The translations under genes and the position numbers were made by a program. From NCBI GenBank assembly GCA_051362555.1, contig CM120644.1, forward strand, positions 1,992,954-2,056,953: a stretch of 64,000 nucleotides of DNA, written 5' to 3'. The notes under the pieces are model-generated. The model saw only the letters and a program-made list of their open reading frames with translations, searched no databases and was not told where the DNA came from. This DNA comes from Lingula anatina. Taxonomy: Eukaryota; Animalia; Brachiopoda. Numbering within the stretch: the first letter of the stretch is position 1; every line of letters starts with the position of its first letter. Of this stretch, positions 1 through 64,000 are shown one piece after another.

Positions 1-152
1 GTTTAAATGCATTGGACAATGCGCTTTACTAGAAAGATATGAGGAAGAAACACTAATTTTTTCGCGGTTGTCTCAAATAACAATGTTTTTCTTTAAACAA
101 AATTAACCAATTACAGCTCTGGCGCAATTACAGCAATAAAATATTTTTTTAC

Positions 153-2880
153 CAATTTCATCCTCTCATTCCACCCGCCATGCCCCTCCTGTAAAAGTTT
201 CACGATCTCTTCTTCGTCCGAAAGTTTAACGATGTCATATTTCTTAAACAACCCCTCCACGGCCACGTCTCTATGTTTGCCCATACTCAGAAGTACACTC
301 TTTTGGAAATCGTCTAAATCCTCACTTGTATCTTCGTCTGCTTCTATTTTCCTTAATGCTTTAGCATTGTAGCTCCATCTGAATAAATGGATAGTTGGGA
401 TTTAAAAAAAAACAAGCTTTTCGTGCTATTGAAATCTATGTGAGATTAGTTCAGTTAGAGGACTTGACGATGTTGGAAAAAAATTTATAAAGGGAGATAA
501 ATAGGAAGAGCAATCATTTATCTAGGCTTAACTTTTTCCGAGGTCACTTCAGTCAACCTTACGGAGGGAACATGAACTGCTTTTCAAATGAATTTAGAAA
601 AATAAATTTAAAAAAAACAACACGTTTAATTGTGAGTTTTAGGCCAAAGATATAGCCCACTATGGCTTTAACTTAGTGCTGGTAGTAGATCTGAAATGAC
701 ATATCGCGTAGTCTTTATATTAGAAAAAACAAAAAAGCCTTATGTTTATGGTGTAATACTTAGGGATCTATTAGTGATCATAATTTATTCAAAATTGAAG
801 TGTATAAAATATTCTACAGTAAGATGAGTGCAACTGTTATACTTACGTTCTAGACTTAAGTCGACTTCAACGTAAAAAAATGACATTTAATCATTTATGT
901 CAACTTACCCGGCGCCGTCGCCGAATCTAACCTGCACATTTCTTCGCGATTTACTTTCTACTTTTCCTTTCACTCCCAGATACTGAAATGAGAAAAAAAT
1001 ACGTCGTCCCTAGACTAAAGAGTTTGGAGACAGAAATTAAAACTGACAATGGTACACAATTTACATCGAGTTTGAGACACAGTTTCCAGGGGCAAACAAA
1101 GAAGTCAGATAATAATTTAACAAACATCAGGACGACTTTTAATGGTAACACTTTGGGAAAAACGAGATAATGAAAAAAAAAAACAAAACAAAAAAAACAA
1201 AAAAAAAAAAAAAAACAACAAAAAAACAAAAACAAAAAAAAAAAAAAAAAACAGTAAATTATTTAAAATGTATAAAAAATTGACAATTAAGGAGTGTGGA
1301 TATTCGTGTCTTATTAGGACGTACGTGTTTCATCCGTGTGTTCCAACCCCCATGGTTTTCTTGAAGTCTCTTCACTTTCTCCTCATCTGAATCAATCTCT
1401 ACACGATCTCCCTTTTGGAGCTGTAAATTGACACATACAAAGGAATATAATCAACCAAAACATGGGTGAATAGATCAAGAAAAAAATATATAATCACATA
1501 GATTAAGGCCCCTTTCAGAATGGATGATCTGAGTGCTTATTGATCCGCCGACTAAAAATGGCCGACCACAGTTGTAAAGCGATGCTGCTAATTCCTGATG
1601 GTCTCCACGCCTCCACACGCGCCGTCGCTGCAGGGGCCTAGCAATTACACCTCGGAGCAGAGATTTCATCCGTTTAAAGGCGCGTGTGGAGTCGGGGAGA
1701 CCATCTGGAATCAGCGGCGTCGCTTTTAAACTGAGGTCGGCCTATAAAACAAAACAAAACAAAACAAAACAAATAATGAATAAAAAATGAACAAAATAAA
1801 AACCAAAAACATTGTAAAATTGTAAATGAAATATGTTTCATTAATTATTCATGTAAACAGTAAAACATTGTATCATAATTATTATAACTGATAATGATAA
1901 GCAAAAAACAAATCACAAATCAACATCAAAATCGAAATTGCGCATGGTATATTTTCTGTGATCATGAAGTCATGGGCAACATATACGGGTATTTTGGCGC
2001 TAATTAATTGTAAAAATGATATTGTAACCTTTGCTAGATCTTCATCGGTATCTTCGTCTCCATCGCTGTCATCAGACGCGATCCCCTTGAGCAAGTCTTC
2101 AAGTCGAGATCTTCTTTCTTCTAAAGCTCTTAAAAGTCCAACTCCGCCACTCCCCTCTCCGGCTGCGCGTGCCAAGTCTTCCTCAAACATCTGCTGGGCC
2201 ATCTTGAGGGAAAAATCGGTCAAGTCATCGTCTGCTCCCGTATTTTTCGTATTTTTCTCGTCTGATCTCGTCTCTGCGCGATGTTGTTCCAGCAGTGCAA
2301 TGGGCACTGCCTTTGGTTTTGGAGGTGGTGGCGGTAGCTTTGAGATTTGACCTGTAAATTATAAAAATAATACGGTAAATACTGCACAATTTTAAATTAA
2401 TTACAAAAGAAAACATTTTAATTTTATATCTCAGATCAGTAATACAGATATAAAGTCATTTTATGAAAATAAGTAGGATGTATAAGGCAACTATATCATA
2501 AATGGTTTTTATACATGTATACTCGGGTAAGAGAAATCCTATTGTACATGACATATTAAATTAAACCATCACAGGCAATTGTTTTGCTAGATCTATTTAG
2601 TTTAAGAAAAGATAAATTAGTATGTTAAATGATAATGATCAAATGTTCTTTTGTGACAAACTAAGAATTTATTTACTCACGAGATGTACTAGTATTTCAG
2701 AGTCATCGGCCATCTTTCTCTGTCTTAACGAGACCTAGATGGCGCATCAAAATATCTGTTATAAGTTTATAAATTTTTAGTTTGTGACAAAACACAAAAG
2801 GTCAAAGTGGGAAGAACTATCTTATGTGTCTAATGTTCATCATTGCCTATCTCATTATGATAGAATTGCTAAATATAATG

Positions 2881-2923
<43 letters not shown>

Positions 2924-5900
2924 ACTGAATATCTCCTGAAGCATTTCGGTGACTTCTTTGGAGAGGGGCCTGTTACACTTGTCAAAGCAAACCATTTTTT
3001 CTATCACTTTTTTCACTTGTTCCACCAAAGTCCCGTCAGACGACCTCTGTTTGACCAACACCGGGGGGTCTAACCCTGCCTTCGCTGCGTTCACTAACTG
3101 TAACCCGGGGGGAATAGCCATTCCAGCGTCTATGTCCTCTGTGAATAATTAACATTGTTTAAATTTATAAGCACACTTTTGAATGAAAAAATAAATAAAT
3201 AAAATAAAAAAAACACTGTGAAGTCCGTAAATTTAGGTTCACAAAGCACGGAAAGCACCGAGAATAGAAAGAGTATGGATAAATTATACAAAAATATTTA
3301 TCTCAGCTGCTACTGATAAAAAAGACGTTTTGATAGGTACACATTTTGTACCCAACAGTGAATGAAACCTGAGCTTTAATTACATTCTAAACCAGTGGAT
3401 ATGGCGTTAACTAACATTTAATAATCTTATTTATACTTTATATCATTATCTATATATACATGTACATTAGATTTTCAATCGGAAAGATAGATCACTGAGA
3501 TTGATTGATTTGCCAAATACTAATAGTAGTAATAATAAGAGAGCTTTTGAAACGCTAATAAACGTTGAAAATAATTCACATTCAAAGCGCTTTCTACACG
3601 TATATATACATGATTATTTAGTTTTACAATTTGCGACCAAATTTTTTAAAAAAATTATACAATATATGTACTAATATATAAATGACAAAACATATACACA
3701 CCTTTGTACATGGGCAGAATATCCTGAACTTCATCAAAATTTATCATTCCGAGAAAAATCAGCCCCATGGCGAAGATGTCGACAGAAGACGTGTAACCCT
3801 CCTGTGAGAACTGCTCCGGGGACATAAAACATGGCGTCCCGGCCATTGTGTTCATGAGGAAAGTCTTTCCTGTGTCTGCAGATTTGCTGAGTCCAAAGTC
3901 CGTTACCTTGACGACAGGGCGGTCATCTGTGGCGCCATAACGCAACATTCTGAGAACAAGAAGGAGTAGTTAGAATATCACTGCAAGGGTTACATATGAT
4001 CTGGTGTTACTTTGTAATAAGACAAAATCGCAAAATAAATATGTTGTTTCGCATTCTTTTTATAAAAAAAAGAGATTTAGATATTAATTTAACCGTAATG
4101 GTCACAGTGCATCAGTATAATTCTTTTGGAAACACACGCAAATGCAGTGGTAAAATTTTAAGACTAGTTAACATTTTAAAGGTGAGATCTATTTTTTTCA
4201 TAATTCATATTTACTTATCATATTGTCATAGTAAATGCGCCCAGAATCATATGCGTTTTTTAAACAAGCAAAGTCAGACGAAGGTTTATCGTAATCGATT
4301 GAAAAGTTTGCATTATGATAATATTATGTAGGTTACCCATACAGTGGTGATTTACATGGATACAGCAATAAAATCTATTCGTGGGCTTGCAACTAAATCT
4401 AACTGGCGACGTCTCCTATCCCTCTCAGAGACTTTAGTCGGTCAAAACCATCTGAAACTAAAGGCTCCGTGAGGGAGATTCAATGTCAAGTCCTGTGCTT
4501 AATTAAAGCAATAATAACTCTTCATTTGAGATTCAAAATTCCGCAAGAAATACATTGTAAACAACGCATGGACATGTATTCCATTGCATTTTACCACTAA
4601 AACGGCTGTTATTGTAGTAAAACTAAAATCTGTGCTTGTCAATAGGGCTTTCGATGCCTTTCTTCCCGGTCGTCAAGGCATCCGTTTCCAATGACGTTAG
4701 GTGTCACACGGATTCTCTCGTTCATTCGAGACCAAAATAACATATGGCGCCATATGCGTGATGCAATCCGCAGACGTAAGTTGCAAGTTTTTGTACAGTG
4801 CGTCGGATAACAAAGAGCCCAGAACTGCACACATTGTAGATATAATTGCATTTTGATCAATAAGACGAATATATCTTATGAATCTTATATAATTGTTATA
4901 TAGTGTTGTTGTTGTCTGCTTTTCCCGCGGTTTTAAGTAGGTTACCAGAAAATATCGCTCGATATCGCGTGACTATGCAAAGTCAGAGAGGGCCCCGTCA
5001 GTAAAAATGTCTTATAGTCTATTAAGAGATTTTAACAAAAACCAAACGTTTAGGAAAAAACCCTGGACTAACTTTGAATGCAGGAATGGGGTCGTTGACC
5101 ATTGGTAAGTACGGGAAAATTGCCGTTTACTCCAGGAAAATCCAATTTTGGCCAAATTAAGAGTTATTATGACTTTTAAAAATGCAGTTTCATTCATGTT
5201 CATCGTGCAAATATTCTTACATATTCTGTGGCTTCAGATCCCTGTGTGTTACTGGCTCTGGTTGAGAATGCAAGTGGTTCACTGCGGCGCTCACTTGGAG
5301 CATTAACTCCAGCTTTGTAGCATCCGGGACTGGCGTGTAGTTCTTGAAATAAGCGGTGAGGTCGCCACAGTCGCAGTACTCCACCAGGATCCAGTAGGAG
5401 TTACCATGGTATTGGAAGTCCAGGAGTTTTATTATGTTGTCGTGTGACGGGACGCTCTGCATGGCTTTAAGCTCTGCCAGTGCATCTCCGCCTTCGGGAG
5501 TTTCTTTTAATTCTATCTGCTTTGCTGCAATCTGAGCAGAAAAAAATATTGACAAACATACATACATGTATGTGGCGTAATCTGTTTATATTATCTAAAC
5601 GATTTCATATATCATTACTTAATGTTTATCTCTGCTTCCTATTTTAAATGTCAGTGGATCAGTGTGACTTAATCTACTTATCATATAGAACAGCATAATT
5701 TATAAGAACTCGTGATACTCGTGATATGCTTTTACACTTTCCGATACATTTTGACTGCAGGGAAACGAAAGTGGCTAGGCTCCTAAATGGAGGGGGAAAA
5801 TAAGTAAAGAGGCTTCAAATTCAGCGGCGGGTTTAGAGGAGGGGGGTCAGGGGGGTGCTTCCTTGTCCGTGAATATAGTTTTCATTTATCTTTCTATCAT

Positions 5901-6152
5901 TCATTCATCTATTTATAGATAAGCTTCTATATATCTATTTACACTACTTTAAATTATCCGTAATTTCGTTAAATAATATATTCACCTGTTATACATTTTT
6001 ACATAATATATATATGTTTGTTCCGCACCCACCTGAGTCTCAGTTTTAGTATCAACCCCTCTGTAGACCACTCCAAAGGCACCTTGTCCCAGTTTATCCA
6101 GCATGTTGACCCTGTACCGACCTAACTTCACAACGCACTGACTCTCCGCCAT
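153..6152 (-). CDS. Ser/Thr protein kinase (STK35/PDIK1L-like) fused to Mind bomb REP/SH3-type repeats, paralog A; 3' end lies beyond the window start
   Basis: GT-AG exons in one continuous frame: 6152-6033, 5531-5221, 3949-3702, 3138-2926, 2351-2029, 1420-1325, 982-909, 378-153 (1611 nt). Kinase motifs LGQGAFGVVYRG, IAAK, HRDLKPQN, KVTDFGLSK, GTPCFMSPE, DIFAMG. Repeats LQKGDRVEI..LQENHGGWNTRMKHYLGVKGKV..WSYN and FKKYDIV..LLQEGHGGWNERMKL. Confidence 0.9.
1560..1742. mobile_element. Palindromic MITE with GGCC termini in an intron of kinase A
   Basis: About 65-bp imperfect inverted arms GGCCGACCACAGTTGTAAAGCGATGCTGCT... / ...AGCGGCGTCGCTTTTAAACTGAGGTCGGCC. Confidence 0.7.
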
Positions 6153-8036
6153 CTTGTACGTTTCTAGAAAAACAAAAACTAGCTTCATACATATATGACC
6201 TGATTACTGCTGAATACATTTTAAGGGGTCTAGGATATTAAAAATACGTCTAAAACTCGATTTTTAGTTTTTTATACGTTAGAAATAATCAATTTTGTAT
6301 CTAATACTCAATTAAGTTATATTTGTGAAACACGGACTAAAAATATACATTTGGACGAGTTTTTCTACCTGTCCTGACTGGAACGGGTGGCAGGCTTTAG
6401 GCTCCGCCTCCGTTGTCAAGCACCGTTACTATGGGGGGCGGGGCAAGAATGGTTGTCTAACTTCTTAAGCTGTTACGCGTGCCCTGGCAGCTCATAAGCC
6501 ATGCTGTGAGATAAGTGCATGGACATGCATATAATCAGACCCTAGGATACAAGTTGTGCAAATCTCTGACCCGACTGGGAGGAAATGTTGTATGTGTGTA
6601 TGTGTGTGTGTACGTGCGTTTGTGAGTGTGTGGGTTTGTGTGTATGTGCGTGTGTGCACGTATGCGTGTGTGTGTGTGTGTCTGTGAGGGTGTGGGGTGG
6701 TTGAAAGCAAAGTCTCGTATTGTTCTGTTAGTATTAATTTTGCATTATCCTTGCAATGGACTCCATTTTGTATCAATTCATGTCTTGTTATTCTTTTTCG
6801 GAGGGGAGGGGGGGGGGGAGTGGAGCGGGGGCTAAGGTTGCACGAACCTCTCTTCAACACCACTGTTTCAACATTGGAACTAATTATGTACCGGTAGCAG
6901 TAGTGTGTATCAGTGGGGGTGGGGGTGGGGATGGGCAACTTTGCCCTCACTTAACTACTGAGCTACATGTCGACCTGCCCCCTCCCTTTTTCAACCACAA
7001 ACAAAAACCACATCACAAAAAATGGTAATATGGAAAATACGAGATTTTATGTTCCTTTTCTTTAGAAAACAAACTAAAGTTGTCCTTAAAGATGCATAAT
7101 AAGCGAGAATAAAGCAGTGTGAATTCCCTGATACAGTCACAAATTACACCTCAATCGTTTTCTTACACAATCCATAAAGTACACAAGCCCCCTCCCCCCA
7201 AAATAAATAAAAATAAAATAAATAAATAAATAAAATAACCCGTATTAGTCACTTGGTTAGCCGAAAAAACTTTCGATTCCTAGACCTACCATGGGGCTCC
7301 TTATACTTGCCCTCAGAAACGAAGGGATAAAATGGAAAAAAAAACTCTGTGGCATTTCTTTAAATTATAAAATTTATGAGACTATATATATGACGGTGCC
7401 TAGGTCTATAAATTTGGTCGGCAATAATTTAACATGTCTACTCGCTGATTACATACTTGTCTACTGTTAAATATTTGCAAAGATAACCGAGACAAACTTT
7501 GTTCCTCTCCTCTACACCCCTTCCCCCCAGCCATCCACCCACCCTTAATTAGTACATAATACCCCACATGAAGATCGACACACGTACAAGTGGTTATACA
7601 CATGTCAAATACTGGCCATTTTAAGACTCCAGCTACATGTAGGTCTACTTCTTTCTCAATCTCCTGCTAGCTCCTATATTATCAAGCACTATCAAGTCAT
7701 AGGTGTATGAGTAATAACACTTCCACATCATAGTTTCTTCAAATCAAAAGTGGACTAAAATGCCTTGTCGACTGTCTAGCTTGTATTTTCTCTTTATCAA
7801 CATATCATTTATAAGGACAACTCACCGGTGCGATATCGTCTCAATTTCGTTGTGCTGTAATGTAGCTACAGTAAAAGCAGTAAACGATCTTTTCCCCCTG
7901 TCATCTGTGTATTTAATGACACATATATACCGGTACGTTCTTACTGCGGTGTACCTGCTGACTAAATTACCCGTAGCTATTTATAGACCAGGGACTCTTT
8001 TTGTTTTGTTTTTACTATATGCAAAATGAAAGAACA

Positions 8037-8263
8037 GGAAAGTTCCTCGTCAACACGTTTTGGCCAGGTTTAAGTACACAGCATCCTTGGAATATGCTGT
8101 GCGTCCTGTTTACTATTTGTTTTTGTTTATAAAAACACCCTTCAGCCTACTAATAAAGTTACTCTTAGCTACAATCGAAAATATTAGGGTGCAAAATACA
8201 GTATGGCGGGCGAGGCAGCAAAATGGGGAATCCCCGTTTTAGCTCACGTGATCGAAATTTCCC
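8037..8263. promoter_or_regulatory. Cluster of NF-kB-like sites plus an E-box in the region between the two divergent kinase genes
   Basis: GGGGAATCCCC at 8225-8235; GGGAAATTTC on minus at 8254-8263; GGAAAGTTCC at 8037-8046; TCACGTGA at 8244-8251. CpG-richer than the flanks. Candidate non-coding-exon donor CAG|GTAGG near 8435. Confidence 0.5.
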
Positions 8264-9197
8264 TTGTGATCAAAACATCCATCGAATAACGGGGACGAGG
8301 CTCAGATATCGGACCCTGAGCTTGATCGGAGATGACTATAGACTGCTCTTTCTCCTGGTCTAATGGACAAATACACTTTACATGAAGCAGCCGAGTTGAG
8401 CGACCGAGGGTCTATATAAAGATCGCTAGAAGCAGGTAGGACATTGTAGGCCTTTCCAGGCTGCAGCTCATCGATACGTTATTTATGGGGCAACACATTA
8501 ATGATAAACATGTAGGAGTGGAGATTACTGTAAAATGGCGTACAGGTGACGCACCCACACCTATATTGTCATGCGTTAGAACATGCAGAATAAGCTAGTA
8601 AATTACAAGAACATGTACATAGGAATGTTTACGTATAAATGTTCGTGTAACTAGGGCAGATCTTGACCTCTGTAATGGTATGTATAGGGCGTGGGAGAGT
8701 GCTTTCGATATCGAAAGTAGGCCTACACCTACTGTATTACTCCTGACTTCCGGTGTTACAAGAACCGTGATATAAATACCGATAGCAGTCGTCATGATAA
8801 TTCAATAATTGTTGATCAAGGCTTAGGCGTATGGAGTTTAGGTTGACCCGAATAAGTTATAGGCCCCCTACACAGAATTTAACAGCTAATACAATAGGCC
8901 TATATAAGACCCATAGCCAGCAATTTCAAAGGGGGGGGGGGGGGGGGTCTTTTGCTGAAAAATTCGATTTTTCAACCACGATAGTTCATACATTTGTACC
9001 TAGATCAAATTTTACCCTTAGAGGGCCCTTTTTCGTCAAAAGGATGGTTCGTTCGAAACTTCCCCTCCCCCCAACCATGTTTGAATAAACTGGTAAGTAA
9101 AAAGATATGGCGACAGTGCACTAGATGAACAGTGTTGAAGAATAGTTATTGTAGGCCTATGTGTGAGGGTGTGGGGATGGGGCTATGATGGCTGAAC

Positions 9198-10058
<861 letters not shown>

Positions 10059-10241
10059 GAGTGAGCAAGAGAGAGAGGGATGGAGATGTACTCGGTATTA
10101 ATGCCGTTCGGTCCAGGCGAGGGAGTAGAGGGGGTCGAGTGCTCCATTAGCGTCCGTCACCCCCCTTTCTGATATCCACGCTCCACCAAATGATTGATTA
10201 ACACTAAATTTCTTTTCCAGGTAAAGAAAGGGTTGAGAACC

Positions 10242-13200
10242 ATGGCTGCAGCAAGCGACCCTGAGTGCTCTGTACAGCTAGGGAAGTATGTCTATATCAA
10301 TATGTTTACCAAGCTGGGCCAGGGGGCATTTGGTGTGGTCTACAGGGGTATGGATACCAAGAGAAATATTGATGTAAGTATTATATAGAGATTTGATGAG
10401 TCAATTTGAGCATTTGTTGACCATTTCCCGTGTCGTTTGCCATTTAGGCCCATCTTAAATCATTATTATCATGTATACTTAAAATTAAAAGAAATTGAAT
10501 ACAAAAATTGAATAGAAATAGAAATATTGATTCGGCTCAAATGACACCAGATTTATCTATAATTGAATTATCTCATTGAGTATCAGTAGTAGTGGAAGAA
10601 CAGTGACCTCTAGCTTTTTCATTAAGACATAATTTGCGTATTTATTTTTTAGTAGATGTTATTCATTTAATTTTTTCATTTGCTTTTGAGATATACTGTA
10701 TAAGGTCTTTTTGAAAGTGAAAGACAAAATTGAACCAAATAGTTTTCATGGTTGTCTTCATGATGTTTTCATTGTTGTCTTTTTTTTTTGTTATTTTTGT
10801 AGTCGTTATTATATTTCAAACACAATAAGAATATTAAAGAAAAGCGATGATCCACCATTTTTTCTCGCAGGTGGCGGCAAAGCAGCTCGAGATCAAAGAC
10901 GACAAAGGTGGCGCTGACGCTATGTCAGAAATCAAGACACTCCAAAAACTCCCCTGCCATGCCAACCTGGTGGCGCTGTACGATTTCCACTTCTTCAGAA
11001 GTTCGTTCTGGGTCGTCATGGAGTTCTGCAACTGCGGGGAGCTGAAGAAGTATTTTGATGACCACAAGCCGGTGGACCAGGCCACCATGATGGACTTTAT
11101 GAGGCAGACGTCCGCCGCCGTGGATTTCATGCACTCTCTAGCAGAACCCGTTATACACCGAGATTTAAAACCAGGGAACATGTGAGTAAGAGGTCGAATT
11201 TAATACTACAGATAAAAATTAACAGTGACAGTTGTGATGATTTTTGTTACCATACGTCTGATTCTTTGATCTATAGGTTCTCTGTACTGCCTTGTTTGCA
11301 CAAGAGCAACAATTATGAATTACTAGCACAGTGCAAAGCTCGAGAAAATGAAAATGTCTAGTATTTAGCGTGGGCAGTGTATTTTTAGTTAAAATAGTCT
11401 ATAATAAGACAGTGCGTTTAGAAATCGGGTTGAACCCGGCAAGTGCCCTTTAGTGACATGTGCATGCTAGGTTCTACTAGGCCCTACTACATGTAGTAGT
11501 ACGTCAATAAACCTGTATTGATCTGGAGCTTTAGCGTGGCTTCTCACGTACCGGTATCTTTGTATATATAATACCTGGCACTGTATTTCAGAAATAAAAT
11601 GTCGCTGGCATTCCATAATTTACAGTTGTAATTCTGTGTTGAAGGAATGTTTTTACTGTAGTTTCGTTCTCTGTGGAGCTCAACTATCGCAATCACTCTG
11701 TCACAACCTTCACTTCACAATGAGTGTTTCAAAAATAGAGCAAGCTAAGGGGTTACGGAGTATTTCTTTAACTATTTTAGAACACAAGGCCCGCCAAAAC
11801 GTTTAGGCCTTCATACGCCACCACTTAACCACGTTTTTTCAAGTTTTATTTCATTTAATTTTAGACTATAAATATTGTTGGTAATATTGTGGAGGAACGA
11901 GAGGGGAGGGGGCACCCACTCGATCAGTCTTGTACGTGCCCCCCTCCTTCCCTCAAAGGTATAAAAAGCGACACGACATCAAATCAAAATTTTTTTTTAG
12001 AATATCTCAGATTAATATTTTGCTCGTCATGATTACATATAACATACCGGTATAACTAAAACACATCACTCAACTCTCTTTCTTTACAGAATGTTAAAGC
12101 AGACCTCTGCCGACCCCAAACCTGTTATAAAGGTTACGGACTTCGGGCTGTCCAAGGTGGCCGATGTGGACTTGTCCAAGACGTTTCTAATGACCACTGT
12201 GGCGGGGACCCCGTGTTTCATGGCTCCAGAGCAGTTTGCTAAAGAACCGTACACCGCCGCTGTGGACGTATTTGCGCTGGGGTTGATATACTTGGGGATG
12301 ATATATTATGAAGAAATAGGCGACATTTTGCCTTTTACAAAAGGTGAGTGGAAAGCGGCGTCCGGTGCTTTTTTAATGGATGAAATGTAATACATGGGTA
12401 TAATGTGAAATATGCTACAATCTTGGTAAACGTGTTTTTAAAAATATTTTTAGGGTGATACTGATTTATGTCTAAAATGATATTTCCTAATTGATTAATA
12501 TGATCCATACGGTATTTATGTAAGATACAAGTGTAGCAGCGAAAAAATAGACAAACGGCTCAGCTTTTAAATTATTTTTATTTGGCACAATCTGAAGGCC
12601 CATTAGACTGATCTAGTGGCAGTCAGTGAGTAACGACATATCTAGTCACAAAAGTCTGATGAGGGTCTCCGACTAAGTTGACCACAATCTAAAAAGTGGT
12701 GAGGAAAAACTTCCAACCTCAGTCAAATGATTATGATTTATATTCAAATACTAAATCAATGAACGTAGGCCTACATATATTTGCTCGAATTATTTATTCC
12801 TTTGTAAATGATATACTATATTATATTATATTATATTATATTATATTATATTATATTATATTATATTATATTATATTATATTATGCTCCAATGGTGTTTA
12901 TTTCAGAGGCCCACTCCACTGGAATGTTACTTCCGCCTGGCATGATAATGCTCCAGTCAAGTAAAACAGGAATGCCCGCTCCCGATCTGGTACAGCACAA
13001 GACGGCAGACAACACTGCGTTGACGCAGTTGAAGGAGCTGATTGGGCAGATGATCAAGGTACGGGCGAAAGAGAGGCCCAAGTCCGCATTAGTGCACGAG
13101 AAGTTGAGGACGATGTGCGGTGAGTGGGAATACTTACTCTAGCGTAGGAATATTCATATTTGTTCATATCTCAAGTTGATACGCTTGCATCCGTTTGTAT

Positions 13201-16200
13201 AAATTATACGAATATAAATGGTGGCCATTGTTCACCAATTCCTGGCAAATTTGAATCTCTATGGTCCAGCATGACTTCAAGAGTACTAGTAGATATATAA
13301 ACGACCTTTTAAATATGAGCACGCATGCGTCTAACCAGTCATAGATTTCTGTTGCGCCTTAAACAAATGTATATTTGTGCATTTGTCTGACCGTGATTTA
13401 ATGCAAACACTATATTTCCATTTATAAGGTTTTTCAGCCGATGTCTCCACTCCTTCAACTCCACCTGGCGGCGATACCACTGATGTAAAAACGACTCCAG
13501 GTGGTGCCACCAGTAGCTCTAGCAGTGACAGCACCAACACCACTACGAGCGAAGAATCTGGGGAAGATTTAGGATATCAGCTTTTACAACAGGCCGTTCA
13601 ACAGATGATGGAAGAAAAGCTTGAAGAGCGGAAGGAGAAGGAGAAGGAAAGCGAAGACCTCCTGAAGCAGATTCGCCGTGGCGCGCCCCTTCTTGAATTG
13701 TTGATGCGGCAAGGTTTGGATGAGAGCTCTGAGGAAAAAGAAGGAGAGGTGATGGATTTCACTGCAAATGGTTTGAAAAACTAAGACTTAGTCCATTAGA
13801 GAGAGTTTGAGGTTGATTGACGTAAAACGTGTATTTCTGTAAAAAAATCGATTATTTACTGATGATGATATAAAGTATACCAGTATTTATGTCAACGTAC
13901 TTTTGAGTAGGCCCTTTCGCATAAATTTTAATATATACAGTTGCAACAATCCATATATTTTGTCGTTGAGAAAATATTTTTTCGTTTAGACAAAGTTTAA
14001 AAATGGCGACCGTGTCCGCGTAACCACTGATTATGTGAAGGCCAAGGAACTGCAAGAAAACTACGGAGGCTGGAATGAATTCATGCGGCCGGTAAGTCTC
14101 GTTTTTTATATCAGTAATTCAATGTCAATATCAATGTCATTCTTAACAATATAGGTACAAGGTCAACATTCTACGTCTCATCATGAACATTAATTACCAC
14201 TGGATGTGCCCTATTTGTAGTAAACCAGCGCTACATTCTTATACATATGACTTAAGATTTTTCTGTTGGTGGTAAGTTGCTGTCTTTTACTGACGCATAA
14301 ACAAACTCCTGTTTCTCCTCTAACACTGTGGAAATGTACTAACAGAATGGTTAACTTAGACTGGGTTCCCATACATAGATCGACCCATCTGGATCGACCT
14401 AACCTCCTGGGGGTTCACGCTAAATTGCTATCAGCTCAAGATGCTTAAATGTCTGTCACGCCTACTGAATCAGCTGGGGGGAGGGGTAAAGATAACTGTC
14501 CCCTAACAGCTTTACTAGGCGTGACAGACATTTAAGCAGGTTACGTTGATAGCAATTTAGTGAGACTCCCCAGGGAGATAGATCGATCCAAATATCAGTG
14601 GGAATGGTACCTAAGCCATCTTACACACTGGCATTGCACTAGAGCAGGTACGTACCAATATATCAGAAGTATATATTCTATCAAACGTTTTTTGTTTGTT
14701 TTAGTATCTTGGCAAAGAGGGGAAAGTGGAGCGAAAAATACTACACGTCGTCAAAGTTGGATTTCCAGACGGACAAATGTAAGGGTTTAATAGTTTAAAG
14801 ATTTAATCTTAAATGGTGGCATGGATTTCTATTTGTAGCAGTGTAGGTTAATTGTTCTAAATTTGTCACGTTGGTATTTTATTAAAAGTTGGATTTGCAG
14901 AACAAAGTGCATATCACCTTTCTGCTAGATAACTTGGTATCAGTGTTGTTTGTGTATCGTTCTTCGTTAGAACATTATGTATATATTAAAATTACATTAG
15001 CATTTCAGCAAACAATTTGCAGTTTAAACATCTCCCACTAGGTGTCTCTCATGACTTCTAACCCCGAAAACTTAATAAATCTGTGAAGACCTTTCATCAA
15101 CTGTAACAGATATGGATATTATTCGCTTAATCCGATGAAATTTAAAATAATATATATATATATAAATATATATATATTGAGTTTCTGTGGGTAATCTACT
15201 TATTATCTTTTTTTTCCGATCTTCAACTTTTGCAGATGGTCTTTTAATCCTGAACTGTTGACGAAACTGACTGAAGATGGCTCTGCGGTCGGTGGAACCT
15301 CTCCAAGCGAAGCTGCAAAAGAAACCAAGCGAGACAAAAACACATCCCACGATGAGATAGTCCGCGGCTTGTTCAAACGGTTTGATGTGGTACAAATAGC
15401 CGAAGAAGCCGAAGTAGTGAAACTTCTGCAAAAAGGGCATGGGGGTTGGAATGAAAAGATGACATTGGTGAGTTTTTTTTACTTGTTTCGAGTGATGAGT
15501 TTTGCTTCTTACAGGTGTACAGTAGTACCATGCAATGCGCTTTTTAGGTAAATTTTCTTGCTTATGTGGATATGCAATTTTAAGCTGATGTACAGTTGTG
15601 GTAGCAAGTTTAACGGTGTGTTTGTACCAAAGCAGTTGCCCATATTTTACAGACACATGTATATATACGAGTATTGTAACACCTTTTCCTCCGTTGTCTT
15701 CTCTTTTAGTGTCTTGGTATCAAGGGACTCATCAACAGAGTGGACAAAGACGGAGACGTTTTTGTGGAGTGCATCAACGGGGACGAGTAAGTTTTGTGTT
15801 TTTTGTTTGCGTGAAAGAGGTTGTAACTTAATTGTCGGTATAAAGTTAAGCAACGTGATAGCCAACGATGAACGCTCTAGATAGTTCTATTTTCCAAACA
15901 TCTGTGGAGCAAATTGATTGATGGCTAAGTTTTATGACAGTCTATATCAAGATTTCTTTATATTTGTGGCGTTTACAGGTACCTGTATGTTGTTTGCTAA
16001 TTTGCTGTCAAGATATTTAGTTTTTGGCAGTGTTGTAAAGAAACTTCTGTCTGTCATAGTGGGGATTTTCTACAATAACCTTAATACTTTCCAGAAAAAA
16101 TACATTCAGTACGTTTTTTAAAATAAGCTGTCTGTTCCATCTTCCAGTTGGACCTTCAACCCTGAAATTCTAATCAAGGTAGAAGATGACCCCAATGCCG

Positions 16201-18750
16201 AAATCGAGGCTGGTGATTTCGTCTTGATAAAAAATGTCACTAAGAGCGAGGCTCAGGAACTCCAGAGAAATCACGGAGAATGGGCTAATGGAATGGAACG
16301 GGTAAACGACTTCGTGTTAGAAAAAATTAATATACGCGCGCGCGCGCGCGCGCGCGCGCGCGTGTGTGTGTTATTGTCAGATTATTCGTTATAATTTTCT
16401 TCAAACCACGAATCAAAATCGCATTATTGCGTGTGTCGCTGCGTGCCACAAGGTTTCTGGTTTGTTGTTTTGCGGAGGCCGATGTGAGTTATAGAACCAT
16501 GCCGTGTGTGGTTCACAGCATGTGGTGCTCATCCTTATCGAGATCATTGGTGTGGTTCCAGAAAAGTGTGTTGATGTCATCTTGCTCCGCTGGATAAAAT
16601 GTGGTTGCCTTGCCAGCCATCTGTTTGATTATTTCGTGAACTTTCAGAATCTGCCAGTTTATAGCTCTCCGTGAACATAACGTTTAACTGACTCTGTAAA
16701 CCAGCTAATAAATTTAGCAAATAATTTACAAATAAGCAATTATGTACTTTTGAATACATGTAGCAAGTCGATTTAGCACGGAATACTATCGTTATAATAT
16801 GCCCTATAGGCATAACTGTTGTTTTTTTCTCCGTGTAATAATGTGATACTAAAACAACGCCAAGTTATAAGCAATTATAGCAGTATGTCTTATTTTGTAA
16901 ATATTAGCGGACCGAGTTTTCTAACACGCCACCGTGCATGTTCAATAGAAAGTTATTACATGTATCAGAGAAAATGGCGAATGGCGTGCAGCAATTATCT
17001 TTTGTGGCATAAATTGATTCTGCTTCCATCTTGGGATCATAATATAAATGTTAACCAAGCGCTAGCTACACGTAGAATGGTTAGTGCGATGCATCATCAA
17101 TGCAACCATAACTTTTCATATAATATTGTAAAATAGTGTTTTTATATGTCTCAGCCTTATGCTCTAATCACTCTGTTCCCTTCTATTATTCACAAACAAA
17201 TATCAATTCATATATTGCCATTGCCTAACATAATTTGCAGAACCTTTCATCAATCACCATCATCATATACGTGCCTATCTCCTGCTCGACTTTTTGTAAC
17301 ATATACATGTATATGGCACAGCGACCTTTTTTGTGGTTTTTGCATGAAAAGATCCAATCTTTAATATTTCATTAATAAACCTATTGTTAAACGCCCGACT
17401 GGTTGATTATTTCTCTATTATACACAAATACACAAGGAATCGTCCTGGAAGTTCAAGAATAACTTAATTTCAGTGGACTGATATCATTCCATCGTACCAT
17501 TTTAGCCGAGTCTGAGCGTGGTTTTCCCTGTTTGCATATCACGGCTAGGGATAGTGAAGACAGTTCATGCAGGGAGGTATTAAAACCTGATACTGTTTTA
17601 TTTCCAGTCTCTAGGACACACAGTCATAGTGAAGGCTGTTTATACACTATTAACACATACCTGTTGTATTTCCAGTCTCTAGGACACACAGGGATAGTGA
17701 AGGCCGTTCTGAAAGGAGACAGGGTCCGAGTGGAGGTGGCAAGACATGTGTGGATCTTCAACAAAAAACTCGTCAAGCTGGTCGCCAAATCAGGTAATTG
17801 AGGGGTGGAGTGGGAGTATAAAGGTGCTATGTTTAGGCTCATAGCCATGCAGTTGGGGTCTTTTTTTTTTCTAAAAAATTGAACAGTTTAACCCCCTCAA
17901 TAAACCCATATTCAGAAGTGGTATACAGATATGATCAAAATATCATTCAGGGTGGGCTTTCCAACCGAAAGGGTGGTTCTTCCGGCTTCTTTCGACCCCC
18001 TCTCCTGACTCCTGGCTCCTGGTTTTGTTGAACTGTGACATACATGTATGTGTTTATACTCTACATCGTATGTCAGTAACTATTTTTGAAAAAAAAATGT
18101 GATCATTAAATATCCTTTAGCTTTCTCGATTTGGACAATATAGATAAATATAATAAAAATTTCACATTTTCTGTTCAATTTTTGTATGTCTCGTCAGTGG
18201 GGGCATTGCTGTTTTTGTCATTTCTAATCATATTCATTGAAATTTGACGTTATTTCTAACTTTCACACCTAACTGATAATAGGATATGTGGGTGTTTAAG
18301 TATAAGATAACGAGAACATGTATGCTGTTGGATTGTCAGGTTACATTTTGATTGAATTATGTCAGAAGTGTAAATTTGGAAATGTGAATTCATTTGTCTA
18401 AGTCATATTCCGATAATTTTCAACTTAAGATTAGAATGCTTTCAAGCAAGCAAATACTTTTTTCTGATATTTTTTGCAAAGAAATGGCAATGCCATTTGA
18501 TGAGTTCACAGCACTCTCCTTGAATTATTGCCAAAACATTTTTCTTCTTATTAATGCTGCACATTTTTTTATGAAGCCCCAATGCGTGTACTTCAATGAT
18601 TAGAAGTAACCAACGATTGTCTGTCTGTAGAAGAAATGCTAGGGTGCAAATATAAAATAAATAATCATCTAAACTACAGTAGTTTGCTTTATATTTTTAA
18701 TTTCAGAGGAGATGTTGGTGGCCATTTTGAAAAGGAAATTTGGCATGTGA
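10242..18750 (+). CDS. Ser/Thr protein kinase (STK35/PDIK1L-like) fused to three Mind bomb REP/SH3-type repeats, paralog B (676 aa)
   Basis: 12 GT-AG exons in frame: 10242-10373, 10871-11181, 12090-12343, 12907-13119, 13429-13748, 13990-14091, 14705-14778, 15236-15467, 15710-15786, 16148-16301, 17676-17793, 18707-18750 (2031 nt). Motifs LGQGAFGVVYRG, VAAK, HRDLKPGN, KVTDFGLSK, GTPCFMAPE, DVFALG. Three repeats of (G)DxV..LQxxHGGW..M..LG..G.V....V.V....W.FNP. The last exon and the exon 5 boundaries are less certain. AATAAA signals near 19243-19316. Confidence 0.9.
12815..12883. repeat. (ATATT)n microsatellite
   Basis: Read directly from the sequence; intronic, just before exon 4 of kinase B. 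Confidence 0.95.
14344..14621. mobile_element. Palindromic MITE in an intron of kinase B
   Basis: Long inverted arms, e.g. CTAAATTGCTATCA..TGCTTAAATGTCTGTCACGCCTA versus TAGGCGTGACAGACATTTAAGCA..TGATAGCAATTTAG. Confidence 0.7.
16335..16370. repeat. (CG)14(TG)4 alternating tract
   Basis: Read directly from the sequence. Confidence 0.95.
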
Positions 18751-21184
18751 AGTGTTTCCGTGTGACTGTAGGTAAAAGACGGCAAGTCATTTGGAAGGCA
18801 GATTATATGAAGACGATGAAACATGTCGTCAAAACTGTAGTGAGTTTTAGTAGCGGAACTTTTTGTATTTTGCCCCATGACAAGCTGAATGCACCAGGAG
18901 CAGTATGCGTTAGATTTTAGTTCGGTATAATACCCAAGCGCGATGTGTGCCAAGAGGTATATCTTCTGAACATTTTTTTGATGTTATATTACTGATGTTT
19001 ATTTCCATCTTGACTCGGCATATTAAAAAGACTAACATGAAAGATAATAAAAGTTTTGTTTTGCTAAGTTGGTGGCGTATTAATTTTTTTCAATGTAATC
19101 ATTTGTATTCCTCGCTATTGTTAAAAGAAATGATCTATCTAACCATCTATCTCGTCAAAAGGAAATATTCACATTTATGAAGATAATTATCAAAAGATGT
19201 TTACTATAACGGTGATGCTTTCCCCGAGCACATGAACTGCTTAATAAATGGAACAAATTCACGCAAAAATGTGTAAATGTGTACATTGTGCATGCATAAA
19301 GAATAAATATAATAAAAAGTATGTTGCCTTTGGTAATAAATATTGCACCGTTGTGATTTGGTGTTTGCATCCATGCAGTGTTTTTATTTATGTTAAGTTG
19401 GTCCCTGTTATACTACAAGTATTTAAAAAGAGAATTCTTTGGAATATCTATTTATGGTAATTATAGGACATATAGTTTACAATACATAAATATATCTACC
19501 AGGTGACATGTAAGTAGAGTCTTCTGATGCGGGAGGTGTACAGGCTCATACAGTGTTTATTGAAAAAAAAAAAAAAAAAAAAAAAACCCAAGGTAGGTTC
19601 CTAGCTCTTCTCCAGATCATGTCCCTTTCAGATTAAATACAAGAAGTGTGAGCGCACCGCTGAACTCCTATTTATAAATGATAGTGTTTGACAGTTGCAG
19701 CTAATTTGAATATAACGTTGTAGTATGTACCAGTAAGTGTGTGCTTCTCAAAGTATAATTTGATAGAAAGTGTACACGTAGATATCTTGCGGGAATGTAT
19801 GCACTTGTTCCATTACTGGTGCTCCATTAGAAATAGGGGTTATTTTCCAAATAAACATAATTTATAATTTTTCTATTGTTTTCTTCGTGCTAGATTATTT
19901 AATTTTGAGATGTTTTCAAAGCAGCAAGTGGGACTTTTTTAAATCTCGCTGCAGGGAGCTTCTTTCCAATTCGAACTGACAAAATTGAATTTACAGTGGC
20001 CCACAAGTGCACTCCAAATTCTAAACGACACTCCCAATTCTAAACCTCACTCCGAATATTTAAACTTCACTCTCAATTCTTAAACCTCACTCCGAATATT
20101 TAAACTTCACTCTCAATTCTTAAACCTCACTCCGAATATTTAAACTTCACTCTCAATTCTTAAACCTCACTCCGAATTCGTAAACCCCACTCCGAATTCG
20201 CAAACCTCACTCCGAATTCGTAAACCCCACTCCGAATTCGTAAACCTCACTCCGAATTGAAAAAGCTCACTCCGAATTCGTAAACCCCACTCGAATTCGT
20301 AAACCCCACTCCGAATTGAAAAAGCTCACTCCGAATTCGTTAACCTCACTCCGAATTCATATTTTAACCCTGTTCACTGCCGTATAAAGTCGGAAGTAAT
20401 ATTCTAAGATGGGCTAGGGGATTTTGCCAATAGAGGGCTTCGTGTGAAAACTAGTTATTTTTCATACTACTTGGTGCGCTGTATTCCCATTCACAAAATG
20501 ATGACGTAGACGTATGACCCTTTTAAGCTCAAGGAAATAGAAGAAATGAAGAAAATAGGGATAAACATACATGTACTTAACAGCAAGTCACAATTAAAAT
20601 ATATTATGTTTACGTGTTTTCTTGTGTGTGTCGTTTTAAGGAATTATACATGTATTATGAATATGAGAACAGAATTACGAGTTGAAACAGCGTTGCGGAA
20701 GGAACAGATTTATGCACTACATGTACATGTATGTAAATAAACGTGCGTTATTTATTATTTACAACTTCAAGCATTTTCACATGATTATTTTGAAATGAAT
20801 GTTTAATACAGATAACATGTTTCAGGGTGTCGACATTGGCTTATATTATTTATAAATGGGCAAAACAATCCGTATTATCATATACTGTAGGCCTACACAT
20901 GTACCTGTTATATAACCGAGTATACTTGATAATAGTAAATGAGCAAAAAGGTTCATTAGCTTGGTTGTTGGATAAATATGAAAATTCTCAGACACAAGCC
21001 TAAAATTTTCCGTACCGTTAGCTTACGGCCAACCTGGTCGAAGGCCTTCATCAGACTGACGTGAGTAGTTGTTCACACTCACTGACCGCTAGATGGTATA
21101 GCGGCCAGGACCCTCTTATGACATTTATAAGAGGGTCCTGGCCGCTATACCATCTAGCGGTCAGTGAGTGTGAACAACTACTCA

Positions 21185-21235
21185 CGTCAGTCTGATGAAG
21201 GCCTTCGACCAGGTTGGCCGTAAGCTAACGGTACG
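21185..21235 (+). ncRNA. Minimal hammerhead-ribozyme-like motif in the Penelope pLTR, variant core; further copies at 23716-23766 (+) and about 21011-21061 (-)
   Basis: CTGATGA (21192-21198), stem II GGCC...GGCC, GTAA in place of GAAA, short palindromic AGCT stem III, then TA. Minimal hammerheads in PLE pLTRs are established knowledge. Confidence 0.6.
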
Positions 21236-21289
21236 GAAAATTTTAGGCTTGTGTCTGAGAATTTTCATATTTATCCAACAACCAAGCTA

Positions 21290-23698
21290 ATGAACCTTTT
21301 TGCTCATTTACGAGAAAATCATGGACAGTCTGAAGTCCAACATTTACGGACCCTTGAGAAAAATCATAAATGTCTGGCGAGATATAAGAACCATCTATGT
21401 TTTTCGCTACGCTGTCGAGACGAAGGGATCACTCCACCCAGTTTGAAACTAAAAAGTTCGCTGAAAACACAGAATGCGATCAAAATCTTGAAGAAAGCAC
21501 AGAAGGACCTACTGAGGGAAAGAATCCGTATTTGTAATGACAAAATCACGACTCTAAGGACAGAGATAGAGAAACATACGGAACATTTTAGAGAACTGTT
21601 GACAGCTGATCAGTACTCATCAGTAGAGGACTTCTGTAAACGGAAATACGAGGCTGCGCATGCGCTTACCAAAGACCGCCATCTTAAAAAGTTTTCAAAC
21701 ATGACAGTGAAGAACAGGACTACGTCGGTGGATTTAAGTGGTTCCCAACTCAAGAAATGGGTAATCAACCGATCGGACCGCATGTTAACTGACACTGAGA
21801 CACGTCTCTTAGCCAAAGGGTTAAATTTTGCCGTAGCTCCGAAGATTCTCCCCGTAGAAGACATCATCGTGCAGACGGAGCTAGCATGTAGAAATCTTGA
21901 CAACACCGAGGCAGCAGATATGCGTGCGGAGATCGTAGGGGCGATCAAGTCATCAAAACCCCCGACAGATAACATCAGCAGAGAAGAACGGAGAGCACTT
22001 CTAGACCTAAAGAAGGACAAGTCCATTATGATCTTGGCCGCTGATAAAGGACGAGCAACAGTGGTTCTAAATAGGACAGACTATGAACACAAGATACAAC
22101 AATTGCTGAATGATGACAACACCTATGAGAAACTAAAGCGTGATCCAACTGCAGCTTATAAACGTAAGTTAACTAAGTGTTTACTACGGCTACAGAAAGA
22201 AGGGAAGCTATCTAGGTCTCAATATGCTCAACTATACCCTACTGCGGAAACACCACCTAAGCTGTACGGTCTTCCTAAGATTCATAAAGAGGGTACACCC
22301 TTAAGGCCTATAGTGTCAAGTATTGGATCTATCACCTACCAGACAGCAAAGTTCCTAGCCAAAATCTTAAACCCACTAGTAGGTAAATCATGCCATCATG
22401 TATTGAACTCGAAGGACTTTGTTGATAAAGTGAAGGATATCATTCTGGGACCACATGAAGCACTAGTTTCATATGATGTGAGTGCACTTTTTACTAGTGT
22501 ACCGGTGGATGATGCTCTTAAAGTGATTAGTTCCAGACTTACGCTAGATCCCACCCTCAATGGACGTACTAATCTATCAGTAGAGGACATCACAGAGCTA
22601 TTAGACATTGTATTGAACACCACATATTTTATCTATAAGGGTGAATTCCATAAACAGAAACATGGAGCAGCCATGGGCAGTCCAATCAGTCCGATCGTGG
22701 CTAATCTGTATATGGAGAACTTTGAGGAAGCCGCACTGGGATCCATGCCCAATCCTCCACGTCTTTGGTTGAGATATGTAGACGACACGTTCACCATCTG
22801 CCACAGAGACCACATAACTGCTATCACCGATTTTATCAACAGCCAAGACCGTAACATCAAGTTCACTAGAGAGCTAGAGGATAACAATTCTATTGCTTTC
22901 CTGGATTCATTGATCACACGTGAAAACGACGGCCACCTGAGTCTGAAAGTCTACAGGAAGGCCACTCATACCAACCAATACCTAAACTTCCAGTTGCACC
23001 ACCCATTACATCAGAAACTGGGGGTAGTAAGAACTCTAAAACACAGGTGCAACACGATCGTGACTAATGAGGAAGACAAGACCTTGGAGAACAAGACACT
23101 AGATGAGGCTCTCTTGATGTGTGGTTACCCACCTTGGGCTCTAAAGACCAAACTTCGCCAGGATAAGACAGCAGTAACTAACTGTGAGCCAACAGATACA
23201 GTCGGAAAAAAACAGCTAGTGATCCTCCCTTATTGTAAAGGAATTTCAGAGAAAGTGTGCAGGATCTACAAGAAGCACAGTGTCAACACAGCTTTTAGAC
23301 CTCAGTGCACATTGAAACAACACCTAGTGGCACCAAAGGACAAAACCCCCCAAGATCACCGTTGTGGGACAATATACAGGATCAATTGCCATGACTGTAA
23401 TTCCTTTTACATTGGTGAGACAGGTAGACAGTTGAAGATCAGGGTGAGTGAACACAAGAAATCAGTGACTGTAGGCAATACCAGCTCTGCCATTTCTGAA
23501 CATGTAATAGACACCGGCCACAGTATAGATTGGAATTCAACTAAGATTCTTGAATCTGAATCATCCGACATCCCGCGAAAAATACGAGAGGCTATCCACA
23601 TCAGCCGACACCAGCCACCCATGAATAGGGACGGGGGGGTTGATCTACCTGACATTTATAAGAGGGTCCTGGCCGCTATACCATCTAGCGGTCAGTGA
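21290..23698 (+). CDS. Penelope-like reverse transcriptase with GIY-YIG endonuclease
   Basis: Open frame (ORF track 21251-23698; first ATG at 21290). Motifs ADKGRATV, LYGLPKIHK, PLRPIVS, SYDVSALFTSVP, GAAMGSPISP, RYVDD, FLD, VYRKATHT; endonuclease GTIYRINCHDCNSFYIGETGR..RVSEH. Confidence 0.95.
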   Translation: MNLFAHLRENHGQSEVQHLRTLEKNHKCLARYKNHLCFSLRCRDEGITPPSLKLKSSLKTQNAIKILKKAQKDLLRERIRICNDKITTLRTEIEKHTEHFRELLTADQYSSVEDFCKRKYEAAHALTKDRHLKKFSNMTVKNRTTSVDLSGSQLKKWVINRSDRMLTDTETRLLAKGLNFAVAPKILPVEDIIVQTELACRNLDNTEAADMRAEIVGAIKSSKPPTDNISREERRALLDLKKDKSIMILAADKGRATVVLNRTDYEHKIQQLLNDDNTYEKLKRDPTAAYKRKLTKCLLRLQKEGKLSRSQYAQLYPTAETPPKLYGLPKIHKEGTPLRPIVSSIGSITYQTAKFLAKILNPLVGKSCHHVLNSKDFVDKVKDIILGPHEALVSYDVSALFTSVPVDDALKVISSRLTLDPTLNGRTNLSVEDITELLDIVLNTTYFIYKGEFHKQKHGAAMGSPISPIVANLYMENFEEAALGSMPNPPRLWLRYVDDTFTICHRDHITAITDFINSQDRNIKFTRELEDNNSIAFLDSLITRENDGHLSLKVYRKATHTNQYLNFQLHHPLHQKLGVVRTLKHRCNTIVTNEEDKTLENKTLDEALLMCGYPPWALKTKLRQDKTAVTNCEPTDTVGKKQLVILPYCKGISEKVCRIYKKHSVNTAFRPQCTLKQHLVAPKDKTPQDHRCGTIYRINCHDCNSFYIGETGRQLKIRVSEHKKSVTVGNTSSAISEHVIDTGHSIDWNSTKILESESSDIPRKIREAIHISRHQPPMNRDGGVDLPDIYKRVLAAIPSSGQ

Positions 23699-23934
23699 GT
23701 GTGAACAACTACTCACGTCAGTCTGATGAAGGCCTTCGACCAGGTTGGCCGTAAGCTAACGGTACGGAAAATTTTAGGCTTGTGTCTGAGAATTTTCATA
23801 TTTATTGATAATAGTAATTAGTAGCCCCTCACTCTTTTGCAGCTGAAATATTCATCTAAGATCATAGATAATCTAATAATTGAAATTAATCAGATTAATT
23901 ACACTTTATTAATCGATTTCGAATGAATAACATG

Positions 23935-24121
23935 CAGTGGTGGATGGGGGGGGGGGGAGGCGTGTGAGGGGGGTCTTGACCCCCCTTTTGAATTCTGTAA
24001 AAAAAATCACACCAATGTTAAAATTAGAATTTTGAATAATAGTTCTAAAACGTACCAAATAGCACTGTTCGCCCTATAAGGAGGGGGGGGGGGGGCAGCT
24101 CTTCATGAGCAGCCTGTCATT

Positions 24122-24172
<51 letters not shown>

Positions 24173-24207
24173 AGATCCCCCTTCAAATAATCCTGGATCC
24201 ACCCCTG
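23935..24207. mobile_element. hAT-like MITE with a 5-bp TSD, nested in the foldback-like element
   Basis: CAGTGGTGGAT / ATCCACCCCTG ends, ACATG on both flanks. Confidence 0.65.
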
Positions 24208-26475
24208 ACATGTATGGATTATTAGTAGTTTCAATCCTATGTTGAAAAAAATTGGGAGCAGTGTCACTTAATTTGTCCTTTTATTTATAATGGTAAACCT
24301 GTAAATTGCTTCTTGCCCCCAATTTGTGTCCCTGGCGAGAGAAAGTGTGTGTATGTGTGTGTGTGTGTAATTGTGAAAAATACTGAAAATAGCTGGAGAA
24401 GTCAATTGACCTTGTGACGTAAACTGTTGGTTTATTTTCGTAAGGTATGTATCACGCAAACCAAAATGTAACACAATTCGCACTGTTTGCTAAAACTCTC
24501 TCGAACCTTTCACTGGAAGCGCCCAGCTAAAAAAAAATTATTTGTCCCAGACGAATTACTGTTTCATAAGATTTCTCGAAGAGAACTTTGATGAGAATGG
24601 GCATAGTGGAATTGGGAGTGAGCTTTACGAAGAGAACTTTGATGAGAATTGGCATAGTGGAATTGGGAGTGAGCTTTTTGAATTCGGAGTGAGGTTTACG
24701 AATTCGGAGTGAGGTTTGCGAATTCGGAGTGAGCTTTTTCAATTCGGAGTGAGGTTTACGAATTCGGAGTGAGGTTTGCGAGTTCGGAGTGAGCTTTTTC
24801 AATTTGGAGTGAGGTTTGCGAATTCGGAGTGGGGTTTACGAATTCGAAGTGAGGTTTACGAATTCGGAGTGAGGTTTAAGAATTGAGAGTGAGGTTTACG
24901 AATTCGGAGTGAGGTTTAAGAATTGAGAGTGAAGTTTAAGTATTCGGTGTGAGGTTTAGAATTGGGAGTGTCGTTTGGAATTTGGAGTGCACTTGTGGGC
25001 CACCGCACACCAGCAATTAATACCCCAAGGATTGTAACAAGATCTGGTCGTGTGGTGAAACCGCCAGACAGATTAAATTTATAACTTGTGTTTTGTGAAC
25101 GATTCAGTATTAATTTAATACTACATATGGATTTTCATGTTGACTTGCTTTAAAGCAGTTTTAAGTTATAATGCAAAGACTCAGCCAAAGACTTTTCTTT
25201 AATTTTCTTTTCTTTCATTTAAATGGACTGTTAAAGACATTCTCTGTGGAGCATGAAAAGACTTTAAGTTAAAGTGAACACTCACAAAGAACTGTGAACA
25301 CCAAAAACTGAATTTATTTTAATTTACATGCTTTTATATACTTTATTAATCTTAGTTTATTATAAAGAGGGAGATGTAACATTTTATTTGTCTTAAGCTA
25401 CCACCTCTTATTTTACAATGTTGTAAGCGACTTGAATAAAACACGTGTGTTCCAGCATGGCGGCTTACAGAGTTAGCACGTTTATGTTACACCCTGCATA
25501 GTTAGTTATTCCTCCGCATCATTACTCCCCTTTGGAATTTTTTTAATACCGACATTGTTATTCATCAATATCATGTTAAAGTAAGCCATAAATATTTTAT
25601 AAGTTTGCTAACGAGCCGGGAGCACGGTCTTCCCTTAATGGAGAAATGCATAGGGTATTTGATTGGATGTGTAAATTAAAGTTACTAGTACAATTGACCG
25701 CGGGTAAATCCTTAACGATGTTGCTTTTAAGCTTTGAAATCATCTCCACTTTGAATTTTACACAACCCTATGAACGAGCAATATTTTTGGTAAAAATTTA
25801 TCCTCATTTTGGACTCGAGGATTATCATCCAGTTTAGCAAATTTTGTTGACCTAAATGTAGATAAACAAGTGGGACGTATCATTTTCTGTAAACTTAGTT
25901 GCCTAAATTTCAGTTGAACCCGTCATATCGAAACTGCATCTATCAATTGAGACAGCATGAAAAGAAAGACAAATGTATTTTTGTAGATGATACATTAATT
26001 TTGTTCTTTATTAACAGGGATAACTGAAATGAATAAAAATAATAAGCATCTTATCATCCAAATCATTAAAATGCTTTTAATGACGAAGAAATGACAACCA
26101 AATCCACTTTGTTCCCTATAATCCTATTCCCAATGATCGATGATTTTTTTTGCTAGTAATCCCATACACTTCATCATATAAAACAAAACAAACGACTTCT
26201 TTAACGCTTTACTTTTTACTTCGAAACATCTAGCATAGCATCACTATATCTTGTGTGATACCAGAACGTATGTAACATGTATAATGATGACAATTACTAG
26301 TTTAATTGCTCTGAAAGTGCGCAAAAGATGCTCCTTTTTGAATACATAGTTTTAGCTTAGGATAAAACATACATGTACCTATCTTAGAGCTCATAATGTC
26401 AGAATTACTTGCCTCAATATGTATGCACAATCGAACATGTGTAAATCTAACGTCCTATTCCCGCTGATAATATAA

Positions 26476-27046
26476 GACCGCATTCTCAACGAATTGAGCC
26501 AGGCTTTACAAATCCTGAGAACTAAATATGGCGGACGTACATGAAAGAAAAACCGCCTAATCTTTTAATAGTCTCTCCGCCTCTCACACGCCTCTCCACT
26601 CGTCGTCCCTGCGGGGTACAGTAATTAAATCTCGGCTCCGTTCGCCATGGGGAAGCTACCTGAGAAATATTAAGTGCGCATGCTCATCAGTTAAACTCGT
26701 GGTGAAGAAAGCATGGCGGCAGAAGGCGATCGAAGGAAAAAAGCTCTTCTGTTCTATTATCTTTCAGAGACGAAAAAGGAATGAATTGGCCCGTAGAGCA
26801 GCAATGAATCGACAATCTACGGAGATAATATTACCAGAGATATTCACGGAGATATTCACCGAGTTACCCAGCCCCAGTAGACGGAGTCGAGATTTACTTA
26901 CTGTACCCCGCAGGGACGACGTGTGGGGAGGCGTGTGAGAGGCGGAGAGACTATTAAATGATTAGGCGGGTTTTCTTTCATGTACGTCCGCCATTTTTAG
27001 TTCTCAGGATTTGTAAAGCCTGGCTCAATTCGTTGAGAATGCGGCC
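26476..27046. mobile_element. PIF/Harbinger-type MITE with TIRs of about 165 bp
   Basis: GACCGCATTCTCAACGAATTGAGCCAGGC... / ...GCCTGGCTCAATTCGTTGAGAATGCGGCC, with TAA duplicated on both flanks. Confidence 0.88.
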
Positions 27047-27475
27047 TAAGACATACATGTATTTAAATAAGTCGTTGTACACAATGTGTATGAAATAAGA
27101 AAAATGTGACCATGCACTTTCCAAATAATACATCTGGTTGTTGTACGACTGATAACATGGGCATTACAGTTTACAAGTCGATGATCTGTGACAATGTGCT
27201 ATTTTTACTACTACATCACGTTCATTACGTTCAGTCGATAAAATAACATACTATACAAACTCGTTATATAGTCCGGCCAAAGTCAGATGAAGATGCTATA
27301 GTACTACACACAAACACATTCAAGATGTATTACATGCAGTATACATCTTATCTTCAATAATTTAGCTAGTCGTTATACGACTCACAAATAATAATGTGCC
27401 ACAGGATAAGTTATATCCTACTTGGCCGTATTTCACCTCATCATATAACTCATATCTCTATAACTTGTTATATTG

Positions 27476-27643
27476 CAGGGGCGGATTCAGAGATATTTTC
27501 TGACTGTCTTCCAAATTATCTTTGTTGATCCATTGTTCATTTTTGACCATCTTCCGACAGAAAAAATTAGATACTCGTCTATGTAAACTTGAAAATCTGA
27601 CCGTCTTCAGGAAGACCCAGAAGACGGTCTAAATCCGCCCCTG
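27476..27643. mobile_element. hAT-like MITE with a 5-bp TSD
   Basis: CAGGGGCGGATTCAG / CTAAATCCGCCCCTG, flanked by TATTG on both sides. Confidence 0.75.
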
Positions 27644-28775
27644 TATTGCTAGCATATTCTGAGCTGTCAAAGTATGTGCATGTATACTTCAAATCACAGT
27701 CTTTCACTTCATATAGTCTTAAAGCTATTTATAAAACGTATATGCATATCACTACAATCACCGGTCACTGGTAACATATGCATTCCGCTAGAGACATATT
27801 TCGGGGGGGGGGGGGGGGGGGTCTATCAATTTTTACTTCTCCACGTTGGCTCATATACACCTTGAATGTCTCGCAAAATGTTAATATCTTATCTTTTTGT
27901 ATGCATATCCTTAAAGGATCAGTTGGATAAGGCCCATTCATCCCCTTCACGACCCCCCTCTGAATTCAACACCACCAGCTTCTAGTACTTCTTAAATACA
28001 AACATTTGTTCGGAATGCCAGCTTGTTACATCAATTGTTCTCGCAAGTGGACTACATATAGTAATGCTGCGTAAATCTAGACCGTTTTTTTCAAAATTTA
28101 TTTCAACTTTTGACTCAGATCTACCTGTGAAATTGGCGCTGACCATCTAATACATGCGGGGTAGGTGTGACCCATTTATATAAAATTTTATGGCATATAC
28201 TTAAGTGATATGTCAAGCATATTATAACCCCTCAATACTATATAAAAGGGGGTATGTGAGGTAAAAAAAAGCTTACTTAGGTTTTAAACAGAGCATAAGA
28301 AAACGCTACACACAAGTAGGCTACATGACTTTTTTACTGTATAATATACATAATATTCATATGTTACATATAAAATGTCAGTCGCTCGGCTTAAACGACA
28401 TATTTCACTGAGGTGATAGAAATTTAATTTTCTTGTCTATTTTCCTCGACGCACTGGTTTGCAAACGTATACATTGAACAGAAATATAGTAATCGGAGTC
28501 GCCTCTCTTTATAATTTGCAAATAAATTTGAAAAAATTGCCTTCTTTCAACATTTTGCTACAAGTGACTCATCACCCGCTTTAAATGACAGCGCATAAAA
28601 TCTGCGTGTTCAAATTCTTGTGATACAATAATACAGTATAGAACACGCACATGCCAAGCCAAAAGAGGAGTGTCAATCAAGCTGTATTTACACTTATTCA
28701 TAAATCAAACACGTTGTAAAGATCTATATCTTTATCACTCTGATATCTCAAGGTAAACATTTCAGTACTGAAGCA

Positions 28776-29521
28776 TCGATTCTGTTTTGTCTACAGATAT
28801 ATACATATTATTAACAGTAAACTTCAGTCTACCTGTAGTATCAATTCTGTTATGTCTACAGATATATACATATTATATACAGTAAACTTCAGTCTACCTG
28901 TAGTACCCTGTATCAATTCTGTTATGTCTACAGATATATACATATTATATACAGTAAACTTCAGTCTACCTGTAGTATCAATTCTGTTATGTCTACAGAT
29001 ATATACATATTATATACAGTAAACTTCAGTCTACCTGTAGTATCAATTCTGTTATGTCTACAGATATATACATATTATATACAGTAAACTTCAGTCTACC
29101 TGTACCCGCACGAAAACGCAGTAGATACTCCAGTGCAGTAGACTACTGCAATCATACTGCAAACATGCCTCAAATCTGCTTCGATTTGGGAGCTAATTAG
29201 CATATTTGAAACATGCTTCTATCATGCTGCTAATCTACTGCATTTATGCACCTCTCTGTACAAAACTATATACTTTATGGAGTAAAATTACAGTAGGCTA
29301 TACTGCATTTCTACTGCAAATATGCTCCACACCACTACTGCGATAATGCTTCTTTGCTACTTCGATACTACTGCTTTTTCGTGCGGGTAGTATCAATTCT
29401 GTTATGTCTACAGTTATATACACATTATATACAGTCAACACTCAGTCTACCTGTAGTATCAATTCTGTTTTGTCTAGAGATATATACATGTAATATTCAA
29501 TGAACTTCAGTCTACCTGTAG
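28776..29521. repeat. 65-bp minisatellite (about 7 units) interrupted by a MITE
   Basis: Unit TATCAATTCTGTTATGTCTACAGATATATACATATTATATACAGTAAACTTCAGTCTACCTGTAG. Confidence 0.9.
29105..29387. mobile_element. MITE with CCC...GGG termini and a TA TSD (animal CACTA/EnSpm-like)
   Basis: CCCGCACGAAAACGCAGTAG / CTACTGCTTTTTCGTGCGGG, TA on both sides, internal (CT)ACTGCA repeats. The host minisatellite unit resumes in register. Confidence 0.85.
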
Positions 29522-29772
29522 TGTCATGTTGACGCGGCAGGTGACAGTAATGTCGTGTCCATCCTCTACACAGTAGGTGGAAAACTGTAGCGAAGACTGC
29601 AGCACACCTATGCATCAGGATAAGACAAAATATACATATATACAACATGACACAATATCATTAACACATATACTGGTAAGTTACAAGTTGTACGTATTTG
29701 TGAACATTACATTCTTCGGAATAGTTAGAAAAAAAAAAAAAAAAAAACACAGAGCACAGTATAATAATATAT

Positions 29773-30126
29773 CAAACATGCTGAAACTTTTGGTCCGATT
29801 TGTCATTACTGGGAAAATTTGTCCGGACTGGTAATAAAATTTGACTTGGTCGGACCGACAGGAGATTTTAAGAGCAGCAATTTTGAATTTACAGTCATCA
29901 TTCGACATACTTCACTAATAAAATTATATAAAACCCAAACCGTTTTCCCTTCCTTTTCAAACCTATCACATGCACGAACAAAGTAAGCTACCCTAATCGT
30001 ACCGGTAGTATCTGTCTTAAACGAATACGTTGATTTTCGGTCTGACAAATTCCATTCGGTCCAGCAGATTTTTCATGACTGCCGGTCCAAATGTCCGGCC
30101 ATTTTTAACAGTTTTCAGCATGTCTG
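29773..30126. mobile_element. MITE with CA(A/G)ACATGCTGAAA termini
   Basis: CAAACATGCTGAAACT / AGTTTTCAGCATGTCTG, ATATAT on both flanks, internal GGTCCG/CGGAC repeats. Confidence 0.65.
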
Positions 30127-30361
30127 ATATATACAGGTATAGCACCGTACATTATATACAGGTATGGCACTGTACAACAAATACGCAGTAGTTGTTTATG
30201 GGTGACGTGGTCTTCATTTGTGAGATATCTACATGTAAATTTACATTTCTTAATCAAATCTTACCAAATGGTATATTATTTTGTGCTCCCTGCCTTTACT
30301 GACTCGATAAAAATAATAACAAATCGAACATTTCAGTTAAGTGCAGACATACCTTATATAA

Positions 30362-33300
30362 TTACTTTCTTTTGCTTCTCTCGTCATATATGGTGTCCCT
30401 GAATTCTTCGTAGTGTCCCTCCCTTAATTTGCCCAGCAGTGTTGACACTTTCTGCTTCATCTTCGGTTTCCTCCACACCTTTTTCATGTCCTGTGATGCT
30501 ATCACACTTCGGTCCACAAGTCTCTGCAATATCTCACTTAGCGCATCTTCTGGAAGCTCCAAGACCAAGTCTGGCAACCTTATTCATTAATAAATAAGAA
30601 AATATCAACACCCTATGTTCAACAAAATATTTCAAGTCACAAACAGAAGTGAAGCAGAAAGCAATTATTGATCTACATGCAGCAGGTGTCTGTAAACACC
30701 AGTGACATTTTGTGAACTGTATTTAATTTTAAATGCTTGATTAAGTTCATTTTGCAGACTTGCCTCAGAAGCCGAGCTGTCTGTGCATGCCCGTTGTCAT
30801 GGAGAGCACCACAGAACTGGTAGAAAGCAAAATCGTTTTTCCCCTTCAGGTAACTCTGAAGTCTGTTCCCTTGATCTGGTTCCTGGATTGCTGTGATTTC
30901 TTCCTCTGTAAAAATACCAGCTCTGTGGAGTCGACTGAGTATCTTATGAAGGCAGCCAAACCTGCGGATGTTCTTCAAAATAAGGGGAGCATGTTTTTCT
31001 AGAGACATGCAGTGCAAAGCTGTAATTTCTCCTTCAAGAAAAAAAGAAAGGAAATAAAAATAAGCTTGTTTTTTTCTGTTCAAGCAAAATAATAACAATA
31101 CTAACTCCACATAAAATTGAAGTGTTAAATCAATCATTGCTATAATATAATAACAAGTACAATGCAATACATTCATTCAAATGGTTTTACAACGGTGCTG
31201 AAATAAACTTATACACATATATTAGTATTTTGCCATATTTACCCCCTGTCACTGGATAGTAAAAATCTGCAGAAGCCATGAAGTCTGGTTTTTCCTCCGG
31301 ACACGGGTGGTAGGGAACGGGTGCTTCAAGGGGAACGCTCAGAAGAGTGACAGGGGTGTCAAACAACGTCGGTGGATCGTTCTCCTCGTGGACGCAGTGC
31401 GGACAAACCAGAAATTCATCCCGAGGAGAGCCGGGGCATTCTCTCTCTGCCAGAGCTAGAAGATCCTGAAAAATCCTCAGGCTGTGCTCCTTCAGTTGAA
31501 CGGGATCATTGCCACGTATGGAAAGTCGAATAACTCCATTGGGTGGCGCACCAATAACTTCTCTTTCTAAACAAATTCGGAATTGGTTGTCAAGCTGTGC
31601 ATAGAAACCGTCTTTCCAGTCTCGCCTTGATGCCTTAAATTGCCCCAAGTAACCATGAAGATGCACTGCCGCCATTTCGTACAAACCAGTGGGACAGGCG
31701 GCTGGAAAATGAACTTCTAATGAAATCTGTGACTCATCTCTAGCTGGAACAAGGGGCCAACTGGAAGAGACGTCTTCAGGTCGATCTTCTTTCACAAGCC
31801 ACGGGAAATGGTACCTATCTTCATCAGCAACGTAACAAATATCAAAGTTTTCAAGTAAAACCAACATTGCGTCGAGACCTTTTTTTCCAAAGTTGAATCT
31901 CCGCCACAAACATCTTATCATGGTCCTACTGATGATACCTCTTTGCAGTACATCTCTCTTGGCAGATTCGAATTTTGCCTTGGTGAACTCCTTGTTGAAA
32001 GGGTCGGTATCATATACAAGTATAGTATCAATACCATGACGGAGAACCGCCTTCAAAATATCAATGAAAACATCTTGTCTGTGGAATACGAAGGCCTTCA
32101 GCAACGGCTTATCTCTAAACCAAAGAACAGCACCAGTGGCATGCAGGAAACTCAGCACGTCTTCAATTCTTTGAGCATTATCCTCTCCCTGCATTTGTGA
32201 TGATGTCATTTCTGCCATGTTAAGAAGGGAATTCAGCGTTAGGAAATGGTCTTGTTTACTATGCTTTGCCGTCTCGATGTACTCCACCTTCTGCAGCCAA
32301 GAATCTGGCAATATAAAATTCTTTTCTCTTGCTCTTCTAATCAACTCTTTTTCGAGTTCGGTTATCCCATAGCCATTATCGGAACTGATGACAAATACAC
32401 GTTCATTAATACGTGGTGGTGTCTGCATAAGTCTCTTAATTCGCAACATCTTTTCTTTGTATGCCAATTCCGATTCTTCCGATTCTTTGCCTTTGCTTCT
32501 CTTCTCTAATTCCTCAAGCATTGTTCTTAAGTTAGATGCCATATCATCTAAATGGGAATTGAGAGCACATAAAAGCTCGCTCGTGTTTTTCTCTACCTCT
32601 TCTCTGCTCAGGCAATCTGCATGCGTGCCTACAAGCAGTATAGCTGTGTCTGGCGCCCTGCTGTAAACGTTATGTATCCAGCTTCCAATCGCTTTTTGAT
32701 AACCCAAAGATACATTCTTAAGATTGAACACTATCAGAGTGAGAGCCTCTTTGGTTATGAAAAAGTTATGTGCGACCTTGTAGACGTCGTGCCCCCCAAA
32801 ATCATTGATGCTGAGAAAAACATCTTCCTTTGGTGACCATCGAATCTGTTCCATGACGTGAGTTCTGTCCGCCTTTGGAGTTAAGAAAGGCTTACCAGAT
32901 GTCAGAGTTTTTACCAAACTCGTCTTCCCTGCACACGTCTCACCAATAACTTGTACCTGTAGTCTACACGATGATGTTGCCTCGGTTTTGACTAAATCAT
33001 CAAAATATCTTTTAATTGCTTCTATCCCAATTTCTGCTACTTCTTGTGGTGGTTGTTTTAGTTCGTTCCCATGCAAACTGAATATACTGAGATAAGAAAG
33101 TTGACATACTTCCAGGGGCAATCGGGTCAATTTATTTTTATCCAACTGAATAATTTCTAGGTTTTGTAGTTGTTCAATCTGTGGTGGAATTTCAGTGATT
33201 CTATTATGGCAAAGGCCGATCGTCTCCAGTGTCACCAGCTCACATATTGACATCGGGAACTCATCCAACTCGTTCCAAGACAGGTCAAATTCCTTCAGAT

Positions 33301-36142
33301 TGTTTAATTGTGTTATCTGAGGTGGCACTGTGGTGATGTCAGTTGCTGAGAGGTCAAGGATTTCTAGTGTCACAAGCTCACACACCGGCATTGGAAATCC
33401 TTTCAGCTTGTTCAGAGATAGGTCCAATAGCTTCAGATTCTTTAGTTGTGTTATTTGAGGTGGCACTGTGACGATTTTGGTGCTCTTGAGGCCAAGAGTC
33501 TCTAGTGTCACCAGCTTACACACTGATAATGGGAATTTATTCAAGCAGTTCTCAAGCAGGTTTAATTTCTTCAGATCCGTAAGGTTTGCTATCTCAGGTG
33601 GCACTCTTTTGATGTGGTTTTCACGGAGGTCAAGGGTCTCCAGGGTCACCAGCTTACACAATGACATTGCAAATTTTTTCAGCTTGTTCCCAGACAGATC
33701 CAATTCCTTCAGGTTCTTAAGTTGTGTTATCTGAGGTAACACTGTAGTGATGTTGTTTCTTGAGAGGTCTAGGGTCTCCAGTGTCACCACCTCACACACT
33801 GACATTGGGAATTCTTTCAACCGGTTGCCAGACAGGTTCAACTTCTTAAGATTCTTAAGTTGTGTTATCTCAGGTGGCACTGTAGTGATGTTGTTGTCCC
33901 GGAGGTCAAGGTTCTCCAGCGTCACCAGATCACACACTGATAATGGGAATTCCCTCAACTGGTTCAGAAAAAGGTTCAGTTCCTTCAAGTTAAAGAGTTG
34001 TGTTATCTGAGGTGGCACTGCGGTGATGTCGGTGTTCTCGAGGTCAAGGGTCTCCAGTGACACCAGCTCACATACCGACATTGGTAATGTTTTCAGCTGG
34101 TTCCCAGGCAGGTTCAATTTCTTCAGATTTATAAGTTGTGCTATCTGAGGTGGGACTGTAGTGATCTGGGTTCCTGAGAGATCAAGAGTCTCCAAGGTCA
34201 CCAGCTTACACACTGACAAAGGTAAATTTTTCAACTGGTTCCCAGACAAGTTAAATTTCTTCAGATTTATAAGTTGTGCTATCTGAAGTGGCACTGTGGT
34301 GATGTTGGTATCTGAGAGGTCAAGACTCTTCAGTGTCACCAGCTTACGCACTGACATTGGGAATTCTTCTAATTTGTTCAGAGACAGGTTCAAATCCACC
34401 AGACTCTCTAGATGTTTTATTTGGAGTGGCACTTTTGTTATGTTCGCAGCAGAGAGGTCAAGGGTCTCCAATGTCACCAGTTCACACACTAGCATTGGGA
34501 ATTCCTCCAGTTTGTTCCGAGCTAGGTTCAACAGCTTTAGATTCTTAAGTTGTGTCATCTGAGGTGGCACTGTAGTGATGTTGGTACTCTTGAGGTCAAG
34601 AGTCTCAAGGGTCAGAAGCTCACACACTGACATTGGGAACTCTCCCAGCTGGTTCTGAGACAGGTTCAATAACTTCAGATTCTTAAGCTGTCTTATATGA
34701 GGTGGCACTGTAGTGATCCTGGTTGTTGAGAGGTCAAGGGTCTCCAGTCTCACCAGCTCACACACTGATATTGGGAATTCTCTCAACTGGTTGCCAGACA
34801 GGTTTAATTTCTTTAGATTCTTAATTCGTCTTATCTGAGGATTCACTGTAGTGATGTTGGTTTTAGAGAGGTCAAGACTCTTCAGTGTCACCAGCTTACA
34901 CACTGGCATTGGGAGGTCCTTCAGCTTGTTCCGAGCTAGGTTCAATACCTGCAGGTTCTTAAGTTTTGTTATCTTAGGTGGCACTGTAGTGATGTCGGTG
35001 CTTTTGAGGTCAAGGCTCTCCAGGGTCACCAGCTCACACAATGAAACTGGGAATTCCTCCAGCTTGTTCCAAGACAGCATCAGTTCTTTCAGATGCTTAA
35101 GTTGTGTTATCTGAGGGGGCACTGTAGTGATTTTGGTTCCTGAGAGGTCAAGTGTCTCTAGGCTCACCAACTTACACACTGACACTGGAAATTTGTTTAG
35201 TTTGTTATAAGCCAGGTTCAGTTCCTTCAGATTCTGAAGTTGTATTATCCGAGGTGGCACTCTGGTGATGCACGCACCCGAGAGGTCAAGGGTCTCCAGG
35301 GTCACCAGTTCACACAATATTGGGATTTTCTTCAGCTTGTTATCAGACAGGTTTAGTTTCTTTAAATCCGTTAACTTCGTTATCCGATGTGGCACTGTCG
35401 TGATTTTGTTATTCGAGAGGTTAAGGGTCACTAGTGTTTCCAGCTCAAAAAGTGACAGTGGGAATTCCTGTAACCTGTTATTAGACAGGTTTAATTCACT
35501 CAGATTTTTGAGTTGGTTTACCTGTGGCGGAATTGCCGTAATATTAGCACTATCCAGATTAAGGCTTTCCAATGCTTTCATCTTTAATATTGTCAGTGGG
35601 AATTCTTCTAAGGGATTCCGGGAGATGTCTATTTTCGCCAACTTGCACAGTCTTTCCACATCTGGCCTTATGGTCGTTATGTTGTTGTTCTTTAGATCAA
35701 GTTCCTCCAACGTCACGAGGCTACATACTGGTAGAGGTATCTCTGTCAGCTGGTTTCCTGATAAATTAAGCTTCCTCAAATGTTTGGGTATGCTTATGTT
35801 TGGCGGAATCAAAGTAATGCTACAGTTGGACATGTCTAAATTTTCAATTGCCTCCAGCCTAAATATTGTAACAATGATGTCTTCGTTCTTAAGCCTAGTA
35901 TTGGAAATATTAAGTGTATTTAGTTTCGTACAACGTAGTATGCTATTTGGAAGTCTGCATCCTAGTCCTCTTAGGTTTAACTCTGTCCATATTTCCACCT
36001 GATCCGTGCCTGGTCCTTGGTAACTGGGATCTTCATCCAGTTTATTAAGAAAATCTAGTTTTTCCTGATCTCCATATTTGATTGAGTGCTCATCCTTTTG
36101 GCAGCATAAGACATTACGCACTTGGCTTAAACTTGAACCCAT
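30362..36142 (-). CDS. Roco protein, MFHAS1-like: LRR array, Roc GTPase, COR and tandem CARD/death-fold-like domains (about 1794 aa)
   Basis: Exons 36142-31243 (4900 nt), 31031-30764 and 30578-30362, phase-consistent (5385 nt). About 40 LRRs. Roc motifs: G1 IGETCAGKTS, G3 NDFGGH, G4 VGTHAD, G5 VISS. COR with LSFLHATGAVLWF, YHFPW and CPHC. C-terminal helical domains ILSRLHRAGIFTEEEITAI..AFYQFCGALHDNGH and ILQRLVDRSVI..KVSTLL..YEEF. The 3' end could extend by a further exon. Confidence 0.9.
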
Positions 36143-37277
36143 TTTTCTAATCAGTTAGATTCTTCAAAGACTTTACTTTACTATAGGATGAAGGCAGCAT
36201 ACTAATGGTAGTGATTGTTGGCTACTTTATTGTTCTCTACCAGCACACAAAGATACTGGGTTGGCGACATTTTTCCTGCACTTAGCTGAGTGTCGGTGCC
36301 TTCACTGTTCTCTACTTCTACAGCACACAAAAGTACCAGTATGTCGAGTGTCTCCCTACATAAGACTAGATGCTGTTTCCTTAAATGGTAATTTAAAATG
36401 ACAAACGATGTATTGGTGTTCAGACTGCCTTCTTGTAATGGTCTAAGCCTGAAGGATCATTTATTGTTCTCTACTAGCACCCAAAGGTGCCAGTATGTTG
36501 ACTGCCCCCCTGTTCCCTGTATTAGACTGGGTGCTGTATGATTTCAAGAATTTGATTAAAAAAAAAGTAGTGAAACAGAGTACCCCCCAGAAAAATACAT
36601 TCAATTTGAACCATACAGTAGGTAACAGCCAAAGGGAGATATATATTGTATCTTATATAATGTTCTTAGTGATAAAAGTACAATTCATCTCATTAAAGTT
36701 ATATTTCATTAAAGTTGTATTTCAATTAACATCACTTGTGGTTGTTTAACTGGACATGCACGGAGGAGTTATTTATAGTTTAAAGAAAATTTATTCGTGG
36801 GAGCAGAAGGGACGTGGGTTATGCAGGATGAAAGCAAATATGCACGATCATAGGAATCCAGTCTGTTTTACCTTTGTAAGAAATAGACACAATTGCTATC
36901 AGATGTAATTTTATTGTAGTAGGTGTCTGAAGGTCTTTAACGCTAAAGGTGGGGTCAACAAACTGACTATAGAGGGATCAACAGAATCCATTAGAATATA
37001 TGAACGATTATGAAATTTATGAAAGTTCCGCTTGCGTGTAACGCAAATAACGCTGGTGAGGGTGGTGCACATCCTTTACAACGACCTGAAGCAGACGTTA
37101 ATATGCTGCTCCAGCTGCCAAAAGTTAGATAGTTATAACGTTAGATATTCACTACACTTGTTAGGCAAGGGTTTTTGTTTTAATAGGCCTATTAGTAACG
37201 AACGAACGAACTTCACGAGAAAACTTAGCGATTGGTTAACAATATCTTTCTAAAACACCACTCGAAGTTCGATAGTT

Positions 37278-37310
<33 letters not shown>

Positions 37311-38063
37311 TATAATAATAATTTGTTAAGATTGCAACCCAGTGGGTTGAAGTTGTACATAGAATGTTAAGAACATTATAATGATAATGAAATAATATTT
37401 GCTTGAATGAAACTGAGTTAAAAGACTGCTATTTGATCCGGTAAGAATAGTACGAAAGGCGGAACATTTGCTGGAAGGTTGATTTTAGTATAACCTACCT
37501 CACAATGAATGACACGCATAACTCCCCCCCCCTCCAAAAAAAAAAAAAAAAAAAAGTATTTCGCACCGAATGGGGTCAACCACGCTGAGTAGATAGCTAA
37601 CAGTGGTCGTTTTGAGGTTCACCGTTGTCGTAGCGGTCAAAGTGGGCATCCTACAAATGCGCCACCGTCAAATGCCACCGACGAATCAACGTCGGCCTGA
37701 CATTCCAAACAACTGAGAAACATCTGGCCTGAATAAGGAGGGAGTCGAACTGCAAACAGTCAACAAGAATCTTTTAGAAGCTGGACTTCCATCCGGAAGA
37801 CCCCGTTGGAAGTCGCCGTTGATTTTCGCGCGCTGGACAGTAAGCCTCGTTTCAGTCAGTTTGATGGCACTGACCGGACGGCGTGGTTAGAAAAGTTTTC
37901 ATAATCCTTTGTAAGTATTGACATTACTTTATTGGCCAAAAGTTGGTTTTATGCATGGACAAGGGTTTTTCTGTGTGTTTCTGCATACAGATCTCGTGTA
38001 CTTTTTATTACTGGCCCGGGCTTTCAGTTGCCCACACCCTTTATGTGATATGTTGGTATACAG

Positions 38064-38569
38064 GGGCCCCTATCTCGAAAGCTTACCTATGTTGCGAGCG
38101 TGCGCAAGCATGGCGAGCGTGCGCCTTCCCGTATCTCGAAAGCTTCGCTATGTTGCGAGCGTGCGCTATCCCATATCTCGAAAGCTTCGCAAATCACGGC
38201 CGTGCGCTATTGGCGAAATCACCATTTGTTTCGAGGCTATTATTTGCGGCGATACAAACTAGTGGCAACAGCCTCTGCGTATGCATAATTCGTCATTTTA
38301 ATGCGTCTTTCATGTAATTAAACATGGCGGCAAGTTTGGGTTGCTAGTCATAAAAGCATATAATAAAACATATAAAAAACATGGACGCTTATAATTGATT
38401 GAATCACTGGTACCTCTGATAGAAAAACGTGCGGTAAATATTCACGCGAAGAATGCTAAAGCCATGTTTTATTATGCAGAAAAAATTCAAAATTAAACAT
38501 TGCATACATCATTTTGTATTTTCTAGTGAATTTAATTCGCCATAAGCGAAGCTTTCGAGATACGGGGCC
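38064..38569. mobile_element. PIF/Harbinger-type MITE
   Basis: GGGCCCCTATCTCGAAAGCTT / AAGCTTTCGAGATACGGGGCC, CAG on both flanks; three subterminal TATCTCGAAAGCTT repeats. Confidence 0.8.
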
Positions 38570-41500
38570 CAGGTCAGCAGGTTTTCTCTCCAGGCTGTAG
38601 GTTTCATATTCATGTCAACGGGGAGGTATGCTCACTCAGTGGTATATTTGCTATGTCATGCTCTTTATTTCCAGTTTTACAAACTGTTTGTTATTGCTGT
38701 TTCAACACCATATTCGTTCCTTCTTAGTATATATGAATTTATTGTCGTTTAACGAGTCAACGTTAAAGGTGTTAGAGAAGCATGTCAGGTTAAGAAATGA
38801 GTTCATAGGGCAGGGAGTTTGACATGCGCAGATTGTGCATTGCGCAATAGTATAAAAGGAAATGTGAGATGAGCATATTTCATTCGAGGCCTTTTTCAGC
38901 TTGCTGCGAAACAAGTAAATCGCTAGTATGTCGAAGAGAAGAGGGGAGTCAACCTCGGATAGTGAAGATTCCGAGAGAGAGAAAACAGAGAATTCTTGAA
39001 TTTGGCAGTAGAAGATAAAGAAGAGGGCAAAGAAGGAGCTTTCAATAAGCAAGGTGATGTAAATGATAACAGCTCAGCCGGACAAATGGTGGACACATTT
39101 TCTATGTTCAAATCTTATATGGACAAACAGTTTAAATCACTGAAAAGAGAGCTCGCCGAAGAAAGTCAAAGTCAGAACAAAAAAGCCAGACAGTACAGCA
39201 AAAATTTAAATTTGCGGGAAATCAAAAGCAGTTCGAAATAAATACTGAAGTAATTGAAAATATGCAAAAAGCAGATATGTTAATTAAGGACGGACAGGTA
39301 AAAGAGGCTCGTAAGGCACTGAAAGAAAGCATTGGTATTTTACAAAAGCGAAATAAACTCATAAGAATAGCAGACAAGTCAGAAGCAGGTTGGGAAGCGG
39401 TAAAAGAATACGAATCAGACGACATAGCAGAAGATAGTGATGATAAAAAGAAAATATGGTCTGCACAAATGAGAGCCAGTAGAAAAATGTGAATACAAAA
39501 TCAAAATAGGCGTAACAAAAACGAGTTCATTTACAATAAAAATAATTATACTGCGCCAGTCAATTTTGCAGGTATATCTGACAGAGGAAGCTTTCTTTTT
39601 CGAAGAAAAAGATTCCCAAACCCAAACGACCAGTGCTTCGCCTGGGGCAGTATGGCCATTGGAGGGAGAGCTGTCCATACAAATACCAAGCACAGAGTAC
39701 AGTGCCTCCACGCGAAAGAACATACGGACAGAAATTCAGAGGAAGCGAAGCTACATGCAGCGGGAGACAACAAAACGAATAAAAGCAAGATGAGCAAATC
39801 AAAAATGAAGTATATGATAGATAACAATTTGAGCAAGTCGGATGGGTTGGTGGATTATCAACAAAATGTTAAGGAAGACTTAAGAGAAACTATCAGTTCT
39901 GGAAAAGCATACAGGCTAATAAATATATTTTAGACGTATTAAAAAATGGATATGTTATTCCATTTATTGAGACACCGCCCAATTCTTTTATCAAGAATAG
40001 CAAATCATCGCTCGAAAATACAGAATTTGTTATCAATGCCATTTAAGATTTATTAAAATCTGGCAGAATTCGAGAAGTTAAGGAAATTCCAAAGGTGGCA
40101 AATCCATTAACGGTTACATCTAACGGCAAAAAGAAACGTTTAGTACTTGGTTTAAGACATGTGAATCCTTACATTTGGAAAGAGAAAGTAAAATTTAAAG
40201 ACTCAAACGAGGCTCTACAATATTTTAAATTGGGAGGGAATATATTATTTTGCGACATCCCCAGAAATGCACTGCATGACGTCACGCCTAGCCCACTGCG
40301 CATGCGTGCATTTTTAATGAGTTGCTAGATTGCCATAGGAAAATGAATGGGTTCGCGATTCGTGGGTAATTCGTGAGAATTGGCAAACTAACGGCCTGAT
40401 ACCGATAGACAGCAACGCTGTGCTATGCTTCAAGTAACTCCTGATCAAATATCGCTAGGGTTTTTAAAAAAATTCTGTTGTACACACGTACTAAGAAGTT
40501 TGCCGTATATTGCCTAGACTACCCTCAGCAAAACGCAAATATTTTCAGTTATAGTGATTTTAGACGGTAGATTCACTCAGAAACAAAGGGAAATTAATTC
40601 GTTGCCGATAGCACCAGCTGATAGCAGTAACATACAGAGTATGATTAAAAAAATTCATGGCAATTGAAGATTTTTTTACCACTGTACAATGGAGTCCAAA
40701 AAGAGCACTTGGCACAATTGTAAAACTGCCCAGTGCAAGGCCAAGAATTCAATCAGTATTTTCAATCATATTATCAGATTCTACATAAATTGACTGACCA
40801 TATCACTACTCAGTATTTAACTAATCTCTTAATCCAAAATTCCTATCATCATTTAATAATTATGCAAAATTCTTCTTTTAGATTGCTATTTATTAAAATT
40901 TTTAATGCTGCAACTGTTCCAAAAATAAACTTGTAGTAAAGGAAAAATGCAAATAAGAAGTGGAAGACCAATTTTACCCACAGTATTCAATTATTTGAAT
41001 ATAAAAAGAATAAGATCACGATTTAACAAATTAAAATAATCTTTCATGAACTCTTTCATGAATAACATATTAAACAAAAATGAAAGTTATAAATCAGTGG
41101 TAATGGCTTATTCTGGAATATATGACCTCTGTACATCTTCAGTACCTGACTTGGTACAGTATAGTTACTACTTGGATACAGAGTTAGATTTAATAATGTA
41201 ACAATAAGAACAATATATATTATAATAATAAACTTCTCTGCACATATCAGACGCTTGTTACCATGAACTAACACTACTTGACAATGGGCTGAGCACTTAT
41301 CACAGAGTCTGTGTGCGATGCCATTCTTGTGCTGTGATTGGTTAGTTGAGTTACGTGAAGCCCTACTGTTGCGCCCTCGCGTATCGCGTAAATGCTGCAC
41401 ATTTCTGGCCATGAATAAAATGGATTCCAAGGACACAAAACGCAAACGCGGATTATATAAGTAAAATTATAGACACAGATGATTGGGAAGTCACGGAGAA

Positions 41501-42134
41501 TTTCTTTAATTTTATGAATAAAAAATGGGGATCGTATACAATAAAAAGATTTGCAAATTATGAAAATACAAAAGTAACTCGTTTTAATTCAAAATTTTTG
41601 AATCCAAATACAGAGGCGGTAGATGCGTTTTTACAGGTTTGGTCAAACGAAAATAATTGGTTAGTACCTCCAGTCGCATTAGTGCCAAAAGTTATAAATC
41701 ATTTATTATGTTGCAAAGCAAAAGGTACTTTGGAAGTACCAGACTGGAAATCAGCAACATTTTGGCCTTTGTTACAAGATGAAAATTCAAAATGGAAATG
41801 GTATAATAAGGATATATAATAAATTAAGAACGGATGTGATATTTGTAAACAGGGGAAAAACAAAAATTCTTATATAGGATCAAAAAACTTCAAGCATCAA
41901 ATTCTGGCAATAAAGATAGATTTTTCTGTATAGAACGGTTAGATCAAGATTAGATTTAAAGTAGGTGAAAAGGTTGAAAATTATATAAAATGCAATGGAC
42001 CATGAGAAAATCTAGAAGTGATTTAAAGGATTCATAATGGATCATGACATCCGTTACATAAGATTTTATGTAGTATATTCATTTATGAAGAAACGTTAAT
42101 GTAATAAACGTTAATAGTGATGGATATGGTGGAT

Positions 42135-42245
42135 ATTCGAATCGAGATGTGATTCGATATGAACCAAGATGTGGTTTGATATGAATCGAGATGTGGTTAG
42201 ATATAAATCGAGATGTGATTAGAAATGAATCAAGATGTGATTTAA
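42135..42245. repeat. 22-bp tandem repeat inside the DIRS/PAT element
   Basis: About 5 units of ATATGAATCGAGATGTG(A/G)TT(C/A)G. Confidence 0.8.
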
Positions 42246-42639
42246 TAGGAAACAAAATTGGATTTGATAAGATGAATGGGATTTAATATCAGTTTTATAT
42301 GTAAAATTGATACATATTGATAAATGATAAGAATAATGACATGGTAATGGTAAGAGAAAAAGCTGTTACATGTTTGCAGGTTGAGATTAAAAAGCTGAAT
42401 TAGAATGAGATGGGTTAAGATACAGTCGAAATATGATTAGATTTAAAAACTGCGAATTATATAATGAAAATATGTCAGACAAAAGTTTGATCAGACGTGT
42501 ATAAAGGGGAATTGTAAGGTGAATGTTGAATGGTGAAGTTACCATAATAAAATAAATAAAGATTAGAGAGAATGATAAAGGATAAGAAGCATAAAAATTA
42601 CATTTATGGTATTGATGCGATGGTCATTTTCTATTACAG

Positions 42640-43640
42640 ATTTTCAGAACAGGGATTTGGACAAAGATGAGAGAAGTACAGGACACAACACTAAAGAGTT
42701 TGGCTGCACATTTACCACAGGTTTTGTAACATTCGAGAGCAGAAAATACTGTACGCAATACTCATCCGTATTTCAGAGATGGAAACAATGAGCGAGTAAT
42801 TTCGAAGAAGTAAAATTTTTTTGCAGCTCACACGCATCACATTGCACTTTACATGTTGAGTTTGATACAGCAGTCTTGTAAACCAGGAACGATTCAAGAT
42901 GTTAAATATGGTTTAAAATGGACACATGAAATAGCAGGTATAAATCCAAATCCTTCCGATAATCCTATGATTAATAATATTGTTGAAGCTTCAAAGAGAA
43001 TGTCAAGCAAGAAAACAGTAAAAAAGGAAATAGTTACTCCGAAAATGTTAGAAATGATGATTAACAATTTCGCCAATACAAATGCTAGTTTAGCAGATTT
43101 ACGAGATGTTTGTATATGCCTTATATCATTTGCAGGTTTTTTTAGATATAGCGAGGTATGCAATATTAAAAGATCGGATGTTTCTTTCACAGAACAATAT
43201 TTTGAGATATTTATAGAAAAAAGTAAAACTGACATTTACAGGGACGGATCTACTGTTATGATTGCTAAAACTGGGAAATCTACATGTCCATTTACTTTTT
43301 TACAAAGATATTTGGAAGCAGCTAACATTGAAGAACATTCAGATAATTTTATATTTAGACCAGTGAAATATTTAAAGAAATCCAAAAAGCACATGTTACG
43401 TAAAAACGGGAAAATGTTATATACAAGAATAAGAGAAGTTTTTTTTACAAAAGCTAGAAATATTAGGATTTGACAGACAAAAGTTTGGTTTACATAGTAT
43501 GCGTGCGGGAGGAGCGACAGCGGCAGCAAATTTTGGAGTAAAAGACCGTTTGTTTAAAAAACATGGACGTTAGATTTCTGATAAAGCGAAAGATGTATAT
43601 ATTAAAGACAGTTTTGTAAAAAAGGATTCAAGTGTCTCTA
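42640..43640 (+). pseudogene. Tyrosine recombinase (integrase) of the DIRS/PAT element, frameshifted
   Basis: ORF 42853-43473 carries the first catalytic R (FFRYSE) and K (KSKTD). HSMR follows in another frame at about 43493, and there is a stop at the HGR-W position. Confidence 0.85.
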
Positions 43641-44619
43641 AATATTGGAATATAAAAAGTAATATTAAGATATGAAATACATTATATTAATCAGATTAAT
43701 AATCCGTGTTCATTTTTAAATTTGTTACAAAGGTAAATATATAAATATATATTTGTTCCAGCTGGTAAGTATATATTTATGTCTTAATAATAAAATGATT
43801 TTATGGTTCTTTTTAAAATAATAATAAGAATAAATGAAACTTGCCCGTCCTTTGTGTTCGACGCAGCCAAGCAAGCAACAGCTCATAGCAAGGGTTAACG
43901 AAATAAATGATTTGAATTGGAAACGGTGGTTGGTGTTTTCGTTGCGAGTTATTAGACAATAAATGATTTATATGCGTTTAAGTGAAACGAATAAGAATAT
44001 AAAAGTACTTATACGTTATTTTTTAAGGGGGATTGATGCATGAATACCATAGGTCTAAATTTAACAAAAGAGATTTTTTTCACGTTTCATTTATGTGAAA
44101 TAAATATCTTAATATATGTGGTACCCATATAAACATACCTGAGAACAGCTAGGTCTTTGAACAAATTCTTTAATTGTGATATTTTGTTATATTGGTGTAA
44201 GCTGGAGATACACGAGTGCGAAGCACGAGTGGATGTCACATAACCCTCGCTGACGAGGGATCTATCTTATTTAGACCGCGGTCCATTTGCGGGTTATAAC
44301 GCATTCATGCGAGAAGTGTGGTTACGCGAGTTACAGCACGTCTGAGTCTTTTGTTCTGTACTTCCACCGTGGTCTAAATTTATCTAAACCTTGGAAATTT
44401 TAACTTAAAGGACATACATATACACCCTACATATATTAAGCCATCAAACATGTCCTACTGCTAAACACATCCAGGCTAAAAGGGTGTACCATGCTTAGGT
44501 GCAAAACGTGCTTAGGAGCTAAATGCATTGAAAAAATCAGACAAAGCAGGCACTTGGATGTTTTTACAGTGTACGTTATATTTGTGTACCTGTGTTTTGT
44601 ACCAAATATAAATCTCAAG

Positions 44620-45700
44620 CAATAATGTTGTCTAACAACTGGGGTTGATACAATCTGACGTTGATACAACTTTCAAATCCAATGTTTATCCAACGTATTA
44701 TCATCGGTATGGTTCAATGTTGTTTCAACGTTAAAACAACATAATTTGCCCGCTGGGAATTTACTAAAAACTAAGAGGGTAGTGCAAACAAACCCATATT
44801 TGCGAGTTCAAATACTTAAATGTTATGAACTCCCAAATCTCCCGAAGTAATTTCTTTTGGGTTCGTTAACTGATATTCCTTGTCAATATGCCATGATTTG
44901 AATATTTAGATTGGAAATCCTTTTTTTTTCTATATAGGTGGTGAGTTGGTCAGCCAACACTAGCAGTGAAATTGACGACTTCTCTAATGTGACCTCGGTA
45001 GTTAATATCATAGAGAAGCTAGAAGCTATTAAGAGCGCGAGTGGGTACTGATACACACCCAAGCCAAGCCCCTCAAGAATGACAAGGTCAAATTAGCCAT
45101 ATTACCGCCATTATAGGTCTTCCTATTGGTTAAAATGTAAATTGTTCTGAAAGGCCAAAGGCTCATGCATTTTCAATGACTACTCCCGAATGTTTGGCAC
45201 ATTTAATCTGGTTAACGGCCTACAATATTTATTAATTTTTTCCTTCTAGCAAAATCTACCACAAGAAATGACACTCACGGAAGTGGAAATGGTTTGAAAC
45301 GACATCAAGGGACACCTTGTAGACTATTACCGGGCGATCGTCATGAGGCGGACAGCGACGGCGACGGCGAAGACACAGACAGACAGATCAATCAGAATGC
45401 ATAAAGACACTACCAGTGTCTGTATTAAGAATCGAAAGAAATGAAAAACAATCAATTCCAAGTGCTGTAGCTATGTAAATCGATTTAACCACTAATTAAA
45501 AAATGCATCATTTTAATTTGGAAGAATTTGATAAAGTTTCCCAGCAGGCATAGTCGTTTTGGATCAACGTTGATAACAGGTTGATATGTTGAATTGCCGT
45601 TGATCTACGTAAATTCAACGTAAAATCAACGTTGATACAGCAACGTCAAAACACCGTTGACTCAACGTTGTATTTTGGTCATCGTTGTATTTTGGTCATT
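44620..45700. mobile_element. Two fragments of EnSpm-like non-autonomous elements with CAACGTTG subterminal repeats
   Basis: Right end ...TTGCCCGCTGGG at about 44757 and left end CCCAGCAGGCA... at 45540, each next to CAACG/CGTTG repeats. The ends face outward, so they belong to different copies. Confidence 0.55.
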
Positions 45701-46755
45701 GACACAACCTTGCAGTTATGGATTGTAATTTAAAATATTAATTATTGTGAACGTGATACTTTGTTTATCAATACTAAAACTAAATTGATCAAAATAATAA
45801 CAAAAGGGTTCTAAAGTAAAAGTGACAGTTGTTTTGTGTTCGAATCACGTGGCTAGCACGTTGCTACCACATAATAATGTCATAGCAACGTGCTTGTCAC
45901 TTGAGCTGTTTCTTTCTTTTCACATACAACCCGTCGTCTTCCAATATAACTGAATGTCAATATTTTTGCTTGCAGTGGTTATTGATCAAACTACTTGCAT
46001 TGTTCAACAAGCATTTTGTCGGTGTTGTTTGGCCTAATTGCCAGTTAAGCTAAAAATAATCAATAGGTATGGAATGAAAAGAGCTGAAAGATTTTCAGGG
46101 CACTCTTTGTTCGCCGGATCGCTATGTGTCAACAGATACCAACACCACAGATGATTGTTGTTGGTTACGGGCGTCTGCATTAACCCTGCAAACTTGCCAT
46201 GTTTGTACGGATATCTCATACTCTACCTTTGTGAGGGACGCAGTAGCATTACACCTTCATAGTTTTCGTGTATGCGACATATGTTGTAAAGGCAATAATA
46301 AGAATAAAAAATAGGAAAAGAATCCATTATAAGTATAATGGTTATGTAAATCGATTTATGCACTAATTAAAATATACCTCCTTGTATTCGGAAGTATTTA
46401 ATACAATCTGTCCCTCCTATTACCGAGATTGTCTAGCGCTCTGCTCTGTTGGGTTTCGTCTTAGCTATAAATCAAGATACGTACTTTTATAGTCGTCATC
46501 TGAGTGTTTCCTCGCTCAACAGTTCCCCCATTTCCTCAGACAGAGCGGGCACTCTACACTGGGTCTACTCAATGACTAGTACACCTGGCTCACATCAGCA
46601 GTATAAGACATTGTGAATTCTTTAAAGTGTCGGTAATAGAAAAGTCTGGAACGCGATTTTGCTTCAATGAATTCAATATGGTCAGCAAAGATTAAATAAG
46701 AGGTTAAGAAGCAGCTTAAAAGGCAAAAGCCTTATTCAGTGCTATGAACATTACA

Positions 46756-46800
<45 letters not shown>

Positions 46801-47002
46801 TCATTGAGCATTAAAATGTGTACAGTCACATTTTACAAGATCTCTAAACTACAGTTTTACATAAATTTGCACATAAGCTAAAACAGGTAAAACTACTTTA
46901 GATCATTATAATACCAAAACACATATAAGCTAACTACTTCAGACATATAGCTCACAATAGTTCAAAACAATCTTATAATACTGAATATACCCTGTAGTAT
47001 TA

Positions 47003-50000
47003 ATATTTTTGTTGTGGGTACGCAGACACGTGGTGTGTTTCTGCGTGAACTTTCCAGTACGGTCTGAGTAGTGTAAATATCATGTGACTGATCACTCGAG
47101 TAGTGTTATCAAATTGAAGGTGATGAGGAAAAGCAGATTTTAGAGTTGGGTCATTCGAAGGCTCTTTCGCTTTCCGTTATGCAAGCAGAGAATGTTCTCA
47201 GCGATTCGGGTCTACGTCCTGAGGGTAACTGCAGTAAGCTTAATGTGAGCGAAGCTTTTGACTTACTAAAAATTATAGTTTAGGACCAGTTCGGATATTT
47301 TTCTGAGATTCCTTTGAATCTTTTGAGAAAAGGATTAAAGCTTTCCCGTGACACAAAATTGAAGGGGAAGGAAACAAAGTCGAATATAACTTCAACCTAG
47401 ACATACTGGAGGCTTAGAAATGCTAGAGTCAAGAGCGCACGAAAACAAAGATTTAAAATCTATACAGATTACTACGAGCCTAAAGGAGAAAGTGCGCCAA
47501 CGTAATAAATACATTCGAATCACTGTCTCCTGTCCCGACGGTCGGCGAACTGTTGAAGAGTACTAGATTCCGATTACGCTGATGATTCCGGCGATGATCG
47601 AAGGATGAGAGCAACTGAAAACAGGGCGCTTCGCCAAGCACGCAAAAAGCAACTACCGCTTCTACCCATACGCCACTCCCACGGCAGCCAATTTCTACCA
47701 CAAGAGCGATGGTTTTGTAGCCGTAACCAGGGTCTTTCCTACGCCGCAGTCGGTTCAGCAGGCCAGACGAAACTCAGACTAGGGCCCAGATTCCAACTCC
47801 TTCGACATCTGCTTCGTCTGTTTACAGCGGGACACTGGAGATCAAGTTGCCCCAACGTCCAGATTAAGCCAAATTTAGTGAACCAACGGAGTTAAAACTG
47901 TTAAAGGTAAGTATTTTTGAAAGACCCAAAAACTTTTGAAGGCCTTACAGACTTCCATTTGCTCACATATAGAACATAAAAAAATCAGATTTTGGATCTG
48001 AGTCAATTGAACAATCACGTTAAGATAAAGAAAAATAAATATACATACATATTAACTCATATGTCGCTAAATTTAATCATAAATGTATATACTTAATGCT
48101 TCGTTGCTTGACGGGTGGAGTAGAGTAAGTCATTTGTAAATGAAGTCCATCTAATTTTCAAAGAGAGGAGGCAAGAGAGAGTGAGAGAGATTGTTCAGGT
48201 GATAGAATTAATTGCGCTCATTATGCATTGCAGTTGAAGAAGGCCTGGTGCATATAATTAAATCGACAGACAGATTCAAAAACAACATTAATAATAAAAA
48301 TAATAAATTTTAACTTCCTTACTTATCAAAATTCATATTCTTTACATAAGTACATTCTGTTGCTTGTTGTACTGAGTTGAGGAAGTCCTAATACATCAAG
48401 TTAAGTCGATCTAATTCGACGAAAGAGCGAGAGAGAAAATGTATAAAATAAATCGTTTGCGCTCACTATGCATTGCAGTTGAAGAAGGCCTGGTGCATAT
48501 AATTAAATCGACAAACAGATTCAAAAACAACCTTAAAAAATAATAATAAATTTTAACTTCCTTACTTTTCAAAATTCATATTCTTTTCATAAATACATTC
48601 TGTTGCTTGTTGTACTGAGTTGATGAAGTCCTAGTACATCAAGTTAAGTCGACTTAATTCGAAGAAAGAGCGAGAGAGAAAATGTATGAAATAAATCGTT
48701 TGCATTCATTATGCATTGCAGTTGAGGAAGGCCTTGTGCATATAATTAGATCGACAAACAGATATATTCATAACATTCATAAAAAAAAATAATAATAATA
48801 ACCCAAACTAGTGATTTGATTATGTATATATATTTATACATATATGTTGCTTAATGTATGGAGTTGAAGATGTCCTCATACTTTAAGTTAAAGTCGATCT
48901 AATGCGAAGAATGCGTAAGAAATTCTAAGAAAAAGAATCGAATTGTTGAGATATCTGTTACGGGGATTCGAACTCGGAAAAAGAGTGAAAGAGAAGTCAG
49001 TTATGATGAATAGAATATAGAGTGAGAGAGAAGGTTAAAGACGAAAGAGAATCAAGTTATGAATTTGAAGAGAGAGCGAAAGATTTTTTTAAAAAGAAAG
49101 AGGATGGAATTAAGATGAAGCGATTAAGAGAGAGTAAAAATTTTATATGTGAGAGCGAAAGAGAATTCTTGTGAGAGGGCTTTTATCAGAGATGAGGATT
49201 TCAGTTTTGATAAAAGAGTAAAAAAAATCAATTTATTAGGTTTTTGATCTGTGTTGTAAAAAAAGTGCCGCAAATGTTGCAGTTTGTTGTATGTATGTTT
49301 ATATATGCGGGTGTATGTGTGCATATATATATATATATTTGACATATAATTTTGTTTGCATCGAATACAGGGATACACTTTTCTTTCTTTATCGTCGAAA
49401 CGAGCGCTTCCGCCCCTAACACTGTGTCTGTGTTTATACTATAAATATTTTATGTTCGTTTGAGTGTAACGAATTAAAACATAAATATATTTGTCGTGGG
49501 TACGCAGACACGTGGTATGTTTCTACGTGAACTTTCCAGTACGGTCTGAGTAGTGTTAATATCATGTGACTGGTCACTCGAGTAGTGTTATCAAATAGAA
49601 GGTGATGAGGAAATGGTGACTGGGGATGGTGACTAGCAAAGGTCTTCAGGCTCATGGAACTTCAAAGTCACAACTCGAAAATGCCAAAATGTAGATAGGA
49701 CAGCACTGTTCTGAAATGCTTTTTATTATCCATTTTTAACAATTTTTAACATAAAACAAAATTAACAGTTTACTGCCATTTTTATATGATCAACTAAGAA
49801 AATTGATGAGATGGGAAAAATATCAATAGAGCAGAGTTAAATGTCCAATTTCGTCCATTCTGAGATTCTGAACATAGTGAATGATTGAATATAACAAACT
49901 GCAACGATATAAGTTTATTTCCAATTTTGACACTTTATTACACAATACACGATAACAAGTTGGCCATCATTTTTACAAAATCAACTAACAATGTTGTAAA

Positions 50001-51088
50001 GATGCAGGAAAAGTCAAACAAACACTTAAATGTATCTTATTTGTTAAATAATAAGACTGTTAACATGCTTAAGAATTGAATTTGAGGAAATATGAAAAAA
50101 TAGCATAACTTCTAAAACAATGACCCGATTATGTTAATTTTCAAACTCAACCTGCATTTTAGTAAGATCGAGCACTCTTGTGAGTTAAATTACAATTGGC
50201 CAATCTGTTTTTCTTATATTGTGTTTACAGTGTTGCATATATACAAAAAAAAAAAAAAAAAAAAAAACAAAAATAAAAAAAAAATCAGAACAACTACTAA
50301 AATAGTAGCCCGATCATGCCTATTTTCGAACTTAACCTGCGTTTGAGTAAGATTGATTACTCCTGTGAGTTTTATGACAACAGGCTTATCGGTTTTCCTT
50401 GAAATATGTTTACAGTGTTGCATATATGCTTAAAAAGTGAAAAAAACCGCATAACTTATACAATAATGGCCCGATCATGCTTTTTGAACTTGACCTGCGT
50501 TTTATGAATATTCATCAGCTTTGTAAATATAAAGCGTTTACGAGGAAAGTGCACGGCACCAACGGCGACGACAGACGCGGGTGATGGCAGTATGTACAGA
50601 CACATCTGTGTCTGTACATAAAAATTAGTTTTGTTCTTAGTTCAAGCTTTTGAATGTTTTGTTTCATATTAAACTGTTTCAATTTTTCAGTTTGGATCCT
50701 GGTTCTAAAGGACAGCAGAAGATAAAGCAAGATGGAGTTTTCTTAAAAGAAAAAAATACTCAAGAACTGATCATTATAATTACTATTTATACTATTTTAT
50801 AATTACTATTTATTTATTATAATATTTTTTAAAGACGATTTTCGTTTTATAGATATTAGATTTCGTCGTTTTGTTCAAAGTTTGTTCAGATATAATAATA
50901 GTAATAGCAATAATAATAGCAAGAATATATGGTATTCAATTTTCACCAATGACTGTTCTTTATTGTAATACGTTCAAACCGGAAATAAAGCACACGGTAC
51001 GAAACGAGCGCTTCCTCCCCTAACACTGTGTCTGTGTTTATACTATAAATATTTTAAGTTCGTTTGAGTGTAACGAATTAGAACATAA
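47003..51088 (+). mobile_element. Non-autonomous split-direct-repeat (PAT/Ngaro-like) element, A1-core-B1A2-(1.4 kb)-B2
   Basis: A1 47003-47131 matches A2 49485-49613; B1 49396-49484 matches B2 51000-51088. Gag relics DSDYADDSGDDRRMRATENRALR (about 47565-47635) and CFVCLQxGHWRSSC (about 47810-47852). Boundaries defined by the empty paralogous site at 60211-60222. Confidence 0.8.
48100..48910. repeat. About 243-bp tandem repeat (3+ units) inside the split-repeat element
   Basis: TGCGCTCATTATGCATTGCAGTTGAAGAAGGCCTGGTGCATATAATTAAATCGAC at about 48213, 48458 and 48700. Confidence 0.88.
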
Positions 51089-52325
51089 TGTAAAATATGC
51101 ATTTGCTACATTAGCATAGCGGACTGTATCAATTTGGCCACTGCTGATGCACTACATATATCTTTCAAAATTATCAATTATATACGTCATGAAAACATAT
51201 GCAGTTTTGGGTTTTAGAAAATATTGTCTCTTCTTAGTGAATCACATCATAAGTAATATACATTTTGACAATTTTAAACTGCCTAAGGCAAGTTAAGTAG
51301 TACACTGAATCAATTTTTAAAACACAATCGGTCCTGTAATATTACAGGATATATTTCAGGGTTGAAAAAGAGAACTTTACAAGTACTGCTCCGTCTAATA
51401 CTAGGACTAGTCTTTGACTTTAAATGTAATGTTTATGGTCTCTTATCCACCTGAAGTGTTCCTATAACTGACATTGATAATGAAAGTGGGTAGAGCAAAC
51501 GACTCTTTTATGATTGCCGTGGCACCATACAACCATATTTTAACGCCTAAGTTTTGTCTAGCAGTTTCTTGACTCAAGTCACTAATGCACGGCAACGTTA
51601 ATCCAAAAGGAGAGTCCTCAGTAATATCTTGTCGTATTTTTACATCATTCACTTTTTAGAAAGTAAAATCTGGAATCAATTCAAAATTAAAAGTTCACCA
51701 TTCATAAGTCGTTATCTACTTGTTTTTTAAACAACCACAAGTTACTACACAGATTTAGCACAGATTTAGATTTAATAACCCGGGAATATTATACCACTAA
51801 CATGCTTCTCACCTTTTAACTAAAGTCCTTTTTTCTGACTCTTTACCCGTCTCTATCTGTAACAGATTGTAGTGAGAAAGTCAGAACTCGGACGGCCAAA
51901 ATTAAAGCGTGTGTGACCATCAGGCCTACCCAACTACCAGACTCAGCACCTAAGGATCCTGAATTAACCGGTATATCGGACCACACTACCCGTTTTCAAG
52001 GTGTGAGTCAGATCGCATTTGTAGCATATGTTGTTAAATTGATAGAATTCAATTTGTGCAGCTAACATTGTCAATTTACGGGATAGAATTTGTGTAGCTC
52101 ATGTTGTTAGAGGATAGAATTGTTAGTTATTAGTGATATTGGAATTTTTGAGAAGCTTTGTGTATGACTGAGTGAGAGTTGAAAAAATAGTGACACGTGT
52201 TAGACGGGACTTGTTGTAAGACGCGAACTAGTCGGAATATTGCAGTGATATTTCATTTTCAGTGTTGGCTGATACTCGCGACAATTCATTAAGCATGTGT
52301 TAAGACACGTAGTGGTATATCCCCG

Positions 52326-54172
52326 GCCTTTAATACAACACTAGGTGTAAAACAAGGTGACACATTGAGCCCATTTCTTTTTAATATTTTTATTGATGAC
52401 CTTCTTAGATCAATTGATGGCGAAAGTGCTGCAAGTCCAGATATAAATGGAATACCAATACAAGGTTTACTCTATGCTGATGACCTCATCCTTATGTCCA
52501 AGACCCCCAATGGGCTAAGGCAAAGTTTGGAAATAGTAGAAAATTTATATAACAAGTGGAGACTGACTGAAAATGTCACCAAAACTAAAATAGTTATTTT
52601 CAACTCAAAATCAAAAGCTCACAGTGAAAAATTTTTTCTGTATGGAAAACCAATCCAAGAGGTCAACAAATACATGTATCTAGGTCTCCTTCTAAATCGA
52701 TCAGGAAGCTTTACAGAAACCAAAAATAATCTCCTACAACGTGCTACAAAGGCATTCTTCAGTCTGTCTAAGTCTCTTCCACTTCAGAGTAATGTTAACA
52801 CATCCTTAAAAGAGAAATTATTTGATACCCTCATTTCCCCAATCCTTACATATTGCTGAGATATATGGGGCTACTCGGTGTCAACGGATAACTGCCCTAC
52901 AGAAAAGTTGCACTTAAAATTTTGCAAAAAAATCCTTGGCCTCCATCAAAACGTATCAAACTATGGTGTATACACTGACCTTGGCCGCCTTCCCCTCTAT
53001 ACCAAAATACAGTTTGCATCTGTCAAACTATGGTGTAAAATTATTCAAATGTCTGATGCTACACTAATGAAACAAGCGTACATACAAGAGATAAATAGTT
53101 ACAAGTTGCTGACACCCTATGTCCCACCCGCAGTCCACACACTCAGACCAGCTTGTATGTCATGGTCTGAGGGTATCCGAAAGATCCTTTTCACATTTGG
53201 CCTTGGTGATGTGTGGCTTAGCCAGTCACCTCCAAAAAACTTCACCACAATTTTCAAACAAAGACAAATTGACCAAATATGCAATAGCAAACTTCAAGCC
53301 AACAGTAAATTATCTCTCTTCCGTATACTTAACCAAAAGTGTGAAAGGGCAACTTATGTTGATAAAATAACAAATTACGACACCTTGTCAACCCTTGCTA
53401 AACTACGTCTTAGTGACCATAAACTCCACATCGAAACTGGGCGGCACACCAGGCCAAAAACTGAAAGGTGCGACAGAATCTGTCGCCTGTGCACACAAGG
53501 GGTAATTGAGGATGAATACCATTTTATATTCCAATGCCCAATGTACAAATCAGACCGAGTCACCTTTTTCAGTAAAACCTCATTCCTAAAAGCTGATTCA
53601 AGGTCACCAGACAGTCAATTATGCCATGTATTTAACAGTGCCAACAAAGATACTTTAGTGTCCCTCTCCAACTTTATAATCAAATCATTCAAGAAAAGAA
53701 GTGAAGTGGTTGCTCTGCTTGGTAACTCTTAGCATATCCCTTAAAATGTCAGTGTATGGTCCCACTGTTGTGAGAAGTGACTCAGCAGTGGGACTGAACA
53801 TGGCACAATATTTATATCTGTGTAACTTATTTACTTATCTGTCTTATGTAATTGTCATTAATTGTAATTATCAATGTCATCAAACAGCCATGTAAACAGC
53901 TATGTAACAGTGGTTTTAAGTTTTTTTAAAAACATATTCTTTTTGTGTAACATGTTTATAGTATGTTTATGGTAAATTTATAATCACACCAAGGTTTATC
54001 TCATTGCTTAGATAGAATATTTTATGAGTAATTTTACTAGTACTTATCTTCATTATATAAAGATGGTAATGCACTAACTGTATTGTATCATCATTTGTAT
54101 TTCATATTGTACAAGGTCATGACAATCTATGTACCAGTACAGAAATAAATTGAAATTGAAATTGAATTGAAT
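52326..54172 (+). mobile_element. 5'-truncated non-LTR retrotransposon (RTE-X-like LINE) with a premature stop
   Basis: GVKQGDTLSPFLFNIFIDDL, LLYADDL, YMYLG; in-frame TGA at 52857-52859; C-terminal KLRLSDHKLHIETGR..ICRLC..EDEYHFIFQCP. 3' tail AATAAA followed by (TTGAAA/TTGAA)n at 54145-54172. Confidence 0.88.
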
Positions 54173-54534
54173 TAATTATTTTCAGTTTAGAATTCATTTT
54201 AGTATTTTAGAAATATTTTGTATTGATTTTCTGTAGCGATACTACAACTGCGGAGACATTGTGAACCACGTGTACTGAGTAGTAGTCGGACAGACCACGT
54301 GTAATTACAGACCCGTGCGCGTTGAGCCTTATGTTGTAATTAGAATACAGAATATAATTTAGTGAGTTAATTTACAAAGAAAAGCATTTATTTAAAATAA
54401 AGGTTTCAAATCTGTGTTATTCACTGACTTGCTGAATGAAGGAGTGAGTGTGAATTGTTTATAGTGTATATTTTTATTAATATTGCAATAGCATATATTG
54501 ATATAGTACTATTCTACCTTGTTCGTCTATGTTA

Positions 54535-54649
54535 GCTACCGTTTGTGTGTCTGAACATAACACAGGGTTGCCTTGGTACTAGGTTTGTTGTATTAAAATG
54601 GCGGCGGCAACGTTTAGATCATAATAAGGATAACTGCCATCAAAATTAC

Positions 54650-54682
<33 letters not shown>

Positions 54683-55110
54683 TATAAGAAATATAATTAT
54701 AATACTAGTTCCCTTAAATTTCCAGATTTCTGATAGCTATAGGCACAAATTGAAGTTGTTTTATCGACACAATGCACACGAAGCAGCCGGTGCAGATTTC
54801 ACCAAGGTGTAAGAGTAACACAAACAACCCTACTACTATTCAATAAACTGATTTTACCTGTGGCACAAAGACCCTTACATTGTGTCTTTTGGCTAAAGAT
54901 AACGTTCAGGTCAGGCTTTGTTGGTACCCTGTATAGTGTGAGCCTGCAAACAGAAGTAGGTTTTTAATGCAGGATAAATGTTTGCTACCGTTTGTGTGTC
55001 TGAACATAACACAGGGTTGCCTTGGTTCTTGTGTTGTTGTACTAAAATGGCGGTGACAACGTTTAGATCAAAATAAGTATGAATACTAGAAATAATAATA
55101 ATAATAACAA
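54535..55110. repeat. Direct repeat pair of about 140 bp
   Basis: GCTACCGTTTGTGTGTCTGAACATAACACAGGGTTGCCTTGGT at about 54535 and 54983, each followed by a (TAA)n tract. Confidence 0.8.
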
Positions 55111-57794
55111 TACTTGTTCTCTTCAATTACAACCAAAGGGTTGAACTAGTATAGTAGCCTAATGTATTGACGGTAAACTAACGGAATATCAAAACTGCAC
55201 ACGATCAACGTTGATTTAGCACTACATGTACATATACCCATTTTAATCGTATATGATGTTTTTCCATCCATATAAATACGTCAAAAATGGTTTCTTAATG
55301 GATAATGGTATTAAGAATATCAATCACAGCTTAAACATACAGAACAACCATAAAGACAAGTCATATGTTGGTTGCATGACGACGTTATTTAAAGGTACAT
55401 ACGAACAGAACATCGGTGGAGTGTGGATTCCGAGTAACACATGTAAACCACTTCTACTAGATTCTTATATGACTCAAATAAATTCGCCATGCCAAGGGAT
55501 AAACTGAATAGATCACTCAATCACCCATAAAAGACCTTTAGACTGCTCCTTTCTTTAAATTTATGGTTGTAAATTTAACCTACATCTGTGACCTACTTTC
55601 CTGCCCCATTGACATACAGCTTAGAAAGCCAGCAGAAAAATCTGTTCAAACATCATTTCCAGGTAAAATTAAACAATGCCTTTTGGTAATTCTCTTAGTT
55701 ATACTACTTTAAACTATATGCTGGCATATGGTTGGTTTTTGTGACAAAAAAATTGACTTTGTATGCATCTTTAAAAGGAGACCCCATAGTAACCAATACT
55801 CTTATAGTATTACCGTGGATGTGCAGCGCGCGTTTTACATATACGTTGTAAAAAAGACTTGGACATGATTGTAATTTGTTTCATATAAAATAATCTATAA
55901 CATTTATAAAATTCAGTCTGTTAAAAAACAAACTTCAATTCGCCAAAAGGCACTAGCAATTATGATACCCTGGTAATAGAATACATATTGAAAGATTCTT
56001 AGTGAACGGTGCAGGTCGCTTCAAGCATCTGGTTGCTCACCTAGTTAACTCCAGGTTTTTTAGTGAACTGCGACGTTGGATATTTCTTACAAGAACGATA
56101 CATTATAAGCATGTCGTATTGTTCGGTAACCGCTTTACACCAGTGTGGATGGCGTTCACTCTATAGGGACTATATAAAGAAAGTCTGTTCACTTCTCCTC
56201 TAGCCTTTAAGACCTTCAGAAGAGTACTGTATAAAAATAAGTTTGAATTACAATTGTGAAACGATATTTAGTCTGCTCCTCTTCACACATGCAACCCCAC
56301 AAATAAAAACGTCTACACTATGTTGTTTGGGGATTATATATTAAATAATACGTTTTTTCAGACGTAAAAATAACGTAATTTGGCACTGTCACAGTTATTC
56401 AATTTTAGCTTATAAAATTACTTTATTTCATTTATTAGAGGTATTCACAATAAAAGCAACCTTCATCGGCCATATTTCGACCATCATACTTGTGTTTGTC
56501 ACTTTAATGCTTTTTCCACACCATATCGAACCTGTTTTGATCAAGGAGACATAAATGTCTATTAAGAGTGTTGGTAAGCGTCGTATCAAAGATGGCTCAT
56601 ATGCTGGATGGACGATTTTACCAGGGTGCTACCTCAAAATGACAAGTATAAAAAATACATGCTTATCACACCTAACGGGGACAACGACGCAGAGCAGATA
56701 GCTAACACTGGTCGATCCGAGGTCGACCGTTGTCGAGGTGGGAATCGGCAAAGGATTCACCGTCAAAAGGCGCCAGTGGTCCAACGTCGGCCTGACTTTA
56801 AGCCACCGGCGCATTGCTGTCTCAAGTAGTTTGTTACGTATTTTACATTAAAACAGCTCTTTTAGTAGTCAAGTTATGATGTATGTATATAATTTATGAG
56901 GAAAGTGCTCTTTTTTCCCATTTCATGCCACTATATATTGCCTTTAAATATGCATCTGCTTATTAACTTGGCAACGGCATGCATAACTATTTTCATGTAA
57001 TTTTACCTACTGTAGTGATAACTCCCTATTGATCTTACCCTGTATATGATTTCGGTTGTCGCCTAGATGTCAATAATCGCTGCTGTGTCTTATAACACTG
57101 TTGACTGCCTTCATCTTAAATGCATTTATCACTGTTACCTAACGATCAACCGATCATAACATTGGAGCATTCTCCTTCTTTGATCATGCCCCGGTGACGA
57201 CAACAAAAACGCGAGTTTTGATTGGTTAGAACATCTTCATTGTTTAAAATAGATCATGTGGTTTCTTTTCACACGTTAGCAACTATTTTTTTCCGAGAAG
57301 ATGGTGGGCATTCTCCTTATACCAACCTTAATATCGTCATTATAAAATAAACAAAAACAAGACAAGTGCCTGTCATTCTACATAACTGAAGGTCTCATTG
57401 CTGTACTTTAGCATCAATTATTTATCAACTCTTCTCATTCCTTTCCACTTATCTGAAGAAAAAAAGAAAAGAAAAACATAGCGCATGTACATCACCGTCT
57501 TTGAGGACGACTCATTCAAGAGTGATTTTTGGATTATTTTAGAGTGTATTTCTAAATTGAAATTGAACTTTTCGATTTCCTCAAATCGTTTTGATGGACG
57601 GAAGTAAGGGAATCGTGCATACATTTATTTGAAACATTTCAGCTGATATATTTATGGTATATATACTTTGAAAATTTTCAGGGTGTTCATACATTCGCGA
57701 GGAACTTTTTAGAAATTAGAAATTTGCCTGGCTGAATTATGGTTCTAAACCGTACCAAATGGCACCGTGCGCCATCTACCTCCGAACCCCACGC

Positions 57795-57837
<43 letters not shown>

Positions 57838-59099
57838 TGGGAGGGGGGGGGGGAGTCGGCTTCGCAACTGCGAACCCCCCTTCCTGGGTAGCCATATATA
57901 TGTTAAACAAAATCGTGAAATTCGCTGCTTTGTACTGGTTAAGTGGTATAAGATAGTGATCAGTTTTTAATGTAAAATATATCAGAACATGTAATCATGG
58001 AAATGGGTAAGGTTGACGACAAGATTGTGAACTAAAGTCCGGTACCAATAAATATGAGAAAAAATAAATAAATAAATAAATAAATAAATAAACGTTATCT
58101 AAAACTAAGTCTAAGGAGGAAGCGCAAACAATCCCAATGATGTTTAATGAAATGATGCTGACTTGTAATGTGAATTATCTGTCTGTTTTACGTACAGTCC
58201 GTCGGCTTCAAACATTACTGGATATCAATATTTGTGTTAGCAGTGGTTATTGATCAAACCACTTACATTGTTTACCAAGCATGCTGTAGGGACTGTTTAG
58301 CCTAAGTGCCGATTAAGCTATTAAAAAAACACGAGGTATGACAAGAAGAGATTTGATAGCTTTTTACAAGCTTTTTTCTTTGTTTGCCAGATCTGAAATG
58401 TAAACATATACCAGCTTATATATGAGTGTTGTTGGTTACGGACGTTTGCATTACCGATGCAAACTTGCCATGCTTTTACAGAGAATTCAATGGTGTCTTT
58501 GCACGGGACGCAGTAGCATAACACTTTCATAGTGGGGGAGGGCGGGTAATGCCTACGTTTTGTACTAGCCCCTTGAATGGATCTAAAATACATAACGGTG
58601 TTTTTTATAATCCTAAATCTCCTCTAACTAACTAACTAACTAACTAACTTATTCACATCGATACAATCGATACAAGCAGGTAGAATATACAAGTGCATTT
58701 ATTGTGTTTAAGGGGGGGGGGGGCATTGATATCCATAGCTCTACATTTGACAAAATAACTTTTTTCATATTTCATCTATATATGTGAAATACTTATCTTA
58801 ATATAACTGCTGTAAAATAAACAGAGCACAACCTCCGTTCTGTTGCTTTATTCACAACCCCTAGGCTCTGCATGCACATTAGTAGCCAAGTGTTAAACAA
58901 AATCGTATAACATGTCAGAATATGTTATCATGGAAATGGGCGACAAGATTGTGAACTACAGTCCGGTACCAATAGATCTAAGAAAAATAAATTAATAAAT
59001 GAATACATAAAGGTAAATTATTTAAAACTAATACGTCACTGCTATGTGACTAAGAGGGAAGGGCGAACAAACTCAACGATATTAAAAAAGAATTAGACC

Positions 59100-59971
59100 A
59101 AGTTGCAATGTGCCTTGTCTCTCTCTTTGCACATATAAACTGTGGGCTTCAAATATTACTGAACGGCAATATTTGCGCTAGCTGGGGTTCATTGATTAAA
59201 CTGCTTGCTGTAGGAAATGACTGGCCTAAGTGCCGATTAAGCTATAAAAGAACCATGAGGCATGACAAGAAAAGAGTTGAAAAATTTTCAGGCGACTCTT
59301 TGTACGCCCGATCTGCATTTGTCATCAGATACCAGCACCATAGACGAGTGTTGTTGGTAACGGGCGTTTGCATTAACCCTTCAAACTTGCCGTGCTTCTA
59401 TAGAGACCTAAAGGTGCCTTTTGTACGGGACGCAGTGACCTATCACCTTCATAGTGCCTTTATAGTTTTCGGCATATGTTGTTATGTAAATAATAGGAAT
59501 GAAAACTATGAAATGACAATAGAAGAACGAAAGAAGTGCGAATCAATTTTAAGAATTATAACTATGTAAATTAATTTATGCACTAATAAAAATTATGCAT
59601 CCTTGTATTTTGAAAGTATTTGATGTACTTTGCCTGTCTTTCCTACGAGATTTTCTAGCCCTCTGCTTTATTGGGTTTAGTCTTAGCTATGAATCAAGAT
59701 ACTTATATGGTCGTCATCTGAGTGTTTCCTCGCTCAGCAGTTCCCCCATGTCTTCAGACAGAAGCGGGCACTCTACACTGGGTCTACTGAATGACTGGTA
59801 CACCTGATTCACGGCACCAGTATAAGGAATTGTGGATTCTTTTTAAGTGTCGGTGATAGAAAAGTCTGGAACGCGATTTTGCTTGAAAGAATTCAACATG
59901 GTCAGCCAAGATTAAATTTGGGGTTAAGAAGCAGCTTAAAAGACAAAAGTCTTATTCAGTGCTATGAACAT

Positions 59972-60018
<47 letters not shown>

Positions 60019-61040
60019 TCATTGAGTATTTTAAAAAATGTGTACAGCTACATTATACAAGATCTGTAAACTACAGTTTTACATACATTTGCACATAAGC
60101 TGAAATAAGTATAACTACTTTAGATCATTATAATACCAAAACACATATAAGCTAACTACTTCAGACATATAGCTCGCAATAGTACAACACTGAATATAAT
60201 ACTGAATATAGTATTATGTAAAATATGCATTTGCTACATTAGCATAACTGACCGTATAAACTTGGCCACTGCTGATGCACTACATATATCTTTCAAGATT
60301 ATCAATTATATACGCCATGAAAACATAAGCAGTTTTGGGTTTTAGGAAATATTGTCTCTTCTTTGTGAATCACATCATAAGTAATAGACATTTTGAAAAG
60401 TTTAAACTGCCTAAGGCAAGTTAAGTAGTACATTGAATCAATTTAACACAATCGGCCCTGTAATGTACACGTCAGGGTTGAAAACGAGACCTATACAAGC
60501 ACTGCTCCGCCTAATACTAAGACCAGTCTTTAACTTTTTAAATGAAATGCTCATGGTCTCTCATCCAATTGAAGTGTTCCATTAGCTGACATTGATAAAA
60601 GTGGGTAGAGCAAACGGCTCTTTTATGATTGCCGTGGCACCATACAACCACATTTTAACGCCTAAGATTTGTTCTAGCAGTTTCGTGACTCAAGTCACTT
60701 CAGGTTGCACGGCAACGTTAATCCAAAGAATAGTCCTCAATAATAACTTTTCATATTTTTACATCATTCACTTTTTAGAAAATAAAACCTGGAATCAATT
60801 CAAAAAACAAAAGTTCACCATTCGCTTATAAATTGTTATCTACTTGTTTTTTTAAACAACCACAAGTTACTACAGATTTAGCACAGCTTCAAAATTAATT
60901 ACCCGGGATTATTATACCACAATGATAACATGCTTCTCAACTATTCACTAAAGTGCTTCTGGCTGACTCTTAATCCGTCTCTATCTATGACAGATGGTAT
61001 AGCGAGAAAGTCAAAAATTAAAGCGTGCTTGACCAAACCT
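59100..61040. repeat. Uninterrupted copy of a locally duplicated segment (interrupted copy 45917-47002 + 51089-51920; partial copy about 57900-58530)
   Basis: Colinear similarity, including GTCGTCATCTGAGTGTTTCCTCGCTCA, a (TAA)n tract and TGTAAAATATGCATTTGCTACATTAGCATA. Confidence 0.88.
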
Positions 61041-64000
61041 GCCTATCAGAATTGACAGTATTATTCTTGCACTGGGTGGCGGCAAAAAGAAAATAATCTG
61101 CGCCACTGTCCAGATAAATATCGACATAAGAATCTGTCCATGCAATAAAACAGAGATAAACGCTCCACCTTGTCTGCGTGTCAAACCAAGAATTCACGTT
61201 AGTTAATTTGTGCATGGGAACGTCACAAAACACAATTAGCGGTATACTCCAAATCGACACTTAGAACCAAAAACTGCGCTCTTATAATTTTGGGAAATAC
61301 CATTATTTACAGAGATGAAATAGTAGCACAGTGTTGCACGATCCATGTATTATTACGCACGGTTTGCATGTGTCAACAAACTGATGTAACGGTTTGTAAG
61401 GTATCATAGAAAAGAATCCGTATACGTTCTAAATCTCTGCAGATTATTCGTAAGATACGTGTTGCCTTTTATTTTAGTGCCCCGCTCCTAAGATGGGTAA
61501 CAATGGCACCTACCTGTCATAGGAATTCTTGGAGATCACAGATTTATCAGTGGAGGTCGCCTGATATGTCTAACTGTTCCGTCATCCCTGAACATCTCTT
61601 AGTGAAACTACAAGGGCGAGTATTCGTTTTATCAATAGTGCGTTCTTTATAAGTTTGTCGTTTTGTTTGATGACCTCCTTAAACCAATGTGCATAGCGTG
61701 CCCTCTATCTACGAACCGGTCTGTTTGTCTCACCTTCAACGTACGTTAAAGACACTAGTACGTGTACTACTGTTGTGTAATAAAATTAGATTAAACTCAG
61801 ATAATTGTACATGACAACTGGTTCAGAGGCCGAGAAACAGACACGTACATGTACTCTATCGTTCCTTTGTCAAGATCTAATTAGTTCTTAATTGCTTCAC
61901 ATAGTTAAAGTATACGTGCAATCCTGGAGGAGATTGAAAGGCATAAGAATGTGTGATATCTACTTCTCCAAAGCAATCGCAATCTTGTGGCTTTAATTTC
62001 TATTTGTGTGACATATTACATTACATGTACAAAGGATGCGTGTTTGCGTTGTAGAAGAAACATAAATAATTTGCAGTTCCACTATACCAATTTGATTTTC
62101 ATCAAAAATAACAATACAGATCTGTCAAATATATTTCTCAATGAATTATTATCAACGTCAGCGCTTAATTTGAGCTGGTTCGGATCACGTCCTGAGTCCA
62201 GACGTGTTCTTCTCTTAGGTGATCATGGTGGAAGGGAAATTAACCGCATCCGACCTTGGTCGTCTGCTAATGAATTACATGAAGTGACATGAAGTGACAT
62301 GAAGTGTTAAATTTGAAATGCAATGGTCAATTTTGCATGGAATATTCTTATTTATAAAATTTAAACACTCAATCTCAAAACTTCGAATTAAATAAAAAAG
62401 GAATTATGAAAGATGAACAGCTGGCGTACCCGCAATATAAAGTGAAATAAAAATAAAGCTAAGTTAACAAGCAGCGTCTGGTTTTGAACCAAAACTCTAC
62501 GAATCAGTGGTCAAACTAACAATATGATATGATATACTAAAATGCTTTGTTTTATCTTATGCAAACAATATCCGATGGCTATATATAGAGACGGAGTACA
62601 TAGACATTTTTAATTACAAGGGGTGAACTTCCAAGCCGAAAGCACATTGAGCATTTTGTCTATTTTACACACAGTACATATAAAATGATATGCGTACGTA
62701 CATGTTGTAACTTCAAACACGTACCTAAGCTTTCATCTGACAATTGCACACAGAAGACAATTTCATAAAAAAAGAAAAACATGTTATTTGATCGGCTACA
62801 TAACAGGGGGCGACTCGTGTGGTACTGTAACTACTACAAATATGACGGTGCTGATAGGACTTACTTGTATGACGATGCTGATAGGACTTACTTATGTCCC
62901 GATTTTGTTAACACACGACAACAGGTTTGGGACGAAAAAAAGCCAAGACATGTATGCACTCCTTGCACATATAGCACTGTATAGTAATTGTTCACTGTGA
63001 AAAGGGGCCAAATGTTTAAATTGTCTATCGATCTGCTCAATGGACCATCGGCATGTGAATACAACCTCTTTGAGCGTCTTGGGAGTCCACCAATCTTCAG
63101 CGGCTTGAGGGCCCACTCCCCCCCCCCCCCCCCCCCCCGAGGAAGAACGCAAGTTGAGTAGGTGATCACTGTGGCAGTCCCACGATGAAATGCCTGATAT
63201 TAAAACCGACTGACAGTTATATAAGTTGATAAAAGGACATTTGTGATGCCACAGTAAGGCTTATTGCCGAGAGAAATGAAGTCAGACCAAGGATGCGCCA
63301 TCACTAAACAAAGACGTTTTATCTCTACTCTGAGCAGGTGTTGAAGAAATGATTGAGGTGTAAAGTGCGGATCAAAAGAATCAATAAAAGTGATTTTCCA
63401 GCCCACAGTCTAATGTTTGACTTCTTGTGAGAATGCAAGGTTCTTTTAGGACGAGAGCACTTTTGACTTTGAACCAAGATATATCCGAGAACAAAAAGGG
63501 CCAATAAATTTGTAGAGGGGCACTTAATAAAGACAAGTACTGTGCTTGATTTATAGCGATAAAAAGATGTCATTTGTTTTATAACAACAGACATTTTTCT
63601 CTTTTACTGGACTTATTTTACTAATTTGTTTTTAAGCAAAATATATCACCGTTAAGGAATTCAAGGTTATGCCAAAACAATTCCTAAGCTCTTTCCGGAC
63701 AACCGCCCCCAGTTGTTGAATTGCCTGCTTCGTGGTAGAGGGCTCATCGTCGCCGTTAGTCAGATTAAATCCCAATTAGGCCTGATGCGGCACAGTCGTT
63801 ATAGGCACGCACAGGTAAGATCTGCACGCGATGTCCGGTTATCTGTTACGCAATCATGGCCCACATTGCTCTGAGGTGTGGTGAAGAAATGCAATATTTT
63901 GAAAATCCGTAGCCGTTTTTCTACAATAATACATAATAACTTTAATTTTAGGACAGTTTACTATGTTTTCATTAGATATCCCCCGTGTGCTTGAAGGGTG

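What the first reader, a model, noticed from the sequence alone, without database searches (positions are those of the whole stretch)
10242..18750. Unusual architecture: Ser/Thr kinase fused to three Mind bomb REP/SH3 repeats
Seen: a catalytically intact kinase (VAAK, HRDLKPGN, DFG, APE), a Ser/Thr/acidic and helical linker, then three roughly 65-aa repeats with the signature GD-V..LQxxHGGW..M..LG..G..V..D..V.V..W.FNP. The repeats are split over small exons that the ORF track mostly misses. Established: this signature matches the Mind bomb REP (Pfam SH3_15) repeats, which in the MIB1/MIB2 E3 ligases bind substrates such as Notch-ligand tails and occur with Mib-HERC2, ZZ, ankyrin and RING domains. 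Inference: here the substrate-binding module is coupled to a kinase rather than a ligase, an architecture I do not recognise from characterised proteins. It could phosphorylate or compete for MIB clients.
Basis: partly seen in the sequence, partly recalled or inferred. Interest (0 to 1): 0.85.

Follow-up and report, generated by a model that had tools for sequence, protein, structure and literature searches.

The report
Brachiopod kinase with Mind-bomb repeats
This expressed gene of the lamp shell Lingula joins a protein kinase with intact catalytic motifs to three Mind-bomb-type repeats that likely steer it to partner proteins; other kinases carry such repeats in plants and amphioxus, so it is an unstudied variant of a recurring design.

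Summary
A 12-exon, 676-aa gene (98% identical to a Lingula anatina RefSeq protein) encodes a kinase with intact motifs, a linker and three SH3_15 repeats (Pfam 124.7 bits, cut-off 24). RNA-seq shows 10 of 11 splice junctions, including kinase-linker-repeat. A head-to-head paralog with the same intron phases lies in the window, and four paralog clusters exist in Lingula. Kinase plus SH3_15 is not unique: Arabidopsis KEG has it (with a RING), a plant cluster has it with no ligase family listed, 8 of the 150 best database representatives have it with unrelated kinases (4 named amphioxus), and this scan noted a protist case before. The Lingula fusion is independent (one kinase clade rejected, p-AU 0.004). 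Its repeats come from an older three-repeat cassette also found in an annelid protein, and MIB's dominant ligand site (MZM) is absent. The kinase belongs to an unnamed clade near STK35/PDIK1L; its closest relative is fused to a septin-like GTPase. Most likely a docking-directed Ser/Thr kinase made by domain shuffling; action on MIB clients is possible but unsupported. New variant, moderate interest.

The parts
10242..10373 (+). Coding exon 1: start codon, kinase Gly-rich loop
   Evidence: model; joint 10373-10871 in 4 of 4 runs
10871..11181 (+). Exon 2: VAAK, alphaC, hinge, HRDLKPGN
   Evidence: Pfam Pkinase 76.7 bits on this frame alone; joints
12090..12343 (+). Exon 3: DFG, activation loop, APE, alphaF
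   Evidence: Pfam Pkinase 49.5 bits; joint 2-3; joint 3-4 not among the shown rows
12907..13119 (+). Exon 4: end of kinase C-lobe (aa 234-304); most variable exon
   Evidence: 13 of 27 variable sites among three near-identical copies; joint to exon 5
13429..13748 (+). Exon 5: Ser/Thr-rich disordered linker (22 S/T in aa 304-349) then a predicted long helix (aa 351-397)
   Evidence: both joints in 4 of 4 runs
13990..15269 (+). SH3_15 repeat 1 (aa 412-480), over exons 6, 7 and the start of 8; begins at the exon-6 boundary (phase 0)
   Evidence: joints
15369..16181 (+). SH3_15 repeat 2 (aa 514-583), over exons 8, 9 and the start of 10
   Evidence: (45 and 43 bits to the two MIB1 repeats of 4tse)
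16200..17783 (+). SH3_15 repeat 3 (aa 590-659), over exons 10 and 11
   Evidence: joint 10-11
18707..18750 (+). Exon 12: predicted terminal helix and stop; the helix start is shared with the non-Lingula-named cassette protein P0063
153..6152 (-). Head-to-head paralog: kinase, linker, repeat 1 and half of repeat 2 in exons 6152-6033, 5531-5221, 3949-3702, 3138-2926, 2351-2029, 1420-1325, 982-909, 378-153; runs off the window start
   Evidence: same intron phases 0,2,1,1,0,0,2,0; 90% identical to P0003 (Pkinase + 3 SH3_15); no RNA laid here

Best explanation
The gene encodes a likely active Ser/Thr kinase whose three Mind-bomb-type SH3 repeats likely act as a docking module that brings it to partner proteins, which it would then phosphorylate. 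Shown: the gene structure, expression, domain content, intact kinase motifs, a small paralog family and the absence of ligase domains. Inferred from trees: the fusion arose by joining a kinase of an unnamed invertebrate clade to a ready-made three-repeat cassette at an exon boundary, then duplicated. Inferred from MIB1 and KEG: the repeats bind short peptide motifs and set substrate choice or location, on a flexible tether. The partners are most likely not Notch ligands but components of a lineage-specific signalling pathway; an innate-immune or stress role is my leading guess for that pathway (about 0.35) and rests on circumstantial evidence only.
For: Splicing and expression. Domains. Same architecture in 4 of 4 hits, confirmed by Pfam; paralogs keep all three repeats at 47-67% identity while the linker falls to 7-24%. 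AlphaFold2: kinase and repeats confident, linkers under pLDDT 50, pTM 0.53, so no fixed packing is predicted. A model of repeats 2-3 of the paralog (P0020) has MIB1 REP as best match (Foldseek E 6e-14; Z 12.0). REP binds the ligand C-box in MIB1 (PMC11887331); KEG's repeats alone pull down MAPKKK18 (PMC11020294); MZM-REP works on a flexible tether in mini-MIB1 (10.1101/2024.03.01.582834). Independent fusion: Lingula kinases form one clade (100/95; 99/93) next to an Actinia kinase fused to a septin-like GTPase; one clade of all 13 kinase+repeat kinases is rejected, p-AU 0.004. Older cassette: repeat 2 groups with P0063, P0014 and Lamellibrachia P0017 at 97/97, Lingula repeats as one clade rejected, p-AU 0.027; P0063 is 42% identical over 254 aa in the same order.
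Against: No kinase activity, partner or substrate was tested. The residues of the MIB1 REP binding surface could not be checked: the structure paper was not held. The tandem arrangement of the modelled repeats differs from MIB1 REP (rmsd 12-13 A over both repeats), so the same binding mode is not assured. The exon 3-4 joint was not among the shown rows, and short reads show joints, not whole transcripts. One RefSeq scaffold splits the paralog into a kinase-only and a repeat-only model (P0006, P0020). Repeat trees rest on 70 columns. The read variants shown give no excess of amino-acid changes (kinase 10 of 28, repeats 12 of 28, linker 0 of 5; only the listed rows), which does not support arms-race evolution.
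Confidence: 0.62

Rival explanations
1. One reading: the repeats recognise the same motifs as MIB1/MIB2 (for example the C-box of Notch ligands), so the kinase phosphorylates MIB clients or competes with the ligase.
For: Repeat 2 matches both MIB1 repeats, with the LQxGHGGW and WxFNP motifs kept. In flies a Mib1 lacking MZM but keeping REP is dominant-negative, and this depends on REP (PMC11887331 passages).
Against: No MZM; the same paper finds the N-box/MZM site dominant and the C-box weak alone. The repeats group by position with a non-MIB cassette. The fly construct kept its ankyrin and RING regions. Canonical MIB1/MIB2 were not in my tree, so descent from them was not tested directly.
Confidence: 0.13
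2. The repeats mainly regulate the kinase itself, by folding back on it or by oligomerising, and release it when a ligand binds.
For: KEG's repeats may mediate dimerisation (PMC3697954 passage). A predicted helix at aa 351-397 and a terminal helix are kept in paralogs.
Against: Low pTM and long low-confidence linkers in the full-length model; MIB1 MZM/REP is monomeric in isolation. The linker helix is only 16-52% identical among paralogs.
Confidence: 0.17
3. A recent, nearly neutral shuffling product, or a scaffold whose kinase activity does not matter.
For: Among the 150 best representatives and the 120 listed hits, this kinase clade with SH3_15 was seen only in Lingula-named proteins; Lingula is reported to be rich in gene family expansion and domain shuffling (PMC4595640 passages).
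Against: Paralogs 45-54% identical keep every catalytic motif, all three repeats and the intron phases; the gene is spliced in all 7 runs laid.
Confidence: 0.08

Closest known systems
Arabidopsis KEEP ON GOING (KEG)
   Same: Kinase domain and SH3_15 ('HERC2-like') repeats in one chain, repeats C-terminal and used for partner binding (PMC11701565, PMC11020294, PMC3697954; passages read).
   Different: KEG also has a RING and ankyrin repeats and is an E3 ligase; 7-12 repeats; its kinase is filed under TKL in a plant kinome (PMC11646777 passage). None of RING or ankyrin is found here.
Plant kinase + SH3_15 cluster of about 630 aa (ESM Atlas rank 29); probably the KOC1 family
   Same: Pkinase 100%, SH3_15 78% of 85 members, no ligase family listed, similar length.
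   Different: Plants only. That the cluster is KOC1, and that KOC1 has kinase, HERC2-like repeats and a membrane anchor, is recalled, not checked: the KOC1 paper was not held; a review passage says only that KOC1 phosphorylates Toc159.
Mind bomb 1/2 (MIB1 REP region, PDB 4tse, 4xi6)
   Same: Same repeat family by sequence (E 1.7e-24), Pfam and predicted fold.
   Different: MIB has two repeats behind MZM and before ankyrin and RING domains; here three repeats follow a kinase, with no MZM, ankyrin or RING.
Amphioxus SH3_15-array kinases (P0010, P0015, P0021, P0071; uncharacterised)
   Same: Animal proteins with kinase and several SH3_15 repeats, no RING found by Pfam.
   Different: Kinase is C-terminal and of another group (one is annotated RIPK4; far away in the tree); 3 of 4 carry a Neuralized domain.
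STK35/PDIK1L (NKF4) kinases
   Same: Top Atlas cluster is named PDIK1L-like; the Ciona savignyi STK35-like protein lies in the sister group of the 49-row clade that holds this kinase (96/82 with a mixture model; 92/72 without).
   Different: Only 29% identical and lacking the 35-residue insert of the Ciona protein; not an orthologue. The STK35-like label of P0170 rests on recalled motifs and on PMC2737284 stating that Ciona savignyi has such a gene.

Membership tests
SH3_15 / Mib REP repeat (PF18346) | Pfam score above the curated cut-off | tested here: met
   124.7 bits, cut-off 24, 3 stretches; 114-121 bits in three paralogs
SH3_15 / Mib REP repeat (PF18346) | SH3-like barrel fold matching MIB1 REP | tested here: met
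   Model of paralog repeats 2-3 (P0020, pLDDT 88.8): best hits 4tse and 4xi6 by Foldseek and VIA
SH3_15 / Mib REP repeat (PF18346) | Tandem packing as in the MIB1 REP pair | tested here: inconclusive
   rmsd 12-13 A over both repeats; a predicted model with a flexible joint
SH3_15 / Mib REP repeat (PF18346) | Binds the Notch-ligand C-box or a like peptide | not testable with these tools
   No binding assay; binding-surface residues not available (not held)
Mind bomb E3 ligases | MZM (Mib-HERC2, ZZ), ankyrin repeats and RING domains | tested here: not met
   None in Pfam scan at E up to 1; the reading frame ends 17 residues after repeat 3 with the last joint read-supported
KEG-type kinase-ligases | RING plus ankyrin repeats beside kinase and SH3_15 repeats | tested here: not met
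Active eukaryotic Ser/Thr kinase | Gly loop, beta3 Lys, alphaC Glu, HRDxKxxN, DFG, APE, alphaF Asp | tested here: met
   kept in paralogs; kinase fold TM 0.84 to ULK1
Active eukaryotic Ser/Thr kinase | Measured phosphotransfer | not testable with these tools
   needs a bench assay
STK35/PDIK1L (NKF4) | Nested with STK35-like kinases in a tree | tested here: inconclusive
   Sister position at 92/72 and 96/82; one reference only, no vertebrate STK35 retrieved
STK35/PDIK1L (NKF4) | Long N-lobe insert seen in the Ciona STK35-like protein (taken as a family mark from recall) | tested here: not met
   35-residue gap
ULK/ATG1 (the RefSeq name) | Groups with ATG1/ULK kinases | tested here: inconclusive
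   ULK1 is the best PDB match but at 27-29% identity; plant ATG1t falls outside the clade; no animal ULK was in the tree
ULK/ATG1 (the RefSeq name) | C-terminal MIT-type regulatory domain (recalled) | tested here: not met
   The C-terminus is three SH3_15 repeats; no other family scores

The most novel reading that the evidence does not exclude
Mind-bomb repeats are a mobile recognition module that has been joined to unrelated kinases several times, and the Lingula family is an animal kinase that reads the same peptide motifs as MIB ligases, adding a phosphorylation layer on MIB clients such as Notch ligands or cell-death and NF-kB regulators, with a fast-changing substrate face encoded by exon 4.
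Probability: 0.13. Interest if true: 0.75.

Novelty: new variant of a known kind. Interest (0 to 1): 0.42.

Why it matters
It shows the Mind bomb substrate-recognition repeat being reused without a ligase, on a kinase, and by a route independent of plants and amphioxus. A compact 676-residue protein with one kinase and three repeats is a convenient test of what SH3_15 repeats bind outside Notch signalling, which is poorly known, and it marks an unnamed invertebrate kinase clade that swaps its C-terminal module (repeats in Lingula, a septin-like GTPase in a sea anemone). It also corrects misleading database names (ATG1, STE20-like, STK4-like) for these genes. It does not on present evidence change how Notch or MIB signalling is understood.

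Tried and rejected
No genome was held, so copy number and the Lingula MIB1/MIB2 genes could not be examined. The run search listed no indexed RNA holder; raw-read runs of the same species label were laid instead. No RNA was laid on the paralog. A complex prediction for two copies of aa 345-676 gave no verdict (score 0.00, controls not folded); it says nothing either way. The Atlas search with the repeat region gave only hits under 0.9. The word-based search with a kinase alignment (best 120 of 964 listed) returned no named vertebrate STK35, PDIK1L or ULK. NCBIfam gave only generic kinase hits under cut-off. Paper searches for a description of this family found none: (and 24, 28, 33, 39, 78 for MIB REP and KOC1); four wanted papers were not held and no supplements were read, so kinome or domain tables may list these genes. 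PMC8195603 held nothing on Mind bomb repeats. Rejected: mis-assembly or fused gene model (reads join the parts; a 46%-identical paralog has the same intron phases); triplication of one repeat within Lingula; shared origin with the other kinase+SH3_15 proteins; the name ATG1. Rows left out of trees: 23 named near-redundant or multi-kinase rows (55 kept), 1 (77 kept); one search used 66 of 182 repeats.
Full report
Observation. The sequence at 10242-18750 holds twelve coding exons with GT-AG ends that give an open 676-aa frame. A search with exon 8 found one protein among 143 candidates, P0001, a 676-aa Lingula anatina RefSeq product named ATG1; the window model differs from it at 13 residues and from a second record, P0005, at 17. 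Pfam gives Pkinase (169.8 bits) and SH3_15 (124.7 bits, three stretches) and no MIB_HERC2, ZZ, ankyrin or RING. All catalytic motifs are intact.

Expression. No genome was held. Nine raw RNA runs with the same species label were listed and seven were laid. In one search the six joints from exon 4 to exon 10 appear in 4 of 4 runs; exon 4-5 has 6, 1, 6 and 2 reads and exon 5-6 has 20, 3, 15 and 9. One search adds joints 1-2, 2-3, 10-11 and 11-12. The 3-4 joint is not among the rows shown (24 hidden); depth there is low and this stretch is the most polymorphic, and both RefSeq models contain the joint. Exon 4 is the end of the kinase C-lobe, so the kinase-to-repeat link itself is read-supported. 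Stranded runs read the + strand. Short reads do not prove whole transcripts.

Family in Lingula. A search with the repeat region returned 4 proteins among 1732 candidates, all Lingula and all kinase plus SH3_15, 45-54% identical to P0001. One lies head-to-head on the minus strand of this window, start codons 4.1 kb apart, with the same intron phases. The pair appears on two RefSeq scaffolds by accession neighbourhood; given 1.6% heterozygosity (PMC4595640, passage) these may be alleles. On one scaffold the paralog is split in two models (P0006, P0020). Introns fall at the same places in the repeats (phase 0 after the GGW..M motif in all three, phase 2 before WxFN in two), and repeat 1 starts at an exon boundary.

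Structure. AlphaFold2 on P0001 (46 sequences) gives a confident kinase and three confident barrels, a helix at 351-397, a terminal helix, and low-confidence linkers; pTM 0.53. The kinase matches ULK1 best (TM 0.84, 27% identity). A model of the paralog's repeats 2-3 matches MIB1 REP first (E 6e-14; Z 12.0) but with rmsd 12-13 A, so the two barrels are arranged differently or loosely. By sequence the C-terminal part hits only MIB1 in the PDB at a significant level (E 1.7e-24).

Spread of the architecture. A full HMMER scan of 1.84 billion representatives listed its best 150. With profiles built from the Lingula proteins, 27 carry the repeat and 9 carry kinase and repeat, P0001 and eight others; Pfam confirms both domains in 8 of 8. 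Six of the eight were looked up: four are Branchiostoma proteins with a repeat array before a C-terminal kinase, one is a JGI record and one a metagenome bin labelled archaeon, both with an N-terminal kinase and 10-11 repeats. The Atlas adds an 85-member plant cluster with Pkinase and SH3_15. KEG is the characterised case, with RING and ankyrin as well (PMC11701565, passages; also plant kinome passages). An earlier unchecked note of this scan describes a protist kinase with a Mind-bomb-like array. The list is cut at 150, so more may exist.

Origin of the kinase. The five Lingula kinases form a clade (100/95) with an Actinia tenebrosa protein and an unnamed 191-aa fragment (98/97), inside a clade of unnamed kinases (98/98) (mixture model 99/93, 97/99, 99/94). 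The Actinia protein, about 53% identical in the kinase, carries a septin/AIG1-like GTPase instead of repeats. The Ciona STK35-like protein is in the sister group with modest support (92/72; 96/82) and has an insert that is missing here. The eight other kinase+repeat kinases lie far off; holding all 13 together is rejected (p-AU 0.004). The tree therefore shows at least two origins; the eight may or may not share one, as no repeat-free kinases of their groups were included, but their domain orders differ.

Origin of the repeats. Position-specific profiles find the order R1-R2-R3 in P0063, P0014 and the Lamellibrachia protein P0017, which has DUF4559 in place of a kinase. Repeat 2 groups with their repeat 2 at 97/97, and a Lingula-only clade of repeats is rejected (p-AU 0.027; 70 columns). 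P0063 aligns at 42% over 254 residues to the start of the terminal helix. So the cassette is older than this fusion. Canonical MIB1/MIB2 were not among the hits and are not in the tree. P0041 and P0063 may be fragments, so the fusion is not shown to be limited to Lingula.

Variation. Among the window model, P0001 and P0005, 13 of 27 variable sites lie in exon 4 (71 of 676 residues; binomial p 9e-7, picked after seeing the data, about 1e-5 over 12 exons). The paralog pair P0003/P0006 has no difference in the first 230 residues, 8 in 231-298 and 32 in the linker; P0004/P0007 differ at only 2 sites. This region is also the least conserved part of the kinase between paralogs (28-37%). The 61 read variants taken from the shown rows give no excess of amino-acid changes, and only one is in exon 4. 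Diversifying selection and relaxed constraint cannot be told apart.

Mechanism. In MIB1 the REP region binds the ligand C-box as a secondary site; MZM is dominant (PMC11887331, passages), and MZM-REP works on a flexible tether (10.1101/2024.03.01.582834, passages). KEG's repeats bind a partner kinase (PMC11020294, passage) and may mediate dimerisation (PMC3697954, passage). The simplest reading is a tethered docking module that selects partners for the kinase (0.62). An immune or stress context is suggested by the GTPase-fused sister kinase, the RIPK-named amphioxus analogue, paralog growth and an LRR-Roc-COR gene 12 kb away, but none of this is a test. Action on MIB clients (0.13), self-regulation (0.17) and near-neutral or scaffold use (0.08) remain.

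Novelty. Searches for a description of this family found none; all papers were seen as listings or passages only, four were not held, and no supplements were read. The proteins are in RefSeq under generic names. The architecture type is known from KEG and recurs elsewhere; this kinase clade with this cassette is undescribed as far as these searches reach. Verdict: real, a new variant of a known kind, interest 0.42.

Noticed in passing
window 30673-36154 (-): A 1655-aa single-frame LRR-Roc-COR gene (Pfam LRR, Roc, COR-A, COR-B) followed by a frame with a weak CARD hit (E 6e-4, under cut-off): likely one Roco-CARD gene.
   Followed up: partly
window 14387-14593: Intron 6 holds an inverted repeat with 94-nt arms (79% complementary); many RNA reads at 90-95% identity with unlike flanks pile on it, as expected of a MITE-like repeat transcribed from other places. 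Single copy in the window.
   Followed up: partly
window 17547-17709: The exon-11 acceptor and first codons are duplicated 68 nt upstream (92% identical); use of the upstream copy would hit a stop; reads use the downstream one.
   Followed up: yes
window 21224-23698 (+): 824-aa open frame with reverse transcriptase and GIY-YIG hits, a Penelope-like retroelement by recalled domain order.
   Followed up: no
window 38966-43473 (+): Broken frames with weak tyrosine-recombinase and Dam-like methylase hits, resembling a DIRS/Ngaro-type element (recalled).
   Followed up: no
window 52293-53732 (+): LINE-like reverse transcriptase fragment interrupted by a stop.
   Followed up: no
P0008 (Actinia tenebrosa): Closest kinase relative is in a sea anemone, not a lophotrochozoan, and is fused to a septin/AIG1-like GTPase; patchy spread unexplained.
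   Followed up: partly
P0009-P0097: SH3_15 arrays occur with many other domains: Neuralized, PH, ART, DUF4559, SPRY, ankyrin, U-box, C1; the repeat is a widely shuffled module.
   Followed up: no
window 16380-17321: Depth near 1 across intron 10 in 2 of 4 runs, + strand: some intron retention or unspliced RNA.
   Followed up: no

What the first reader, a model, noticed from the sequence alone, without database searches (positions are those of the whole stretch)
30362..36142. Membrane-targeted LRR-Roc-COR protein ending in tandem CARD-like domains: an NLR-like GTPase receptor
Seen: MGSSLS (G2, S6) plus CC at residues 13-14, about 40 LRRs, an intact Roc, COR, no kinase, and two extra exons that each encode a helical domain with death-fold-like patterns. 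Established: MGxxxS is the N-myristoylation consensus and nearby Cys residues are often palmitoylated; Roco proteins dimerise via COR; vertebrate MFHAS1 is LRR-Roc-COR without such a tail; CARDs nucleate caspase or NF-kB signalling. Inference: a sensor-switch-effector immune receptor that uses Roc-COR where NLRs use NACHT.
Basis: partly seen in the sequence, partly recalled or inferred. Interest (0 to 1): 0.78.

Follow-up and report, generated by a model that had tools for sequence, protein, structure and literature searches.

The report
Brachiopod Roco GTPase with fused double-CARD
This lamp-shell (Lingula-like) gene encodes about 42 leucine-rich repeats, an LRRK2-type GTP-binding switch and a tail predicted to fold as one complete plus one fused, incomplete cell-death adaptor (CARD) domain; it belongs to a family of about 30 similar genes and is likely an inside-the-cell immune sensor, a role already proposed for similar proteins elsewhere but untested.

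Summary
Three minus-strand exons (36142-31243, 31031-30764, 30578-30362; the second intron is GC-AG) join in frame to 1794 aa: MGxxxS/CC, about 42 LRRs, intact Roc, COR, no kinase, a 161-aa tail. RefSeq Lingula anatina paralogs join the same exons. RNA reads span both introns (36 and 5 reads) but come mostly from paralogs or divergent alleles. Models of two paralog tails give a full six-helix CARD (Apaf-1 CARD, Z 13.6) and a second, five-helix CARD-like unit that shares one helix with the first. 28 of 35 Roc-COR hits are Lingula 'MFHAS1 homolog'/uncharacterized models; 23 carry a CARD tail, so this is one member of an expanded family. LRR position 8 shows excess amino-acid change in both repeat classes, as in variable receptors. 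The N-myristoylation motif is confined to a three-member subclade; the CC is unique to this copy. Roco+CARD (Trichoplax) and LRR-Roco as NLR analogues (brown algae, bacteria) are published, so this is a new variant of a known kind, not an NLR. Ligand, partner and membrane location are untested. Lingula is reported to lack Apaf-1 and has six CARD caspase-Y genes, the plausible targets.

The parts
31243..36142 (-). Coding exon A (4900 nt): N-terminus, LRRs, Roc, COR; GT donor follows
36101..36142 (-). N-terminal MGxxxS motif plus C13-C14 (predicted myristoyl/palmitoyl anchor)
   Evidence: MGxxxS also in XP_013416217.1 and XP_013389778.1, CC only here
33023..35974 (-). LRR solenoid, about 42 repeats of 23 aa, alternating two types (46-aa/138-nt unit); position 8 hypervariable
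32333..32956 (-). Roc GTPase domain with G1, G3, G4 and G5-like motifs (end boundary approximate)
   Evidence: LRRK2 Roc E 1e-13
31361..32308 (-). COR-A and COR-B
   Evidence: both just under or below Pfam cut-off here; COR-A above cut-off in paralogs
31283..31417 (-). CPHC...C segment after COR, conserved across the Lingula family; possible metal site (inference)
31032..31242 (-). Intron 1, 211 nt, GT-AG, phase 1
   Evidence: 5 paralog-type reads in X9, net skip 211 (table 5c); same join in RefSeq models
30764..31031 (-). Exon B (268 nt): CARD unit 1, six helices predicted
30579..30763 (-). Intron 2, 185 nt, GC-AG, phase 2
   Evidence: 36 reads in X7, X8, X9 skip 185 nt here
30362..30578 (-). 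Exon C (217 nt incl. stop): CARD-like unit 2, five helices predicted, 8-aa in-frame gap versus paralogs

Best explanation
The gene encodes a kinase-less LRR-Roc-COR GTPase ending in a tail predicted to fold as a fused double CARD, and it likely works as one of a diversified set of intracellular immune sensors: the variable LRR face would bind a foreign or damage ligand, this would shift the Roc-COR nucleotide and monomer-dimer state, and the clustered CARDs would recruit a CARD adaptor or CARD caspase. Shown: exon structure, domain order, intact G motifs, family expansion, LRR variability, splicing of family transcripts. Predicted: the tail fold, modelled on paralogs (55% and 78% identical over the tail alignment), not on this copy. 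Inferred from known Roco and CARD biology: the dimer switch, CARD-CARD recruitment, and caspase-Y or NF-kB output. N-myristoylation of this subclade is plausible but untested.
For: In-frame 1794-aa join. The same two junctions occur in RefSeq models, e.g. XP_013400285.1 at 78% identity over 182 aligned positions across both junctions. RNA joints at both introns. Paralog tail model has pLDDT 92 and pTM 0.85 with 10 helices. Unit 1 matches Apaf-1 CARD at Z 13.6, rmsd 1.6, 87 aligned, and nearly all 50 listed rows are death folds. Unit 2 alone matches NLRC4, ARC, ASC, CARD8 and NOD1 CARDs at Z 9.2-9.5, rmsd 2.3-3.3, about 80 aligned. The tail profile's top PDB sequence hit is RIP2 CARD, E 1e-3. 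Of the 46 cluster-representative hits, 2 are seed paralogs and 43 of the other 44 carry Pfam CARD. Family: 28 of 35 hits are L. anatina; 7 have the two-unit tail, 16 one CARD, 5 none in the model. The two-unit group is one clade (SH-aLRT 99, quick tree). LRR motif counts run from 6 to 42 in 13 proteins examined. At LRR position 8, pN is 0.64 and 0.63 in the two repeat classes against pS 0.33 and 0.39; neutral simulations reach 0.63 in at most 0.7% of sites. Passages of PMC11463336: no APAF-1 detected in L. anatina, six caspase-Y paralogs, CRADD present.
Against: No ligand, partner or activity is shown. Only 13 of 5653 reads laid in X7-X9 were 99% or more alike, and X1, X4 and X2 had almost no coverage, so expression of this exact copy is unproven. 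At 90% likeness neither joint was listed. Window CARD hits are under the Pfam cut-off. Foldseek gave no E <= 0.001, and Z 9-13 for helical bundles is within the tool's caution range. Unit 2 lacks a separate sixth helix and has lost 8 aa in this copy. The selection test uses pairwise counts among non-independent repeats, and the site was picked after inspection; over six beta-face positions together pN/pS is about 1.0. In C. tepidum Roco the GTP state is monomeric (PMC6337361 passages), so 'activation = dimerisation' is not established. Lingula retains classical CARD-NACHT-LRR NLRs (PMC11508797 passages).
Confidence: 0.52

Rival explanations
1. MFHAS1-like scaffold or regulator: the protein modulates an existing CARD or TLR pathway, possibly as an inhibitor whose incomplete second CARD caps the first or terminates a filament, rather than sensing a ligand itself.
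For: Same LRR-Roc-COR core as MFHAS1/MASL1, whose described roles are regulatory (PMC4104024 passages). Unit 2 is predicted to be incomplete and rigidly packed on unit 1. CARD-only inhibitors such as ARC and ICEBERG are among the structural neighbours.
Against: About 30 paralogs, LRR motif counts of 6-42 and a hypervariable LRR position fit receptors better than a housekeeping scaffold.
Confidence: 0.25
2. The family is real, but this copy is a weakly expressed or decaying duplicate, as is common in birth-and-death immune families.
For: Few near-identical reads; 8-aa gap in the last helix; retroelement fragments flank the gene.
Against: A 5.4-kb reading frame without a stop or frameshift, intact G motifs, and purifying selection on LRR core positions (dN/dS 0.17). 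The runs come from other individuals, which may explain the read mismatch.
Confidence: 0.13
3. The main product stops in intron 1, giving a CARD-less, plain MFHAS1-like protein of 1651 aa; the CARD exons are minor.
For: The ORF runs on through intron 1 to a stop at 31187. One close RefSeq model, XP_013389778.1, ends that way. Intron 1 has only 5 listed reads.
Against: 7 of the 8 models in the same clade splice to exon B. Exon B and C reading frames are conserved, and intron 2 is spliced in 36 reads.
Confidence: 0.07

Closest known systems
Lingula anatina RefSeq 'MFHAS1 homolog' / uncharacterized models (XP_013416217.1, XP_013400285.1, XP_013414975.1, XP_013419969.1)
   Same: Same LRR-Roc-COR-CARD layout and the same two tail junctions; 65-77% identity over Roc-COR.
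   Different: This copy has far more LRRs (42 motifs versus 15-26 in the close paralogs counted), the CC pair, and an 8-aa shorter last helix. The records' names do not mention the CARD.
Trichoplax adhaerens ROCO repertoire (Civiero et al. 2014, PMC4104024; passages and figure legends read)
   Same: Roc-COR combined with CARD, death domains and LRRs in an expanded family of at least 17 genes.
   Different: Different phylum. No fused double CARD, selection on LRRs or lipid anchor is mentioned in the passages read.
Brown-algal LRR-ROCO candidate immune receptors (PMC3341825, abstract and one results section; PMC11378527, passages)
   Same: Expanded LRR-Roc-COR family, variable LRR number, selection on the LRR face, proposed receptor role.
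   Different: Algal LRRs are one exon each and shuffled. Here all LRRs lie in one exon and vary by 138-nt tandem units, and there is a CARD effector tail.
Bacterial LRR-AP-GTPase(Roc)-COR-effector counter-invader proteins (Kaur et al. 2021, PMC8195603, section 15 read)
   Same: Same order: fast-evolving LRRs, Roc-COR, variable C-terminal effector or adaptor domain; explicitly likened to NACHT receptors.
   Different: Prokaryotic; effectors are TIR, caspase, GT4 and others.
Vertebrate MFHAS1/MASL1
   Same: LRR-Roc-COR without a kinase (PMC4104024 passages).
   Different: No CARD tail is described, and it is one of only four human Roco genes. Orthology was not tested here.
Animal NLRs with CARD effectors (NOD1/NOD2, NLRC4) and RIG-I tandem CARDs
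   Same: Sensor-switch-CARD logic; both tail units resemble their CARDs.
   Different: GTPase instead of NACHT, and reversed domain order. The whole tail does not superpose on RIG-I 2CARD (rmsd about 15).

Membership tests
Roco proteins | Roc GTPase domain with G1/G3/G4/G5 motifs | tested here: met
   Pfam Roc 45.8 bits versus cut-off 27; motifs; LRRK2 Roc E 1e-13
Roco proteins | COR directly after Roc | tested here: met
   COR-A E 1.4e-8, COR-B E 4e-4 in order; at or under cut-off here, COR-A above cut-off in 65-77% identical paralogs
Roco proteins | GTP hydrolysis and nucleotide-dependent monomer-dimer cycle | not testable with these tools
   Known for C. tepidum Roco (PMC6337361 passages)
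MFHAS1/MASL1 subfamily | LRR-Roc-COR without kinase | tested here: met
MFHAS1/MASL1 subfamily | Orthology to vertebrate MFHAS1 | not tested
   No vertebrate MFHAS1 among the hits or in the tree; the name comes from RefSeq labels
LRRK1/2 or DAPK1 | Kinase domain in the same chain | tested here: not met
   No kinase hit or HRD motif in the 1794-aa join
NLR | NACHT/NB-ARC ATPase | tested here: not met
   No NACHT or NB-ARC hit at E <= 0.1; the chain is accounted for by LRR, Roc, COR and CARD
NLR | N-terminal effector and C-terminal LRR | tested here: not met
   Order is reversed
NLR | LRR sensor plus death-fold effector (works-like criterion) | tested here: met
CARD (unit 1) | Six-helix death fold of CARD type | tested here: met
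   Paralog model, Apaf-1 CARD Z 13.6, rmsd 1.6, 87 aligned; paralogs pass the Pfam cut-off, the window exon does not
CARD (unit 2) | CARD-type fold and sequence | tested here: met
   Z 9.2-9.5 to five CARDs; hhalign 93% to unit 1 and 95% to single-CARD paralogs; RIP2 CARD E 1e-3
CARD (unit 2) | Complete, independent six-helix bundle | tested here: inconclusive
   Models show a shared first helix and one long last helix instead of H5+H6; shallow alignments, paralog sequences
N-myristoylated/palmitoylated proteins | Met-Gly start with small residue at position 6 (consensus recalled, not from a call) | tested here: met
   Window and both nearest paralogs in the tree; absent from the other 26 Lingula models
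N-myristoylated/palmitoylated proteins | True translation start and actual acylation | not testable with these tools
   An AG lies 5 nt before the ATG, read depth there is about 1 or less, and an upstream coding exon is not excluded

The most novel reading that the evidence does not exclude
Lingula, reported to have lost Apaf-1 and caspase-2 while multiplying caspase-Y, uses a rapidly diversifying family of about 30 LRR-Roc-COR-CARD GTPases as ligand-specific caspase-activating platforms: a GTP-switched inflammasome or apoptosome. This subclade adds a membrane anchor and a rigid ten-helix double CARD in which two CARDs share one helix, a death-fold arrangement I did not find among solved structures.
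Probability: 0.27. Interest if true: 0.75.

Novelty: new variant of a known kind. Interest (0 to 1): 0.46.

Why it matters
Roco proteins have been proposed as NLR analogues since 2011-2014, but I found no ligand-to-output demonstration in the papers read. This family offers a compact test case: a kinase-less Roco with a recognisable CARD output, natural variation in the LRR face, and candidate caspase-Y targets in an animal reported to lack Apaf-1. It would show how a Roc-COR monomer-dimer cycle drives an output other than a kinase, which bears on LRRK2 and MFHAS1 mechanism. The shared-helix double CARD may be a new death-fold arrangement. The gene family is already in RefSeq with Pfam CARD hits, so the gain is interpretation rather than discovery.

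Tried and rejected
No whole genome is held for this window, so there is no paralog count for this assembly; family counts come from RefSeq L. anatina hits and are lower bounds. No RNA holder was listed for the stretch; runs were added by species label. The ESM Atlas gave no answer. Exon B alone found nothing useful in PDB by sequence. Foldseek gave no E <= 0.001 for either model, and no solved tandem-CARD structure superposed on the whole tail; an absent match does not show a new fold.

A complex prediction of a paralog tail with CARD 1 of XP_013400484.1, a Lingula two-CARD protein, gave no answer (score 0.00); that is no evidence either way. A search for relatives of that protein at 146-468 aa returned only itself, so no Lingula caspase CARD was in hand.

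My recollection that RIP2 CARD is five-helix was not confirmed: PMC4739766 describes six alpha-helices, so I do not use it as precedent. Apparent RNA joints inside the LRR region are not splicing: all 7 checked are multiples of 138 nt, i.e. paralog reads in shifted register. No second Roco copy lies in the window.

The tree is the quick version. It left out P0034-P0036 (no anchor motif) and P0038 (no G1), and used only the intact Roc-COR of P0010.

Eight literature searches showed no paper describing this Lingula family. Gerdol et al. 2018 on Lingula immunity (PMID 29278680) is not held and may already describe it. No supplements were read; those of PMC8195603 and PMC11463336 may list these architectures.
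Full report
Gene structure. The minus strand holds a 1655-codon open frame at 31187-36154. Its first ATG is at 36142 and reads MGSSLS with cysteines at 13 and 14. A GT donor after 31243, an exon at 31031-30764, a GC-AG intron and an exon at 30578-30362 join in frame to 1794 aa with a single terminal stop.

Domains. Pfam finds LRRs, Roc (1063-1176, above cut-off), COR-A (35.2 bits, cut-off 35.3) and COR-B (below cut-off), and no kinase or NACHT. G1, G3, G4 and a G5-like stretch are intact, and the closest solved sequences are LRRK2 Roc domains (E 1e-13). Forty LRRs lie in a 23-aa register, 42 by motif count. They alternate between two types as a 138-nt unit in 16.6 copies, all inside one exon.

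Origin and family. A Roc-COR search gave 35 hits, 28 of them Lingula anatina RefSeq models named 'MFHAS1 homolog' or uncharacterized, the best at 76-77% identity. The window is therefore from Lingula or a close brachiopod (inference). Of these 28, 18 carry a precomputed Pfam CARD. By alignment 7 have the two-unit tail (one with a divergent end, two fused double models), 16 have one CARD and 5 models end without one. An eighth two-unit protein, XP_013400285.1, is 78% identical over 182 aligned positions and crosses both junctions exactly as predicted. In a quick tree of 34 Roc-COR rows the two-unit proteins form one group (SH-aLRT 99), and the window sits with XP_013416217.1 and XP_013389778.1 (98). 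The tail diverges faster than the switch: 77% over Roc-COR but 44% and 40% over the tail units against XP_013416217.1.

Splicing. At 80% likeness, 36 reads in runs X7, X8 and X9 skip 185 nt at intron 2. Five reads in X9 give a net 211-nt skip at intron 1, with paralog-type letters beside the joint. Only 13 of 5653 reads laid in those runs are 99% or more alike. X1, X4 and X2 barely cover the gene, and at 90% likeness neither joint was listed. So family transcripts are spliced as predicted, while expression of this copy is not shown.

Tail fold. The window exons score only weakly for CARD (E 8e-4 and 0.028). I modelled paralog tails, not this copy. The 173-aa tail of XP_013414975.1 gives 10 helices at pLDDT 92 and pTM 0.85. 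Residues 3-94 match Apaf-1 CARD (Z 13.6, rmsd 1.6, 87 aligned), followed by caspase-9, CED-4 and Dronc CARDs. The second unit of XP_013400285.1, folded alone (pLDDT 86), matches NLRC4, ARC, ASC, CARD8 and NOD1 CARDs (Z 9.2-9.5). The tail profile's best PDB sequence hit is RIP2 CARD (E 1e-3), and the two units align with each other (hhalign 93%), which suggests exon duplication. Unit 2 begins in the sixth helix of unit 1 and ends in one long helix, so the tail is a complete CARD fused to a five-helix CARD rather than two free CARDs. This copy lacks 8 residues of that last region. Foldseek E-values were not significant and the Z-scores are moderate for helical bundles; the case rests on agreement between sequence and structure.

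Sensor signature. LRR motif counts range from 6 to 42 among 13 family members examined. Among 30 core repeats of this gene, scaffold positions are conserved (dN/dS 0.17). Position 8, just before the conserved Asn/Thr, has pN 0.64 and 0.63 in the two repeat classes, against pS 0.33 and 0.39. Neutral simulations reach that value at no more than 0.7% of sites, and the same position leads in both classes. The caveats are non-independent repeats, a site chosen after inspection, and a ratio near 1.0 over six beta-face positions together. Placing this position at the edge of the concave face rests on general LRR geometry (recalled); brown-algal ROCOs show selection on that face (PMC3341825, section 23 read).

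Membrane anchor. MGxxxS occurs in the window and in both of its nearest paralogs despite otherwise different N-termini, and in none of the other 26 Lingula models. The CC pair is found only here. An AG lies 5 nt upstream of the ATG and RNA depth there is near 1, so an upstream coding exon is not excluded. I put myristoylation at roughly even odds, and it is not a family trait.

Mechanism. Most likely (0.52) ligand binding to the LRRs shifts the Roc-COR nucleotide and oligomer state, clustering the CARDs so that they recruit a CARD adaptor or caspase. All of these steps are inferred. The direction of the switch is open: C. tepidum Roco is monomeric with GTP and dimeric when nucleotide-free, while membrane-bound LRRK2 is dimeric and more active (PMC6337361, passages). 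Candidate targets exist. L. anatina is reported to lack APAF-1 and caspase-2 and to have six caspase-Y genes and CRADD (PMC11463336, passages). A Lingula two-CARD protein, XP_013400484.1, scores E 1e-18 to 1e-20 against a profile of the single-CARD paralogs. Rivals are a regulatory or inhibitory scaffold (0.25), a decaying copy (0.13) and a read-through product (0.07).

What is known. Roc-COR with CARD, death and LRR domains is described in Trichoplax, and a NOD-like receptor role for Rocos is suggested in the same review (PMC4104024, passages and legends). LRR-ROCOs are candidate receptors in brown algae (PMC3341825; PMC11378527, passages). Bacterial LRR-Roc-COR-effector proteins are likened to NACHT receptors (PMC8195603, section 15), and Aplysia has TIR-ROCOs (PMC9334734, passages). 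Lingula also has true CARD-NACHT-LRR NLRs (PMC11508797, passages). The protein is a Roco and not an NLR, though it likely works like one. Eight searches showed no description of the Lingula family or of the shared-helix double CARD. Gerdol et al. 2018 could not be read (seen only as a reference in PMC6321704). Unchecked notes from this scan report similar Roco-CARD families in other animals and Roc-COR-caspase fusions in this genome; they are leads only.

Verdict. Observation confirmed; interpretation partly supported; new variant of a known kind; interest 0.46.

Noticed in passing
window 3655-6203 (-) and 10838-13142 (+): Two similar multi-exon Ser/Thr kinase genes in opposite orientation (Pfam Pkinase E 1e-13 to 1e-21 on four exon ORFs), each followed by exons with Mind-bomb SH3 repeats (111-401 minus; 15195-16394 plus). 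Separate genes, about 17 kb or more from the Roco.
   Followed up: partly
window 21224-23698 (+): 824-aa ORF with reverse transcriptase and GIY-YIG domains, a Penelope-like retroelement (class name recalled), flanked by inverted 20-nt tandem arrays at 20010-20358 and 24660-24989.
   Followed up: no
window 42814-43473 and 52293-52859 (+): Tyrosine-recombinase and reverse-transcriptase fragments, likely DIRS-like elements (class name recalled).
   Followed up: no
window 29607-30371: Two reads in X8 join 29607 to 30371 without splice-site ends (table 5c), suggesting that the repeat-bearing stretch just after the stop codon is absent in another allele or paralog.
   Followed up: no
P0034 (Branchiostoma hybrid record): LRR-Roc-COR ending in a GT4-conflict glycosyltransferase instead of a CARD: the same core with a swapped effector.
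   Followed up: no
P0051 = XP_013400484.1 (L. anatina): 267-aa two-CARD protein whose CARDs resemble those of the single-CARD Rocos; candidate adaptor.
   Followed up: partly
P0003 and P0010 (L. anatina, neighbouring LOC numbers): Models that contain two Roco units head to tail, probably fused annotations of tandem genes.
   Followed up: no
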